DNA of 64,000 nucleotides from Psilocybe cubensis (lineage: Eukaryota). The stretch is taken from positions 1 through 64,000 of the forward strand of contig CM039001.1 in the NCBI GenBank assembly GCA_017499595.2, read 5' to 3'. Positions 1-64,000 of the stretch are shown here, piece after piece. The notes under the pieces are model-generated. The model saw only the letters and a list, made by a program, of their open reading frames with translations. It had not been told where the DNA came from and searched no databases. Positions within the stretch are counted from its first letter, which is position 1; each line of letters begins with the position of its first letter. Made by a program: the position numbers and the translations under genes.

Positions 1-217
1 AAACCCTAAACCCTAAACCCTAAACCCTAAACCCTAAACCCTAAACCCTAAACCCTAAACCCTAAACCCTAAACCCTAAACCCTAAACCCTAAACCCTAA
101 ACCCTAAACCCTAAACCCTAAACCCTAAACCCTAAACCCTAAACCCTAAACCCTAAACCCTAAACCCCTAAACCCTAAAACCTAAACCCTAAACCCTAAA
201 CCCTAAACCCTAAACCC
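1..217. repeat. Terminal telomeric tract (CCCTAAA)n, i.e. TTTAGGG on the G strand
   Basis: About 30 tandem AAACCCT units from base 1. Variant units AAACCCCT (~162-169) and AAAACCT (~177-183). Confidence 0.98.
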
Positions 218-531
218 AGGTAAGCTATTTATACTCTTGACATGAGAATATTCCCATGTCACGGTTACTCGGAGCCACGTAACCAGAGTATTTTATATCC
301 ATGTGATTCACATCACAGTCAATAACCCACGATGTCAAAGAACAAAAGTGTTGGATCCACTTTTGACAGGTTACCATGTGCCACATCGACCCGTGACACT
401 CTGTTCATCAGAGACCTGTCTAACTTGACAATAAACATTGACAGATTTGTGATAGTCGGTAAGATACATGACAGCTGCGCAGCATCACTTCACGCGCTGT
501 CATCGGATGTCTAGAACATTCCTTCTAAGAA

Positions 532-1527
532 TAGCCACTGAAGAGTCTATAAAGACGAAAGGGCTGGTTGTTGGGATCCCCCAACAGCCCTCAAGTACTC
601 GTCCTCTCCCAAACTCCTGCCGCTTGTGCCTTCCCAACTCATCCGGGAGCCCTTTCGTCACTGATCTTGCCCTTGACTCGGGGACGTTTCATCGACATGT
701 TGGCTGCCTCACGGCAAGCGGGGCCCTTTTTCTTTCACTCGCTCACGCCTTCTATGTTGGGTTACGGAGGTCATACAAACTCGTTTTAGTCTAGCTGCGG
801 GGATATCCAGCTATGATGACTTTGTAATTCGAGGGCGCGCAGTTCTTCAATGGGTATGGACATCAGGTGAGAGTACACTGGGGGTTGTCAGGACCAGCTC
901 TGCTGGATACGCTCCTGGCAAGTCGGTTGCAGCCGGCGACACTACCGAATTGCTGGGACGTCCTAAAGCTTGTGGGTACCGCCGACCGCTGGAAACAGCC
1001 TAGGCACCGGTGGCGACCGGGTATGGTAACAATCCCCAAGATTCAGCGAAAGCTGGAATGGATAATCAGCAGCGAATCCGTAACGGTCACGCCGACGGAA
1101 GCGTTCAACGACTAGGTGGTAGTGGGGTCTTCGGATCTTAAGATATAGTCTTGGGAGTGGGGAAACCCACATCTGGTATCTAAACCGCGCCTCGCTGCTT
1201 ACGAGGACGGCCCGAAGTCCAGAACCGCTTAAAACGCGGGTGACCCGGCCTCCCCTTAGTAAAGGGAGTTAACACAAGGATGGACAAATAGTTCGTCGCC
1301 GGAAATGAACCTGTGGCTGTAATGGCTGATGTGGCGCCCCTTGGTAAAGGGCTTAAAGGGTATTAGCCTGCCATGTCCAATGGCATGAGAGTGTCCCTTG
1401 GTAAAGGACTTAATAGGCAATAGCCTGCTCTTTTGTCATGAGCGGTATGTAGTGATCGTTTGCCTGTACGGTAGCGCCCATTGCTTGCACTGGTCCACGC
1501 CCGTAAAAAATCACGAGCCGCTGGCTA
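532..1527 (+). ncRNA. Type I hammerhead ribozyme interrupted by a group I intron (copy 1)
   Basis: TAGCCA-CTGAAGA-GTCT(ATAA)AGAC-GAAA-GGGCTG...CAGCCC-T | 929-nt insert | C-TGGCTA. Removing 592-1520 restores the intact sequence seen at 5878-5944. Confidence 0.92.
592..1520 (+). ncRNA. Group I self-splicing intron, IC1-like, 929 nt (copy 1)
   Basis: Follows U591 and ends in G1520. Core elements: P AATTGCTGGGA 948-958, Q AATCAGCAGC 1064-1073, R GTTCAACGACTA 1103-1114, S AAGATATAGTC 1140-1150. P3 CACTACC/GGTAGTG, P7 GACTA/TAGTC, P8 with UUCG loop, P9 GTGGG-GAAA-CCCAC. IGS GGGGTTGT 881-888 pairs with exon ACAGCCCT, giving a U.G pair at the splice site. Confidence 0.93.
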
Positions 1528-1631
1528 CTTTCCATTTAACTCCCAGTTTAAACTAGTCGCTCGCACCTCGCTTCGCTCGGTGCTCGCTCCCCCCCTAAAC
1601 CCAACGACTTTGCTATTATCCATCAGCCACT

Positions 1632-4600
1632 ATGTCATCTCAATACTCTGCTGCTTTCTCTCGTGCCATGTCCCCCACCCTGGACGCACTCACCCAGGCC
1701 GTCGTCAACAACACCGTTTTCGGCGTCAACGATGAAGCAGGCCGCCATAACGCTCTGATCGACGAGCTGGCCACTGTGGTCATCAAAAAAATAGCTGAGT
1801 GCCGCTCCGTTGACCAAGTCATAGACTGCGTCTTTTTTGACTATCGTGCTGCCCTTAGGGAGTTTCTCCTCAACCTCGCATCGTGGTGCGATAAGAGGGA
1901 AACAGTCAAGGCTAGCCTCGAGCGCCTTGAATCTGCCGTTAGCGCAGGCAACACGCCCAATCGCCTTAAGGTGAAGGCACCCGAGTTCCAACTTACGAAG
2001 GAATTCGCGGATGCCGGGTCAGCGGAGGCTCTTCGAGTCTCCACTACGTTCTCTACCGCTCGTGACGCCTTCCAAAAGGCAATTAACGACGGCGCCATTC
2101 AGGCGAAAAAGGACGAGCTGACTTTTTGGGATGATAAATGCGCACTCAACTCTTGCTACGAAGCTGCTGCCCTCATCGTTAAGGCAACTTACGATGATCG
2201 CAAATCCAGCTACAAGCTCCCTGTTTTCTCTACAGATAACAAGGGAGTTCGACGTATAGCAGAGTGGGTAGTGTCTCCGCAAAAGAAAGCCGAATGCAGT
2301 GCGCTGCAAACCATACTGCCGGCGATCTTTTCTCACATCAAACAAATTGTCAACATGCGCCACCGCGCTTTGGCAATTAAGATTGAGAAAAAGCGGACGA
2401 CTGCGGCAACAGCCGATGTCGAGATGGCCGACGCGACCAAACCAGGTCCGTCGATTCAATCCCTTATTGATAAGGGCTTGAATGCACGTCTCAAGAAGCT
2501 CAACCTTGGATCTGTGGGCAAGAAGGCAAGTTTTCGTAACCCTTCACCCATAATTCTGGATACTAATTACTACTCTAATTACCCAGACTTTGTCTGGCCA
2601 GAATTCGTCCAAGGCTCCTCAACCTCAGGCCAAGAAAGCTGGCCCTTCGAAACCCAAGTCGTCGTCGACGCCTTCGCAACGCAAGCCTCAAACCAAGGCT
2701 TCCAACAAGGTCGACAACAAGAAGAAAGGGAAGGGGAGAGCTCCCGTCAAGAACGATCCAAAGGGAAAGGGAAAGGCAAGAGCCTAGATGCGCGGTCTAA
2801 TGTAGTACCTTTTACGTCGGTGAGACCCGCCTTCCCCAACTCTATTCCTGACGATATACTCACCATGACTAAAACAGACGCAGTTTCTTTCGTACACTTA
2901 CATACTCCAATATCATTCTTGTTGGCTGGCCAGTATCGTAGTAGTGTACATTGTAGTCCTGGTGTTTCTGTCCCTGTTGATGTAGCAAACGATCTCTCTC
3001 TCGGACTTAATTATATGTTTTTCACTCTGCCTTCTAAAAGTCTGATCATGCAAGCATGGAATGATTTCCAACGAAGAATAAGATGGCGTATCTATTTTTT
3101 GTTTAAGGAAGGCATGAATAAACCTTTTGATCCAGATTATGGAGTAAGCTCAAAAAAGAAAGAGAAACCTCCTGTATTACCGCAATATATGGAACTTGGC
3201 CTTTCGATGGGACGTCGGTACGTGCAACGCACGATCGCAAGTATCCCGGAAGAAGCCCTTACGGAGATGCGAAAGCACGCGTTCTCTCCTAAAAGGGACA
3301 AGATCCGTAAGTTTCTTATCGATAACAACTATGTTATTACGATGACAGATAAGAATCTTGGCCTCGCGGTGTCTGAACGCGACTGGATATTAAGGAATGA
3401 GCTCAATCTTCTTGAAGATGAACGTAATTACGAAGAGTTAGAATTCGAAGTTGCGCAAGAAGTTATGAAGAGCAAAATGATTCAGATGCAAACGCTCGCA
3501 CGTACTGTCGAAGATGAACATCTGTTTCTATTTGAACTTGGGTTGTCTCGATTCTTTCTATCGAATGTACCGGAAGACGGATCATCGTTCAAGTATCCTC
3601 AATTTCATGGTATACCTAAAATCCACAAGAAACCTACTGGATTTAGGCCCATAATTCCGTGTCACTCTGTAGTATTTAATCCTGCAGCCAAGTTTGTATC
3701 AAAAGAGCTTAAGCCGATTATTAAATCGACTCCTTCAATCATACACGGAACGAAGGATCTCTTTACGAGATTAAGCCAATTGCGTATAGACTCCAAAAGA
3801 CAATGGTATTTTGTCACTGGAGATGTAGTTGCTTTCTATCCCAATATTCCGTTGGACTTGTGCATCGAAATCGTTTGTAGTATGTACGAGGAATGGTTAC
3901 TCAACGCTTCGGAAGAAAACACTGCATTAGCCCATATTAATCCAAATTCGTTAGAGAATAACTTGGTTAAATTGGGCATCTTTAAACGTGCTATCGAGAT
4001 TGGCAATACGCAATTGATAACACAACATGGGTCTAGATATTTTAGACAAAAAAATGGCCTCGCAATGGGCGTCGCGGATTCTCCGGACCTTGCTAACCTC
4101 TTTGGAGCCCATTTTGAAATAAAGTCAAAAATCTTAGACCACCCAAACGTGGCCTTCTATGGAAGGTACATCGACGATTGTTTCGCAATTGTTTACGCCG
4201 AGTCCGAAGCACTTGCACTTAATCTTATTAAAGAAACAATAAAGTTCGATGGTTGTGTTATCGAATGGGCTGTTTCCTCGTCGGGATGTCAATTTCTCGA
4301 TGCTTTCATATTCAAGGAGTCTGGAAAACTTCATTGGAAGCCTTTTGTCAAGACAGGAAACAACCGAGAACGAGTTCCATGGGTATCACATCATCCTTTG
4401 GACGTCAAACGTGGCGTCTACATTGGAGAGTTATCCAGGTTAGCCGTGCTATGTAGTACCAAGGAAATCTACATCGGAGCAATTAGAGACCTTAACGCTC
4501 TCTATTTGATGCGCGGTTATCCCGAAAACCTAGTCATATCTTGGTGTAAGAAGAATATACAAGAACGTTGGGAAAAGCGATTCGCTTTACGAGTCGCAGA

Positions 4601-5162
4601 GCACGACGAATCCATTCTTGTACTTAAAACCAGATTTGATCAGGTATGGAATTGGTTTTCAGCTGCTGAACTTGGAAAAACTGTTACCGAGTACTGGTCG
4701 GCATGGTATGAACATGCCGAGAAAGGTTTGTATAGTGCAGACTCGTCCAGACCCCTTATCAAACCAGATCCAAATTACGTTCACGACCTCGATGATGTTC
4801 GCCCGGAGCTGTTCACACAGATCCTCGTGGACGGAGAAACTGAGTTCGTACCGGATTTGAGGAAGATAGGACTACTCGGAAGTCGTTGGATAGTATCGCG
4901 AAAACGCAATACTAATCTTTTCGACCTTGCAAATGTGTGGAAGAAAACAGTCTTTCGTAAACTGGATGAAGACATCGCTGAAAAAGGTGGTGTTGTTCCC
5001 GAAACTCAAAACGTTAATGAAACTTATCATTCTGCTTTAGTTGAAGCTACTGAGCAGATAAGTATCGAAAGTGATAACGAGATAATACTTCATAGACGTT
5101 CAATCTCACAAGAGAGGGAACATCCAGAATTTGGCAGAATATCCAAATCTTACAACCGATGA
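1632..5162 (+). CDS. PLE (Coprina-like) ORF1-reverse transcriptase, 1176 aa
   Basis: Motifs FHGIPKIHK..FRPII, VTGDVVAFYPNI, QKNGLAMG, YGRYIDDCF, FLD and thumb-like SHHP..KRG. No C-terminal GIY-YIG. Confidence 0.95.
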   Translation: MSSQYSAAFSRAMSPTLDALTQAVVNNTVFGVNDEAGRHNALIDELATVVIKKIAECRSVDQVIDCVFFDYRAALREFLLNLASWCDKRETVKASLERLESAVSAGNTPNRLKVKAPEFQLTKEFADAGSAEALRVSTTFSTARDAFQKAINDGAIQAKKDELTFWDDKCALNSCYEAAALIVKATYDDRKSSYKLPVFSTDNKGVRRIAEWVVSPQKKAECSALQTILPAIFSHIKQIVNMRHRALAIKIEKKRTTAATADVEMADATKPGPSIQSLIDKGLNARLKKLNLGSVGKKASFRNPSPIILDTNYYSNYPDFVWPEFVQGSSTSGQESWPFETQVVVDAFATQASNQGFQQGRQQEEREGESSRQERSKGKGKGKSLDARSNVVPFTSVRPAFPNSIPDDILTMTKTDAVSFVHLHTPISFLLAGQYRSSVHCSPGVSVPVDVANDLSLGLNYMFFTLPSKSLIMQAWNDFQRRIRWRIYFLFKEGMNKPFDPDYGVSSKKKEKPPVLPQYMELGLSMGRRYVQRTIASIPEEALTEMRKHAFSPKRDKIRKFLIDNNYVITMTDKNLGLAVSERDWILRNELNLLEDERNYEELEFEVAQEVMKSKMIQMQTLARTVEDEHLFLFELGLSRFFLSNVPEDGSSFKYPQFHGIPKIHKKPTGFRPIIPCHSVVFNPAAKFVSKELKPIIKSTPSIIHGTKDLFTRLSQLRIDSKRQWYFVTGDVVAFYPNIPLDLCIEIVCSMYEEWLLNASEENTALAHINPNSLENNLVKLGIFKRAIEIGNTQLITQHGSRYFRQKNGLAMGVADSPDLANLFGAHFEIKSKILDHPNVAFYGRYIDDCFAIVYAESEALALNLIKETIKFDGCVIEWAVSSSGCQFLDAFIFKESGKLHWKPFVKTGNNRERVPWVSHHPLDVKRGVYIGELSRLAVLCSTKEIYIGAIRDLNALYLMRGYPENLVISWCKKNIQERWEKRFALRVAEHDESILVLKTRFDQVWNWFSAAELGKTVTEYWSAWYEHAEKGLYSADSSRPLIKPDPNYVHDLDDVRPELFTQILVDGETEFVPDLRKIGLLGSRWIVSRKRNTNLFDLANVWKKTVFRKLDEDIAEKGGVVPETQNVNETYHSALVEATEQISIESDNEIILHRRSISQEREHPEFGRISKSYNR
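2526..2586 (+). other. Putative 61-nt GC-AG spliceosomal intron in the retroelement ORF (present in all full-length copies)
   Basis: AAG|GCAAGT donor, CTAAT branch-like motifs, CCCAG| acceptor. Splicing joins codon 298 in frame to the Lys-rich 2590-2787 ORF. Confidence 0.72.
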
Positions 5163-6012
5163 AAAGAATACTAGCGCTTAAGGCGTAAAGCATTAGAAAA
5201 AAACCCTAACCGTAAGTATTCCTTGCTATAAAGTAACAAACATCTACTTACAAGCAACACATTGGATTGAATAGCTAAACCTAAACCTAAACCCTAAACC
5301 CTAAACCCTAAACCCTAACCTAACCCCAACCCTAAGCTAACTAAGTCTAACCTTAGTAGGAAGTAAGGTAGGCGTGTGAACTTCCGAACGGCATGTGATT
5401 GTGAAGGGCCGGATCTAATTTAGTACATGGGAAAAGTTACTTAGTACTTCGGGAAAAGTTCCTTAGTACCGTGGAAACATTTTTGATGGACCGGATCATG
5501 AACTGTCCAATTAAGATTCACAACAATCAATCATTCTATTGTTTGATTGTTAGGTAAGGACCCAGGTAAGTTATTTATACTCTAGACATGTGAATATTCC
5601 CATGTCGCGGTTACTCGGAGCCACGTAACCAGAGTAATCTATATCCATGTGATTCACATCACAGTCAATAACCCACGATGTCAAAGAACAAAAGTGTTGG
5701 ATCCACTTTTGACAGGTTACCATGTGCCACATCGACCCGTGACACTCTGTTCATCAGAGACCTGTCTAACTTGACGATAAACATTGACAGATTTGTGATA
5801 GTCGGTAAGATACATGACAGCTGCGCAGCATCACTTCACGCGCTGTCATCGGATGTCTAGAACATTCCTTCTAAGAATAGCCACTGAAGAGTCTATAAAG
5901 ACGAAAGGGCTGGTTGTTGGGATCCCCCAACAGCCCTCTGGCTACTTTCCATTTAACTCCCAGTTTAAACTAGTCGCTCGCACCTCGCTTCGCTCGGTGC
6001 TCGCTCCCCCCC
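5163..6012 (+). repeat. 3' UTR / pseudo-LTR of the element
   Basis: Same block follows every ORF. It contains an internal degenerate telomeric tract (~5275-5352), hairpins and a hammerhead, and ends in CGCTCCCCCCCTAAACCC. Confidence 0.9.
5878..5944 (+). ncRNA. Intact type I hammerhead ribozyme
   Basis: Stem I TAGCCA/TGGCTA, core CTGAAGA and GAAA, stem II GTCT/AGAC, stem III GGGCTG/CAGCCC, cleavage triplet CUC. Confidence 0.93.
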
Positions 6013-6075
6013 TAAACCCTAAACCCTAAACCCTAAACCCTAAACCCTAAACCCTAAACCCTAAACCCTAAACCC
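6010..6075. repeat. Interstitial telomeric tract between elements
   Basis: About 9 perfect CCCTAAA units. Confidence 0.95.
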
Positions 6076-7958
6076 GTCAAAAATCTTAGACCACCCAAAC
6101 GTGGCCTTCTATGGAAGGTACATCGACGATTGTTTCGCAATTGTTTACGCCGAGTCCGAAGCACTTGCACTTAATCTTATTAAAGAAACAATAAAGTTCG
6201 ATGGTTGTGTTATCGAATGGGCTGTTTCCTCGTCGGGATGTCAATTTCTCGATGCTTTCATATTCAAGGAGTCTGGAAAACTTCATTGGAAGCCATTTGT
6301 CAAGACAGGAAACAACCGAGAACGAGTTCCATGGGTATCACATCATCCTTTGGACGTCAAACGTGGCGTCTACATTGGAGAGTTATCCAGGTTAGCCGTG
6401 CTATGTAGTACCAAGGAAATCTACATCGGAGCAATTAGAGACCTTAACGCTCTCTATTTGATGCGCGGTTATCCCGAAAACCTAGTCATGTCTTGGTGTA
6501 AGAAGAATATACAAGAACGTTGGGAAAAGCGATTCGCTTTACGAGTCGCAGAGCACGACGAATCCATTCTTGTACTTAAAACCAGATTTGATCAGGTATG
6601 GAATTGGTTTTCAGCTGCTGAACTTGGAAAAACTGTTACCGAGTACTGGTCGGCATGGTATGAACATGCCGAGAAAGGTTTGTATAGTGCAGACTCGTCC
6701 AGACCCCTTATCAAACCAGATCCAAATTACGTTCACGACCTCGATGATGTTCGCCCGGAGCTGTTCACACAGATCCTCGTGGACGGAGAAACTGAGTTCG
6801 TACCGGATTTGAGGAAGATAGGACTACTCGGAAGTCGTTGGATAGTATCGCGAAAACGCAATACTAATCTTTTCGACCTTGCAAATGTGTGGAAGAAAAC
6901 AGTCTTTCGTAAACTGGATGAAGACATCGCTGAAAAAGGTGGTGTTGTTCCCGAAACTCAAAACGTTAATGAAACTTATCATTCTGCTTTAGTTGAAGCT
7001 GCTGAACAGATAAGTATCGAAAGTGATAACGAGATAATACTTCATAGACGTTCAATCTCACAAGAGAGGGAACATCCAGAATTCGGCAGAATATCCAAAT
7101 CTTACAACCGATGAAAAGAATACTAGCGCGTAAGGCGTAAAGCATTAGAAAAAAACCCTAACCGTAAGTATTCCTTGCTACAAAGTAACAAACATCTACT
7201 TACAAGCAACACATTGGATTAAATAGCTAAACCTAAACCTAAACCCTAAACCCTAAACCCTAAGCCCTAACCTAACCCCAACCCTAAGCTAACTAAGTCT
7301 AACCTTAGTAGGAAGTAAGGTAGGCGTGTGAACTTCCGAAAGGCATGTGATTGTGAAGGGCCGGATCTAATTTAGTACATGGGAAAAGTTACTTAGTACC
7401 TCGGGAAAAGTTCCTTAGTACCGTGGAAACATTTTTGATGGACCGGATCATGAACTGTCCAATTAAGATTCACAACAATCAATCAATTGATTGTTAGGTA
7501 AGGACCCAGGTAAGCTATTTATACTCTTGACATGAGAATATTCCCATGTCACGGTTACTCGGAGCCACGTAACCAGAGTATTTTATATCCATGTGATTCA
7601 CATCACAGTCAATAACCCACGATGTCAAAGAACAAAAGTGTTGGATCCACTTTTGACAGGTTACCATGTGCCACATCGACCCGTGACACTCTGTTCATCA
7701 GAGATCTGTCTAACTTGACAATAAACATTGACAGATTTGTGATAGTCGGTAAGATACATGACAGCTGCGCAGCATCACTTCACGCGCTGTCATCGGATGT
7801 TCCAGAACATTCCTTCTAAGAATAGCCACTGAAGAGTCTATAAAGACGAAAGGGCTGGCTGCTGATAACAATCAACAGCCCTCTGGCCTTCTTTCCATTT
7901 AACTCACAGTTTAAACAAGTCGCTCGCACCTCGCTTCGCTCGGTGCTCGCTCCCCCCC
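6076..7958 (+). mobile_element. 5'-truncated PLE copy (RT C-terminal part 6076-7114 plus pLTR)
   Basis: Starts abruptly at GTCAAAAATC, just upstream of the YIDD motif, directly after telomeric repeats. Confidence 0.93.
7823..7887 (+). ncRNA. Intact hammerhead, stem III loop variant
   Basis: Same core. Stem III distal part reads GCTGCTGATAACAATCAA. Confidence 0.9.
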
Positions 7959-8014
7959 TAAACCCTAAACCCTAAAACCTAAACCCTAAACCCTAAACCC
8001 TAAACCCTAAACCC
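7956..8014. repeat. Interstitial telomeric tract
   Basis: CCCTAAA units including the AAAACCT variant also seen in the terminal tract. Confidence 0.95.
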
Positions 8015-8388
8015 AGGTAAGCTATTTATACTCTTGACATGAGAATATTCCCATGTCACGGTTACTCGGAGCCACGTAACCAGAGTATTTTATATCCATG
8101 TGATTCACATCACAGTCAATAACCCACGATGTCAAAGAACAAAAGTGTTGGATCCACTTTTGACAGGTTACCATGTGCCACATCGACCCGTGACACTCTG
8201 TTCATCAGAGACCTGTCTAACTTGACAATAAACATTGACAGATTTGTGATAGTCGGTAAGATACATGACAGCTGCGCAGCATCACTTCACGCGCTGTCAT
8301 CGGATGTCTAGAACATTCCTTCTAAGAATAGCCACTGAAGAGTCTATAAAGACGAAAGGGCTGGTTGTTGGGATCCCCCAACAGCCCT

Positions 8389-9317
8389 CAAGTACTCGTC
8401 CTCTCCCAAACTCCTGCCGCTTGTGCCTTCCCAACTCATCCGGGAGCCCTTTCGTCACTGATCTTGCCCTTGACTCGGGGACGTTTCATCGACATGTTGG
8501 CTGCCTCACGGCAAGCGGGGCCCTTTTTCTTTCACTCGCTCACGCCTTCTATGTTGGGTTACGGAGGTCATACAAACTCGTTTTAGTCTAGCTGCGGGGA
8601 TATCCAGCTATGATGACTTTGTAATTCGAGGGCGCGCAGTTCTTCAATGGGTATGGACATCAGGTGAGAGTACACTGGGGGTTGTCAGGACCAGCTCTGC
8701 TGGATACGCTCCTGGCAAGTCGGTTGCAGCCGGCGACACTACCGAATTGCTGGGACGTCCTAAAGCTTGTGGGTACCGCCGACCGCTGGAAACAGCCTAG
8801 GCACCGGTGGCGACCGGGTATGGTAACAATCCCCAAGATTCAGCGAAAGCTGGAATGGATAATCAGCAGCGAATCCGTAACGGTCACGCCGACGGAAGCG
8901 TTCAACGACTAGGTGGTAGTGGGGTCTTCGGATCTTAAGATATAGTCTTGGGAGTGGGGAAACCCACATCTGGTATCTAAACCGCGCCTCGCTGCTTACG
9001 AGGACGGCCCGAAGTCCAGAACCGCTTAAAACGCGGGTGACCCGGCCTCCCCTTAGTAAAGGGAGTTAACACAAGGATGGACAAATAGTTCGTCGCCGGA
9101 AATGAACCTGTGGCTGTAATGGCTGATGTGGCGCCCCTTGGTAAAGGGCTTAAAGGGTATTAGCCTGCCATGTCCAATGGCATGAGAGTGTCCCTTGGTA
9201 AAGGACTTAATAGGCAATAGCCTGCTCTTTTGTCATGAGCGGTATGTAGTGATCGTTTGCCTGTACGGTAGCGCCCATTGCTTGCACTGGTCCACGCCCG
9301 TAAAAAATCACGAGCCG
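8389..9317 (+). ncRNA. Group I intron, copy 2 (929 nt), interrupting the hammerhead at ~8329-9322
   Basis: Apparently identical to 592-1520, with the same CAGCCCT|...GAGCCG|CTGGC junctions. Confidence 0.93.
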
Positions 9318-9431
9318 CTGGCCTTCTTTCTATTTCAAACTCACAGTTTAAACTAGTCGCTCGCACCTCGCTTCGCTCGGTGCTCGCTCCCCCCCTAAAC
9401 CCAACGACTTTGCTATCACCCATCAGTTACC

Positions 9432-12400
9432 ATGTCATCCCAATACTCTGCTGCATTCTCTCGTGCCATGTCCCCTACCCTGGACGCACTCACCCAGGCC
9501 GTCGTCAACAACACTGTCTTCGGCGTCAACGATGAAGCAGGCCGCCATAACGCTCTTATCGACGAGCTGGCCACTGTGGTCATCAAAAAAATAGCTGAGT
9601 GCCGCTCCGTTGACCAAGTCATAGACTGCGTCTTTTTTGACTATCGTGCTGCCCTCAGGGAGTTTCTCCTCAACCTCGCATCGTGGTGCGACAAGAGGGA
9701 AACAGTCAAGGCTAGCCTCGAGCGCCTTGAATCTGCCGTTAGCGCAGGCAACACGCCCAATCGCCTTAAGGTGAAGGCACCCGAGTTCCAACTTACGAAG
9801 GAATTCGCGGATGCCGGGTCAGCGGAGGCTCTTCGAGTCTCCACTACGTTCTCTTCCGCTCGTGATGCCTTCCAAAAGGCAATTAACGACGGCGCCGTTC
9901 AGGCGAAAAAGGACGAGCTGGCTTTTTGGGATGATAAATGCGCGCTCAACTCTTGCTACGAAGCTGCTGCCCTCATCGTTAAGGCAACTTACGATGATCG
10001 CAAATCCAGCTACAAGCTCCCTGTTTTCTCTACAGACAACAAGGGAGTTCGACGTATAGCAGAGTGGGTAGTGTCTCCGCAAAAGAAAGCCGAATGCAGT
10101 GCGCTGCAAACTATACTGCCGGCGATCTTTTCTCATATCAAACAGATTGTCAACATGCGCCACCGCGCCTTGGCAATTAAGATTGAGAAAAAGCGGACGA
10201 CTGCGGCAACAGCCGATGTCGAGATGGCCGATGCGACCAAACCAGGTCCATCGATTCAATCCCTTATTGATAAGGGCTTGAATGCACGTCTCAAAAAGCT
10301 CAACCTTGGATCTGTGGGCAAGAAGGCAAGTTTTCGTAACCCTTCACCCATAATTCTGGACACTAATTATTACTCTAATTACCCAGACTTTGTCTGGCCA
10401 GAATTCGTCCAAGGCTCCTCAACCTCAGGCCAGGAAAGCTGGCCCTTCGAAACCCAAGTCGTCGTCGACGCCTTCGCAGAGGAAGCCTCAAACCAAGGCT
10501 TCCAACAAGGTCGACAACAAGAAGAAAGGGAAGGGGAGAGCTCCCGTCAAGAACAACGATCCAAAGGGAAAGGGAAAGGCAAGAGCCTAGACGCGCGGTC
10601 TACTGTAGCATCATTTACGTCGGTGAGACCCGCCTTCCCCAACTCTATTCCTGACGATATACTCACCATGACTAAAACAGACGCAGTTTCTTTTGTACAC
10701 CTCAATACCCCGATTTCATTCTTATTGGCTGGCCAGTATAGATCTAGTGTACACTGTAGTCCTGGTGTTTCGGTCCCTGTTGATGTAGCAAATGATTTAT
10801 CTCTTGGACTCAATTATATGTTTTTTACACTGCCTTCTAAAAGTCTGATCATGCAAGCATGGAATGATTTTCAACGAAGAATAAGATGGCGTATCTATTT
10901 TTTGTTTAAAGAAGGCATGAATAAACCTTTCGATCCAGACTATGGAGTAAGCTCTAAAAAGAAAGAGAAACCTCCAATGTTACCCGCAATTTATGGAACT
11001 TGGCCTTTCAATGGGACGTCGGTACGTTATTAAAACGATCGCAAGTATCCCGGAAGAAGCCCTTAAAGAGATGCGAAAGCACGCGTTCTCTCCTAAAAGG
11101 GACAAGATCCAAAAGTTTCTTTTCGATAACAACTATGTTATTACGATGACAGATAAGAATCTTGGCCTCGCGGTGTCTGAACGCGACTGGATATTAAGGA
11201 ATGAGCTCAATCTTCTTGAAGATGAACGCAACTACGAAGAGTTAGAATTCGAAGTTGCGCAAGAAGTTATGAAGAGCAAAATGATTCAGATGCAAACTCT
11301 CGCACGTACCGTCGAAGATGAACATCTGTTTCTATTTGAACTTGGGTTGTCTCGATTCTTTCTATCGAATGTACCGGAAGACGGATCATCGTTCAAGTAT
11401 CCTCAATTTCATGGTATACCTAAAATCCACAAGAAACCTACTGGATTTAGGCCCATAATTCCGTGTCACTCTGTAGTATTTAATCCTGCAGCCAAGTTTG
11501 TATCAAAAGAGCTTAAGCCGATTATTAAATCGACTCCTTCAATCATTCACGGAACGAAGGATCTCTTTACGAGATTAAGCCAATTGCGTATAGACCCCAA
11601 ACGACAATGGTATTTTGTCACCGGGGATGTAGTTGCTTTCTATCCCAATATTCCGTTGGACTTGTGCATCGAAATCGTTTGTAATATGTACGAGGAATGG
11701 TTACTCAACGCTTCGGAAGAAAACACTGCATTAGCCCATATTAATCCAAATTCGTTAGAGAATAACTTGGTTAAATTGGGCATCTTTAAACGTGCTATCG
11801 AGATTGGCAATACGCAATTGATAACACAACATGGGTCTAGATATTTTAGACAAAAAAATGGCCTCGCAATGGGCGTCGCGGATTCTCCGGACCTTGCTAA
11901 CCTCTTTGGAGCCCATTTTGAAATAAAGTCAAAAATCTTAGACCACCCAAACGTGGCCTTCTATGGAAGGTACATCGACGATTGTTTCGCAATTGTTTAC
12001 GCCGAGTCCGAAGCACTTGCACTTAATCTTATTAAAGAAACAATAAAGTTCGATGGTTGTGTTATCGAATGGGCTGTTTCCTCGTCGGGATGTCAATTTC
12101 TCGATGCTTTCATATTCAAGGAGTCTGGAAAACTTCATTGGAAGCCATTTGTCAAGACAGGAAACAACCGAGAACGAGTTCCATGGGTATCACATCATCC
12201 TTTGGACGTCAAACGTGGCGTCTACATTGGAGAGTTATCCAGGTTAGCCGTGCTATGTAGTACCAAGGAAATCTACATCGGAGCAATTAGAGACCTTAAC
12301 GCTCTCTATTTGATGCGCGGTTATCCCGAAAACCTAGTCATGTCTTGGTGTAAGAAGAATATACAAGAACGTTGGGAAAAGCGATTCGCTTTACGAGTCG

Positions 12401-12966
12401 CAGAGCACGACGAATCCATTCTTGTACTTAAAACCAGATTTGATCAGGTATGGAATTGGTTTTCAGCTGCTGAACTTGGAAAGACTGTTACCGAGTACTG
12501 GTCGGCATGGTATGAACATGCCGAGAAAGGTCTGTATAGTGCAGACTCGTCCAGACCCCTTATCAAACCAGATCCAAATTACGTTCACGACCTCGATGAT
12601 GTTCGCCCGGAGCTGTTCACACAGATCCTCGTGGACGGAGAAACTGAGTTCGTACCGGATTTGAGGAAGATAGGACTACTCGGAAGTCGTTGGATAGTAT
12701 CGCGAAAGCGCAATACTAATCTTTTCGACCTTGCAAATGTGTGGAAGAAAACAGTCTTTCGTAAACTGGATGAAAACATCGCTGAAAAAGGTGGTGTTGT
12801 TCCCGAAACTCAAAACGTTAATGAAACTTATCATTCTGCTCTAGTTGAAGCTGCTGAACAGATAAGTATCGAAAGTGATAACGAGATAATACTTCATAGA
12901 CGTTCAATCTCACAAGAGAGGGAACATCCAGAATTCGGCAGAATATCCAAATCTTACAACCGATGA
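9432..12966 (+). pseudogene. PLE ORF1-RT copy with a +1 frameshift near 10983-10985
   Basis: TTACCCGCAA versus TTACCGCAA in intact copies. Split into 533-aa and 657-aa ORFs. Could be a sequencing error. Confidence 0.85.
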
Positions 12967-13675
12967 AAAGAATACTAGCGCGTAAGGCGTAAAGCATTAG
13001 AAAAAAACCCTAACCGTAAGTATTCCTTGCTATAAAGTAACAAACATCTACTTACAAGCAACACTTTGGATTAAATAGCTAAACCTAAACCCTAAACCCT
13101 AAACCCTAAACCCTAACCTAACCCCAACCCTAAGCTAACTAAGTCTAACCTTAGTAGGAAGTAAGGTAGGCGTGTGAACTTCCGAACGGCATGTGATTGT
13201 GAAGGGCCGGATCTAATTTAGTACATGGGAAAAGTTACTTAGTACTTCGGGAAAAGTTCCTTAGTACCGTGGAAACATTTTTGATGGACCGGATCATGAA
13301 CTGTCCAATTAAGATTCACAACAATCAATCATTCTATTGTTTGATTGTTAGGTAAGGACCCAGGTAAGCTATTTATACTCTAGACATGTGAATATTCCCA
13401 TGTCGCGGTTACTCGGAGCCACGTAACCAGAGTAATCTATATCCATGTGATTCACATCACAGTCAATAACCCACGATGTCAAAGAACAAAAGTGTTGGAT
13501 CCACTTTTGACAGGTTACCATGTGCCACATCGACCCGTGACACTCTGTTCATCAGAGACCTGTCTAACTTGACAATAAACATTGACAGATTTGTGATAGT
13601 CGGTAAGATACATGACAGCTGCGCAGCATCACTTCACGCGCTGTCATCGGATGTCTAGAACATTCCTTCTAAGAA

Positions 13676-13740
13676 TAGCCACTGAAGAGTCTATAAAGAC
13701 GAAAGGGCTGGTTGTTGGGATCCCCCAACAGCCCTCTGGC
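13676..13740 (+). ncRNA. Intact hammerhead ribozyme
   Basis: GCCA-CTGAAGA...GAAA-GGGCTG...CAGCCCTC-TGGC. Confidence 0.9.
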
Positions 13741-14422
13741 CTTCTTTCTATTTCAAACTCACAGTTTAAACTAGTCGCTCGCACCTCGCTTCGCTCGGTG
13801 CTCGCTCCCCCCCTAAACCCTAAACCCTAAACCTAAACCTAAACCCTAAACCCTAAACCCTAAGCCCTAACCTAACCCCAACCCTAAGCTAACTAAGTCT
13901 AACCTTAGTAGGAAGTAAGGTAGGCGTGTGAACTTCCGAAAGGCATGTGATTGTGAAGGGCCGGATCTAATTTAGTACATGGGAAAAGTTACTTAGTACC
14001 TCGGGAAAAGTTCCTTAGTACCGTGGAAACATTTTTGATGGACCGGATCATGAACTGTCCAATTAAGATTCACAACAATCAATCAATTGATTGTTAGGTA
14101 AGGACCCAGGTAAGCTATTTATACTCTTGACATGAGAATATTCCCATGTCACGGTTACTCGGAGCCACGTAACCAGAGTATTTTATATCCATGTGATTCA
14201 CATCACAGTCAATAACCCACGATGTCAAAGAACAAAAGTGTTGGATCCACTTTTGACAGGTTACCATGTGCCACATCGACCCGTGACACTCTGTTCATCA
14301 GAGATCTATCTAACTTGACAATAAACATTGACAGATTTGTGATAGTCGGTAAGATACATGACAGCTGCGCAGCATCACTTCACGCGCTGTCATCGGATGT
14401 TCCAGAACATTCCTTCTAAGAA

Positions 14423-14489
14423 TAGCCACTGAAGAGTCTATAAAGACGAAAGGGCTGGCTGCTGATAACAATCAACAGCTCTCTGGCTA
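14423..14489 (+). ncRNA. Intact hammerhead ribozyme (G.U variant in stem III)
   Basis: Core conserved. CAGCTC replaces CAGCCC and keeps pairing by wobble. Confidence 0.9.
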
Positions 14490-14593
14490 CTTTCCATTTA
14501 ACTCACAGTTTAAATTAGTCGCTCGCACCTCGCTTCGCTCGGTGCTCGCTCCCCCCCTAAACCCAACGACTTTGCTATTATCCATCAGCCACT

Positions 14594-17500
14594 ATGTCAT
14601 CCCAATACTCTGCTGCTTTCTCTCGTGCCATGTCCCCCACCCTGGACGCACTCACCCAGGCCGTCGTCAACAACACCGTCTTCGGCGTCAACGATGAAGC
14701 AGGCCGCCATAACGCTCTGATCGACGAGCTGGCCACTGTGGTCATCAAAAAAATAGCTGAGTGCCGCTCCGTTGACCAAGTCATAGACTGCGTCTTTTTT
14801 GACTATCGTGCTGCCCTTAGGGAGTTTCTCCTCAACCTCGCATCGTGGTGCGATAAGAGGGAAACAGTCAAGGCTAGCCTCGAGCGCCTTGAATCTGCCG
14901 TTAGCGCAGGCAACACACCCAATCGCCTTAAGGTGAAGGCACCCGAGTTCCAACTTACGAAGGAATTCGCGGATGCCGGGTCAGCGGAGGCTCTTCGAGT
15001 CTCCACTACGTTCTCTACCGCTCGTGACGCCTTCCAAAAGGCAATTAACGACGGCGCCGTTCAGGCGAAAAAGGACGAGCTGGCTTTTTGGGATGATAAA
15101 TGCGCGCTCAACTCTTGCTACGAAGCTGCTGCCCTCATCGTTAAGGCAACTTACGATGATCGCAAATCCAGCTACAAGCTCCCTGTTTTCTCTACAGACA
15201 ACAAGGGAGTTCGACGTATAGCAGAGTGGGTAGTGTCTCCGCAAAAGAAAGCCGAATGCAGTGCGCTGCAAACTATACTGCCGGCGATCTTTTCTCATAT
15301 CAAACAGATTGTCAACATGCGCCACCGCGCCTTGGCAATTAAGATTGAGAAAAAGCGGATGACTGCGGCAACAGCCGATGTCGAGATGGCCGACGCGACC
15401 AAACCAGGTCCGTCGATTCAATCCCTTATTGATAAGGGCTTGAATGCACGTCTCAAGAAGCTCAACCTTGGATCTGTGGGCAAGAAGGCAAGTTTTCGTA
15501 ACCCTTCACCCATAATTCTGGATACTAATTATTACTCTAATTACCCAGACTTTGTCTGGCCAGAATTCGTCCAAGGCTCCTCAACCTCAGGCCAGGAAAG
15601 CTGGCCCTTCGAAACCCAAGTCGTCGTCGACGCCTTCGCAACGCAAGCCTCAAACCAAGGCTTCCAACAAGGTCGACAACAAGAAGAAAGGGAAGGGGAG
15701 AGCTCCCGTCAAGAACAACGATCCAAAGGGAAAGGGAAAGGCAAGAGCCTAGACGCGCGGTCTACTGTAGCATCATTTACGTCGGTGAGACCCGCTTTCC
15801 CCAACTCTATTCCTGACGATATACTCACCATGACTAAAACAGACGCAGTTTCTTTCGTACACTTACATACTCCAATATCATTCTTGTTGGCTGGCCAGTA
15901 TCGTAGTAGTGTACATTGTAGTCCTGGTGTTTCTGTCCCTGTTGATGTAGCAAACGATCTCTCTCTCGGACTTAATTATATGTTTTTCACTCTGCCTTCT
16001 AAAAGTCTGATCATGCAAGCATGGAATGATTTTCAACGAAGAATAAGATGGCGTATCTATTTTTTGTTTAAAGAAGGCATGAATAAACCTTTTGATCCAG
16101 ATTATGGAGTAAGTTCTAAGAAAAAAGAAAAACCTCCTGTATTACCGCAATACATGGAACTTGGCCTTTCGATGGGACGTCGGTACGTGCAACGCACGAT
16201 CGCAAGTATCCCAGAAGAAGCCCTTACGGAGATGCGAAAGCACGCGTTCTCTCCTAAAAGGGACAAGATCCGTAAGTTTCTTATCGATAACAACTATGTT
16301 ATTACGATGACAGATAAGAATCTTGGCCTCGCGGTGTCTGAACGCGACTGGATATTAAGGAATGAGCTCAATCTTCTTGAAGATGAACGTAATTACGAAG
16401 AGTTAGAATTCGAAGTTGCGCAAGAAGTGATGAAGAGCAAAATGATACAGATGCAAACGCTCGCACGTACTGTCGAAGATGAACATCTGTTTCTATTTGA
16501 ACTTGGGTTGTCTCGATTCTTTCTATCGAATGTACCGGAAGACGGATCATCGTTCAAGTATCCTCAATTTCATGGTATACCTAAAATCCACAAGAAACCT
16601 ACTGGATTTAGGCCCATAATTCCGTGTCACTCTGTAGTATTTAATCCTGCAGCCAAGTTTGTATCAAAAGAGCTTAAGCCGATTATTAAATCGACTCCTT
16701 CAATCATACACGGAACGAAGGATCTCTTTACGAGATTAAGCCAATTGCGTATAGACTCCAAAAGACAATGGTATTTTGTCACTGGAGATGTAGTTGCTTT
16801 CTATCCCAATATTCCGTTGGACTTGTGCATCGAAATCGTTTGTAGTATGTACGAGGAATGGTTACTCAACGCTTCGGAAGAAAACACTGCATTAGCCCAT
16901 ATTAATCCAAATTCGTTAGAGAATAACTTGGTTAAATTGGGCATCTTTAAACGTGCTATCGAGATTGGCAATACGCAATTGATAACACAACATGGGTCTA
17001 GATATTTTAGACAAAAAAATGGCCTCGCAATGGGCGTCGCGGATTCTCCGGACCTTGCTAACCTCTTTGGAGCCCATTTTGAAATAAAGTCAAAAATCTT
17101 AGACCACCCAAACGTGGCCTTCTATGGAAGGTACATCGACGATTGTTTCGCAATTGTTTACGCCGAGTCCGAAGCACTTGCACTTAATCATATTAAAGAA
17201 ACAATAATGTTCGATGGTTGTGTTATCGAATGGGCTGTTTCCTCGTCGGGATGTCAATTTCTCGATGCTTTCATATTCAAGGAGTCTGGAAAACTTCATT
17301 GGAAGCCATTTGTCAAGACAGGAAACAACCGAGAACGAATTCCATGGGTATCACATCATCCTTTGGACGTCAAACGTGGCGTCTACATTGGAGAGTTATC
17401 CAGGTTAGCCGTGCTATGTAGTACCAAGGAAATCTACATTGGAGCAATTAGAGACCTTAACGCTCTCTATTTGATGCGCGGTTATCCCGAAAACCTAGTC

Positions 17501-18127
17501 ATGTCTTGGTGTAAGAAGAATATACAAGAACGTTGGGAAAAGCGATTTGCTTTACGAGTCGCAGAGCACGACGAATCCATTCTTGTACTTAAAACCAGGT
17601 TTGATCAGGTATGGAATTGGTTTTCAGCTGCTGAACTTGGAAAGACTATTACCGAGTACTGGTCGGCATGGTATGAACATGCCGAGAAAGATCTGTATAG
17701 TGCAGACTCGTCCAGACCCCTTATCAAACCAGATCCAAATTACGTTCACGACCTCGATGATGTTCGCCCGGAGCTGTTCACACAGATCCTCGTGGACGGA
17801 GAAACTGAGTTCGTACCGGATTTGAGGAAGATAGGACTACTCGGAAGTCGTTGGATAGTATCGCGAAAGCGCAATACTAATCTTTTCGACCTTGCAAATG
17901 TGTGGAAGAAAACAGTCTTTCGTAAACTGGATGAAGACATCGCTGAAAAAGGTGGTGTTGTTCCCGAAACTCAAAACGTTAATGAAACTTATCATTCTGC
18001 TTTAGTTGAAGCTGCTGAACAGATAAGTATCGAAAGTGATAACGAGATAATACTTCATAGACGTTCAATCTCACAAGAGAGGGAACATCCAGAATTCGGC
18101 AGAATATCCAAATCTTACAACCGATGA
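14594..18127 (+). CDS. PLE ORF1-reverse transcriptase, 1177 aa
   Basis: Near-identical to 1632-5162, with intact RT motifs. Confidence 0.95.
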   Translation: MSSQYSAAFSRAMSPTLDALTQAVVNNTVFGVNDEAGRHNALIDELATVVIKKIAECRSVDQVIDCVFFDYRAALREFLLNLASWCDKRETVKASLERLESAVSAGNTPNRLKVKAPEFQLTKEFADAGSAEALRVSTTFSTARDAFQKAINDGAVQAKKDELAFWDDKCALNSCYEAAALIVKATYDDRKSSYKLPVFSTDNKGVRRIAEWVVSPQKKAECSALQTILPAIFSHIKQIVNMRHRALAIKIEKKRMTAATADVEMADATKPGPSIQSLIDKGLNARLKKLNLGSVGKKASFRNPSPIILDTNYYSNYPDFVWPEFVQGSSTSGQESWPFETQVVVDAFATQASNQGFQQGRQQEEREGESSRQEQRSKGKGKGKSLDARSTVASFTSVRPAFPNSIPDDILTMTKTDAVSFVHLHTPISFLLAGQYRSSVHCSPGVSVPVDVANDLSLGLNYMFFTLPSKSLIMQAWNDFQRRIRWRIYFLFKEGMNKPFDPDYGVSSKKKEKPPVLPQYMELGLSMGRRYVQRTIASIPEEALTEMRKHAFSPKRDKIRKFLIDNNYVITMTDKNLGLAVSERDWILRNELNLLEDERNYEELEFEVAQEVMKSKMIQMQTLARTVEDEHLFLFELGLSRFFLSNVPEDGSSFKYPQFHGIPKIHKKPTGFRPIIPCHSVVFNPAAKFVSKELKPIIKSTPSIIHGTKDLFTRLSQLRIDSKRQWYFVTGDVVAFYPNIPLDLCIEIVCSMYEEWLLNASEENTALAHINPNSLENNLVKLGIFKRAIEIGNTQLITQHGSRYFRQKNGLAMGVADSPDLANLFGAHFEIKSKILDHPNVAFYGRYIDDCFAIVYAESEALALNHIKETIMFDGCVIEWAVSSSGCQFLDAFIFKESGKLHWKPFVKTGNNRERIPWVSHHPLDVKRGVYIGELSRLAVLCSTKEIYIGAIRDLNALYLMRGYPENLVMSWCKKNIQERWEKRFALRVAEHDESILVLKTRFDQVWNWFSAAELGKTITEYWSAWYEHAEKDLYSADSSRPLIKPDPNYVHDLDDVRPELFTQILVDGETEFVPDLRKIGLLGSRWIVSRKRNTNLFDLANVWKKTVFRKLDEDIAEKGGVVPETQNVNETYHSALVEAAEQISIESDNEIILHRRSISQEREHPEFGRISKSYNR

Positions 18128-18835
18128 AAAGAATACTAGCGCGTAAGGCGTAAAGCATTAGAAAAAAACCCTAACCGTAAGTATTCCTTGCTACAAAGTA
18201 ACAAACATCTACTTACAAGCAACACATTGGATTAAATAGCTAAACCTAAACCTAAACCCTAAACCCTAAACCCTAAGCCCTAACCTAACCCCAACCCTAA
18301 GCTAACTAAGTCTAACCTTAGTAGGAAGTAAGGTAGGCGTGTGAACTTCCGAAAGGCATGTGATTGTGAAGGGCCGGATCTAATTTAGTACATGGGAAAA
18401 GTTACTTAGTACCTCGGGAAAAGTTCCTTAGTACCGTGGAAACATTTTTGATGGACCGGATCATGAACTGTCCAATTAAGATTCACAACAATCAATCAAT
18501 TGATTGTTAGGTAAGGACCCAGGTAAGCTATTTATACTCTTGACATGAGAATATTCCCATGTCACGGTTACTCGGAGCCACGTAACCAGAGTATTTTATA
18601 TCCATGTGATTCACATCACAGTCAATAACCCACGATGTCAAAGAACAAAAGTGTTGGATCCACTTTTGACAGGTTACCATGTGCCACATCGACCCGTGAC
18701 ACTCTGTTCATCAGAGATCTATCTAACTTGACAATAAACATTGACAGATTTGTGATAGTCGGTAAGATACATGACAGCTGCGCAGCATCACTTCACGCGC
18801 TGTCATCGGATGTTCCAGAACATTCCTTCTAAGAA

Positions 18836-18902
18836 TAGCCACTGAAGAGTCTATAAAGACGAAAGGGCTGGCTGCTGATAACAATCAACAGCTCTCTGGC
18901 TA
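18836..18902 (+). ncRNA. Intact hammerhead ribozyme (G.U variant)
   Basis: Same as 14423-14489. Confidence 0.9.
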
Positions 18903-19538
18903 CTTTCCATTTAACTCACAGTTTAAATTAGTCGCTCGCACCTCGCTTCGCTCGGTGCTCGCTCCCCCCCTAAACCCTAAGCCCTAACCTAACCCCAACC
19001 CTAAGCTAACTAAGTCTAACCTTAGTAGGAAGTAAGGTAGGCGTGTGAACTTCCGAACGGCATGTGATTGTGAAGGGCCGGATCTAATTTAGTACATGGG
19101 AAAAGTTACTTAGTACTTCGGGAAAAGTTCCTTAGTACCGTGGAAACATTTTTGATGGACCGGATCATGAACTGTCCAATTAAGATTCACAACAATCAAT
19201 CAATTGATTGTTAGGTAAGGACCCAGGTAAGCTATTTATACTCTTGACATGTGAATATTCCCATGTCGCGGTTACTCGGAGCCACGTAACCAGAGTAATC
19301 TATATCCATGTGATTCACATCACAGTCAATAACCCACGATGTCAAAGAACAAAAGTGTTGGATCCACTTTTGACAGGTTACCATGTGCCACATTGACCCG
19401 TGACACTCTGTTCATCAGAGACCTGTCTAACTTGACAATAAACATTGACAGATTTGTGATAGTCGGTAAGATACATGACAGCTGCACAGCATCACTTCAC
19501 GCGCTGTCATCGGATGTCTAGAACATTCCTTCTAAGAA

Positions 19539-19603
19539 TAGCCACTGAAGAGTCTATAAAGACGAAAGGGCTGGTTGTTGGTACCCCCCAACAGCCCTCT
19601 GGC
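19539..19603 (+). ncRNA. Intact hammerhead ribozyme
   Basis: Core conserved. Stem III loop reads GGTACCCCCC. Confidence 0.9.
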
Positions 19604-19710
19604 CTTCTTTCCATTTAACTCACAGTTTAAACAAGTCGCTCGCACCTCGCTTCGCTCGGTGCTCGCTCCCCCCCTAAACCCAACGACTTTGCTATTACCC
19701 AACAGCTACC

Positions 19711-22700
19711 ATGTCTTCCACTTACTCTGCTGCCTTCTCTCGTGCCATGTCCCCCACCCTGGACGCACTCACCCAGGCTGTCGTCAACAACACAGTTTTT
19801 GGCGTCAACGACGAAGCTGGCCGCCACAACGCCCTCATCGACGAGTTGGCCACTGTCGTCATCAAGAAAATAGCTGAGTGCCGCTCCATTGACCAGATTG
19901 TAGACTGCGTCTTTTTTGACTATCGTGCTGCCCTTAGGGAGTTTCTCCTCAACCTCGCATCGTGGTGCGATAAGAGGGAAACAGTCAAGGCTAGCCTCGA
20001 GCGCCTTGAACTTGCCGTTAGCGCAGGCAACACCCCCAATCGCCTTCGGGTGAAGGCTCCCGAGTTCCAACTTACGAAGGAATTCGCGGATGCCGGGTCA
20101 GCGGAAGCTCTTCGAGTTTCCTCTACGTTCTCCACCGCTCGTGATGTCTTCCAAAAGGCAATCAACGACGGCGCCATTCAGGCGAAAAAGGACGAACTGG
20201 CCTTTTGGGATGATAAATGCGCACTCAATAACTGTTATGAAGCTGCTGCCCTCATCGTTAAGACAACTTACGATGATCGCAAATCCAGCTATAAGCTCCC
20301 CGTTTTCTCTACAGACAACAAGGGAGTTCGTCGAATAACAGATTGGGTAGTGTCACCGCAGAAGAAGGCTGAATGCAGCGCATTGCAAACCATTTTGCCA
20401 GCCATTTTCTCTCATATCAAACAGATTGTCAACTTGCGCCACCGCGCTTTGGCAATCAAGATTGAGAAAAAGCGGTCGACTGCGGCAACAGCCGATGTCG
20501 AGATGGCCGATGCGACCAAACCAGGTCCATCGATTCAATCCCTTATTGATAAGGGCTTGAATGCACGTCTCAAGAAGCTCAACCTTGGATCTGTGGGCAA
20601 GAAGGCAAGTTCTCGTAACCCTTCACCCATAATTCTGGATACTAATTACTATTCTAATTACCCAGACTTTGTCTGGCCAGAATTCGTCCAAGGCTCCTCA
20701 ACCTCAGGCCAAGAAAGCTGGCCCTTCGAAATTCAAACCCTCGTCGACGCCTTCGCAGAAGAAGCCCCAAACCAAGGCTTCCAACAAGGTCGACAACAAG
20801 AAGAAAGGGAAGGGGAGAGCTCCCGTCAAGAACGATCCAAAGGGAAAGGGAAAGGCAAGAGCCTAGACGCGCGGTCTAATGTAGTACCTTTTACGTCGGT
20901 AAGACCCGCCTTCCCCAACTCTATTCCTGACGATATACTCACCATGACTAAAACAGACGCAGTTTCTTTTGTACACTTACATACGCCGATCTCATTCTTG
21001 TTGGCTGGCCAGTATCGTAGTAGTGTACACTGTAGTCCTGGTGTGGTGGTCCCTGTAGATATAACAAATGATTTGTCGCTCGGACTCAATTATATGTTTT
21101 TTACTCTGCCTTCTCAAAGTCTGATCATGCAAGCATGGAATGATTTTCAACGAAGAATAAGATGGCGTATCTATTTTTTGTTTAAGGAAGGCATGAACAA
21201 ACCTTTTGATCCAGATTACGGAGTAAGCTCAAAAAAGAAAGAGAAACCTCCAGTATTACCGCAATACATGGAACTTGGCCTTTCGATGGGACGTCGGTAC
21301 GTGCAACGCACGATCGCAAGTATCCCGGAAGAAGCCCTTACGGAGATGCGAAAGCACGCGTTCTCTCCTAAAAGGGACAAGATCCGTAAGTTTCTTATCG
21401 ATAACAACTATGTTATTACGATGACAGATAAGAATCTTGGCCTCGCGGTGTCTGAACGCGACTGGATATTAAGGAATGAGCTCAATCTTCTTGAAGATGA
21501 ACGTAACTATGAAGAGTTAGAATTCGAAGTTGCGCAAGAAGTAATGAAGAGCAAAATGATCCAGATGCAAACTCTTGCACGTACCGTCGAAGATGAACAT
21601 CTGTTTCTATTTGAACTTGGGTTGTCTCGATTCTTTCTATCGAATGTACCGGAAGACGGATCATCGTTCAAGTATCCTCAATTTCATGGTATACCTAAAA
21701 TCCACAAGAAACCTACTGGATTTAGGCCCATAATTCCGTGTCACTCTGTAATATTTAATCCTGCAGCCAAGTTTGTATCAAAAGAGCTTAAGCCGATTAT
21801 TAAATCGACTCCTTCAATCATTCACGGAACGAAGGATCTCTTTACGAGATTAAGCCAATTGCGTATAGACCCCAAACGACAATGGTATTTTGTCACCGGG
21901 GATGTAGTTGCTTTCTATCCCAATATTCCGTTGGACTTGTGCATCGAAATCGTTTGTAGTATGTACGAGGAATGGTTACTCAATGCTTCGGAAGAAAACA
22001 CTGCATTAGCCCATATTAATCCAAATTCGTTAGAGAATAACTTGGTTAAATTGGGCATCTTTAAACGTGCTATCGAGATTGGCAATACGCAATTGATAAC
22101 ACAACATGGGTCTAGATATTTTAGACAAAAAAATGGCCTCGCAATGGGCGTCGCGGATTCTCCGGACCTTGCTAACCTCTTTGGAGCCCATTTTGAAATA
22201 AAGTCAAAAATCTTGGACCACCCAAACGTGGCCTTCTATGGAAGGTACATCGACGATTGTTTCGCAATTGTTTACGCCGAGTCCGAAGCACTTGCACTTA
22301 ATCTTATTAAAGAAACAATAAAGTTCGATGGTTGTGTTATCGAATGGGCTGTTTCCTCGTCGGGATGTCAATTTCTCGATGCTTTCATATTCAAGGAGTC
22401 TGGAAAACTTCATTGGAAGCCTTTTGTCAAGACAGGAAACAACCGAGAACGAGTTCCATGGGTATCACATCATCCTTTGGACGTCAAACGTGGCGTCTAC
22501 ATTGGAGAGTTATCCAGGTTAGCCGTGCTATGTAGTACCAAGGAAATCTACATCGGAGCAATTAGAGACCTTAACGCTCTCTATTTGATGCGCGGTTATC
22601 CCGAAAACCTAGTCATATCTTGGTGTAAGAAGAATATACAAGAACGTTGGGAAAAGCGATTCGCTTTACGAGTCGCAGAGCACGACGAATCCATTCTTGT

Positions 22701-23241
22701 ACTTAAAACCAGATTTGATCAGGTATGGAATTGGTTTTCAGCTGCTGAACTTGGAAAAACTGTTACCGAGTACTGGTCGGCATGGTATGAACATGCCGAG
22801 AAAGGTTTGTATAGTGCAGACTCGTCCAGACCCCTTATCAAACCAGATCCAAATTACGTTCACGACCTCGATGATGTTCGCCCGGAGCTGTTCACACAGA
22901 TCCTCGTGGACGGAGAAACTGAGTTCGTACCGGATTTGAGGAAGATAGGACTACTCGGAAGTCGTTGGATAGTATCGCGAAAACGCAATACTAATCTTTT
23001 CGACCTTGCAAATGTGTGGAAGAAAACAGTCTTTCGTAAACTGGATGAAGACATCGCTGAAAAAGGTGGTGTTGTTCCCGAAACTCAAAACGTTAATGAA
23101 ACTTATCATTCTGCTTTAGTTGAAGCTGCTGAGCAGATAAGTATCGAAAGTGATAACGAGATAATACTTCATAGACGTTCAATCTCACAAGAGAGGGAAC
23201 ATCCAGAATTCGGCAGAATATCCAAATCTTACAACCGATGA
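19711..23241 (+). CDS. PLE ORF1-reverse transcriptase, 1176 aa (more divergent 5' half)
   Basis: Intact ORF with many mostly synonymous differences in the N-terminal part. Confidence 0.95.
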   Translation: MSSTYSAAFSRAMSPTLDALTQAVVNNTVFGVNDEAGRHNALIDELATVVIKKIAECRSIDQIVDCVFFDYRAALREFLLNLASWCDKRETVKASLERLELAVSAGNTPNRLRVKAPEFQLTKEFADAGSAEALRVSSTFSTARDVFQKAINDGAIQAKKDELAFWDDKCALNNCYEAAALIVKTTYDDRKSSYKLPVFSTDNKGVRRITDWVVSPQKKAECSALQTILPAIFSHIKQIVNLRHRALAIKIEKKRSTAATADVEMADATKPGPSIQSLIDKGLNARLKKLNLGSVGKKASSRNPSPIILDTNYYSNYPDFVWPEFVQGSSTSGQESWPFEIQTLVDAFAEEAPNQGFQQGRQQEEREGESSRQERSKGKGKGKSLDARSNVVPFTSVRPAFPNSIPDDILTMTKTDAVSFVHLHTPISFLLAGQYRSSVHCSPGVVVPVDITNDLSLGLNYMFFTLPSQSLIMQAWNDFQRRIRWRIYFLFKEGMNKPFDPDYGVSSKKKEKPPVLPQYMELGLSMGRRYVQRTIASIPEEALTEMRKHAFSPKRDKIRKFLIDNNYVITMTDKNLGLAVSERDWILRNELNLLEDERNYEELEFEVAQEVMKSKMIQMQTLARTVEDEHLFLFELGLSRFFLSNVPEDGSSFKYPQFHGIPKIHKKPTGFRPIIPCHSVIFNPAAKFVSKELKPIIKSTPSIIHGTKDLFTRLSQLRIDPKRQWYFVTGDVVAFYPNIPLDLCIEIVCSMYEEWLLNASEENTALAHINPNSLENNLVKLGIFKRAIEIGNTQLITQHGSRYFRQKNGLAMGVADSPDLANLFGAHFEIKSKILDHPNVAFYGRYIDDCFAIVYAESEALALNLIKETIKFDGCVIEWAVSSSGCQFLDAFIFKESGKLHWKPFVKTGNNRERVPWVSHHPLDVKRGVYIGELSRLAVLCSTKEIYIGAIRDLNALYLMRGYPENLVISWCKKNIQERWEKRFALRVAEHDESILVLKTRFDQVWNWFSAAELGKTVTEYWSAWYEHAEKGLYSADSSRPLIKPDPNYVHDLDDVRPELFTQILVDGETEFVPDLRKIGLLGSRWIVSRKRNTNLFDLANVWKKTVFRKLDEDIAEKGGVVPETQNVNETYHSALVEAAEQISIESDNEIILHRRSISQEREHPEFGRISKSYNR

Positions 23242-23947
23242 AAAGAATACTAGCGCTTAAGGCGTAAAGCATTAGAAAAAAACCCTAACCGTAAGTATTC
23301 CTTGCTATAAAGTAACAAACATCTACTTACAAGCAACACATTGGATTGAATAGCTAAACCTAAACCTAAACCCTAAACCCTAAACCCTAAGCCCTAACCT
23401 AACCCCAACCCTAAGCTAACTAAGTCTAACCTTAGTAGGAAGTAAGGTAGGCGTGTGAATTTCCGAACGGATGTGATTGTGAAGGGCCGGATCTAATTTA
23501 GTACATGGGAAAAGTTACTTAGTACTTCGGGAAAAGTTCCTTAGTACCGTGGAAACATTTTTGATGGACCGGATCATGAACTGTCCAATTAAGATTCACA
23601 ACAATCAATCAATTGATTGTTAGGTAAGGACCCAGGTAAGCTATTTATACTCTAGACATGTGAATATTCCCATGTCGCGGTTACTCGGAGCCACGTAACC
23701 AGAGTACTCTATATCCATGTGATTCACATCACAGTCAATAACCCACGATGTCAAAGAACAAAAGTGTTGGATCCATTTTTGACAGGTTACCATGTGCCAC
23801 ATTGACCCGTGACACTCTGTTCATCAGAAACCTGTCTAACTTGACAATAAACATTGACAGATTTGTGATAGTCGGTAAGATACATGACAGCTGCGCAGCA
23901 TCACTTCACGCGCTGTCATCGGATGTCTAGAACATTCCTTCTAAGAA

Positions 23948-24013
23948 TAGCCACTGAAGAGTCTATAAAGACGAAAGGGCTGGTTGTTGGGATCCCCCAA
24001 CAGCCCTCTGGCT
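23948..24013 (+). ncRNA. Intact hammerhead ribozyme
   Basis: Core and stems conserved. Confidence 0.9.
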
Positions 24014-24119
24014 TCTTTCCATTTTAACTCCCAGTTTAAACTAGTCGCTCGCACCTCGCTTCGCTCGGTGCTCGCTCCCCCCCTAAACCCAACGACTTTG
24101 CTATCACCCATCAGCCACT

Positions 24120-27100
24120 ATGTCATCCCAATACTCTGCTGCTTTCTCTCGTGCCATGTCCCCCACCCTGGACGCACTCACCCAGGCCGTCGTCAACAAC
24201 ACCGTCTTCGGCGTCAACGATGAAGCAGGCCGCCATAACGCTCTGATCGACGAGCTGGCCACTGTGGTCATCAAAAAAATAGCTGAGTGCCGCTCCGTTG
24301 ACCAAGTCATAGACTGCGTCTTTTTTGACTATCGTGCTGCCCTCAGGGAGTTTCTTCTCAACCTCGCATCGTGGTGCGATAAGAGAGAAACAGTCAAGGC
24401 TAGCCTCGAGCGCCTTGAATCTGCCGTTAGCGCAGGCAACACGCCCAATCGCCTTAAGGTGAAGGCGCCCGAGTTCCAACTCACGAAGGAATTCGCGGAT
24501 GCCGGGTCAGCGGAGGCTCTTCGAGTCTCCACTACGTTCTCTACCGCTCGTGACGTCTTCCAAAAGGCGATTAACGACGGCGCCATTCAGGCGAAAAAGG
24601 ATGAGCTGGCCTTTTGGGATGATAAATGCGCACTGAACTCTTGCTACGAAGCTGCTGCCCTCATCGTTAAGGCAACTTACGATGATCGCAAATCCAGCTA
24701 CAAGCTCCCTGTTTTCTCTACAGACAACAAGGGAGTCCGACGTATAGCAGAGTGGGTAGTGTCTCCGCAAAAGAAAGCCGAATGCAGTGCGCTGCAAACT
24801 ATACTGCCGGCGATCTTTTCTCATATCAAACAAATTGTCAACATGCGCCACCGCGCCTTGGCAATTAAGATTGAGAAAAAGCGGACGACTGCGGCAACAG
24901 CCGATGTCGAGATGGCCGACGCGACCAAACCAGGTCCGTCGATTCAATCCCTTATTGATAAGGGCTTGAATGCACGTCTCAAAAAGCTCAACCTTGGATC
25001 TGTGGGCAAGAAGGCAAGTTTTCGTAACCCTTCACCCATAATTCTGGACACTAATTATTACTCTAATTACCCAGACTTTGTCTGGCCAGAATTCGTCCAA
25101 GGCTCCTCAACCTCAGGCCAGGAAAGCTGGCCCTTCGAAACCCAAGTCGTCGTCGATGCCTTCGCAGAGGAAGCCCCAAACCAAGGCTTCCAACAAGGTC
25201 GACAACAAGAAGAAAGGGAAGGGGAGAGCTCCCGTCAAGAACAACGATCCAAAGGGAAAGGGAAAGGCAAGAGCCTAGACGCGCGGTCTACTGTAGCATC
25301 ATTTACGTCGGTGAGACCCGCCTTCCCCAACTCTATTCCTGACGATATACTCACCATGACTAAAACAGACGCGGTTTCTTTCGTACACTTACATACTCCA
25401 ATTTCATTCTTGTTGGCTGGCCAGTATCGTAGTAGTGTACATTGTAGTCCTGGTGTTTCTGTCCCTGTTGATGTAGCAAACGATCTCTCTCTCGGACTAA
25501 ATTATATGTTTTTCACACTGCCTTCTAAAAGTCTGATCATGCAAGCATGGAATGATTTTCAACGAAGAATAAGATGGCGTATCTATTTTTTGTTTAAGGA
25601 AGGCATGAATAAACCTTTTGATCCAGATTATGGAGTAAGCTCTAAGAAAAAAGAAAAACCTCCTGTATTACCGCAATATATGGAACTTGGCCTTTCGATG
25701 GGACGTCGGTACGTGCAACGCACGATCGCAAGTATCCCGGAAGAAGCCCTCACGGAGATGCGAAAGCACGCGTTCTCTCCTAAAAGGGACAAGATCCGTA
25801 AGTTTCTTATCGATAACAACTATGTTATTACGATGACAGATAAGAATCTTGGCCTCGCGGTGTCTGAACGCGACTGGATAATAAGGAATGAGCTCAATCT
25901 TCTTGAAGATGAACGCAACTACGAAGAGTTAGAATTCGAAGTTGCTCAAGAAGTTATGAAGAGCAAAATGATTCAGATGCAAACGCTCGCACGTACTGTC
26001 GAAGATGAACATCTGTTTCTATTTGAACTTGGGTTGTCTCGATTTTTTCTATCAAATGTACCGGAAGACGGATCATCGTTCAAGTATCCTCAATTTCATG
26101 GTATACCTAAAATCCATAAAAAACCTACTGGATTTAGGCCCATAATTCCGTGTCACTCTGTAGTATTTAATCCTGCAGCCAAGTTCGTATCAAAAGAGCT
26201 TAAGCCGATTATTAAATCGACTCCTTCAATCATACACGGAACGAAGGATCTCTTTACGAGATTAAGCCAATTGCGTATAGACTCCAATAGACAATGGTAT
26301 TTTGTCACTGGAGATGTAGTTGCTTTCTATCCCAATATTCCGTTGGACTCGTGCATCGAAATCGTTTGTAGTATGTACGAGGAATGGTTACTCAACGCTT
26401 CGGAAGAAAACACTGCATTAGCCCATATTAATCCAAATTCGTTAGAAAATAACTTGGTTAAATTGGGCATCTTTAAACGTGCTATCGAGATTGGCAATAC
26501 GCAATTGATAACACAACATGGGTCTAGATATTTTAGACAAAAAAATGGCCTCGCAATGGGCGTCGCGGATTCTCCGGACCTTGCTAACCTCTTTGGAGCC
26601 CATTTTGAAATAAAGTCAAAAATCTTGGACCACCCAAACGTGGCCTTCTATGGAAGGTACATCGACGATTGTTTCGCAATTGTTTACGCCGAGTCCGAAG
26701 CACTTGCACTTAATCTTATTAAAGAAACAATAAAGTTCGATGGTTGTGTTATCGAATGGGCTGTTTCCTCGTCGGGATGTCAATTTCTCGATGCTTTCAT
26801 ATTCAAGGAGTCTGGAAAACTTCATTGGAAGCCTTTTGTCAAGACAGGAAACAACCGAGAACGAGTTCCATGGGTATCACATCATCCTTTGGACGTCAAA
26901 CGTGGCGTCTACATTGGAGAGTTATCCAGGTTAGCCGTGCTATGTAGTACCAAGGAAATCTACATCGGAGCAATTAGAGACCTTAACGCTCTCTATTTGA
27001 TGCGCGGTTATCCCGAAAACCTAGTCATATCTTGGTGTAAGAAGAATATACAAGAACGTTGGGAAAAGCGATTCGCTTTACGAGTCGCAGAGCACGACGA

Positions 27101-27653
27101 ATCCATTCTTGTACTTAAAACCAGATTTGATCAGGTATGGAATTGGTTTTCAGCTGCTGAACTTGGAAAAACTGTTACCGAGTACTGGTCGGCATGGTAT
27201 GAACATGCCGAGAAAGGTTTGTATAGTGCAGACTCGTCCAGACCCCTTATCAAACCAGATCCAAATTACGTTCACGACCTCGATGATGTTCGCCCGGAGC
27301 TGTTCACACAGATCCTCGTGGACGGAGAAACTGAGTTCGTACCGGATTTGAGGAAGATAGGACTACTCGGAAGTCGTTGGATAGTATCGCGAAAACGCAA
27401 TACTAATCTTTTCGACCTTGCAAATGTGTGGAAGAAAACAGTCTTTCGTAAACTGGATGAAGACATCGCTGAAAAAGGTGGTGTTGTTCCCGAAACTCAA
27501 AACGTTAATGAAACTTATCATTCTGCTTTAGTTGAAGCTGCTGAGCAGATAAGTATCGAAAGTGATAACGAGATAATACTTCATAGACGTTCAATCTCAC
27601 AAGAGAGGGAACATCCAGAATTCGGCAGAATATCCAAATCTTACAACCGATGA
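24120..27653 (+). CDS. PLE ORF1-reverse transcriptase, 1177 aa
   Basis: Intact ORF with RT motifs. Confidence 0.95.
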   Translation: MSSQYSAAFSRAMSPTLDALTQAVVNNTVFGVNDEAGRHNALIDELATVVIKKIAECRSVDQVIDCVFFDYRAALREFLLNLASWCDKRETVKASLERLESAVSAGNTPNRLKVKAPEFQLTKEFADAGSAEALRVSTTFSTARDVFQKAINDGAIQAKKDELAFWDDKCALNSCYEAAALIVKATYDDRKSSYKLPVFSTDNKGVRRIAEWVVSPQKKAECSALQTILPAIFSHIKQIVNMRHRALAIKIEKKRTTAATADVEMADATKPGPSIQSLIDKGLNARLKKLNLGSVGKKASFRNPSPIILDTNYYSNYPDFVWPEFVQGSSTSGQESWPFETQVVVDAFAEEAPNQGFQQGRQQEEREGESSRQEQRSKGKGKGKSLDARSTVASFTSVRPAFPNSIPDDILTMTKTDAVSFVHLHTPISFLLAGQYRSSVHCSPGVSVPVDVANDLSLGLNYMFFTLPSKSLIMQAWNDFQRRIRWRIYFLFKEGMNKPFDPDYGVSSKKKEKPPVLPQYMELGLSMGRRYVQRTIASIPEEALTEMRKHAFSPKRDKIRKFLIDNNYVITMTDKNLGLAVSERDWIIRNELNLLEDERNYEELEFEVAQEVMKSKMIQMQTLARTVEDEHLFLFELGLSRFFLSNVPEDGSSFKYPQFHGIPKIHKKPTGFRPIIPCHSVVFNPAAKFVSKELKPIIKSTPSIIHGTKDLFTRLSQLRIDSNRQWYFVTGDVVAFYPNIPLDSCIEIVCSMYEEWLLNASEENTALAHINPNSLENNLVKLGIFKRAIEIGNTQLITQHGSRYFRQKNGLAMGVADSPDLANLFGAHFEIKSKILDHPNVAFYGRYIDDCFAIVYAESEALALNLIKETIKFDGCVIEWAVSSSGCQFLDAFIFKESGKLHWKPFVKTGNNRERVPWVSHHPLDVKRGVYIGELSRLAVLCSTKEIYIGAIRDLNALYLMRGYPENLVISWCKKNIQERWEKRFALRVAEHDESILVLKTRFDQVWNWFSAAELGKTVTEYWSAWYEHAEKGLYSADSSRPLIKPDPNYVHDLDDVRPELFTQILVDGETEFVPDLRKIGLLGSRWIVSRKRNTNLFDLANVWKKTVFRKLDEDIAEKGGVVPETQNVNETYHSALVEAAEQISIESDNEIILHRRSISQEREHPEFGRISKSYNR

Positions 27654-28359
27654 AAAGAATACTAGCGCTTAAGGCGTAAAGCATTAGAAAAAAACCCTAA
27701 CCGTAAGTATTCCTTGCTATAAAGTAACAAACATCTACTTACAAGCAACACATTGGATTGAATAGCTAAACCTAAACCTAAACCCTAAACCCTAAACCCT
27801 AAGCCCTAACCTAACCCCAACCCTAAGCTAACTAAGTCTAACCTTAGTAGGAAGTAAGGTAGGCGTGTGAATTTCCGAACGGATGTGATTGTGAAGGGCC
27901 GGATCTAATTTAGTACATGGGAAAAGTTACTTAGTACTTCGGGAAAAGTTCCTTAGTACCGTGGAAACATTTTTGATGGACCGGATCATGAACTGTCCAA
28001 TTAAGATTCACAACAATCAATCAATTGATTGTTAGGTAAGGACCCAGGTAAGCTATTTATACTCTAGACATGTGAATATTCCCATGTCGCGGTTACTCGG
28101 AGCCACGTAACCAGAGTACTCTATATCCATGTGATTCACATCACAGTCAATAACCCACGATGTCAAAGAACAAAAGTGTTGGATCCATTTTTGACAGGTT
28201 ACCATGTGCCACATTGACCCGTGACACTCTGTTCATCAGAAACCTGTCTAACTTGACAATAAACATTGACAGATTTGTGATAGTCGGTAAGATACATGAC
28301 AGCTGCGCAGCATCACTTCACGCGCTGTCATCGGATGTCTAGAACATTCCTTCTAAGAA

Positions 28360-28425
28360 TAGCCACTGAAGAGTCTATAAAGACGAAAGGGCTGGTTGTT
28401 GGGATCCCCCAACAGCCCTCTGGCT
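28360..28425 (+). ncRNA. Intact hammerhead ribozyme
   Basis: Same as 23948-24013. Confidence 0.9.
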
Positions 28426-28492
28426 TCTTTCCATTTTAACTCCCAGTTTAAACTAGTCGCTCGCACCTCGCTTCGCTCGGTGCTCGCTCCCC

Positions 28493-28540
28493 CCCTAAAC
28501 CCTAAACCCTAAACCCTAAACCCTAAACCCTAAACCCTAA
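28493..28540. repeat. Innermost telomeric tract (former chromosome end)
   Basis: About 7 CCCTAAA units joining the array to subtelomeric DNA. Confidence 0.95.
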
Positions 28541-28542
28541 TA

Positions 28543-30387
28543 ACAGACGGAGCGCATACTTTAATGCAAATGCAGTCTGTGATGTCATGCTATTGACTGC
28601 CATTTCAGAAGACTTTACGAGACGTGCTTACTCCAAGAGTCACAATCTCGATGCAGGTCAACACCAAACAAAAGTAGAACCATCGAAATCTGCACTGTTC
28701 AAATCTCAACATTTGTGCACACGGAGGGTTTGCCGCAGTTGCGTAACGGTTGCAAATTGCGAATCGGGACTAGCAAATTTTGGCCCGATGACAGTTATAG
28801 TGCGCTGTAAATTTGAAATTGAAGGAGTAATGCATACTTCTTGAACAATTAAACAGTTACATGATTAAATTGAACGAAAGCCATGCGAAAAAGATATTTC
28901 CAGTACACTCGTGTTAATGGGTGCTTCAGTTACCACCCCACAACACGCAACAAGCCCACGTCTGCACTCCGTAAGTTAAAGCATACATAGATCAAATACC
29001 CCGCCATGCGTGTCAGAGCGGAGTTTGAATGTCCTTGACAACAGCAAGGACAAACAACTGGACACTTGTCATCTTCCACCACCGTGAACTCTCTGTTCCC
29101 CCAGCCACTTAAACAACAGCATGAGAATTGTAGTACGTGACTGGGCAGATGTGATGCAGGATAGCAAGGTCAAGGCACAGAGGAGGGAAGAGGAGCGTCG
29201 AGGTGAGTGGTTTTTATTCAATGTTTGTTTTTTTGCCTGGAACGGACACACGGAAATCCCTGCAAGCCTCCGCCTCCATCTCTATTACCTCTATCCCCCT
29301 CTCTTTCACACACTACTGGAATACACTCTACATCGACGCCAGTGCAGCTAAACTGGGTCCATTTGACAGTTCGTGCGCTGCCTGCGTCGTGTCGGATGAT
29401 CGAGTCTGTGCTCTCTGGTGCAGTGGAAATGTTGGTTTCGCTATCTCGCTTTCCCTATGTTGTTCCCTGTACAAGTCTATACAGATATTCATGCGTTATA
29501 TGCTACCCTGTATGTACGACGTCGAGCTTGACATAGACGCCAGCACCTCTCATCCGGTTTCACCTGTTTGCTGTCATCTGTGGGTGTCTTAGTACTGGTC
29601 AGTCAGATTGTATCAGAACCATTGTACCTGCACAATCCGGTCCTCCTGAACACAGGCTCAAACAACGGACACTGCCCTTGGTGTCTCTACTACAATACTG
29701 TTGGCGTTTCCCCTGCAAGGTCTCGGTTGAGCACACCCTACACCGTTGTATGCCTCCCACATTTGCACTCTAATGAATGTACTCTCCGACCATTGTTTTC
29801 CTGATTGTGTCTTATGTGCTCTCCATTGCCTCTACCAGCACCACCTTTCCATCCCCGTCAGCGTCCCCATCCTCGTCTTTGTCTGCTTTGCCCTTCACAC
29901 AATCTATACTGATCGTACATGCGTCGCATCGTCTTGAACAAGAAGAAGAACACAATACGGCTCGCAAAATCAATGAAAAGGCACATCTAGGGGTAAGATC
30001 ACCAACAGTAACGCGCGGGGAGACGAGGGTACTGTTTGAAAGACTCGTTGACCTCGAAATGTGCGCATATATGCGCTTCAACATCAAGGGAAGTACATAT
30101 ACAATGATGCTTACGGGTTCAATAGATGTCGTTTGGGTTTAGATGGAGGTGAGGCTGATCGATCCTGTTTAGAAGCTGGGTATGCATCCAGGAGTGTTGC
30201 ACAATGTCTTTGCAAGTGAGTGGTTCGACTCGCATGCACATCATGATGGGCCTTGAGACACCTTGCTCGCAATTTCATTCGCAGTTGTCACTTTCTGCGG
30301 TTCGATGTGTTTTTTGTAAGGGCTGAGCAACCAAAGGCCGCGAAGGAAGAGGATCGCACTTTTTGCAGTTCATTATCCTGCGTGCTT
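28543..30387 (+). repeat. Segmental duplication, direct copy of 62156-64000
   Basis: Identical ORF-track translations at a constant offset of 33613 bp. Confidence 0.95.
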
Positions 30388-30879
30388 GTACATGTTTGCG
30401 AACCATTGTCCAATGTACCCTAAAGCTCAATTCTGGATTACCCACTACAACTCTACAAAATCTGGACTGCAGTGCTGTAACTATTTGACATGTAGCTTGC
30501 TCTGAGCGCCCAACCGCCGCTTTGTCAGGTCAGTTCCAGTGTGCGTTGCAACCTATTTGTCAAATATATGCGCAAATTGCTCATCTAGCGAATGGGTGAA
30601 ACCGTCTGAGAGAGGGTTGCGAATGCTGGCAGGTTTGTGGCAAAGTTGTAAGATGTGTACTTTGGATGCGCAAGGACAGGCGGATTCGTCGTTGTCGTGC
30701 AGGGTTGTGAGGCCGTTGGTGCACTTGGCGTCCATTTAGAGTTATAAGTTGTACTCGGATGTGTGGGCATGCACTGACGGTGCATTCACATTCACTGACG
30801 TACACTAACCTTCAGTGATGGCACACTGACGATACCAGGGATAGTGTGAGCAAACACAAACAAACACGAAAGCTTCCTC

Positions 30880-31496
30880 TGCTGCGCGGCGGGGTGGGGG
30901 AGTCGGCGGCAGCGGCAGCGGCGGCGGAGGCGCGGGGGTGGCGGTGCAATGACATGCAGCAATGTGTGTGTCGTTGTGGGCGGCGAGCGAAGGTGGTGGG
31001 GGCAGCAACAGGCAGCGACGAGCAGTGAACAACAACGACACGCGTCCAGTCAGGTGACCTCTCTAGGTGGGACCGACGCTGGAGGCCGGCCTCCACTCGC
31101 GCGTATGACGCGCGTACGAATCGAGGCCGGCCTCAGGTGGCCTCGACGTGTTTATTTTTAGATGGAGGCCGGCCTCCAGTGCCTGTCAAAAATTATTTTT
31201 AGACGGAGGCCGGCCTCCAATGCCTGTCAAAGTTATTTTTAGACGGAGGCCGGCCTCCAGTGACCTCCATCTATTTGGAGGCCGGCCTCCAGTGACCTCC
31301 ATCAATTTGGAGGCTGGCCTTGGTAAAATACACCTTTAATTGCATAGCACCTCCGTATGTACAAAATAAAATATTTTGAAAGTGTATTTGGGGGTTTTTG
31401 GGGTCCAGGAATCCGAATCTGCCATCAGATTTCTGGAATTCTGAACAGGAGGCCCAATGCAACAAAGGCCCCCCCTTCGGGGGGGAATAAGCCTAG
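30880..31496 (+). mobile_element. GC-rich non-autonomous element, copy A (palindrome array, hairpin-CTAG end, Helitron-like)
   Basis: GGAGGCCGGCCTCC array, AT-rich spacer, CCCCCCC-TTC-GGGGGGG hairpin, then AATAAGCCTAG. 5' boundary approximate. Confidence 0.55.
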
Positions 31497-31574
31497 GGTA
31501 AGATGACTAGTTATAAAAAATTTAACAAAATTACAGTACAGCAAGGCCGAGATGTATCAAAGACAAGACAGCAA

Positions 31575-32823
31575 AATGGCAGCGACAGGAGGCGAGTAGA
31601 GGCAGCGCGGCGGCAGCGACAGGCGGCGACGGCGGGACGACAGGCGGCGACGGCGGAATGACAGGCGGGGAGGGGAGGCGGCAGCGGCAGCGGCGGCCCG
31701 GTGTGGCGGCGCAACAACACGCAGCAGAGTGCGTGTCGTGGTGGGCGGCGAGTGGACGCGACGGCGGGACGACGCGCGGTGACGTCGTGACGACAGGCGG
31801 CGACGGCGGGACGACAGGCGTTGACAGCGGAATGACAGGCGGCGAGGCAGGCGGCAGCGGCAGCGGCGGCCCGGTGTGGCGGTGCAACAACACGCAGCAG
31901 AGTGCGTGTCGTGGTGGGCGGCGAGTGGACGCGACGGCGGGACGACGCGCGGTGACGTCGTGACGACAGGCGACGACGGCGGGATAACACGCGGTGACGG
32001 CTGAACGACATGCGGCAACGGCGGGACGACAGGCGGCGACGGCGGGACGACACGCGCTGACGGCGGAATGACAGGCGGCGAGGGAAGGCGGCAGCGGCAT
32101 GACAGGGGACGAGGAGAGGCGGCAGCAGCAGCAGCGGCCCGGGTGTGGCGGCACAACAACACGCAGCAGAGTGCGTGTTGTGGTGGGCGGCGACTAGACG
32201 CGACGTCGGGACGACGCGCGGTGACGTCGTGACGACAGGCGGCGACGGCGGGATGACACGCGGTGACGGCTGAACGACAGGCGTCGAGTGGAGGTGGCGG
32301 CAGCAGCAGTGGCCCGGAGGTGGCAGCGCAACAACATGCAGTGGCAAGCGCAGGCGTCGGGCAGACGGCGAGCGCAAGCGTTGGGACGGCAAGCGCTGGC
32401 GTTGGGACGGCAAGCGCTGGCATCGGGACGGCGAGCGCTGGCATCGGGACGGCGAGCGCTGGCATCGGGAGACAGGCGGGAGGCCGGCCTCCAGTGCCTG
32501 TCAAAAATTTATTTTTAGACGGAGGCCGGCCTCCAGTGCCTGTCAAAAATTTATTTTTAGACGGAGGCCGGCCTCCAGTGCCTGTCAAAAGTTATTTTTA
32601 GACGGAGGCCGGCCTCCAGTGGCCTCCATCAATTTGGAGGCCGGCCTCCGTAAATTACACATTTAATTATGTAGCACCTCCGTATGTACAAAATAAAATA
32701 TTTTGAAAGTGTATTTGGGGGTTTTTGGGGTCCAGGAATCCGAATCTGCCATCAGATTTCAGGATTTCTGAACAGGAGGCCCAATGCAATGAAGGCCCCC
32801 CCTTCGGGGGGGAATAAGCCTAG
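31575..32823 (+). mobile_element. GC-rich element, copy B, with expanded minisatellite
   Basis: GACAGGCGGCGACGGCGG-type and GCGCTGGCATCGGGACGGCGA tandem repeats, then the same palindrome array and end. 5' boundary approximate. Confidence 0.55.
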
Positions 32824-34119
32824 CCTCGACGATTGCTCAACGAATCCACACACCGTGTTGCAGGTGTTTTAAAGAGGTCAGTAACTACATTCTGAAGCCA
32901 TTTTCATACTCACTCACATTTTGTTTGACGTGCCGCCACCTTTGGATGATACTTTGCACGGAAGGTCAATGTTGTTGAAAGCCCTTGAGAAGGTTAGCAA
33001 CCCTGTCAATCTCGTTTTAACACCGTACTCACTGACGTGTCCAGCCTGAATGCCTCATCTCGCGTTGAACGTGGCCCACCGACGTGTCCTCCATCCATCC
33101 CAGCTCGCAAATGACGCGTTCAAGTGCTCGTCTCGTTCTGCAATTCACCTGTGTCTCGGAGGCTGTCCGCACCACCATCCATTCCCGCACGCCCGCATGC
33201 TGTGCCACCTCGTGAAGACTTGCTTGTAGAACATTGAAGGGGCTTCAAACGGTGAGTAACTATGTGCGCATCATATTAATATTCTACTCACCAATATGGC
33301 CAGCATACCCGGCTGATGTTGTGTTGGACACACTCCGCCAACACAGGCTGCATGCATCCCGCCACATCCGCATGCTGTTCCTCCTCGAAAACATGTCGAA
33401 CGTTGAAGGACCTTGAGAAGGTCAGTGAGGTGTTAATGTTGTCATGATGCCGTACTCACCAACATAGCCAGCGTACTCGCACCATGCCGTGTTGTGTTCA
33501 ACAAGGTCCGCCCACCCACTCATTCACCTGTGTCCCGCCTTGACAACAACATGATGGAATCACATTGAAGCTTCTCGCACGCCGTCCCGTCTTGACAACG
33601 ATACATTTTCCAACATCCAAGAACGATGGAAAGTCTGTAAGCACTCACCAAACTTGACATCTGAATCTATTGACACCTCCCCAAAGTCAACTTGCATCGC
33701 TATCCACCATGTACCCTGCATTTTGCGAGTGTTTTGAGCTTCCGTTTCTTCCGAAAATTCCCATTTGCAAAGTGCAAATGAGACCGAGTGCTGCTCACCT
33801 AAAGCCGTCTGGTCTACATTGCATTGCAGTGTAGTTGTGATTAGTCAAACATATGTGTAATTTCATGAATATTTTGCCACCATTCAATGACGACCATGGT
33901 TAGATGTCTGGGACAATGGGAATATGGAGATGGGAGGAGGGGAGCGAGAGCGAGAGCAATGAAGTGGCGTAGGTGGGAGACAAAGGCACTGCGTATATGC
34001 ATCATAGTACGCACATGCAAGGTGGTGGATGACGTGTCTCAACAGGTGGACTCAATGCGCGGAGGATGGACACTGAACTGCACTGACACCTTACAAAATG
34101 TACAGAGGAGCTGCAGGTT

Positions 34120-34888
34120 CGGAGTTTGAATGTCCTTGACAACAGCAAGGACAAACAACGCGACTCTTGGGCGGCGAGTGTCGGCGGTGGCGGGGGCTGC
34201 AACTGCGGCTGCGTGGGGGTGGCAGTGCAACGACACACAGCAGAGTGTGTGTCGTTGTGGGCGGCAAGTGGAGGCGGCGGCAGGACGAAAGGTGGCAAGT
34301 GGAGGCGGCGCGGCGGCAGCAACAGGCGACGAGTGGAGGCCGCGGTGGCAGAAGCGGCCCGGAGTGGCGGCACAATAACACGCAGCGGCAAGCAAAGGCG
34401 TCGGGACGGCGAGCGCAGGCGTCGGGCAGGCGGCGAGCGCAAGTGTTGGGACGGTGAGCGCAGGCGTTAGGAGACAGGCGGGAGGCCGGCCTCCACTCGT
34501 GCGTACGACGCGCGTACAAGTCGAGGCTGGTCTCAGGTGGCCTCGACACATTTATTTTTAGACGGAGGCCGGCCTCCAGTGCCTGTCAAAAAATATTTTT
34601 AGACGGAGGCCGGCCTCCAGTGACCTCCATCTATTTGGAGGCCGGCCTCCAGTGACCTCCATCAATTTGGAGGCCGGCCTCCAGTGGCCTCCATCAATTT
34701 GGAGGCCGGCCTCGGTAAAATACACATTTAATTACATAGCACCTCCGTATGTACAAAATAAAATATTTTGAAAATGTATTTGGGGGTTTTTGGGGTCCAG
34801 GAATCCGAATCTGGCATCAGATTTCAGCAATTCTGAATAGAATGCCCAATGCAACGAAGGCCCCCCCTTCGAGGGGGAATAAGCTTAG
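34120..34888 (+). mobile_element. GC-rich element, copy C
   Basis: Begins near the shared GGAGTTTGAATGTCCTTGACAACAGCAAGGAC motif. Same array. Ends AATAAGCTTAG. Confidence 0.55.
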
Positions 34889-37800
34889 AACGCAGGTAAG
34901 CTACGCTGTCCAATACATAAAAAAGAGCTGACATACCCGAAATGCGATTGCATGGGCAGACACCGCCGCCGGAGCTCACCAATCGACTTTTCACACTCTC
35001 TATCAAAGCTTGCACGTCAATAAGGGACCCCGCCATGCAGAAAGATTTCTAAAGGCTGAATACGGATTGACATACCAACCAGTTGATACACGCTTGCCGC
35101 GGCGCTGACGGTGTGCTCGACATTGACAGAACAACTTCAAGGATGCACCATGGTGAGTTGCATTCCATGAACGACGTGCTGGATGCTCACCTCCCGCTCA
35201 TTGCTGGGTCACATTTCCATTTCCCAAGTACACATTTTCCCCTGCAAAAACCGTTGAGTTGTTGATATTGCTGAATTTTGCATTGGTGAATGCTTGAAAT
35301 CCTGCGATGGTAAATGGCGCTGTGAGAAGATTACTCGACCTACAAGTGAAAACCTCGACATGACACCCTACCTGTCGGAGTCATCGAATGACTCAAAGTG
35401 CTCATTTATGGCGTGCTTTGATATTCGATGGTAATGTAGAGGTATTGTCTGTATTGTTTGTTAAGAGATATTATGAGGTGCGATGGTCTCCTGCTTGATT
35501 CCATGCTTCATTTAAACACCCTTGTTGAGTCGTGTGGGTGTTGTAAAAATAGTCCAAGTGTAGTGTCATTTGCCACCCAATTTGGAAAGCTTTGTTGCAT
35601 ACTGACACGGCCTGTCGAAGTTGCTTGATGGTTGACAAAAGCGACAAGTATATGACAAGCAGTTAAAATATATTTGTTCAGAATATTCGCTAAATTGACA
35701 GACAGCTGCCACGGCTACGTCTAAGATTTGAGTTCACCTTGTTCTGAATCGTATAATGCATTGTATCCACCCCAAATTCAGTGGTCGATGTGCACAATGT
35801 AGACGTCGCACCTGTGCACAAGGTTCATGTTGTTACATTGAATCTTAACATTCCATCTAAATCTGTTTTTATTGCTTATACGCGCAATGTAATACTTATT
35901 CACCTTGTACATCTGTCATGGATTCGTGTTTCGTAGGTGAATCTGTCCCTGAGTAGCATAGCCAGACAGCTGGCCAGACAGTTAAATGACGGAGGAGTCG
36001 AAGAGGTTCTGCCACACGCTTCTGTATAACACATCACACATCATTGGGACGAACAGACAAGCAGACAGACGCACAAACATGCAATGAACAGCCGGCTAGA
36101 CACACGGACACACAACCACTCACCCAGAACAAGTACAAGTTACGAAAGGTAAATACATACAATCCAGAAGAACACCGACAACGCGTGTCGCGTCGTGTTT
36201 AGCTTACCCCGCTGCGTACCCGGATCAGCGTCTAGGTGCCGGCGTTAGGAAATTTAAGTTCGGCGTCCTGTGCATAGACGCCTAGCCAGATGCATAGATG
36301 CACGAGGGTCTGGTTTTTCCAGCTAGCCAGCAATGCAGCGGCCAGAGACGAAGCGACTCAAAGCTAGCCATACAGACTACGACGAGACAGCGATACAGTG
36401 TCTGCCTCTATTTGCGAATCAAATTTTCCACTTGTACTAGAACAAACCCCAAATAGCAACAACAAGGAGATTCGGCGACGACCACCACCACGCAAGGGCT
36501 GCATCCGATTCCAAGTTCGAGATTTATTCAAAGGTAAGAGTTGCACAGAGAACGTACATATCGTGTTCCTGGTCATAGAGAGGCGTTGCAGGTAATCGGG
36601 CATTGAGCATATAGTGGGCAGGTTCAGGTTTGAGCGTGGAGAGGCGGACGGTGGACAATGGAGCACGCAGAGCCAGTACAACACGGAGCAGAACACGAAA
36701 TTGAAAGAAAGCAAGCTCATTAATGCTCCCACGGTGCTCCGTTGCTAGATACAGACGGATAGCGCTCTGCCCCGCACGCAATGGCAAGCGACAACCCAGA
36801 ACATTGAGAATGTCGAGCCATAGGCGGTTAGTGGTGTGTATGAGAGCCGAAACATTCACTTACAAAACCATCGTTCCAACCTCCTAGCACTTACACCCCG
36901 GCCTCTCGCCGGGATCAACCACATCTCCATCTCTATCTGCACCCCAGACCCCGGCTTCAAACCCGTGCACATCAACGCATGTGCACTGCCCTTCTACATA
37001 GAGGTGCGTTTATTTACCTTTGTTAATCATTCCATCAACCCGACTCCTGTCATCTTACATCTACCTATCAATCCAGTCGTCGCCGTTGCGCACATCTGCA
37101 TACACAAACAGAGAAGTGCGGTGCTCACCATTACTCCGCATCCCTTCTCTCTGTGACTACCGACCGAGAACCGCCGCCCATGTGGTGGTCTGCATGGTGG
37201 AGGTCGAATGCTGCCGAATATGTCCACTCGTACCTACGTGCCAGGCAAACTAGGCACCCAAGAGGAGGTGGCGCGTGTCTGATTGTGTTGTGTGAGGTGT
37301 CGGCGATGTGTGATGGAGCATGGGTTCGTCGACGAGGCTGTTTTCACGATGAAGAATGGGTAGCGGGTACTCACTTTGTCATTTCTCCCCCGCTCACTGT
37401 CTCCATCTATTCCATCAATGCTGAGCACGATGCAAACACCCGACAACGAGGACATCAGGATGGGGATAGTGTGTTGTTGTGCGAGAAAGTGAGTACTCAC
37501 TTTGTAAACGCGCCATTATCCCACCAACGAGATGCAGTGTTTTCTTCTAGTGGGTACTCACTTGGTTACGGCGCTGTCATATATCCCTCCCAGACTATTG
37601 TCATCAACGCTGAGATCTTTGCTGTCTACGGCGAGGTCTATGACAAGCTTAGGGTAGGCATTAGCAGTGTTATTCTGCGAGTGTGTACTCACTTGGTCAC
37701 TGTGCTGTCATATCTCACTCTCAGCCTCCAGCTAGTCCCCCTATCCCATCAACGACAAGGTCGACGACAAGCCTAAGGTGGACATTAACAGTGTTACTCG

Positions 37801-38619
37801 ACAAAAAGGCGGTACTCACGTTGTTACTGCCCCTATGCACCTCTGTGAACAACCAATGCCGAGTCTAGGGTGCCTCCACACACTGGCATTACCATTCTGT
37901 GCGTCTTTTGCTGATACAAGTCTGTCCAGTCGGTTGAGCTCTGCCAATAACGAGTCTAGGCATCAGCAGTCATTCCCCAAGGTATCGGCGCTCACGTCTT
38001 CACTGCGCTGTCGTCCCCTCGCTCCCTGCCTCCAGCTATTCACTATGGAACCCCTAAGCAAATGACGTGGCGCACGATGACGTACGTGCTTTAAGGTCTG
38101 TGCCAACGGCCAACGCCGTGTCTAGGCAACAGCGGTCGTTTCGCAAGGGTGTCGGTACTCACGTCGTCACTGCGCTGTCCTGCCCTCACTCCTGCTATTC
38201 ACTTTGGGAACCCCTGAGCAAGTGACATGACACACAAAGAGGTGCGTGCTCACCCTCAGATACATGTAGCCACTATACCATCGTCATTTCGCAGAAATGG
38301 TGGGGGCAATCACCTGGTCAGTGAGTCGGGTGTCCCTGTTTCGTCGGCGGTGGCGGCAGTCTGCAGAATGAGTGACACCGCGACCCGTCGAGCGACAAAC
38401 ACTTACCATTCCTTTGTGCAGGTGCGGCCGGAGAGTGGTGCACTGTAACGCTGCCACGTCATTGTCAGTTTGTGGTCCTCAACAAAAGGTGTGTTGACTT
38501 GCCATGAAAGACTGCAATGACTGTCAGCTCGCTGTCCAGTTCAGATGCGATGCTGGATAGAGATGTGAGGATATCCGACATGACGCAGACCAAATTGGTC
38601 TTAAAGGTGATTCGGAGCC

Positions 38620-40346
38620 AGGGCGCCTCAAAGGGTGGGTATTCAATGGGCATATGGTTTCCAGCGGGCTCGGTTAAAGAAGAATCTAGCGATGATGTCG
38701 AGTCCTGTATACAATATGTTAGAAAACATCGTCACAGAATGAAATGTACAGCTTACAGGGTTCTTTGTTTTGCCTTTCGGTCCGTGGTGCTTGAATGTCC
38801 AGAGTACCCGTCCCTTTAAGATTAACGAATCGATTCCCGAATAGATAATTCCACCCCATAGCCACAAACGCGTTCCGAACGATGGCCGCAAGTTGCGCAC
38901 TTCATGCAGATCCTTCTGCACCCATGACCTGTGCAACGTGTGCAACGAAGTATCCTACGATGACATGTCAGCAGCGGCTGCAACAGTGCCATCTGACGAT
39001 TCCGCTTCACTAGGGTGCACAGCGTTCCAAGCAGCTTTGGCGGCAAGAATGCCGCTCTTCATCGCGTTATGGGTTCCTTTAATCTTTGCAATGTTGACGA
39101 ATCCAGCGGAGAAGCCGACGAGAGCACCACCAGGGAAGTTTAGCTTGGGCACGGACTGCAAGCCTCCTTCGTTCAACACGCGCGCAGCGTAAGAGAGGCG
39201 TTCGGCTTTGGGGAATGTGAGGAGAGCGCGGAAGTATGGGTGGTGTTTCATGCGCTTTCGAGGGATGCTTCGTTAGCTATGAAAAAGGAATATCGCGCAA
39301 GAAAGCGCACCTGGAATTCACAATCCGGGCTCAGCCATGGATTTTTGTAATCCAGCCCAATTACTAGCCCCAGACTGACGAGCCCTCCATCCATGTGGTA
39401 CACCCATCCACCGCCGTAAGTGTCTTTGTCTAGAGGCCATTCGAGCATGTGCACGACCTCTCCGGGTTTATGTTTCTCCGGATCGACACGCCAAACCTCC
39501 TTCAGACCGATTCCATACGTCTGGGGCTCTGCCTCCTTGCGAGGATTGTGCAAGATAATAGCTTGCTTCGACAGACTTCCGTGAGCACCTTCGGCAAGAA
39601 GAGTTACCTTTGCACGGAACGCCATCCCAGGCTCAAACGAAGATTTCATGCGATAGTTCTTCGTCAAGCCAACTTCGTTGGTGATCACGCCCTGCACGCT
39701 ACGAAATTTGTTGCCCCATGGATTGGTGGAATCGGGTTCGTCGCTGAGAAGTAGCTGCGTGCCTGCGAAGCCGGGATATATCTCGACGCCGTATTTGTTC
39801 TCGGCCACGCCGGCGAGCCACCTGGTAAATTGTGAGAGCGAAGCAACGTAGTTGCCCTTGTTAGACATTTGTGGGGGGTGGGGTATTGGCAGAGAGATTT
39901 TGGGGGTAAGGAAGAGCATTTTTGAAGAGGGTTTAGGGTTGTGTAAGAGGGTGGTCAGACATGGATGTCCAGTCTGGCAGCAATTCATCCAGTGCGCGAG
40001 GTTCAATCACAGCACCAGAGACAATATGGGAACCTACACGAGATCTTCAATGCCCTGAGATAAGAACGGCGAGTTTCTGACTGCACGCACCTATTTCAGT
40101 GCCCTTCTCGAGCACAACAACACGGATTTCGTTCCCTTTTTCACGTTCGATCTGCTTCAGGCGAATCGCAGCACTGATACCAGCAGGTCCACCACCGACA
40201 ATGCAGACATCGACCTCATCCTCCGCCCGCTCGACTGCGGCGGCGTTGAATGGCGCTGCCGAGGAGTCGTTCCTGTGCCAGACTGAGGTCTTGAAGGACC
40301 TTACCAGACTCAAAGCTGGCTTCAACGGTTTCCTGTACCGCAACAT
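38620..40346 (-). pseudogene. ETFDH: Electron transfer flavoprotein-ubiquinone oxidoreductase (ETF-QO) pseudogene, intron-containing and 3'-truncated
   Basis: [75 protein letters not shown] introns (e.g. 40090-40034). Frameshift ~39935 and in-frame stop at 38955-38957. Similarity is lost after PIEYPPFEAP. Confidence 0.88.
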
Positions 40347-43300
40347 GGGATGTGGAACGAAGGAAGGGTATGATTTCCACCATAACCTATTGGCTGGGTG
40401 TCACATGATTATCTGGCGCGACGTTGGCCCGCGTTCCGGCGAGTCATCTCGACAACCCTTCAACTCTCCATCCACATCTGTTATCAGGGGTTCTGAAAGA
40501 GTTCTGACAACCGTGGTATACTCTCAAATCAAGGTTCTGCGATGGGCGTCCCTTCAACACGACCCACATGGCCTACCGCTGCTCGCATCCAGAGGTTGAG
40601 CTCAAGGCCCTCGATATCTTCAACACCAAATCCGATAGAGACCAGCATAACACCCTCCTAGATCTCCTCGATGTGTACCCTGACTGGGTTGTATGGGCTC
40701 CGAAGCTGGATCACGCACGACTGGTCGAACATTTTCGTCGGGTACGGCTTCTTCACGATTCAGGAGTGGATTCTGGCTGATCCATAACATCCAGATGGAA
40801 AGCATACCATCTAAGAGGAATGAAGTCCCTCCATTGCGTATGTTGCAAGTGTCACTTGAACGATTCGTGCTTCAGGCGCTCATCGACATTGCAGTTTCGT
40901 CGAAGCCCTCACTTACCTCAGCGAAGATGATGATTCAGAATTGCACACCGACACAACGGCATACTGGATGCACCAGCGATTCGGGGTGTCTCCCTTATTC
41001 TTCAGAGCGGTACTCTCTAGAAATTTCACTGGAAACGCCTGTCTCCTCCGCACTGAAGGAGGAAAACGGATTTCTCTCGGTTCTTCCCTTGTTTGCTGCC
41101 ATTCTTGACTTACCTCAATCGATGTCCTAGATGGACTATACCGCTTCAGTTCCGGTCTAGGAGCTCTTATGAGCCGCGTCAGGTTCTCGCACAGTCTTCG
41201 CACAAATAGGTCCTCTGTGCTCTCTGGCTCTTGTGGCAGTGGTACCAAAGTCGCGTAGACGCAAAGTCTCTGGGGCTGGAGAACCGGCTGACTCTTGTTG
41301 ACGACACTCATGGTACCTCGGAGAAGGATTTAGAAGCTTTGTTGGGTTAAGAGGGTATAACAATTTTTCTAGCTTTGTATTAACTGTATCTCGCAGATTG
41401 AAAGATGTAACACGACTTTATACCGGACAACGTTAGCAATACTAAACGGTGCCTCTAAGCTGTCTGACTATGCAAAGGGGTGGTGACTAGGTCCATGCAA
41501 ATTTTCAGGAATCCTCGAGCCTGCCGGCTGCGAACGACGCTATATCTTTATCGTTCTCTGCGTTGGCGTAACAATGCGCTTGCCGCTTGTTTACAAACTT
41601 TCCCCCACAGATTTTAATGTACAGTGGTGAGTTCATCCCTGCCAAACCGAAACTACCGACACCTGTCCAAGTGTATCATTCTTTCAATAAATCTGAACTT
41701 GTCAACTGGTAAACCCCTAGTATTGGATTCTGGTCCATCTGTCAGTGACTCATTTTCCTCTATTAGCCTGTAGACAGTTAGTCCGACAATTTAAAACACA
41801 AATTACAGAATAGCCAGGATCGGTGATAATTAGTCTACCTTGTTGTTGAAGGAGTCCTAGTCTCGTCTGTGATACAACCGCCCCTCGCATTCTGAGCCGC
41901 TCCTGACCATCTCCCTTGTAGGAATGTGTATGACAACGAGTGGAGGATCTGGGAGGTAGAAGTCAACGACGCACGGTGAGTCCACTCGATCGTATGTACG
42001 TCCACGCGAATGGAATGTCAATTTGTTCTCCAGATTCAAATCAATCCGAACAGGCATTGGAGAACAACAAACAGAAGCGACTTTACCATGCCAATTTCGC
42101 GACGGGGCGTTTATCAAATCAATATGCCGCTCCTCGTCTCCCCATCCGTTTTTACACCACTTCTCAAACATATGTATTCAGCTTAATTCTATAGTATATG
42201 GACTAGTGCTAATTATCTGCGTAGCGTTGCCTTGAGAAACTACTTGGATTATGGAGTATGTCTTATTCGAAGGAGATACGTGGAGGCTCTCTTGGGCCAT
42301 TTCAACACATTTTGGCGACTCAAAAGATGTCTAATTAGCCATGCCCCTATGTCAGTATGTAATAAAAACTGATGTATATTGAGAACCTTCTTTATTGCTC
42401 GCGTTTTCGCGCGAACGGACATGCAGGTACACACCTTTTAAATGTGTTTCTGTGTATGTATTACCATTTAAACGAACATACGGTCCTTTGCAACCGTTTA
42501 GATAGATGCCGTGAACATATACAATTTAGTTGAAATTCTGCTAATGAAATGATAAGCGCCCAGACGCGTCCTGGGCTTTACATTTGATTTTCCAGGTATG
42601 AAAAGTGATAATACACTGCGACTGATGTCTTAAATCATACCATCACTCCTATACATCCTTCAAAGATGCCCGATACCATCAATGTCCACCCACAATGGCG
42701 TAATGTCACCATAACGTATGCACACATCCTCCTCCCCAAATTCCGCATTTTGCACCCATTGCAGCCGCTTCCTTTTCTTTGCGACATCCTTTCCCGATAA
42801 CGTAAGACTAATCGGCTCGGACACAGCCTACCTTGAGACCTAGAAGCACGCTGGAAATGAGCTGCGACGAGATGCTCTTTGACGGAGAATACTTACGTGG
42901 CGTGCGTTTCCGCCTTGTGGGAGCGTTTTTGACCGGGTTTGTGTGTATCTTTGGAGTTTACAGGGGTTGGATGGGATGTATCTGTTCTCATATGGTCACA
43001 ATTTCAGGTGCTGGAATGCAATTTGTGAAACTGACGACATATTGTTGCTGCGACTTGTAGATATCAAAATACGTCGTTTGGGACAAATTCAGAGATGGAT
43101 ACGTTGAATATGGGTATGTGAGATGTAATTTCTACTAGTATGTATGTGAGTTCACTGTTCTGGATGCATCGAATTGAATACAAGGACCCACAACGACGTT
43201 AAGCGCCTGACAAAGAAACAAGGAATAGGATTGAAAACCGTGAAATAGAAAGACATAGTACAGGACAGGGTTACCCAATGAGTGCATGCTAATCCCTCTT

Positions 43301-44334
43301 TACAGTCATATCAACCCACACAGGTCAATTTTTTCAACAAACTCACCAACAATTACACCAATGCACCTATGCACATCCTCCCCGCATCCCGATTCGCGAT
43401 TCGAGCCATCCCAATTGCCTCCATTCCACACGGCACATCCCGCTCTTACCACCTAACTACTCGGCTCCGCTAGCGAGCTTTAAAATTTTTTTGTTCTTCA
43501 AATCCCTAGAAGATTTGTGAAATGAGAAACAACGACACTCATTGCAGCATGGTACGTACGTGGAATCCGGTTCTGCACTGTTCTCGCGGATTGGAGGGGT
43601 GGGGAATTTTGGATGGTGCATTTGGGTGGGTGTGAATAGGAGATCTTGGTGTGGATGTGAGGTTGGTGTAGTGTAGAAGAGATGCAGGTGTCTTGTACGT
43701 GCCCTCATCGTCTAATCAACACTCTTACTCCAATATGCTGATGTTCAGGAGCCCCTGAGGGATGTTGTTTGCTTGATTCAGTCCGTGAGTGAGTGTTAAA
43801 GTTGTACTGCAGCTGCTAATCCGTTGTGGAAATCAATATTGTTGAGTTGCATGCAGTTAAGCGCCGAAATAAACAAGTTCTATATACATATAATTGAATG
43901 CACAAATCTCGTATAAAAACGATCCATATACCTACCAGCATACCAAAGATTTTCAAACACTCCAAGGCATCCGCAAAGCACAACTGATTGTGCAATTCCA
44001 TCCCATGTAACAGGATTCTCTCCTCGCCCAAATTGCCGTTTCACGACATTTCAATGCATTTATTTTCGATTTCGATCCGATATAGTACTAGGCTCGGCTA
44101 TTCATAATGTCAGATGCACTAGTGGGGACACTATGTTCAATTTTTTGCATCCAGAAGATGGAATATGTACGCACTGCAACGAACACGAAATGCGCAAAGC
44201 ATCAATTTCTGCTCGTAGTGTACGTACATACATACGAGTCTTGAATGCGTGAATTGAATACCGCATTCCACAAATCGCAGTAAATCAAACATAGCAGTTT
44301 ACCAACTGCACCAGAACGCCGTGAAATGCACATT

Positions 44335-44495
44335 GGATACATTGGTACATACACACCAATCCTAACCTGCTACATATATAATTGTATTTACCAACCCTAA
44401 CCAGCCTAATCTGTGCTTTTATGGTATTATCAAATCCCAACCAACCCTAAAATCTAAACCCTAACCAACGCTAATATGTGCTTTGTGGTGGTGTA
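44335..44495. repeat. Dispersed repeat with degenerate telomere-like motifs (other copies ~48695-48870 and ~61865-62060)
   Basis: Shared CCAACCCTAACCAGCCTAATCTGTGCTTTT...CCCAACCAACCCTAA...AAACCCTAACC. Confidence 0.8.
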
Positions 44496-47400
44496 TATCG
44501 CACATTTTTGTTGTCTGAGCAGTTCAATAGTGTATTTAGAGTGCTAGAGTCGTGGAATAGGGTACTCAGTACCTGAATCAATGCTTCAATTAAGTGTTGT
44601 ACGGCTGAGCAAGGTTAGAAATATCAAAATATGTTAAGCGCCCGAATACACTTTCAACACAATGAGGCAGAAACAAGAGAATACCTCAATGTTAAAGCCA
44701 ATACTCAGATACTACTGTACGTTTGTATAATACTCTATACCCTACAGTACTCCTATGACCCATACCAAGTCAACAATCACAAAAAATATATCAAAACTTC
44801 AACTCACATACATGTCCACATCCTCCCCCTCCCCCAATTCTCAATTCCAGCCTGTTTCCAACGTTTCCTTTCGTTATGGGTCTTTTCGGGCAATAGCGGG
44901 GACCTGCTCAGCTCGGATAAACTGCCGTTATGCAACCTAGAAGGTCTGCGAAATGAGAGAAATGACATCCGTCCCTTAGCATTTGGAGGATTCAACGTAC
45001 GTGGCGTGCCATTCTGCGTCGTTTCCGCGTCTTTCCCGGAAAAAGGAGCTTCAGTGTACGTTGGTGGTCATGTAATTCCGCCGATTAAGCCCAGAGTAAT
45101 GCTTGGTAGGTCAGAAATTTTGTTCTATTTGCGTTCTGTCGTGGGGAGTCATGCCCTCATTATTCAAATAATGTTTTTACCTAGAATACGTCTGTTTCAA
45201 TATAAAGCCTCCCCTCATTGAAGTGAAATTTACCTAAACTGTCCGTATGTCTTTGAGATTTACTGTGCCCGGAATGTGATATACAACATTGCATTGAATG
45301 TAACCATCAATTAAGCGCCGAAAATGCGCATCTTTGCATACAACAGAGATCACATACCTGTACTCGGCTGATATAGACGTCAGCAAACCCCTACTACACC
45401 CCTCTAAACCACCATCCCAGCTGAACATTTCCAACAGCCTACTCAATCCCCATCTAACCGGATCCGCTCCTCCTCTCCCAAATCAGCATTCCACCCCATT
45501 TCAATTGCATTCTTCAACTTCGGCTCCGACACGACACTAGCTTGAGAACCCTTGGCTATCCATAACGGCAGATCGACTAGCTGAAGCAGCGGCGTTCATT
45601 TGTTGCTGCTCAGAAGATGGATTCGCTGGGTCAACTCCAAGACAATTGTCCGCACACCAGGAGTGCTAGAACGCCATTTCTGCGTCGATTTGATTAATTG
45701 GGTGTTTCAGGTGAATGTTTCTCAGTACGTACGAGTTCCCGAGTGAAGAAAATTTGTAAAATTTTGAGAGATTGTTTGAGATACATTGAGATTTGGGTAT
45801 CCGCTCTTTGGGATATTTTGATTATCAGGGCGTATACAACAAATTACAAGCTTTGGACATAGCTTCTACAATACTTATCTGTATCCTGTTGTTCTGCATG
45901 ACTTGTGCTTATGCACTAAATAGTCCTGTCGAGTGTTTTTTCAATCTGCTCAAACATGTTAGCTCAGGAAGACTGAGGGATGCAACATGCACGTCACTCA
46001 AAGCTGGATTTATTCCATGAAGCACGAACACTTGCTGTCAATTTGCGTCGTTCATGAAGCATCATACGAGAATCTCTGTTGTGGGCAGAGAGCTAGAGGC
46101 TGTGCACAATAAAGGGCGCCTACTTCGGTGAGTTTTATTCGTGTGTGTCTTGACGATGACGTTGAAAATGATTGCTAGCACGGTGCAGAAGGTTGTGGCG
46201 CGACGAGGATCCGTGGAGATGGGCGAAGGAAGGTGTTGTAGGGTGCTGTATGCGACAGGAGATGAGCTAGAGAACATTGTTACTGCAGGTATGTACCGTT
46301 GACTTGGTGAATGACCCAGGCTGACAGCGAAATTGAGGCGCGAGTGATTGCTGTCGATACGCCTTGACTGCGACCTCGTACCATGGGGGTTGGTAAGGTC
46401 CTTGTCGGGCTCGTGTTGTTGAGGTTGAGGTGATAATGAGAGTGGAAAGAGGGGATGCCCGGATGTTGTGGGGTGTTGTGGCTGTCTGTGTGAGTGTTCT
46501 TTGTGGATATCGAGTGCAGGCTAACTGTGCAGTTCCTTAACACCACGACGGCGCACTGAACACTGCCCGTCAAATTTATGCTGACGTTGTCACTGGGTGG
46601 TATGTCAGCCTGCTGAATGTGCGTTGTAAAACACAACGATGGGTCGTGGTGCTGAAGGGCAAGCAGGTGTTATGGGTATCGTATGGGCAGTGTCTGCTGA
46701 CAAGAGATGAAATGAAGGTCTGGGAAGCTTTGAAAACGATGTGACGTACATTTAACGCAATCAATGTTGAGCAGTACGAGGCTGACAGAAGAATTGAGGT
46801 GCGAGGCGTTTCAATAGTCAACAGTTGACGACTGGCGGTGTTTGTACCAAGAGGACGGGTGAGTTCCTTGTCGGGCACGATGTGACAGTTGGTAAACACG
46901 ATGGCTAGTAAGTAATGTGCGACGATGGACCCAGTATGCGTTCGGAACAGGTCGAGTGAGAGCAAGTGTTGTGGGTATTGTATGAGAAGTGTCTCCAGCC
47001 GGGGGATGAGTTGGGCGTCTAGAAATCGTTGAATGACAACGGTACGTACCTTTTTCGCAGTCGATGTCGAGTACCAGGCCGAAAGCAAGGTTGAGGCGCA
47101 ATGACTCGCTCTTGATCAGGAATTGTCCATCGGCGAGGTCGTACAATGAGGATCTCTGTTGTGGGCGGAGAGCTTGAGCCTGTACATAATGAATGGCGCC
47201 TACGTTGGTGAGTTTTATGCTTTTGCATGCCGACAACGATGTTGAAACCGATGAGCAGCACGATGAGCAAGGTTGAGGTGTGAGGATTGGTAGAATTGAG
47301 GTGGAGGCATGTTGTGAAGTAGCAGGTGGAGTGTCTGTTGACAGGGAATGAATTGGACACCTGGAAACCTTTGAATGACAGTACGTACCTTTATCACGAT

Positions 47401-49344
47401 GGATGTTGAATACCAGGCTGACAGAAATAAAAAGGGTTGCTCATCGTTGACCAGCGACCATAAAGACGGCTGTCGGTAGTGTCGAGGGTTAATGAGAGAG
47501 GGAGGGAAGTGCGCAATATGAGTTTTAGGTGAGTTTTTACGGTTGTACATGGAAGGCCACATAGCGATGCACTAAAGTAACAAGGAGTGTAAGATGCAGA
47601 TGGAGGGTATGGGTGACGAGTCACCTGTCTCAACGGGTGACGATGGAGAGGTGGTGGAGGGTGACCGGTGAAGAGCCAAGTGGGATAGACAATGACCATT
47701 GTATACAGTAAAATGACAAGGAATAATAGGAGAGTGAATAGATATGATTCAAGCACATCTATTCAATGAATGGGAATAGCAGCGCTTCTTTCACGCACCT
47801 GTGCGCCCATCAAAAACACATTTCTTTCATCCCGTCATCAAACTCTCCCTCACCCTGAGCTCACTGGCGCCAACTCACATTCTGGATCCCCACAGGACCA
47901 TGCACCAGCGCACGCAAAAGTCTCGTTACAGTCTAAGCGGCATGGAGCGCTTGTCCTGGGCCTTGTTTTCGACAGCGTGCCTCGAGGAGTGGGGATCAGG
48001 ACAGCCGTGTATGTGATTCTGATAGAGGTGCACCAGGTGATAGACTACGGACGACGTATTCTCAGAGAAGCCTCAGCAATTGGATGACGGTTGGTGGTTG
48101 TAGTGAGGGCTTGGAGATTGGTAGAGAGAGATAGAGGGTAAGACAATATTTACTCACTCATATCCATACACGCACACGCTCGCCCTCTACAAAAAGCCCT
48201 CTTCATACCCAACAAGCAGTTTTCCACACCCCACACCTGCGCACGGGTGCACGCACTAGGGGACCACTGCTCAATGGGCCCCGCCAGACGCTGCGTCTAC
48301 ACGCCACTCGTCGTCGAATCCGTACTCGTCAATATCAAGGCCGATGTGTTCACGCGCATACAGTCCATCAGCATCGAGTTCAGGGAGCCTTGCAGGGGGC
48401 TCAAGCGGGAGCTCAGTTGGCAAGTGTGAATATTTCAATGAGCATCGACAACCACATCGTGGCGGAGCGCGGAAGCTCCTCTCCTCTCCACAGCGAGTCC
48501 AATGGCCTTGTTTCCCTATCGAGCTCGCTGCTGGAATTGTCTTGAAAACAGGTGAGCTCGAGCTGTTGAATAGCGCGCAGTCACTTACCACGTCGTTCTC
48601 AGCCACCCGACATGCTTCAAAGGTGAGTCGACACGCCCAGCGACCTCACCCTATCGTTGTAAACAACCCGCTACAGGTACAGACACAAACGTAACCAACC
48701 CTAACCGGACTAATCTGTGCTTTTGTGGTATATCGAGTCCCAACCAACCCTAATGCTAAACCCTAAACCATCCTAATCTGTATTTTTGTGGTCACCACCA
48801 ACCCTAAACTATAAACCCTAACCAATGCTAATATGTGCTTTGTGGTGTAGGTGTTACAATTGTTGTCAGGTATGTTCACCTTGCATCCATCCACACGGAT
48901 TACTTGCTTGATTCGCATAGCACCATCTCATATCTAGTGCAAATACCCTGTTAGACTAGCCTAGTGACATTTGAAACACACCTGCGAGTAATTCAATGCC
49001 CCATTTTCTCTGTGAGGCGAATGCAAAGTGGCACCACATACATCTCCTCCTGCCCCAAATCACAAAATACAATGATTCTGAACATTCTCTGCATCTACCT
49101 AGCATTCAAGCGTTACATAATGACACCGGGAGCCTCCGTCGTTAATATGTAAAGAAGTTGGATGTACTTGAATCAAAGTTGAACATGGATCAAAGCCACA
49201 CACTCGGTTTCAACGTACCTGGGCAGTAAACGAAGGAATACAGTTGTTCCATGAATATTCTGTGTAGTAGCATACTATGGGCCGATGTGGAATATGTAAT
49301 ATAGAGAGAATCAAACACTCAGACGTCATTTGGGTGAGAAATGA

Positions 49345-49735
49345 GAGTGGCATTTGTTAAGCGCCCAAACCAACAACCTTGTATATTTCAAACACAAAGA
49401 AGATATTTCTCGCACAATCGATTATCAAACGGTAATACAGAGTAAGGGACTGCATTACTAACATGATATGTCGAGACAGAACTGACTTGAATGAGATTTG
49501 CAAACAGGATGACGAGAACCAGTCGATGGATCTCATGCGGCCTCGTCCTCCAGCTCCAATTCCGCGTTTCTAGCGTGAAGGACGCCATTTCCTCGCATCT
49601 CATGCTGTCATTAATAAACATACGCCGTGAGTACTAATACGACATTAGGGGCGACATTTGGAAAGCGAGAATGCATTGAATGGACGGTACGGGAATCATA
49701 TACCTCGTATTTCCCATCCATACTTTGCACGTATG
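49345..49735. repeat. Dispersed repeat, diverged copy at ~55791-56190
   Basis: Shared AGTGGCATT..GTTAAGCGCCCAAA...CCAGCTCCAATTCCGCGTTTCTAGCGTGAA...ATCATATACCTCGTATTTCCC. Confidence 0.8.
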
Positions 49736-50102
49736 GGGAGTAATGACTGGATTACATGCCTCTGACATATTACAAGTCAATGTTAATTGAGAATATGAGT
49801 ATGTTCCATGAAATGAAAGTTCAATGGATACTCGCCATAATCACTCCTCCACTCGTCATTTTCTAGATTCGTGTTAATAACACATTCAGGAGAGATAATT
49901 AAGAAGCATTTGATACCACTCACACATGGAATAGCAGTCCCATCCTACAACCATAGTGGGACTCGAGACAAGAACCCTAAATGCGAAGTCAACTAACCAG
50001 CCTTCTCCTCCTGCCCTATTTCGCCGTTTCTCACCTTTTCAAACGCTGTTCCTTCTTGAACACATATGAGTATCTCTGCATTTCACCATATGTATCCGAG
50101 TG

Positions 50103-50166
50103 ACATGAGTTGGGATGCTGTGTAGACGGTCAATACATGAGTTGGGATGCTGTGTAGACGGTCAAT
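50103..50166. repeat. Perfect 32-bp tandem duplication
   Basis: ACATGAGTTGGGATGCTGTGTAGACGGTCAAT x2. Confidence 0.9.
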
Positions 50167-53100
50167 TAGTGGACTTGACATTTAAAGCGAATGAAGGCAC
50201 ACATATGTTATCCTTGTTTTCTGGAACTCCAAGCGTGTTTGCATAATATTTTCTTGTTTGAGTGAGGCTGGGAGAATGTATCGTATACTGAATGATGTAC
50301 AATGGCTGATAACGACCTCAGGAATTCTGCGAAAACTAATCGTCGTGATACGCACCTAATATCCATGATTTTGTATGTACATACCATTCTCATACGGCCG
50401 CCACGCGTTCAAAGTATCTAGGTATTCAATTCAGTGTATTGAGGTCGTATGAGAATGGTATTTCAAGTTGATACACAACTCACTGGACTTGGATATCTGA
50501 ATCTCGATTCCCAACCCTCCTCCATCCCCCATTCACCCTAGCTCTCGTTTGCAAACGATTGCTTCGCTTCCGGGTGTTTTAGATATTCCCATCAGTCCTA
50601 AACATAATTACGACACCCATCAGTAGAGATGTAACTGAGAACCAAGAAAATTCCAGCATAAATTTTTATGAGTGTGCGGAGAACCTGGACAGCGGTTCTG
50701 AATGGAGAACGGTGGTTATGGTTGTAATTGAGGTGTGGTGCGTGTTTGGCAGACTTTGGGGTTACGATACCGTTATCCGGGTGGCGTTTATGGGGGATCT
50801 AGAGCTAAGTGCAGTCGAAATTGAACCGACACCTGTTTGAAGTTGAAGCCCAATGCACAAGTAGGAAACTCCTAAAATACACGCAATTGACATAATATCC
50901 GTGCCAGAAGAACATAGCAGCACCGTCTAACAAGCAATAGTAAGAGTGCTTCGTCACTTGATACCACAAAGGAAACTCCAAGTCGTCAAGATACAAATGT
51001 GGAGAATGACATGCCCGTGGTCTTCCACCCCCAACTCGTCCATTTTCCGTGTTCCAAACGCTCGTTTCTCGCGCGGACCTGAGTTCCTTTCATCACAGAG
51101 TTACATTTCAGGGGTATCGGGTTCTGACACTATGACCAATGCTCAGAAGACAAAATATCAACGGCGAATCAAGATATTTGGATATAATGTATCCTCGTCT
51201 CCTTTCCCAGCGCGATTTCGCCACCTCCTGCATTCATTCGCTTTCCAGCGGTGCACTCAACGTAAGGTACTCTATGACGTACGTTATTGACATGTTTTGA
51301 ACCTAGAAAATGCCCAGCGATAGCGGTAATCGCAACAAAGATAGGAAGTTTGCAACTCACCGTGAAGAAAGTAATACATGCATTTTGCCATGTATATCTT
51401 AGGTAGACACTTGCAGATACAATGGATTAGTGAACGACATCTGTGTGCACTATAAGTGAGTCGAAATGTATTAATACACGTTGGAATTGTCAAGTTTTAT
51501 TGAGATGTATCTACACGATGAGGTCTACTTCCAACGCAAATTAGAGTTCAACACAGTGATATGCAGCTAATGATTAACGCGGAGAAGCTTGGAATATCAT
51601 GTCCATACAAGTCTGGACTTTCCAAACATCCGTCAAGTGCTCCAAATAACATAAACGACATACACGTATATGCAAATACAACATAAATACACCCGTAAAA
51701 CAGCTAATACGAGATACATACCTACATTCCCCACCCATCCCAACCCAAACACACAGACCCAGACTGCTCGCATGTTGAATAGACCGCGTACAATGCTGAC
51801 ACTACATTCTCTCCTCCTCCCCATTTACACATTTGCAGGTCATTCGAACCGCTCCCTTTTCACTCCCGTCGCGTTTCAGACCCATTACGACACCTTTACA
51901 CACCTGATTGAACTATCTGTCAAAGAGAAATGAGAGAAAGACGCAGTGAACTCGACAAACCTTGGTATGAGCTAGCAGCACCTACAGCGCGAAATACGCT
52001 GTTTGGGACGTGTCTGTGGACATGTAGGGGATACCTGGGTACTTGAGTGATATCCGGAAATTGTTTATGGGGGTTACTAAAGCTGTGTATCGTCAATGGA
52101 TTAGTTTCATGTGTGTATGTTGCAATTATCCGTTTGCACTGATTACACTCACATAAACACCTACCTGTGTCTTTGGAAATGTTGAGTGTAGGTATAGGGT
52201 CAGTGTATAACCATAATTAAAATCTCAATTTGAGGATTGTGAAAGCAATTCCAATACTCATTGAAATGAGACCTATACGTACCTCGGAACTCGTTCTCCT
52301 CCATCCCGAATCCACCGCTCTTCTCTCAAATTTCGAGCTGGATTCATATCAGCCCTTAATTTATCAATAGATACTAGTAACACTCACGTAGTACGTAGTC
52401 TCATAATTTTCAAGTTGCAACATGAAATTTTTTATCCATCCCCGGAGAACACCACTCAATGAATGCAACAATACAATGCTAGAGCAAAAAACAACGTACA
52501 AGCGGTAGCTTAGTCATATATCAAATCCATCCTAGTCCCTTCCGGATGCTCAGAACCATCTCCAAGTTTGAGCTTTTGCAACACAACTCACCAAGTGCAC
52601 ATGAACGGGATACGACACTACCACACCTTCCCCGTCCCAATCTTCCAAAAGAACGCGGTTTTAATCGTCTGGAAATTAGGTCGTCAGGGTCCTATTTGGG
52701 TGATGTATTGTCAACGTCAGGTCTAGCGGCGTCTTGAAAAAAAAGTTGGAAACTAGAGCTCAAAGGAATTGGTGGAGATGATCTGTAATTCAATGAATTA
52801 GCTTGTTTCCATTGAGAATTTTATTATACATACCTCTCTAACGCGATGGGAGTAGTATACCATGTAGCAGAATGAAGTGGGTACTCTGACCAGAGTTTCA
52901 CGGTATGAGGAAAGTTATCATTGCATGAGCTGCCCGATTTTAACTTGAAACAAAATATCGAAATCAACATGAAATGAACAAACTGTGTGCTCAACAAAAC
53001 ATGAAAACATATCTATTCAAGATCTACAGACAGACAGGAGTGTAAGATACAGAAGCACAGTGTACATACACTCGGCTAACGCTCGGTTCGCGCTCAAATC

Positions 53101-54859
53101 GTCTGTTGATCCCAAAATTGGACCCTGAAAGCAGCACGGTACAACCCAAAAATGGATAGCGTAGTGGGTGTATGTACAGCGGCGTGTTTGGGGACTATAA
53201 AAGGGACCGTGAGTCGACTCAATTTTTCTCATCCCGCTCCTCCTCCTCTGCCCAGCTCAGGGGGTCTCTCCCCTCTCTCCTCTGCTCTCCAATTTTCTCC
53301 TCTTCGCTCCGCGTCCTCTGGTAACCAACGTCATCGTGTGAGCTGGGGGTTTGCCGCCGCGACTGACGACTTTTTTTGTTGTTTGAATGCCAGGTCATCA
53401 CCTGTGAAGACCCAAGGTAAGCAAACCAACACAGACGCGTCCAGCGACTCACCTTGACACCCACACAGGCCCCTCGACTCGACGGTGACTTCACCCAAAT
53501 GCGCCGTGTCGCCGTCATTGGTGAGTCCCAGTCATACGAAGTGCCCACTGACCTCATCCCAACGTGTCTCTTCCAGTCAGCGGCATCTGTGTTGTCTGAC
53601 ACCCATTGGAGGTAAGTAATCGTGCATAGACGTGTCCAGCTACTCACATTGACGAACCCACGTTGACACATGCAAGCCTCTTTGAAACACACGAGACCCT
53701 TCACACGACACCTTGACTATCACCAACTGCACTCGTTGGTGAAGATGCACCGGGGCGCTGTTATTGGTGTGGTGAGTCCAAGTCACAGTAAACCGAACAT
53801 GCCGACTGACTCACCTCATCCGACGCGTCTGTTCCTGCCGCGGTCTTCTTGAATGCCAGGTGCGCCTAGAGGTGAGTAGTCCACGACAGATGTGTCCGAC
53901 GCACACAAAACCCCTCGAAAAAATGACCTTGACTATCACTGACCAGCGTTCGCTGTTGAAGATGCACTTCGACGGCGTCATTGGTGAGTGCCAGTCACAA
54001 TTAAACGGACACGCTCACTGACTCACCTCATCCCGACGCGCCTCTTTCAGCCAGCGGCTTTGTGAATGCCAGGCCATAGTGTCATCTGGTGCCCAGAGGT
54101 GAGTAGTAGTCCAGCGCAGACGTGTCTAGTCACTCACCTTGACAGAGATCCGACGTCAACACAGGCAAAGCCATCCATCCTGTCGTCATATTACAGAACC
54201 ACCACGCCGTTTACGTGTCCTCCAGCCCGTCGCTATTGTCTGTCAGTATGATACTGAGGGTGAGTGTCCGTGCTGTGCATCTGGCTAGGTCCTGCGGATG
54301 CGCATCGGCGACGGTGGAGTGGGAATAACCGTGAGTAACGATGTAGAAAGACACATGCAACTACTCACCGTCTGCAAGATGCGCTACTGCCCAGCATCCC
54401 ATCCTGCTCAACCCCGCTTCCCTTGTTCACTACAAGATTGCGCCCATCCAACTACCCCTGACGGGTTTGGGAAAGTATGGCGCCGGGTGCGAGCAATAGC
54501 AAAGGGTGGGGAGAGGATGGTGTGTGGTGATGGTGGTTTCTGTGGTTTCATGTAAAAGCAATGGAGGGCATGTAAAGCACTCACCGAACTTGACATATCA
54601 ATCCTTTGTCCCCTCTGCATTTCGCGAGTGTTTCAAGCTTTCCTTCCTTGCAAAGACGCCAGTTCGCAAAGTGCAAATGAAACTGAATGCTACTCACCTA
54701 GAGCCAGGTTTGTTCTGAGGGTTCACATCAATCACTGGCTAGCTATGAAAGCCGTCCGTTTTGCGTTGTGTTGCAGTGAGATTGGTATTAATCAAATATA
54801 TGCGTCATTTGAGACCATGGTTTTGTGAACCCTGAAGCGCACGATTGACACGGGAGGGT

Positions 54860-55790
54860 CGGAGTTTGAATGTCCTTGACAACAGCAAGGACAAACAACA
54901 TGACTCTGGGGGTCGAGGGTCGGCGGCGGTGGCGGCTGCGAGTGCGGCTGCGTGGAGGTGCCGGCACAACGACACGCAGCAGATTGCATGTTGTTGTGGG
55001 CGGCGAGTGGAGGCGGCGGCGGGACGACAGGTGGCGAGTGGAGGCGGTGCGGCGGCAGCAACAGGCGACGAGTGGAGGTGGCGGCGGCAGCAGCGGCCCG
55101 GGTGTGGCGGCGCAACGACACGCAGCAGAGTGCGTGTTGTGGTGGGCGGCGACTAGACGCGACGGCGGGACGACGCGCGGTGACGTCGTGACGACAGGCG
55201 GCAACGGCGGGATGACACGCGGTGACGGCTGAACGACAGGCGTCGAGTGGAGGTGGCGGCAGCAGCAGCGGCCCGGAGGTGGCAGTGCGACAACACGCAG
55301 CTGCGAGCGCAGGCGTCAGGCAGGTGGCGAGCGCAGGCGTCGGGATAGCGAGCGCAGGCGTCGGGAGACAGGCGGGAGGCTGGCCTCCACTTGCGCGTAC
55401 GATGTGCGCATGACTCGAGGCCGGCCTCAGGTGGCCTCGACGTGTTTATTTTTAGTTGGAGGCCGGCCTCCAGTGCCTGTCACTTTTTATTTTTAGACGG
55501 AGGCCGGCCTCCAGTGCCTGTCAAAGTTATTTTTAGACGGAGGCCGGCCTCCAGTGACCTCCATCAATTTGGAGGCCGGCCTCCAGTGGCCTCCATCAAT
55601 TTGGAGGCCGGCCTCCATAAATTACATATTTAATTATGTAGCACCTCCGTATGTACAAAATAAAATATTTTGAAAATGGATTTGGGGGTTTTTGAGGTCG
55701 AGGAATCCGAATCTGGCATTAGATTTCAGGAATTCTAAACAGGAGGCCCAATGCAACGAAGGCCCCCCCTTCGGGGGGGAATAAGCCTAG
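54860..55790 (+). mobile_element. GC-rich element, copy D
   Basis: Same 5' motif, minisatellite, palindrome array and hairpin-AATAAGCCTAG end. Upstream 54565-54830 also resembles 33635-33900. Confidence 0.55.
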
Positions 55791-58700
55791 AGTGGCATTC
55801 GTTAAGCGCCCAAAACAACGACCTTGTATATTTCAAACACAAAGCAGGCATTTTGTGCACAATCAATTAAAAACGGTAATACAGAGTAGGGAGGTACATT
55901 ACCAACATGATATGTGGACAGAGAATTAATGTGAATGTGATTTGCAAACAGCATGACGAGAACCAGCCGATGCATGCCATCCGGCCTTGTCTCCAGCTCC
56001 AATTCCGCGTTTCTAGCGTGAAAAACACCATTTCCTCGCATATCGGACGGGCATCACAGCATGCTTTCATTAATAGACATATGCCGTCAGTCCTAATGCG
56101 ACATTAGCGGCGACATTAGGAAAGCGAGAATGCACTGAATTGAGGTACGGGGATCATATACCTCGTATTTCCCGTCCGTCTTTTGCACGTATAGCAAACA
56201 TTTTGCAGACTCCCCTGTACAAGTAGACTACGCAGTACACCCCTTGGTACTCATACCATTCATAGCAAGTCAACAATCACAAAAGTTTTATCAAAATTTT
56301 CAACTCACGTACATGTCCACATATTCTCCCTCCCCCAATTCGCAATTCCAGCCTGTTTCCAATGTTTCCTTTCACTACAAATCTTCTCGGGCACTAGCGG
56401 GGACCTGACTTCAAATTAAGACCCACACGGGCACTGACGACAATGTCTTGCACCCAACGTGGTACACAGCGAGGAATTCTCTGGCAAGGTTTGTCAGCGC
56501 CGTCTACAATAATCATGGTGCGTCTACTCACTGTCATGCTCCCAGTGTACTTTAGCCTCAGATACATTCGACGCGTCCAACATCAATCCAACCGCATTAC
56601 ATTACGAATCGACTCACCATGGCGTCGCATTCTGCGGACACACAGCAGACGAGCCTGGTTGGGAGGACGTGATGTCAAGGTGCGTCATTACCATTCCACG
56701 TGGTGGGTAATGGGCGACTGTGCAGCGAGGAACGGGGTCAGCACCAGGGTGTCGGATGAAAAATTAGCTCTTATCGCTCACCATGACATCGTGCTCAGCG
56801 GGAACGGCTGCCGACGAGATGGACGCGACGAGAGGACTTCGGAGGGCACGTACACTGGAGGCCCGCTCAGACGGCAATGTTTCGTCAAGACAAAGACAGG
56901 GGACAAGTAGTGGGTTGGGTTGGTTAACAAGCCATGGGGGCGGTTTGTCTGCGCAACATCAGATGTGTCATCCTGTGCGGTGCTACACACGTTCTGCCAT
57001 GGTCCGTCAACGCTGTCAAGGATAATCATGCTGCTAATGCTCACCGTTGTGTGTTATGTTTCTTCTAGTATCCAACATCAAACCATGTCCCGTACATCAC
57101 GAGTCACTCTCCACAACCGCGTGCGCACGCTGGACAAGGGTACAAACGAAATCGCCACTTGAAGATCGAGGTGTGGGTGGTGGTGGCATCGAATCAGCGA
57201 GTTGATAATAGTGGGGCGGCCGGCTTACCCACGTGTCGGCATTGTGAATTGTGTTGTATGTTGGAAATACAGGGTTCGAGGCGCTAGAATGTGCGCAATG
57301 GCATTAATGACATTGAAGGGTGAGTTGCATACTCGAATTCGTATCTTCAATCTGACTATTGCGAAACTACAGACATCCTAGTCTATAGATATATTACCAT
57401 ACCGCAGAGACCTTCAACAAGTCTGCGAATCAAACGAGCACTCCGAGGATTGCAGATCTTGATTTGTGAATGGGATGACTCGGACCTCGTTCGCTGCGTC
57501 GAGAAATCTCGACATGATCTCTCGTAGCTGACATGTCGTTATCTCGCTAGGAGACACACGGGGACCTACTTACGTTGCGGCATAAACTATCTGTGGTGTG
57601 ATGTCTGGAAACACCGTGATCTTGGAATGCGGGTAGGAGGGTTGCTTCCACTAGCTCGAGTCCAAGGATCCATCGACTTGTAATTCGGTGTGTTGGGACG
57701 TAATGAATATGTTCTGGTGACGATGGTGAGTTCTCAATTCATTCTAGGCCTTGTTTCCGATGTTTGAATATTGGTGTTTTGAGCAGGTGTGTTGTTATTC
57801 GAACCTGGATGTGTCGTACTTGAACACTTTCTCGTGTTTATTGCAAACCTGGATCCGAAATTTTGTGATTACGGTATGTACTAGTCTCGTTTCCAAGACC
57901 GATTTATTGCACTGATAGCAATCCCGGTCGATTTACAACTCGAAGATGTCGAGATGTGAATGGATGAGAGGTTCGTACAAAGGTATTGTGCGAATATACG
58001 GGTAGGTTCTGAGCTCTGTATTCTGGGAATACTAACTTTGTTTTTCTAAAGGTCTTTGTGTTTGATATGCATGCGTTGAACGATGCATTCGAGCATACTT
58101 TGTTTTGGAAAGATATGCTCTGCTCTTTGTGTGGTATGGCTCAACATACTCATTCTCAGCTGAACCACCGTTCTCATTCACAGAAGTATCCCTCACAGAT
58201 TGTTCATTAAACGTACATATTTCTTCACTCCTCAATTACCATGTTTTCGCTCTTTCTCAATTCCACAGAAACTCTATGTACGTGCTTGTCCGATTCATCT
58301 TTTACATTCTAAACTAACACTCTTCGTTGCCAAATTGCTTACGACAGCCCCTTGATGGCGCTAGCACCGCAAAGGATTGGGCAGGCGAACAGGAACTTGC
58401 GTTTCCAACGGCGAACTTGGGTGATTTGGGGGAGGAGTACATGTCGGAATGGGATGTTAACTTGTAAGTTTACATTGTTGAATCTTCCCTTTCCACTCGC
58501 TGTGTGGATATACCTGGTATGTACGATTAGGGTGTTGTTTCTGCAGTGCGCTAACGGATACCGTTGTGTGTACTCGACTATTTAGAAGTGTATGTGCAGT
58601 TTTTCATTTACAACGACTTTGATTTGATTGAAGAAATTCTACAACTTGCACCTCGTCTATCCGTATTCAAACCTACTGTGCATTTACAGACCGCCTTTCC

Positions 58701-61700
58701 ATTCCCCCTCAAACTCTTAGAAGGTCAGGAAACCTTTAATTACGCTTAAACAAACCCGGTGAGTACATTCCGCACCATCATAGCTCATATGCATCAGGAT
58801 GTATTTTGCCTTCTTATTTACGTTTGACAGGACCCTACATACGGCATGCACACAGGAGTCGAGGGTTGTGTGTTAACTGGGTGCGTTCTGAGCGGGATAC
58901 GGCGATTTGAACATTGAGACGAAGAGGGCCGTGTCAAGATGTTTGCAAGATTCTTTTCACTGCTGACTAGTTATGTGCATTGCATACATATGTAGTACGT
59001 AGATACATTGAAATATAGCTGATATTTGTGTATCTACTAATCTGAATTGAATGAGATGAAGAAATGAACGTGGAATGTGTTGCACCTCATTGAAATTCAA
59101 CTTTCGAGAGTCGTATCTCCACACTGGAGTTGATTCAGCTCAAACGGTTGCAACCACATCTGTAACCTACCTATACCTACCCTCTCAAATACTGCAAACT
59201 CTCCCAAATGAACTGAACCGGCGGAAACGCCCTATTCAGCACACCACACCTCCAACGTTACCTTCCAATTTCCGTTCGCTTCTGAGTCAAAAATGCAATA
59301 TATTAGCATGGAGACTAGTGATTACATCACTTACGACATATGCAGAGGCCGTTGAATGTGCAGGGGTGCAGTGGAAACGCGCGTTTTTGAGCAGATTGAC
59401 CCGAGAGGAGGGGTGCGAGGAGAAGAAGTTGACATACGCCGACAACCGAATTTTGCGCTTGGTTCGGAGGTGGCCTTGGAGGACAGGTGGTACGTCAGCG
59501 CCGATTACAATTGTCCTGGTGTTTGCTACTTACCATCGTCGTTCCAGTGGCCATCCTGTCAAACCAACGCTTTCGCATCATGAATGAACTCGCTGTCGCG
59601 TTCTGCGGGAATGTTGCTCATGAAAGGTGCGTCAGATGGGGAGCATTGTGAGCACACTGTCTTGCAAGGGAAAATGTCGCGTTGACGCTGCGAGGAGGCG
59701 TGTCAGCACCAGCATGTCGGGTGTTCTTACTACTCACCATGGCATCGCGTTTGACGGGCGTGGCTGCCGACGAGAGGGGCTTGGATGGACACGACAAGAG
59801 GGTGTTCTGTCAAGGTGCGTCAGGTGTTGTGTGACTGCAAGGATTACCTTGCGAGGCGGAAATGTTGCGTGGAGCTGTGTAGCGACGAGGCAGGTCAGCA
59901 CCACTGCATCGTTGACCGTTTGAAACTTACCGTGTCGCGGTCAACTGTGTGTCGTTGACTCGCTGTTGGTAACGCCGTCAGCGCTGTCGTCATCAGAAGA
60001 CAGGCATCAAGACTTACCGTGATGATGCAGATGCTATTGGAGACGAGAACGCTGGGGGAAGAGGTTGTGAGACTGGACAAGGTAGAGAAGCCATTTTGTG
60101 TGTTTGGCTGTGCCAAACAACCATTGTTAATGTGCACGGTCGCCACTCTTGAGCCACATCGTTCAATAAGTTCTTGTCTTGCTTTTCTTTTTTACACAAT
60201 GCTGACAATTCTCTGCAAAGTGTGATTCGATTTTTGGACGTCCGCGGTGCGCCATTGCGAGGTTAAACAAAGGTATGTCCCGTCTGTGACTTTGCTGATC
60301 CATTATTGACACGATGTTGTAGTTTTATCTCGACGCTATATATCGATTTCCCGTTAACAGGACAGCAATTTTGAGGTCATATCAACTGTAAGTTGAAGTC
60401 TCGTACTTGTTTCAAGCCGCCCTTAACCTTTTTACTCAGATTTTGCACTCATGATGCTCTGACGCAACATAACAAACGTCCGCCGAGCTGGGGTGTCGTG
60501 CCGCGGCCCTTGCTTCTCAAGACAATGTATGAAATTTCCCTGAGCCTCTGTATGTGTACGACAGCATATGATTTGGTAAGTACTCGGTGTCATATTTTTC
60601 CTGACCTATACTTATGCTCTTGTCACAGTTTTAACCCAAGACGATGTATTGACATCTGCTGAGCCGTTTGGTGCTGGTATGCTGACTATATCATGTGTAT
60701 CGAGCTTCTGTTTACCTGGAATTGTTAGTTATGTTCCCGACGCACTGTATGGCTTTCCGGCGGCCTGGATTGACTTATTACGGGTGAGTTGAATCTATTA
60801 TTTGTATTGAACCTCTGTTTACCTGGAACTATGGTCATGATCTCATTTTGCGTATCGCTTTCCGGCGGCCTGGATATTGGGTCCATGGCGATATCAAGCG
60901 GTACGCGCTGCGCCTTGTAATGACGAATCGGGCGTTCTCAATGGCATGCTTCTCAACATCACATTATGAATCCGGCCCATCGTCATCGTCAACCCCCAAA
61001 TTAAGAACATCAACTGTTCACTCCACTACAAGGAGTGTTCAAGCCGTCTTTGTTAATCATGCGGAATTGTGTTTGGGTGCGTATTCCCCTTGTCATCATG
61101 CTCTCTCTGAAGAGCCTTATATACAGATCTTGCGCAGCATGTGTTTGTGCTAAACAACACCACCTCCCTGCTCTGCGTGCGCAAATTGTACAATAACCAT
61201 GCTCGCTATCAACGTCACTGTCGTCATTCACATTGGAGGAAGAGCGGCATTGACAAATAATGTCGATTGTTGAAAATTGAGAAGTTGGATAAAGTGTGCG
61301 TATTTTGTGTTTTTGTAATACAAAAAGAGTCACATATCTGATAATGCCCCTCCTCCCTCATCTAGGTACACTCGTCGCCGAATACCGCTTCTCAAAAGCA
61401 ATCAGTACCCTCCCGCGCGGACCCTCTAAATACACTCTGAAAAAAATTCGGCAGAAACCATTGACAATATGACGCCAACGAATGACGTATTGACTCGGTG
61501 CTCCAGAGCCCAGAAGGCCACTGAACGTCGTTTTCGATTAGATTCATTCCAGTTTGTAGCAACAACATGGCAGGCGTAGCGCGGCTGTGTGCTGCATTTC
61601 CGTTGTTTGAGGGGCTCTATCATGCTGGTATAGATAATAGAATGCGTAGTTGAAGAGGTGGCAGTGCGTTGTGATGAGGAAATGGCGATACTTTTGAAAT

Positions 61701-62155
61701 ATTCGTGCCGGGTCTTCAAATTGCGTATATCCCACATTTTCATTGTCTGCGACATTCTGTGGTAGGTTTGAAGCACTGAATAGATAGGATAGTATTTATA
61801 GTACTTGATTAAATGTGAAAATTAAGTTCTGCGGTGTTGAGGAAAGTCGGACATGTCAAAAATTGTGGATACATGGTACATACACACCAACCCTAACCAG
61901 CCTAATCTGTGCTTTTATGGTATTATCAAATCCCAACCAACCCTAAAACCTAAACCCTAAACCATCCTAATCTGTATTTTTGTGGTCATCACCAACCCTA
62001 ATCCCTAACCCTAACCAAGGCTAATATGTGCTTTGTGATGTAGGTGTTACATTGTGTTAATTGTATGTTTGTGAATGTGAATATGGATTGTAGATAGATG
62101 ACACTAAATCCTTGAATATGTATTGACTGTGAATATGTGCATTGAATGCAACTAT

Positions 62156-64000
62156 ACAGACGGAGCGCATACTTTAATGCAAATGCAGTCTGTGATGTCA
62201 TGCTATTGACTGCCATTTCAGAAGACTTTACGAGACGTGCTTACTCCAAGAGTCACAATCTCGATGCAGGTCAACACCAAACAAAAGTAGAACCATCGAA
62301 ATCTGCACTGTTCAAATCTCAACATTTGTGCACACGGAGGGTTTGCCGCAGTTGCGTAACGGTTGCAAATTGCGAATCGGGACTAGCAAATTTTGGCCCG
62401 ATGACAGTTATAGTGCGCTGTAAATTTGAAATTGAAGGAGTAATGCATACTTCTTGAACAATTAAACAGTTACATGATTAAATTGAACGAAAGCCATGCG
62501 AAAAAGATATTTCCAGTACACTCGTGTTAATGGGTGCTTCAGTTACCACCCCACAACACGCAACAAGCCCACGTCTGCACTCCGTAAGTTAAAGCATACA
62601 TAGATCAAATACCCCGCCATGCGTGTCAGAGCGGAGTTTGAATGTCCTTGACAACAGCAAGGACAAACAACTGGACACTTGTCATCTTCCACCACCGTGA
62701 ACTCTCTGTTCCCCCAGCCACTTAAACAACAGCATGAGAATTGTAGTACGTGACTGGGCAGATGTGATGCAGGATAGCAAGGTCAAGGCACAGAGGAGGG
62801 AAGAGGAGCGTCGAGGTGAGTGGTTTTTATTCAATGTTTGTTTTTTTGCCTGGAACGGACACACGGAAATCCCTGCAAGCCTCCGCCTCCATCTCTATTA
62901 CCTCTATCCCCCTCTCTTTCACACACTACTGGAATACACTCTACATCGACGCCAGTGCAGCTAAACTGGGTCCATTTGACAGTTCGTGCGCTGCCTGCGT
63001 CGTGTCGGATGATCGAGTCTGTGCTCTCTGGTGCAGTGGAAATGTTGGTTTCGCTATCTCGCTTTCCCTATGTTGTTCCCTGTACAAGTCTATACAGATA
63101 TTCATGCGTTATATGCTACCCTGTATGTACGACGTCGAGCTTGACATAGACGCCAGCACCTCTCATCCGGTTTCACCTGTTTGCTGTCATCTGTGGGTGT
63201 CTTAGTACTGGTCAGTCAGATTGTATCAGAACCATTGTACCTGCACAATCCGGTCCTCCTGAACACAGGCTCAAACAACGGACACTGCCCTTGGTGTCTC
63301 TACTACAATACTGTTGGCGTTTCCCCTGCAAGGTCTCGGTTGAGCACACCCTACACCGTTGTATGCCTCCCACATTTGCACTCTAATGAATGTACTCTCC
63401 GACCATTGTTTTCCTGATTGTGTCTTATGTGCTCTCCATTGCCTCTACCAGCACCACCTTTCCATCCCCGTCAGCGTCCCCATCCTCGTCTTTGTCTGCT
63501 TTGCCCTTCACACAATCTATACTGATCGTACATGCGTCGCATCGTCTTGAACAAGAAGAAGAACACAATACGGCTCGCAAAATCAATGAAAAGGCACATC
63601 TAGGGGTAAGATCACCAACAGTAACGCGCGGGGAGACGAGGGTACTGTTTGAAAGACTCGTTGACCTCGAAATGTGCGCATATATGCGCTTCAACATCAA
63701 GGGAAGTACATATACAATGATGCTTACGGGTTCAATAGATGTCGTTTGGGTTTAGATGGAGGTGAGGCTGATCGATCCTGTTTAGAAGCTGGGTATGCAT
63801 CCAGGAGTGTTGCACAATGTCTTTGCAAGTGAGTGGTTCGACTCGCATGCACATCATGATGGGCCTTGAGACACCTTGCTCGCAATTTCATTCGCAGTTG
63901 TCACTTTCTGCGGTTCGATGTGTTTTTTGTAAGGGCTGAGCAACCAAAGGCCGCGAAGGAAGAGGATCGCACTTTTTGCAGTTCATTATCCTGCGTGCTT
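62156..64000 (+). repeat. Segmental duplication, internal copy of 28543-30387 (runs off the window)
   Basis: Sequence matches at offset 33613. Confidence 0.95.

Follow-up and report, generated by a model that had tools for sequence, protein, structure and literature searches.

A predicted group I intron splits the hammerhead ribozyme of a telomeric Penelope-like retrotransposon in Psilocybe cubensis

How does a group I intron come to lie inside another ribozyme, and does it serve the element that carries it? Nuclear group I introns are confined to rDNA according to the available text of two reviews (PMC3679873, PMC8395846), and an earlier note on this DNA had likewise called them essentially confined to rRNA genes. 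The note had described such an intron within the hammerhead cleavage triplet of a telomeric retrotransposon, and had proposed that the hammerhead cannot cleave until the intron has spliced. In this study, we analysed the whole 64,000-nt stretch of P. cubensis DNA (the window). Our results partly support that interpretation.

A telomeric array with intact and interrupted hammerheads

The window opens with a telomeric array of Penelope-like elements (PLEs) that lack an endonuclease (EN). The array (1-28540, ~28.5 kb) consists of Coprina-like elements with telomere tracts between the units. Each unit ends ...CCCCCCCTAAACCC, 82 nt past the hammerhead site, and reverse-complement telomere repeats stand beside the hammerhead. 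As in EN-deficient PLEs of the Coprina type, the copies lie head-to-tail at the chromosome end, the telomeric repeats between them are short, and a single ORF encodes a PLE-type reverse transcriptase (RT) without a GIY-YIG endonuclease. The coordinates of the features are listed in Table 1.

The RT ORF showed 99% identity to proteins named from Psilocybe cubensis. Its search returned 317 homologues, and the named ones were 'reverse transcriptase domain-containing'. No Pfam family matched the full-length ORF. On a sub-fragment RVT_1 reached 28.3 bits, just below its cut-off of 29.6, and no Pfam family other than RVT_1 was found in the ORF. The ATG lies 111 nt downstream of the insert, in agreement with the distance of about 110 nt given earlier. 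We also observed that 28543-30387 is duplicated with 100% identity at 62156-64000.

The hammerhead 5' half, GCCACTGAAGAGTCTATAAAGACGAAAGGGCTGG, occurs in 10 copies on the + strand with no mismatches, where shuffled sequences gave an expectation of 0. Eight of the ten pLTR hammerheads are intact and run on as ...CAGC(C/T)CT-C-TGGC. The other two, starting at 534 and 8331, are interrupted by 929 nt between T591 and C1521 and between T8388 and C9318, in both cases between U16.1 and C17. Our recount thus returned the numbers and the position that had been reported before. The boundary of the insert is ambiguous by 1 nt, because a C opens both the insert and the 3' flank. The only reading in which a U (U591) precedes the insert and a G (G1520) ends it is 592-1520, and under this reading the earlier description of its ends holds.

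The hammerhead is of type I, with the core CUGANGA ... GAAA ... UH, three helices and an open helix I, and it is conserved and covarying. The core was invariant in 10/10 aligned sequences. The alignment, which included four metagenome relatives, contained 15 pairs that were 97.3% paired, five of them with compensatory changes, and none of 500 shuffles matched this. Hammerhead covariance models did match the intact copy, but its scores fell below the Rfam gathering thresholds (RAGATH-1-hammerhead, 29.1 bits vs 56.3; Hammerhead_3, 19.5 vs 48.5). The interrupted hammerhead retained just a partial 19.5-bit match. The flanks of the intact hammerhead at 5872-5948 equal those of the interrupted copy letter for letter over the compared 60 nt upstream and 82-nt R, and the R at 1521-1602 differs from the downstream R of element 1 (5938-6019) at 0 of 82 positions. 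The intact copy is therefore a natural equivalent of the ligated exons.

Table 1. Positions of the interrupted element, its intron and related features in the window
Feature	Position	Strand	Details
Terminal telomere tract	1..217	+	7-mer CCCTAAA repeats; last ~55 nt (163-217) irregular, also in tract 7956-8010
Leader (5'-truncated upstream pLTR and 5' exon)	218..591	+	Begins immediately past the telomere repeats; the second module (8011) begins at the equivalent position
Hammerhead 5' portion	532..591	+	Helix I strand 532-537 UAGCCA; core 538-544 CUGAAGA
Hammerhead 5' portion, continued	545-591	+	Helix II 545-556 (GUCU-AUAA-AGAC); GAA 557-559; helix III 560-591, last nt U16.1
P1 5' exon strand	584..591	+	ACAGCCCU; doubles as 3' strand of hammerhead helix III
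Group I intron (predicted)	592..1520	+	929 nt; G1520 is the terminal G (omega-G)
P1-loop insert	601..870	+	270 nt, closed by P1 extension 592-600/871-880
Antisense stretch	648..659	+	AGCCCUUUCGUC, perfect complement of hammerhead 554-565 GACGAAAGGGCU
Catalytic core	876..1172	+	RF00028 match
Internal guide sequence (IGS)	881..888	+	GGGGUUGU; G881 pairs with U591
Core helices P2-P4	P2 889-917; P2.1 922-937; P3 940-946/1118-1124; P4 950-956/1066-1072	+	
Core helices P5-P6	P5 960-963/1060-1063; P5abc-like 969-1057; P6 1073-1103	+	Two GAAA loops in the P5abc-like domain
Core helices P7-P9	P7 1110-1114/1146-1150; P8 1126-1129/1134-1137; P9 1157-1170	+	UUCG loop on P8; GAAA loop on P9
3' peripheral extension	1173..1519	+	Two duplicated Y-shaped modules, ~1328-1377 and 1380-1439, 85% alike over 34 nt
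3' exon	1521..1602	+	C17 (1521); helix I strand 1522-1527 UGGCUA; 82-nt 'R' segment ending CCCCCCCTAAACCC
Reverse-transcriptase ORF	1632..5162	+	Intact, 1176 aa, YIDD motif
Intact hammerhead, downstream pLTR of element 1	5872..5948	+	RAGATH-1-hammerhead model 29.1 bits, E 0.005
Second intron copy within second leader + intron module	8389-9317 in 8011..9402	+	Module identical to 214-1523; other R variant and element body

The insert and its guide sequence

By covariance model the insert qualifies as a genuine group I intron, and splicing is predicted. RF00028 matched at 876-1172 and 8673-8969 with 70.9 bits (gathering 50) and E 5.6e-16 over the full model (1-253 of 253), and the group I core claimed before was thereby borne out. 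The pairs of P3, P7 and P8 were read by eye off the RF00028 alignment, P7 being outside the nested structure of the model. The guanosine-binding pair of P7 is G1110-C1150 with C1109 bulged, and J8/7 (AAGAUAUAGUC) aligns with the consensus. An independent fold of the P4-P6 domain gave P4, P5, P5abc and P6. Helices of the P2-P2.1, P5abc and P9.1/9.2-type extension were seen in subdomain MFE folds. With P2/P2.1, a P5abc-like domain and a long P9 extension, the predicted architecture is IC1-like. The two 929-nt inserts are 100% identical, so the window provides no covariation for the intron.

The terminal G1520 stands before C1521 of the restored CUC triplet. P1 has 8 bp (584-591/881-888), the U591.G881 wobble included, and runs on into the intron with 592-593/879-880 and 595-600/871-876. 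The duplex of P1 and its extension was calculated at -23.2 kcal/mol vs -17.3 kcal/mol for the competing helix III hairpin. A second intron segment, 648-659, is antisense to hammerhead 554-565, which comprises the 3' strand of helix II, GAA and the start of helix III. A complement of 12 nt was reached in 5 of 1000 shuffles, and the duplex was calculated at -23.5 kcal/mol. The folds of the P1-loop insert (601-870, z -0.18) and of the 3' extension (1173-1519, z -0.89) were no more stable than those of shuffled sequences. No convincing P10 pairing was seen in the intron and exons. The intron contains no ORF. Of its 17 stop-to-stop frames that reach 40 aa, 7 were searched against Pfam, and no credible remnant of a homing endonuclease appeared (best E 0.11). 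On 400-1700 there was no GIR1-like Rfam match at E up to 10. Weak matches to suhB (E 0.098) and fungal SRP (E 5.9) inside the intron were treated as chance.

The 8-bp pairing between IGS and exon with its U.G pair was present as described in the earlier note, but its rarity had to be corrected. The IGS consists of G and U alone, and a full 8/8 pairing with wobbles is therefore not rare: it is reached at 8 of the 1174 U-ending sites in the sense RNA of element 1. Among these 1174 sites the hammerhead site is the only one with at most one non-obligatory wobble. The target hairpin is stable and is transcribed 290 nt ahead of the IGS, and P1 is absent from the unconstrained MFE of the precursor.

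Copies, junctions and relatives of the intron

Module 166-1523 is identical in its two copies (0 differences in 1358 nt), and it takes in ~52 nt of irregular telomere repeats. Outside the module the two elements differ at 131 positions in ~4550 nt (2.9%). The breakpoint of the module lies at most 5 nt from the hammerhead cleavage site and the 3' splice site. In elements 1 and 2 the R is identical within each element (0/82), and the leader differs from the element's own downstream pLTR at 7 and 5 of 370 positions. In the intron-less elements 3 and 5 both pLTR halves are identical. Variants of leader and R also reassort at the hammerhead site among intron-less copies. Because an identical module joins two different element bodies at the cleavage site, the sequences suggest that an RNA end was made there with the intron still present, via 3' splice-site hydrolysis or the hammerhead. 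Alternatively, the breakpoint could come from DNA-level recombination.

In raw DNA reads (run X22) the depth of the intron was ~79-119 vs ~1240-1610 for the pLTR. At ~7% of the pLTR depth, the intron is not at rDNA-level copy number. Its depth was continuous in these independent reads. Variants were found at 607, 733, 1136, 1275, 1287 and 1417, and the reads contain at least two diverged intron alleles. In P8, the variant 1136 T>C replaces G1127.U1136 by a G-C pair. Nine X22 reads with 7 start points ran head-to-tail from 1520 straight into 592 of the intron; an intron circle would give such a junction, and so would a second reverse-splicing event that had been copied into DNA. Intron pieces were also present in contigs of run X9. 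The RNA run X19 gave one 178-nt contig, which is an intron-less pLTR.

The nuclear group I introns known so far are found in the rRNA genes of the rDNA locus, whereas the flanks here are a PLE pLTR beside the telomere, and no rRNA family matched in the 64-kb window at gathering thresholds. No relatives of the element were found in IMG/VR. Six related loci were found in JGI metagenomes; the hammerhead was uninterrupted in all four where it is visible, and none of the six had a group I match. The same insertion, for which the earlier note had proposed to search related elements, was thus missing from them. An intron core pattern, GTTCAACGACTA...AAGATATAGTC, occurred in at least 114 contigs of IMG/VR, many of which belong to giant viruses. 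These were dropped as intron relatives, as the pattern is generic and without provenance. A BLAST of the intron against 120 loci returned shared core motifs of just 36-57 nt.

How the intron may have entered the hammerhead

The best reading, to which we give a probability of about 0.6, is that the intron reverse-spliced into the element RNA and that the RT of the element fixed it in DNA. A free or circular intron RNA would reverse-splice into the element RNA at the transcript's best IGS match (ACAGCCCU|C), and the RT of the element would copy the unspliced RNA onto the chromosome end. The 'leader + intron' module would then be joined to different bodies at RNA ends from the hammerhead or the 3' splice site, probably by RT template switching. 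With the intron in place, the hammerhead core is split and P1 and 648-659 are offered to the helix III strands, and the hammerhead should be off. Precise self-splicing would restore the hammerhead to the very sequence of the intact copy at 5880. We read the intron as a parasite of a parasite rather than as a proven regulatory device. As far as its available text goes, PMC3679873 treats reverse splicing followed by reverse transcription as a proposed, unproven route of RNA-level mobility, and has full-length circles arise by 3' splice-site hydrolysis. A further version of this reading is possible but tentative. The intron would be an active mobile ribozyme with a telomerase-like retrotransposon as its vehicle, which reverse-splices, perhaps as a full-length circle, into the element RNA and is written into the chromosome end by the RT. 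The leader + intron RNA, ended by its own 3' splice-site hydrolysis, would rejoin new bodies by template switching.

The same structures also accommodate an adaptive two-step cascade, in which the intron acts as a timer or switch and the hammerhead forms after splicing, delaying the separation of the capped leader from the body or controlling monomer release. From the sequence such a cascade is plausible. The intron splits the core triplet of the hammerhead, P1 takes the 3' strand of helix III, and the 12-nt segment complements hammerhead core nucleotides along with the other, 5' strand of this helix. Alternative partners in the intron for both strands of helix III fit a hammerhead that is off until spliced. 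Once ligated, the exons would have the sequence of the intact hammerhead at 5880, and in place of the missing P10 the pairing of helix I (532-537/1522-1527) could keep the two exons together. We nevertheless hold the cascade to be rather unlikely. The intron is present in just two of the ten pLTRs of the window and at the low depth seen in X22, and all four related elements with a visible hammerhead do without it. The elements without the intron keep intact ORFs, which argues that the intron is dispensable for the element. The module junction suggests processing at the cleavage site before removal of the intron, and the cascade would be contradicted if the hammerhead itself made that RNA end. 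Moreover, hammerhead cleavage was dispensable for insertion in vitro in another PLE, according to the available part of PMC11167929.

The intron may instead be an inert passenger from one integration that no longer splices here, its dead pLTRs having spread by DNA events such as break-induced replication, gene conversion or unequal exchange. The identical module with its irregular telomere repeats fits copying of DNA or a long RNA and not fresh telomerase synthesis. Helix III is transcribed ahead of the IGS, the MFE lacks P1, and the sole contig of the RNA run is without the intron. However, the core is intact at 70.9 bits, and a DNA breakpoint within 5 nt of the cleavage/splice site in 5.9 kb of homology is improbable (~10 in 5900). 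The head-to-tail junction in X22 is hard to produce without ribozyme chemistry, and the diverged intron alleles also speak against this account, which we regard as unlikely. The capture of a circle would yield the same DNA sequence as that observed. Here the RT would jump from the 5' end of the cleaved body (U1.1) to a circular intron, make one exact turn (A593...G1520-C592), and pass to the C17 end of the cleaved leader. Owing to the 1-nt ambiguity of the C, the insert can also be read as a circularly permuted intron placed precisely at the cleavage site. The X22 junction indicates that circle-like junctions exist in DNA, and the reassortment of leader and R variants at the hammerhead site extends to intron-less copies. 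Such a capture needs exactly one turn without guiding homology and leaves the IGS-exon match, with its single wobble beyond the obligatory U.G, as a coincidence; we give it very little weight. Least probable is an assembly artefact, or a stray mitochondrial or rDNA fragment placed wrongly in the contig. Nothing specific was found in favour of an error, although the subtelomeric repeats make assembly difficult and 28543-30387 has its perfect duplicate in the window. Two copies with different 3' flanks, the continuous depth in X22, the intron pieces in X9 contigs, the 57% G+C of the core and the missing rRNA match all speak against it.

Nuclear rDNA introns of IC1 type, such as the Tetrahymena LSU intron, are close to the present one. 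It shares with this group (in general terms, PMC3679873) an RF00028 core, the U.G in P1, the terminal G, a P5abc-like domain and GAAA loops, and independence from an intron-encoded protein. It differs in being low-copy and in lying outside rDNA, in the untranslated leader of a telomeric retrotransposon, and also in its 270-nt P1-loop insert, its 347-nt 3' extension and the lack of an evident P10. In the twin-ribozyme introns of Didymium and Naegleria, a lariat-capping ribozyme is nested in a splicing ribozyme, so that two catalytic RNAs share one transcript and the processing of one affects the other, as the accessible text of PMC4167309 and PMC1464144 describes. The nesting is reversed here, with a group I intron within the hammerhead core of a retrotransposon, and there is neither a GIR1-like match (E up to 10) nor an endonuclease gene (7 frames).

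The hammerhead itself resembles those of fungal telomere-associated PLEs, which are of type I, lie in the pLTR and have a large helix III with short helices I and II (Cervera & de la Pena 2014, PMC4209133). In the available portion of that paper group I introns are mentioned only in connection with the GIY-YIG endonuclease, and an interrupted hammerhead is not described. Spliceosomal introns in Penelope elements (Arkhipova et al. 2003, as given in the text at hand of PMC4209133) are similar in that an intron is carried along when an element of this class is copied via RNA, but the intron here is of group I, predicted to self-splice, and sits inside a ribozyme core. The literature searched, outside which lay the element lists in the supplements of PMC8557442 and PMC4209133, held no description of a group I intron inside a hammerhead, and the novelty claimed in the earlier note stands to that extent.

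For the spread of such introns, Bhattacharya et al. 2005 (PMC1299323, available part) explained ectopic insertion by a 4-8 nt complementarity between 5' exon and IGS, and the 5' exon CCCU, present also in this element, is shared by one of their site pairs. That study argues from phylogeny and stays within rRNA, whereas the recipient RNA here encodes its own RT and integrates at chromosome ends, supplying steps for which PMC3679873, in its text at hand, finds evidence lacking. The same text has the RNA route of intron spread (reverse splicing, reverse transcription, integration) as never documented end to end.

The insert looks like a natural trace of group I spread through RNA and reverse transcription. 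A comparable hammerhead is found in the 3' UTR of mammalian Clec2, where the halves of a discontinuous ribozyme are hundreds of nt apart; the spacer replaces a helix loop and the ribozyme still forms. The halves are likewise far apart here, but the insert is inside the catalytic junction, at 16.1/17. The element also provides a natural construct with one ribozyme set into the catalytic junction of a second one. It is useful for asking what the PLE hammerhead does, a role still unexplained, and in what way ribozyme-made RNA ends enter template switching. The nuclear transcript that carries the canonical group I core is not ribosomal, codes for an RT, integrates at chromosome ends and has the intron at a site matching the IGS, and the reverse-splicing hypothesis thereby becomes directly testable in a cultivable fungus. 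If the tentative mobile-ribozyme version were true, this would be the first natural record of the full group I route of reverse splicing, reverse transcription and integration and the first nuclear group I intron outside rDNA. The two ribozymes would, moreover, form an ordered switch, with hammerhead cleavage licensed by group I splicing.

Position and structure of the insert

The 34-nt 5' half of the hammerhead (GCCACTGAAGAG...GGGCTGG) occurs ten times on the + strand of the window with 0 mismatches. Eight of these ten copies continue uninterrupted as ...CAGC(C/T)CT-C-TGGC, and in the other two, at 534 and 8331, the T and the C lie 929 nt apart, both inserts having the same sequence throughout. 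Because insert and 3' flank both start with C, the boundary can be moved by one base either way; 592-1520 is the sole reading in which a U precedes the insert and a G ends it.

The 929-nt insert is a group I intron. The Rfam model RF00028 matched 876-1172 and 8673-8969 at 70.9 bits (E 5.6e-16; gathering score 50) over all 253 model positions, and these were the only gathering-level Rfam matches in the 64 kb. The alignment displays P3, P4-P6, J8/7 (AAGAUAUAGUC), P8 and a GAAA-capped P9. P1 as drawn locally by the model is poor; the long-range P1 (see table) encloses a 270-nt loop insert, with a computed duplex energy of -23.2 kcal/mol. Folded alone, the P4-P6 region gave P4, P5, P6 and a three-way P5abc-like extension bearing two GAAA loops. 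No convincing P10 was seen in the intron, and the P1-loop insert and 347-nt 3' extension were not more stable than shuffled sequence. The intron has 17 stop-to-stop frames with 40 aa or more; 7 of them were compared with Pfam, which gave no credible match, and an endonuclease gene appears to be absent. The window yields no intron covariation because both copies in it are identical. The 3' extension holds two tandem Y-shaped hairpin modules, each combining CCCUUGGUAAAGG... with a second hairpin; over 34 nt the two are 85% alike. An earlier note had counted eight intact and two interrupted hammerheads, called the insert a group I intron, and described an internal guide sequence pairing over 8 bp with the exon, with a U.G at the splice site. 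The exact sequence search, the covariance-model score and the tabulated P1 bear out these three claims.

Features of the intron and the surrounding array
Feature	Position or pairing	Strand	Basis or remark
P1, long-range	exon A584-U591 / G881-U888, incl. U591.G881	+	by eye or subdomain folds
P1 continuation	C592-G880, A593-U879, 1x2 loop, then 595-600/871-876	+	
P7	G1110-A1114 / U1146-C1150, C1109 bulged	+	by eye or subdomain fold
P8	4-bp stem, UUCG loop	+	by eye or subdomain fold
Y-shaped modules	1328-1377 and 1380-1439		tandem
Y-shaped module, third copy	1252-1266		partial
Element 1 RT ORF	1632-5162		intact
Element 2 RT ORF	9432-12966		frameshifted: overlapping frames 9432-11033 and 10993-12966
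Interstitial telomere tracts	e.g. 6010-6064, 7956-8010, 13811-13863, 28493-28540		one short tract per element
Further short telomere tracts	e.g. 5280-5311		~120 nt past each ORF stop
Direct repeat	28543-30387 = 62156-64000		1845 nt, 100% identity, reaches window end
Degenerate telomere-like repeats	~61880-62020		precede second copy of direct repeat
Dispersed repeat family	31078-34888, 49344-49734, 55017-56192		~350-790 nt, 83-91% identity, non-telomeric part of window

The hammerhead and its interplay with the intron

The intact copy at 5859-5943 matched the RAGATH-1 hammerhead model end to end at 29.1 bits (E 0.005), below the gathering score of 56.3. The interrupted copy retained just a partial match of 19.5 bits. 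Six window copies were then aligned with four from related metagenome elements. The core was invariant across the 10 sequences, the 15 pairs of helices I-III were 97.3% paired, and compensatory changes were found at five pairs, a number equalled by 0 of 500 shuffles. This alignment indicates that the hammerhead is real, though below the Rfam threshold. It shares the type I architecture with large helix III reported for fungal Penelope-like element (PLE) hammerheads (Cervera & de la Pena, PMC4209133).

Three features of the unspliced RNA would disable the hammerhead: interruption of its core between 16.1 and 17, use of the helix III 3' strand as P1 substrate, and antisense pairing of intron positions 648-659 with 554-565. 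Positions 648-659 belong to the P1-loop insert and match, as a 12-nt complement with no mispair, the helix II 3' strand, GAA and helix III start. The duplex (-23.5 kcal/mol) is present in the unconstrained MFE of 520-1540; such a complement, spotted post hoc, was reached in 5 of 1000 dinucleotide shuffles. Pairing of helix I (532-537/1522-1527) is still possible with the intron in between and might keep the two exons together. Splicing would rebuild a hammerhead identical to the copy at 5880. Two points count against efficient splicing: transcription reaches the helix III hairpin (-17.3 kcal/mol) 290 nt ahead of the guide sequence, and the precursor MFE lacks P1. Any function of this arrangement is an inference.

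The element array and the joint at the cleavage site

Positions 1-28540 consist of elements arrayed head-to-tail on the + strand, each with an ORF of ~1176 aa, an 850-nt 3' UTR with the hammerhead, the 82-nt R that terminates in CCCCCCCTAAACCC, and a short telomeric tract. The ORF contains a YIDD motif, and a fragment matched RVT_1 at 28.3 bits, slightly below the cut-off; no endonuclease domain was found in the Pfam scan of the ORF. Its closest named relatives are Psilocybe cubensis proteins (99% identity). The organisation matches that described in PMC8557442 and PMC13159263 for EN-deficient, telomere-attached Coprina/Athena elements. The window starts (1-217) with ~30 copies of CCCTAAA, a 7-mer (TTTAGGG type) and not a 6-mer. 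The 1845-nt direct repeat begins precisely at the end of the array and reflects either a segmental duplication of the former chromosome end or a fault in the assembly.

Alignment of 158-6071 with 7956-13870 revealed 133 differences, zero of them within 166-1523; they start at 1524-1526 and run at ~2.9% onward. Therefore, the two copies share the whole intron, the leader (218-591) and irregular telomere repeats of ~52 nt without a single difference, and their element bodies differ. R did not differ from the downstream R of the same element in elements 1, 2, 3 and 5 (0/82), being the same at both ends in four of five elements. Over the 370 nt preceding the site, intron-less elements 3 and 5 agree fully with their downstream copy, and intron-bearing elements 1 and 2 show 7 and 5 differences from theirs. 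Leader and R variants reassort among intron-less copies too. Across hammerhead sites 534-28362, the helix III types on the upstream side are variously combined with the R types on the downstream side.

Judged by these identity patterns, RNAs of separate derivation are joined at the hammerhead cleavage site, which coincides with the 3' splice site; this site seems to serve the elements generally as a point of recombination or template switching. The RT probably switches template at RNA ends made by ribozymes. Alternatively, DNA recombination made the joint, with a breakpoint that by chance lay within 5 nt of the site. Under template switching, the RNA end of the leader-intron module would have been made with the intron still in place, either by 3' splice-site hydrolysis by the intron itself, the first step of the intron-circle pathway outlined in PMC3679873, or by the hammerhead. 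The latter would argue against the earlier idea that the hammerhead is inactive until the intron self-splices.

Independent sequencing data and origin of the intron

Four public runs were compared with window positions 230-1900. In X22 (raw genomic reads), depth was ~79-119 and even over the intron, ~1240-1610 over the leader and ~290-390 over the ORF; the intron is therefore in roughly 7% of the terminal repeats (pLTRs), which is not the copy number of rDNA. Precise joining of 591 to 1521, with no intron between, was seen in 99 reads as well as in X9 and X11 contigs. Variants were present in X22 at 607, 733, 1136, 1275, 1287 and 1417, with small indels in the P1-loop insert, and X9 contigs with intron pieces 675-1085, 1097-1247 and 1267-1471 had 1, 5 and 0 differing letters, respectively. 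More than one intron allele exists. The 1136 T>C variant changes P8 pair G1127.U1136 to G-C. The RNA run X19 gave a single 178-nt contig of intron-less pLTR across the uncleaved site.

Of 1174 U-ending sites in element 1 sense RNA, 8 pair 8/8 with the guide sequence, wobbles allowed, and ACAGCCCU alone has just one non-obligatory wobble. The hammerhead site is thus the best guide match, and this match and the exact U|...G| boundaries jointly point to arrival by reverse splicing. The element RT, encoded by the host RNA itself, would then fix the intron in DNA. A head-to-tail junction 1520->592 was found in DNA in nine reads with 7 start points, all from X22 and with at most 74 nt on the shorter side, as expected from a reverse-transcribed full-length intron circle or a second reverse splicing.

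Six related metagenome element loci (59-71% protein identity) had no group I match, and the hammerhead is uninterrupted in all four that include it; helix III of these four does not offer the ACAGCCCU target. No close intron relative was found, IMG/VR pattern matches sharing generic core motifs only. At least 114 IMG/VR viral contigs contain the P7/J8-7 motif pair GTTCAACGACTA...AAGATATAGTC, many of them labelled giant-virus bins and some with several copies; group I introns with this core are common there.

The reviews PMC3679873 and PMC8395846 place all nuclear group I introns known so far in rRNA genes, and the former describes evidence for the full route of reverse splicing, reverse transcription and integration as lacking. 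Full-text literature searches turned up no description of a group I intron in a PLE or hammerhead, or elsewhere outside nuclear rDNA. Built from component parts of known kinds, the arrangement and its genomic niche appear new.

Follow-up and report, generated by a model that had tools for sequence, protein, structure and literature searches.

Organization of the telomeric array

The window, i.e. the whole stretch of DNA that was analysed, comprises the first 64,000 nucleotides of contig CM039001.1 of Psilocybe cubensis (assembly GCA_017499595.2), read 5' to 3' on the forward strand. Telomere repeats at the contig end are followed by an array of head-to-tail elements, each with an open reading frame (ORF) of about 1176 amino acids (starts at 1632, 9432, 14594, 19711 and 24120) and separated from one another by short telomere-repeat tracts. 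Every flanking repeat carries one hammerhead ribozyme; the telomeric array has ten of them, and 2 of the 10 are split by a group I intron.

1-216, + strand: telomere repeats (CCCTAA)n at the contig end, read from the sequence
1632-5162, + strand: ORF of the host element, a probable reverse transcriptase of 1176 aa, with 99% identity to a named protein and a weak match to RVT_1

The host ORF has 99% identity to a protein named 'Reverse transcriptase domain-containing protein' of Psilocybe cubensis, for which the families PF00078, PF28514 and PF26215 are precomputed. Compared directly with the ORF, RVT_1 gave a weak match (16.4 bits, E=0.0077) that lies below the Pfam cut-off of 29.6. A Pfam scan of the full 1176-aa host protein returned no family even at E<=10, the Pfam scans found no endonuclease family (GIY-YIG) in the ORF, and a PDB sequence search with it gave 0 matches. 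The motifs PKIHK and YIDD, which we take to be marks of a reverse transcriptase, were recognized by eye. Relatives of the host ORF at E<=1e-5 numbered 326 among 7998 candidates scored; they include proteins of 60-74% identity, and some are located on metagenome contigs. The element is telomeric, carries reverse-complement telomere repeats and an adjacent hammerhead, and has no GIY-YIG domain, which is the layout of the Athena/Coprina elements. Since a probable endonuclease-less reverse transcriptase lies here at a chromosome end together with telomere repeats and a flanking hammerhead, we read the element, by its layout, as Athena/Coprina-like, i.e. as a telomere-attached Penelope-like retroelement.

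The hammerhead ribozymes

528-591, + strand: 5' half of a type I hammerhead, recognized from core and architecture and from intron-free copies
about 529-537, 5' strand of stem I; 538-544, CUGAAGA; 545-548/553-556, stem II
557-560, GAAA; 561-590, stem III; 591, U16.1
554-565, + strand: target 12-mer GACGAAAGGGCU, spanning stem II (3' strand), the GAAA core and stem III (its first 5 nt)
566-589, + strand: alternative-register hairpin of stem III, in which 566-575 pairs with 580-589, from folding
1521-1532, + strand: 3' half of the hammerhead, with C17 at 1521, cleavage 3' of C17 and then the 3' strand of stem I (UGGCUACUUUC), from intron-free copies

The hammerhead motif consists, in this order, of a stem I strand, CUGAAGA, a 4-bp stem II, GAAA, a long stem III, U-C and the return strand of stem I. 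The core elements CUGAAGA and GAAA, stems I-III and the C-U-C triplet were found in all ten copies. The sequence GACGAAAGGGCT (554-565) occurs 10 times on the + strand of the window, always within a hammerhead motif, and this target 12-mer is the same in 10/10 copies while variation is seen in the distal part of stem III and in stem I. Over the full length of the RAGATH-1-hammerhead model, the intron-free copy at 5859-5943 scored 29.1 bits (E=0.0033), which does not reach the gathering score of 56.3, and the Hammerhead_3 model gave 19.5 bits vs a gathering score of 48.5; the hammerhead assignment thus rests on core and architecture, with scores below the Rfam gathering thresholds. When the canonical three-stem fold was enforced, its energy was -27.2 kcal/mol vs -29.9 kcal/mol for the minimum free energy (MFE) structure, i.e. 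2.7 above.

Stem III has two registers, the one of the hammerhead (560-566/585-591) and a second one (566-575/580-589). The stem III variants GGTTGTTGGG...CCCAACAGCC and GGCTGCTGAT...ATCAACAGCC appear, by eye, to be changed on both sides at 574/581 and 575/580, and these paired changes fit the distal part of the 566-575/580-589 hairpin.

A group I intron within the hammerhead

592-1520, + strand: group I intron, 929 nt, without an ORF; boundaries from intron-free paralogues and from DNA contigs joining 591 to 1521
584-600, + strand: 5' strand of P1, consisting of exon ACAGCCCU (584-591) and intron CA-A-GUACUC
601-870, + strand: P1-loop (L1) insertion of 270 nt between the P1 strands; it contains the 12-mer and has no homology elsewhere in the window
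648-659, + strand: intron 12-mer AGCCCUUUCGUC, antisense to 554-565, duplex of -20.8 kcal/mol
871-888, + strand: 3' strand of P1, with the internal guide sequence GGGGUUGU at 881-888; it lies where the Rfam match starts
876-1172, + strand: catalytic core of the intron (P2-P9), matching RF00028 (Intron_gpI) with 70.9 bits (gathering score 50) over model positions 1-253 of 253
1173-1520, + strand: 3' extension of the intron up to the terminal G1520, long and with hairpin-like motifs that recur, from sequence and folds
8351-9317, + strand: second intron copy, with the target at 8351-8362, the intron at 8389-9317 and the 12-mer at 8445-8456

The intron is inserted between U16.1 and C17, one base before the hammerhead cleavage site, so that the 5' exon ends in U591, the intron in G1520, and the 3' exon starts with C1521. 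Both copies score above the gathering threshold of RF00028 (876-1172 and 8673-8969), and by class membership the intron is a predicted self-splicing group I intron. Note that the joined form (591-1521) also exists as DNA, so RNA reads across this junction would by themselves be no proof of splicing. We found no homing endonuclease or remnant of one within the intron, the frames being just short stop-to-stop ones.

The preliminary description of this DNA had proposed that the exon end pairs with the guide sequence, and this is borne out: ACAGCCCU (584-591) is complementary to GGGGUUGU (881-888), and the pairing extends into the intron. The resulting P1 (584-600/871-888) has 16 bp and a predicted stability of -22.3 kcal/mol; in its intron part, GUACUC pairs with GAGUAC and CA with UG. 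The U591-G881 wobble lies within P1 and the intron has a terminal G, as is the case at group I splice sites. Because the two strands of P1 are 270 nt apart, 601-870 can be regarded as inserted into the P1 loop. No convincing P10 pairing was recognized by eye for the bases with which the 3' exon begins. A small hairpin in the 3' exon, 16 nt beyond the splice site, has a loop that complements the guide region (1537-1547 vs 877-887, 11 bp including G-U). One stem III variant ends in CAGCTCT instead of CAGCCCT, a change that would weaken the pairing with the guide sequence. In the 3' extension, at 1250-1430, a motif of about 36 nt (CCCTTGGTAAAGG.CTTAA...AGCCTGC) is present two to three times, as judged by eye.

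A 12-base complement to the hammerhead core

The feature that drew attention to the locus is a match between the P1-loop insertion and the hammerhead: 648-659 had been described as the perfect reverse complement of 554-565, and the match is indeed exact (AGCCCTTTCGTC vs GACGAAAGGGCT). The exon segment was said to cover the GAAA core together with the 5' strand of stem III. This is right for GAAA (557-560) and for 561-565, which belong to stem III, but 554-556 are the 3' strand of stem II. Positions 553 and 660 (A/A) as well as 566 and 647 (G/G) are unable to pair, so the helix is exactly 12 bp long. The first six bases of the intron 12-mer (648-653) are the same as the exon end at 586-591 (AGCCCU). 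Any sequence able to pair with the 5' strand of stem III is bound to resemble the exon end, and the 12-mer can therefore also bind the guide sequence, with 6 bp.

When the intron was shuffled with dinucleotide composition preserved, a perfect complement of at least 12 nt to exon 520-591 was reached in 12 of 2000 shuffles, and a complementarity of 12 bases is thus unlikely to arise by chance (about 0.003-0.006). Outside the introns, 12 + strand 12-mers of the window complement the intron. Ten of them are the hammerhead copies and two lie elsewhere (47004 and 47473), and no 13-nt complement to the intron was found on the + strand of the window outside the introns. The fold of 545-668 is more stable than expected (z = -5.03, with none of 200 shuffles equally stable), a value that includes the hammerhead's own stem III. 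An RNAduplex comparison of the exon flanks with the intron gave as good a result in 304 of 500 shuffles; the duplexes were long and full of loops, and this energy test is uninformative. There is also a weaker complement to the core (554-564) in the 3' extension, at 1427-1437, with 11 bp including 2 G-U pairs. The run X10 is changed at 1427 and 1430 of this complement, which means that such matches can arise without constraint.

Predicted folding of the precursor

All folding reported here is nearest-neighbour thermodynamics, calculated without tertiary contacts or kinetics. On these terms the 12-mer helix is predicted to form on transcription. Of 21 transcript lengths from 660 nt upwards, 18 give it a mean pair probability of at least 0.94 (lower values are seen at 740, 950 and 1180 nt), and the helix is present in both the MFE and the centroid structure of 545-668. 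Before the 12-mer exists, the second register of stem III is preferred in the precursor, with a probability of 0.98-0.99 at 600-640 nt. With the helix formed, the 566-575/580-589 hairpin stacks on it to give a stack of 22 bp with U591 at the junction.

It had been suggested that this helix displaces stem III and thereby frees the 5' splice site for P1. The folding does not support the freeing of the splice site. The exon end is predicted not to become free; it re-pairs in the 566-575/580-589 register, and the unpaired probability of 582-588 is 0.0 at 4/4 lengths, irrespective of whether 648-659 is blocked. C590 and U591 are open in either case. The effect on P1 is more difficult to assess since the helix crosses P1 as a pseudoknot and the programs treat the two as exclusive. 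We used a proxy in which blocking both strands stands for the formed helix, and blocking 648-659 alone stands for a mutant. In this pseudoknot proxy the probability of the exon part of P1 was lower with the helix than with 648-659 blocked in all six ranges (0.52 vs 0.88, 0.12 vs 0.91, 0.45 vs 0.51, 0.36 vs 0.54, 0.41 vs 0.50 and 0.00 vs 0.05). In other words, alternative structures of the kind that a splicing switch would need do exist in silico, but the 12-mer raised the probability of P1 in none of the six ranges of the proxy. The estimated energies are -126.8 kcal/mol for P1 plus helix before any pseudoknot penalty, -119.1 kcal/mol for P1 alone and -117.1 kcal/mol for the helix alone, and from the sum (-126.8 vs -119.1) P1 and the helix could coexist. 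Taken as it stands, the lowering of P1 in 6/6 ranges means that the helix may be a harmless or even a harmful accident. We consider the helix itself credible on the folding evidence, while the direction in which it was proposed to act, i.e. the unlocking of ACAGCCCU, is probably wrong.

Copies in the window and in sequencing runs

The second intron copy of the window offers no independent support for the complementarity because it is identical: 166-1525 and the copy shifted by +7797 have 0 differences. Further copies were sought in 22 listed sequencing runs, 16 of which, from 7 studies, contain at least part of 520-1620; four of them (X8, X9, X10 and X11) were compared. The RNA runs among those listed contain next to none of the stretch. 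Intron sequence is present in 4/4 of the compared runs, and contigs joining 591 to 1521 were found in three of the four (X8, X9 and X10), from which it follows that the intron-free form exists as DNA in these three. A variant copy comes from X9, in which a contig of 232 nt over 542-764 differs at 607, 630, 665 and 686 and has TT inserted after 644; in all, it has 11 other letters and 9 gaps. Neither 554-565 nor 648-659 is changed among the differences listed for X9 (25 more rows and the contig ends lie outside this statement), and at this level of divergence chance alone would be expected to leave 12 bases unchanged. In X11, which covers 623-824, there is one T>C change whose position is unlisted, and X8 has almost no cover at 630-679. 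Overall, the intron copies compared (the two of the window and the contigs of 4 of the 22 runs) are near-identical, and no informative change is listed in either strand of the helix.

A metagenome scan with the 16-nt exon-intron junction found a hammerhead upstream in 0 of 119 loci among the matches listed. Two of these 119 loci, in which the match is extended to 20 nt, were considered as relatives and rejected as unrelated sequence.

Possible roles of the helix

We tentatively favour, at somewhat less than even confidence, the reading that the helix serves to anchor or mask the invariant core of the hammerhead and not to release the splice site, and that it would tether the 5' exon in cis or guide reverse splicing in trans. 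According to the folding models, the helix would form once 648-659 is transcribed and would remove the catalytic core of the hammerhead from play. It would stack on the alternative-register hairpin of stem III and so place U591 at the junction of the 22-bp stack. Acting in cis, it may keep the 5' exon tethered to the intron through both splicing steps, possibly with a delay of splicing, and may keep the half-hammerhead from adopting other folds. Acting in trans, the 12 bases would account for most of the affinity that the excised intron has for intron-free hammerhead RNAs. The 12-mer would then cover G12-A14 and block self-cleavage, 1 nt from the insertion site, and blocked cleavage would in turn favour reverse splicing into the retroelement RNA, which could be copied by the element's own reverse transcriptase. 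The estimates for binding in trans fit this role: after opening costs, the net value is -8.7 kcal/mol for the 12-mer on the intron-free hammerhead RNA, against +6.3 kcal/mol when the exon end is bound by just the guide sequence. Opening of the exon end of the intron-free target is estimated to cost 11.6 kcal/mol with the 12-mer site already open and 10.3 kcal/mol without. On this reading, the helix would form in vivo and would be under selection. The strongest version of the trans role would make the 12-mer a natural targeting arm, with which the excised intron seizes intron-free hammerhead cores, stops their cleavage and reverse-splices 1 nt upstream, whereupon the reverse transcriptase of the element writes the RNA into the chromosome end. 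We regard this extended scenario as improbable, even if it is the most far-reaching one.

The anchor or mask has to be weighed against an accident, i.e. a 12-mer that arose without selection in a fast-evolving peripheral insertion and that may well form a helix but has no role in splicing or mobility. This is a serious possibility, if short of an even one in our estimate. The shuffles do reach 12 nt now and then, two unrelated 12-mer complements exist in the window, and the match was picked out from a scan of the whole 64 kb. There is no covariation among the near-identical copies examined, the similar but weaker match at 1427-1437 is not conserved in X10, and blocking 648-659 did not prevent P1 in silico. 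What speaks against an accident is that the shuffle probability (about 0.006) already spans the whole intron vs the 72-nt exon flank, that the match falls on the sole segment that is fully invariant, functionally central and beside the splice site, and that L1 varies around the 12-mer and not within it among the differences listed.

The switch, in which GGGCU would be taken out of stem III by the helix, so that ACAGCCCU is released and P1 and forward splicing are promoted, draws on the direct competition of the 12-mer with the exon end for 561-565. The summed energy of the P1-plus-helix pseudoknot is favourable as well, and more base pairs are satisfied when helix and P1 are both formed than when the hammerhead stem III is formed and the guide is free. 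We nevertheless consider the switch unlikely, given that the exon end re-pairs at all four lengths, with or without the 12-mer, that P1 is lowered throughout the proxy, and that an open 12-mer site makes the exon end of the intron-free target costlier and not cheaper to open. It is also conceivable that the 12-mer is a remnant, captured in L1, of a hammerhead fragment in inverted orientation or of an exon-intron junction that had been duplicated. The identity of its first six bases with the exon end (AGCCCU) and a loose resemblance of 633-660 to 580-604 would suit such an origin, and inverted truncated copies are frequent in Penelope-like elements, according to the accessible text of PMC8557442. 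However, a blastn search of the intron against the rest of the window found nothing past the 12-mer (best extension 17/21, E=25), the alignment score of the presumed junction repeat (580-604 vs 633-660) was reached by 145 of 1000 shuffles, and no hammerhead was detected in 592-875 on either strand. A relic of this sort seems very improbable to us.

Comparison with known systems

It is useful to compare the arrangement with systems in which an exon hairpin or an additional duplex influences a group I intron. In the pre-rRNA of Tetrahymena, the 5' exon hairpin P(-1) competes with P1; a hairpin of this type sequesters the bases that pair with the guide, and the exon context sets the efficiency of splicing and reverse splicing. 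The locus resembles this situation in as much as a stable 5' exon hairpin sequesters the guide-pairing bases. Unlike P(-1), the competing hairpin is stem III of another ribozyme, it has two registers, and the intron carries a 12-nt complement to the adjoining exon.

To our knowledge, nuclear group I introns are known almost exclusively from rDNA, and we assume that the present intron resembles those of the Tetrahymena (IC1) type. It shares with them an Rfam match over the full length, a wobble pair (U-G) at the 5' splice site, a G as its last base and the absence of an ORF. It is different in that its host is the ribozyme of a retroelement, that the P1 loop has an insertion of 270 nt, that there is a 3' extension of about 350 nt, and that no convincing P10 was seen by eye. 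The roles of the P1 extension and of P10 in group I introns are treated in the accessible part of PMC7877785.

Engineered trans-splicing group I ribozymes provide a further parallel. An extra antisense duplex with the substrate raises their efficiency, and 8 bp are enough in one system, as stated in the portion of PMC6155759 available to us. As with the extended guide of these ribozymes, a duplex outside P1 would add affinity and could start annealing at an accessible site (PMC6155759, same portion). The differences concern origin and position: the duplex described here is natural, lies in a P1-loop insertion and is 5' of the splice site (3' in the engineered ones). Moreover, it would act in cis in the precursor, and a role in trans is our own extrapolation from the predicted stabilities.

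The host element can be compared to the Athena/Coprina Penelope-like elements, which the accessible text of PMC8557442 and PMC4209133 describes as endonuclease-less, telomere-attached and equipped with hammerheads. The features in common with what is given there are a reverse transcriptase ORF (here a probable one) at chromosome ends, reverse-complement telomere repeats and a fungal host, as well as flanking repeats that contain a type I hammerhead with a fold that is stable as a monomer. The accessible text of the two papers (PMC8557442, PMC4209133) makes no mention of a hammerhead interrupted by a group I intron, as found here. In our literature search, which had subscription journals outside its coverage, no account of a Penelope-like element or a hammerhead interrupted by a group I intron was found.

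How endonuclease-less nuclear group I introns reach new sites is an old question. Reverse splicing followed by reverse transcription is the favoured, unproven route of their spread. At this locus, such an intron interrupts a ribozyme that belongs to a retroelement copied via RNA, and the intron has in addition a 12-base match to the core of that ribozyme. The locus is unusual as a nuclear group I intron outside rDNA that splits the ribozyme of a telomeric retroelement, and it would be so even if the match were due to chance, in which case the 12-mer itself adds little. If the match is functional, the locus would be a compact and testable system for exon-intron tethering, for the control of one ribozyme by another (the hammerhead being able to cleave only once the intron is gone) and for intron homing at the RNA level. 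A targeting arm, if true, would amount to the natural spread of a group I intron by reverse splicing and a borrowed reverse transcriptase, with one ribozyme parasitising another. We point to the 12-nt helix as a good lead for experimental studies.

Arrangement of the intron-bearing elements

Some observations concern the array itself. The first two elements share an identical 5' flanking repeat and intron (158-1525 vs 7955-9322); they diverge from 1526, 5 nt past the 3' splice and cleavage site, and are about 95% identical downstream. Within each of these elements, the 5' and 3' hammerheads (the latter at 5900 and 13698) share the same 3'-exon variant, and the intron is present in the 5' one alone. 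The break in identity and the shared 3'-exon variants suggest, as far as can be read from the sequence, recombination or template switching at the hammerhead site. In the second intron-bearing element, the ORF (region 9432-12966) is split into two overlapping frames, 9432-11033 and 10993-12966, and is therefore probably frameshifted. The 3' ends of the elements reach the telomere repeats via an internal CCCTAAACCC, about 80 nt beyond the hammerhead cleavage site (6006-6075, 5280-5330), and a 5'-truncated element copy begins directly at 6076.

Follow-up and report, generated by a model that had tools for sequence, protein, structure and literature searches.

How does a group I intron spread when no homing endonuclease gene can be recognized in it, and what is contained in the loop of approximately 270 nt that separates its guide sequence from the 5' splice site? 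This question is raised by an insert in the terminal repeat of a retroelement adjoining a telomere of Psilocybe cubensis, located near the beginning of the 64-kb stretch of DNA analyzed here (below, the window). An earlier note on this DNA had suggested that the mobility of the intron relies on reverse splicing into element RNA, together with the reverse transcriptase (RT) of the host Penelope-like element (PLE).

The host retroelement and the intron in it

The window starts with a telomere tract. Six retroelement copies follow, five of full length and one truncated at its 5' end, all arranged head-to-tail on the plus strand with short telomeric tracts between them (Table 1); the repeats of this subtelomeric array are 96–100% identical. 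Each unit contains one ORF of approximately 1176 aa, in which the RT motifs FYPNIP, GLAMGVADSP, and YIDD are recognized by eye, and every unit ends in a terminal repeat (pLTR) of approximately 450 nt followed by CCCTAA repeats. The top three database relatives of the ORF, with 99% identity, are assigned by their sources to P. cubensis, and one of them is labelled "Reverse transcriptase domain-containing protein." The ORF protein itself has no matches in Pfam, and its 49%-identical homologue (P0055) matches RVT_1 with 27.2 bits (E = 3.7e-6), under the cut-off of 29.6. A phmmer search of PDB with the ORF protein yielded nothing, a PDB search with a 16-sequence profile yielded low-complexity matches and a weak match to the Drt3a RT (E = 0.33), and no endonuclease domain was detected in the element ORF.

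A pLTR followed by CCCTAA repeats is presented as a hallmark of endonuclease-less telomeric PLEs in the cited accounts (PMC8557442, PMC6431247), and pLTRs with a candidate hammerhead, reverse-complement telomeric repeats, and head-to-tail arrangement at the chromosome end, all observed here, agree with the published descriptions of telomeric PLEs. The architecture supports the assignment of the host to telomere-attached, endonuclease-less Penelope-like (Coprina-type) retroelements. The earlier label of a PLE reverse transcriptase is upheld by this architecture, while the sequence supports only the identity of the protein as an RT, via the sub-threshold RVT_1 match of the homologue.

The permissive Rfam scan of an intron-less pLTR copy reveals a RAGATH-1-hammerhead match at 14404–14488 with 24.8 bits (E = 0.073), that is, below gathering. 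All core bases (C3 U4 G5 A6 N7 G8 A9 / G12 A13 A14, A15.1–U16.1, and H17) are present when read by eye. Among the eight intron-less copies, which comprise six distinct related rows, 95.2% of cells in the hammerhead helices are paired, with two compensatory pairs in helix III; such pairing values, for these six related rows only, were reached by five of 500 shuffles. Type-I hammerheads with a long helix III have been described in fungal PLE repeats (PMC4209133), and the candidate hammerhead observed here resembles the descriptions of those from fungal and telomeric PLE pLTRs (PMC4209133, PMC6431247) in the CUGANGA...GAAA core, the long helix III, the telomere-complement repeats downstream, and the head-to-tail arrangement at the chromosome end. 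Unlike the described PLE hammerheads, it is interrupted in its core by a group I intron of 929 nt in two of ten repeats.

These ten pLTR copies from the window were aligned, and the insert is present in two and absent from eight of them. Compared to the eight intron-less repeats, the insert is 929 nt long, its placement being ambiguous by 1 nt (C); this ambiguity was resolved by requiring, as is the rule for group I introns, a U at the end of the 5' exon and a G at the end of the intron. Each of the three DNA runs assembled (X8, X9, X10) yields contigs with the joint between positions 591 and 1521, skipping 929 nt. The splice junction lies between U16.1 and C17, one base from the hammerhead cleavage site, and the 5' strand of P1 is at the same time the 3' strand of hammerhead helix III. 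In unspliced RNA 929 nt separate the two parts of the hammerhead core, so that only splicing can restore the hammerhead.

Table 1. Features of the intron, the hammerhead, and the host retroelement (positions in the 64-kb window)
Feature	Position	Strand	Comment
Terminal (CCCTAA)n telomere tract	1–217	+	
52-nt tract with TAAAACC variant	166–217	+	Identical to 7963–8014 upstream of the second intron copy
Element copy 1	214–6050	+	
5' exon	218–591	+	374 nt; upstream half (U) of the 5' pLTR
Hammerhead (type I), 5' part	533–591	+	Core read by eye
Hammerhead helix I, 5' strand	533–537	+	
Hammerhead CUGAAGA core	538–544	+	
Hammerhead helix II	545–548/553–556	+	4 bp
Hammerhead GAAA	557–560	+	
Hammerhead long helix III	560–591	+	
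P1, 5' strand	584–593	+	Last 8 exon nt and first 2 intron nt
5' splice site	591/592	+	
Intron copy 1	592–1520	+	5' exon ...CAGCCCU591, terminal G1520, then C1521UGGC
P1 extension stem, 5' strand	595–604	+	GTACTC plus GTCC
L1	601–870	+	270 nt, ORF-less loop of P1
12-nt segment in L1	648–659	+	Perfect reverse complement of hammerhead core 554–565
P1 extension stem, 3' strand	858–876	+	GGAC 858–861, GAGTAC 871–876
Internal guide sequence (P1, 3' strand)	879–888	+	G881 pairs with U591
Guide/target sequence			ACAGCCCU
Ribozyme core	889–1172	+	Helix coordinates as read by us from the Rfam alignment
P2	889–917	+	
P2.1	922–937	+	
P3	940–946/1118–1124	+	
P4–P5 with P5 extension of ~100 nt		+	Two GAAA-capped hairpins, 988–999 and 1044–1055
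P6	1072–1103	+	
P7	1110–1114/1146–1150	+	
P8	1126–1137	+	
P9	1157–1170	+	
3' (P9) extension	1173–1520	+	348 nt, ends in terminal G1520
Hammerhead cleavage-site C17 and helix I, 3' strand	1521/1522–1526	+	Parted from the 5' half by the intron
3' exon	1521–1602	+	Downstream half (D) of the pLTR; ends in CCCTAAACCC
Retroelement ORF	1632–5162	+	1176 aa, reverse-transcriptase motifs
Truncated element copy	6076–7996	+	
Element copy 2	8011–13849	+	
Intron copy 2	8389–9317	+	100% identical; in 5' pLTR of element copy 2; L1 at 8398–8667
Element copies 3–5	up to ~28533	+	

The Rfam model Intron_gpI (RF00028) matches region 876–1172 with 70.9 bits, compared to the gathering score of 50, and a second match, likewise with 70.9 bits, is observed at 8673–8969. 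Both intron copies match model positions 1–253 out of 253 and are the only Rfam matches above gathering in the window; no rRNA gene is matched by Rfam anywhere in these 64 kb. With the P3–P9 core, the U–G pair of P1, the terminal G, and the precise presence or absence in the repeats all observed, the insert is, as judged from its sequence, a complete, IC1-like group I intron, presumably active in splicing. The single RNA contig (178 nt) comes from X14, the only RNA-labelled run with a substantial share of the words, which are nearly absent from X22 and X23. It has the intron-less form, which an intron-less copy would explain just as well, and it may also derive from DNA carried over. This contig was rejected as proof of splicing, being indistinguishable from the transcript of an intron-less copy.

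A pattern scan of metagenomes for relatives of the core yielded 119 loci, the best of them showing 63–65% identity over core positions 925–1151, and none of the 119 matches either L1 or the P9 extension. The nearest relatives of the core are found in or beside eukaryotic SSU or LSU rRNA at four of six loci checked.

For identification of the guide sequence, every G in 600–1520 was tried as the partner of U591. The G881–U591 pair sits within ten contiguous base pairs (584–593 with 879–888, eight of them formed by the exon and two by the intron), compared to 6 bp for the runner-up candidate (G1154) and 5 bp for the best candidate within 592–870 (G720). As only G881 pairs well, there is no rival guide near the 5' end, and the real guide is situated 290 nt from the splice site. 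Hence the scan bears out the earlier placement of the guide at about this distance, and leaves any alternative close to the 5' end with at most 5 bp.

The stem formed by GTACTC and GAGTAC, earlier proposed to extend P1 and to close the long loop, is also recovered: it continues by pairing of 601–604 with 858–861, and P1 as well as all closing-stem pairs are present in the minimum-free-energy fold of 570–900. A stem of at least six Watson–Crick pairs abutting P1 (that is, with 0–2 unpaired bases on each side) is found in six of 5000 dinucleotide shuffles, or in 99 of 5000 if G–U pairs are allowed.

A shared module and the route of spread

Intron copies 1 and 2 are identical from position 166 to 1525 and diverge from 1526. 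The identical span covers the 52-nt telomeric tract, the 374-nt 5' exon, the intron, and CTGGC. The upstream halves of the two intron-bearing repeats (their 5' exons) are the same, and have 5–13 differences from the eight intron-less repeats, all of them upstream of position 471; the downstream halves (82–85 nt) of copies 1 and 2 have six differences. When the 5' repeat of each element is compared to its own 3' repeat, the downstream half has no differences in either copy 1 or copy 2, and the upstream half has seven in copy 1 and five in copy 2; in the intron-less copies 3 and 5 there are no differences in both halves. The two copies switch to their different element bodies at most 5 nt away from the 3' splice site and the hammerhead cleavage site. 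The two intron copies in the window, being identical, represent one haplotype with two junctions. In one X9 contig G1520 continues straight into the downstream half minus its first 7 nt. No unit lies more distally than copy 1, which has its own telomere tract on the 3' side, as in a terminal addition.

As the shared 5' exon joins different bodies, the intron appears to travel as a module composed of the 5' exon and the intron, and the 5 nt shared where the copies part, CTGGC, are compatible with a switch at microhomology. The pattern suggests that the intron spreads when the RT of the element changes templates. The intron, having no mobility gene of its own, would be propagated by the retroelement: unspliced element RNA would be reverse transcribed, and the RT, upon reaching the hammerhead-cleaved 5' end (5'-UGGC...) of an element RNA, would jump to an unspliced, read-through, intron-bearing RNA, yielding a chimeric 5' repeat. 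By this mechanism the intron may cross element lineages together with its 5' exon. The first entry into the element would most likely have occurred by reverse splicing, which is plausible and best accounts for the entry, as the guide match of 8 bp is followed by insertion after U and the insertion is RNA-precise; moreover, the element's own RT could fix an RNA-level insertion, the intron lying in the element transcript. The explanation as a whole, comprising an IC1-like intron with a gene-less loop at the hammerhead site, its spread by RT template switching, and its entry by reverse splicing, is the one we favor, with moderate confidence.

Reverse splicing may also be considered as the current route, with free intron RNA repeatedly inserted into intron-less pLTR RNA at ...CAGCCCU/C and the RT copying the products onto chromosome ends. 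It could make use of the same exon–guide match, insertion after U, and terminal G of the intron; eight intron-less targets with the same site are present in the window, the word depth of the repeat in X9 is approximately 880–1990 compared to 29–68 for the intron (depth not being copy number), and both RT and end-integration are provided by the host element. However, independent events of this kind would keep each recipient's own 5' exon, which disfavors ongoing reverse splicing: both copies have the same foreign 5' exon and upstream telomere tract, and not those of the recipient. Moreover, base pairing in hammerhead helix III hides the target strand, and the intron is seen with no second upstream-half haplotype. 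The full reverse-splicing pathway is still without experimental evidence according to the reviews (PMC3679873, PMC8395846). We regard this route as unlikely to operate at present. The earlier proposal on mobility is supported by the absence of an endonuclease gene, the RT-bearing host, and the RNA-precise insertion, whereas reverse splicing into intron-less pLTR RNA as an ongoing route disagrees with the shared 5' exon and telomeric tract.

At the DNA level, the telomere tract, the 5' exon, and the intron could have been moved together onto other elements by ectopic recombination, gene conversion, or break-induced replication between subtelomeric element copies. Subtelomeric arrays of near-identical repeats are good recombination substrates, the high identity of the repeats noted above makes such substrates available here, and the shared 52-nt variant telomeric tract shows that the upstream DNA context has been copied as well. 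Still, out of several kilobases of homology both junctions lie at most 5 nt from the 3' splice or cleavage site, and the position of copy 1, the most distal one and with its own 3' telomere tract, resembles terminal addition. A DNA-level route seems, on this evidence, rather improbable, and we prefer template switching by the RT.

The P1 loop and competing predicted folds

L1 has no excess fold stability (z = -0.07 compared to 200 shuffles), and was rejected as a structured domain on this ground. Nor does it consist of repeats or derive from DNA elsewhere in the window: no tandem repeats are found in it by TRF, and its only blastn matches elsewhere in the window are the second intron copy and the 12-nt segment considered below. 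When L1 and the P9 extension were searched with Rfam for a further ribozyme, only matches at the noise level were obtained (suhB, E = 0.098; Fungi_SRP, E = 5.9).

Homing endonuclease genes typically encode 160 aa or more, and the coding capacity of L1 is at most 90 aa. Thirty-six stop-to-stop frames of at least 20 aa were identified in 456–1556, and the ten longest of them (55–112 aa) were compared with Pfam at E<=10. No endonuclease family (His-Cys, LAGLIDADG, GIY-YIG, or HNH) was found in these ten frames, and the only matches were noise (Xin, E = 0.11; Leu_Phe_trans, E = 0.17). This observation agrees with the earlier note, in which no homing endonuclease motif was recognized in the ORFs of the intron.

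Diverged copies of the intron are represented by contigs from two DNA runs, X9 and X10. In the X9 contigs, 11 substitutions and nine gap letters per 223 nt (542–764) and 17 substitutions and two gap letters per 209 nt (735–943) are observed on the loop side, compared to only seven differences per 607 nt in 914–1520. In the X10 contigs the respective numbers are 13 and two per 153 nt (735–887) on the loop side, versus one per 166 nt (858–1023) and nine and four per 558 nt (1003–1560). That is, the divergence of the loop is approximately 9–10%, and that of the core and the 3' extension approximately 1–2%; as the contigs are short and may mix different copies, which limits the contrast between loop and core, we take this difference as a hint that L1 may be less constrained than the core and the 3' extension. 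L1 is present and collinear in the diverged copies, the listed indels being only +2 and -2 nt. As a part of the explanation favored above, L1 is, on balance, probably a tolerated peripheral extension, changing more rapidly than the core and devoid of an endonuclease.

The 3' (P9) extension contains three hairpins with the conserved loop CUURGUAAA (1250–1268, 1336–1352, and 1393–1409), the stems of which differ yet remain complementary. Moreover, AGGGCT at 1348–1353 is complementary to the exon end.

The 12-nt segment of L1, complementary to the hammerhead core, also repeats AGCCCT, the last six bases of the exon; a 12-nt complement was reached by none of 300 shuffles of L1. In the fold of 500–900 this segment is paired with a probability of approximately 0.97, the exon end is contained in a shifted helix III hairpin, and the probability of P1 is approximately 0.02. 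The P1-enforced fold is 2.4 kcal/mol above the best one (-128.9 versus -131.3), and in silico scrambling of the segment raises the probability of P1 from 0.02 to approximately 0.90 in all 12 scrambles. Pairing of the 12-nt segment would form a pseudoknot with P1, so that a program restricted to nested folds cannot represent the two together. We do not accept the scrambling as a functional test of unmasking, as it shows only that two folds exist within 2.4 kcal/mol. In these models the segment may compete with P1 formation, and, given the P1 probability of approximately 0.02 in nested folding, splicing is possibly slow or factor-dependent.

Such folds, in which the exon end is sequestered, would also be expected if the ribozyme no longer spliced and the insert were an inert passenger disabling the 5' hammerhead. 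P10 of at most 1 bp, as read by eye, is consistent with this, and long peripheral extensions are described as typical for introns incapable of self-splicing in vitro (PMC3679873). On the contrary, the core is complete at 70.9 bits, the core and the 3' extension are far better conserved than L1 in both X9 and X10, and the splice-site U–G pair and the terminal G are intact, so that loss of splicing is hardly probable.

The last alternative, with L1 left over from the decay of a homing endonuclease gene that formerly resided in P1 and with entry of the intron by an endonuclease-driven event, is very improbable: although nuclear group I introns carry His-Cys genes in P1 according to the cited reviews (PMC8395846, PMC3679873) and the loop evolves faster than the core, the ten scanned frames contain no endonuclease family, 270 nt is much too short for such a gene, no longer variant of L1 is seen in three DNA runs, and the requirement of homing endonucleases for sites of 15–20 bp (PMC3679873) makes an ectopic jump from rDNA unlikely.

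Precedents and implications

The closest described parallel is Mcr.S1389, an IC1 intron of 1274 nt from the SSU rDNA of Mucilago crustacea, for which the cited account gives a P1 extension of 255 nt, a P9 extension of 715 nt with repeated motifs, some of them guide-like, strong P1/P10, and no ORF (PMC8395846). The present intron similarly combines a long ORF-less P1 extension with a repeat-bearing P9 extension, which contains the three hairpins and one exon-complementary AGGGCT. Unlike Mcr.S1389, which is a myxomycete rDNA intron, it resides in a retroelement repeat of a basidiomycete, and the likeness concerns the described organization; its P9 repeats are three dispersed hairpins and, again unlike those of Mcr.S1389, form no arrays detectable by TRF. 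Hence, from the earlier characterization of the loop as unusually large, the size of 270 nt is confirmed, but it is not unprecedented; by comparison with this published case it is best considered uncommon. Extended peripheral loops are also described as typical for introns whose splicing depends on host factors (PMC3679873).

That P1 takes large insertions is likewise seen in nuclear introns with a His-Cys gene in P1, some of them at S1389, and P1 is listed among the sites of endonuclease genes (PMC3679873), but L1 of the present intron, unlike these, has no ORF or endonuclease signal and is too short to encode an endonuclease. Guide-directed integration after U is a feature shared with the introns of Tetrahymena and Didymium, which reverse-splice in experiments (as cited in PMC3679873) and for which the natural route is proposed to need reverse transcription and integration; here, on the contrary, both are inherent in the cycle of the host RNA, and the data show transfer of a module instead. 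Twin-ribozyme introns, as described, also contain two ribozymes nested in one transcript (GIR1 within GIR2; PMC3679873), but here the hammerhead encloses a group I ribozyme, and the search revealed nothing similar to GIR1.

According to the reviews (PMC3679873, PMC8395846), every nuclear group I intron known so far interrupts an rRNA gene, and the present intron is flanked by a retroelement repeat close to a telomere. In the literature collection searched, no paper describes such an intron within a Penelope-like or telomeric retroelement or its hammerhead, or such a mode of spread, and a term search of a 2025 intron database paper yielded no mention of transposons or telomeres. The location and the apparent mode of spread seem to be new, and the loop itself appears to be of a known type. 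As precedents exist, the long P1 loop has only limited importance by itself.

A bolder reading, which we advance as tentative and rather doubtful, is that this is the first nuclear group I intron outside rDNA, situated at the hammerhead cleavage site in the 5' leader of a telomere-building retroelement and spreading without an endonuclease by RT template switching, with the 12-nt antisense segment toggling between a splicing fold and an RT-template fold. If true, it would provide a natural setting, amenable to assay, that already includes the RT and integration steps of the long-proposed reverse-splicing pathway, with an apparently intact group I ribozyme contained within RNA that is routinely reverse transcribed and added to chromosome ends. 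The function of the hammerhead in such retroelements is itself unresolved (PMC11167929). The locus would also represent a natural case of a ribozyme splitting a ribozyme, where group I splicing would be a prerequisite for hammerhead cleavage, and, as intron-less and intron-bearing targets occur side by side, the question is testable in one cultivable fungus.

Interruption of a predicted hammerhead and possible transcription of the repeat

A type-I hammerhead is predicted in every pLTR, the terminal repeat of the telomeric Penelope-like elements (for an intron-less example, see 14404–14488). The insertion site of the group I intron falls between positions U16.1 and C17 of this predicted ribozyme, one base off the cleavage site, and P1 of the intron and helix III of the hammerhead are therefore rivals for the same exon strand. 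Moreover, L1, the 270-nt P1 loop, carries at 648–659 a perfect 12-nt antisense of the hammerhead core (554–565), a length reached in none of 300 shuffles; the final six bases of the exon recur within this 12-mer.

A contig from the metatranscriptome run X14 joins sequence matching window positions 471–592 and 1535–1576 and covers the uncleaved hammerhead site of an intron-less-type pLTR. The repeat may thus be transcribed in an environmental sample, but DNA carry-over could also account for this contig.

Features of the intron-bearing pLTR of copy 1
Feature	Window coordinates	Comment
Predicted hammerhead	533–592 with 1521–1526	split by the intron
ATG ORF, 108 aa	468–794	starts in the 5' exon, crosses the splice site and ends in L1
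P9-extension hairpin	1250–1268	
P9-extension hairpin	1336–1352	
P9-extension hairpin	1393–1409	

Open reading frame and 3' part of the intron

The ORF crossing the splice site has no match in Pfam and is probably fortuitous. In the P9 extension, the 3' part of the intron, the 9-nt loop CUURGUAAA is conserved in all three hairpins, whose stems vary yet remain complementary; this trio may represent a repeated module that binds protein or RNA. A contig from the DNA run X9, which has the same species label, matches the window up to position 1520, where the intron is followed by the downstream half of the pLTR (3' of the hammerhead site) lacking its first 7 nt; the junction at the intron 3' end is thus a different one in this copy.

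Shared module and element array

The two intron copies lie in a 1360-nt module (166–1525 and 7963–9322), identical at 100% and including the upstream telomeric tract with its TAAAACC variant. The element bodies 3' of it are just ~96–97% identical between copies 1 and 2, and the ORF of copy 2 is frameshifted (9432–11033 and 10993–12966).

Full-length copies added to telomere tracts start with AGGTAAG (218–224); the 3' versions of the pLTR (in the 3'-UTR, e.g., 14090–14115) reach ~290 nt farther upstream. The AGGTAAG start is similar to the spliceosomal 5' splice-site consensus.

Copies 4 and 5 have one pLTR in common, with no telomeric tract between them. The pLTRs of copy 3 (13827–14564 and 18240–18977, 738 nt each) are 100% identical, and this sequence identity suggests that copy 3 is a recent addition.
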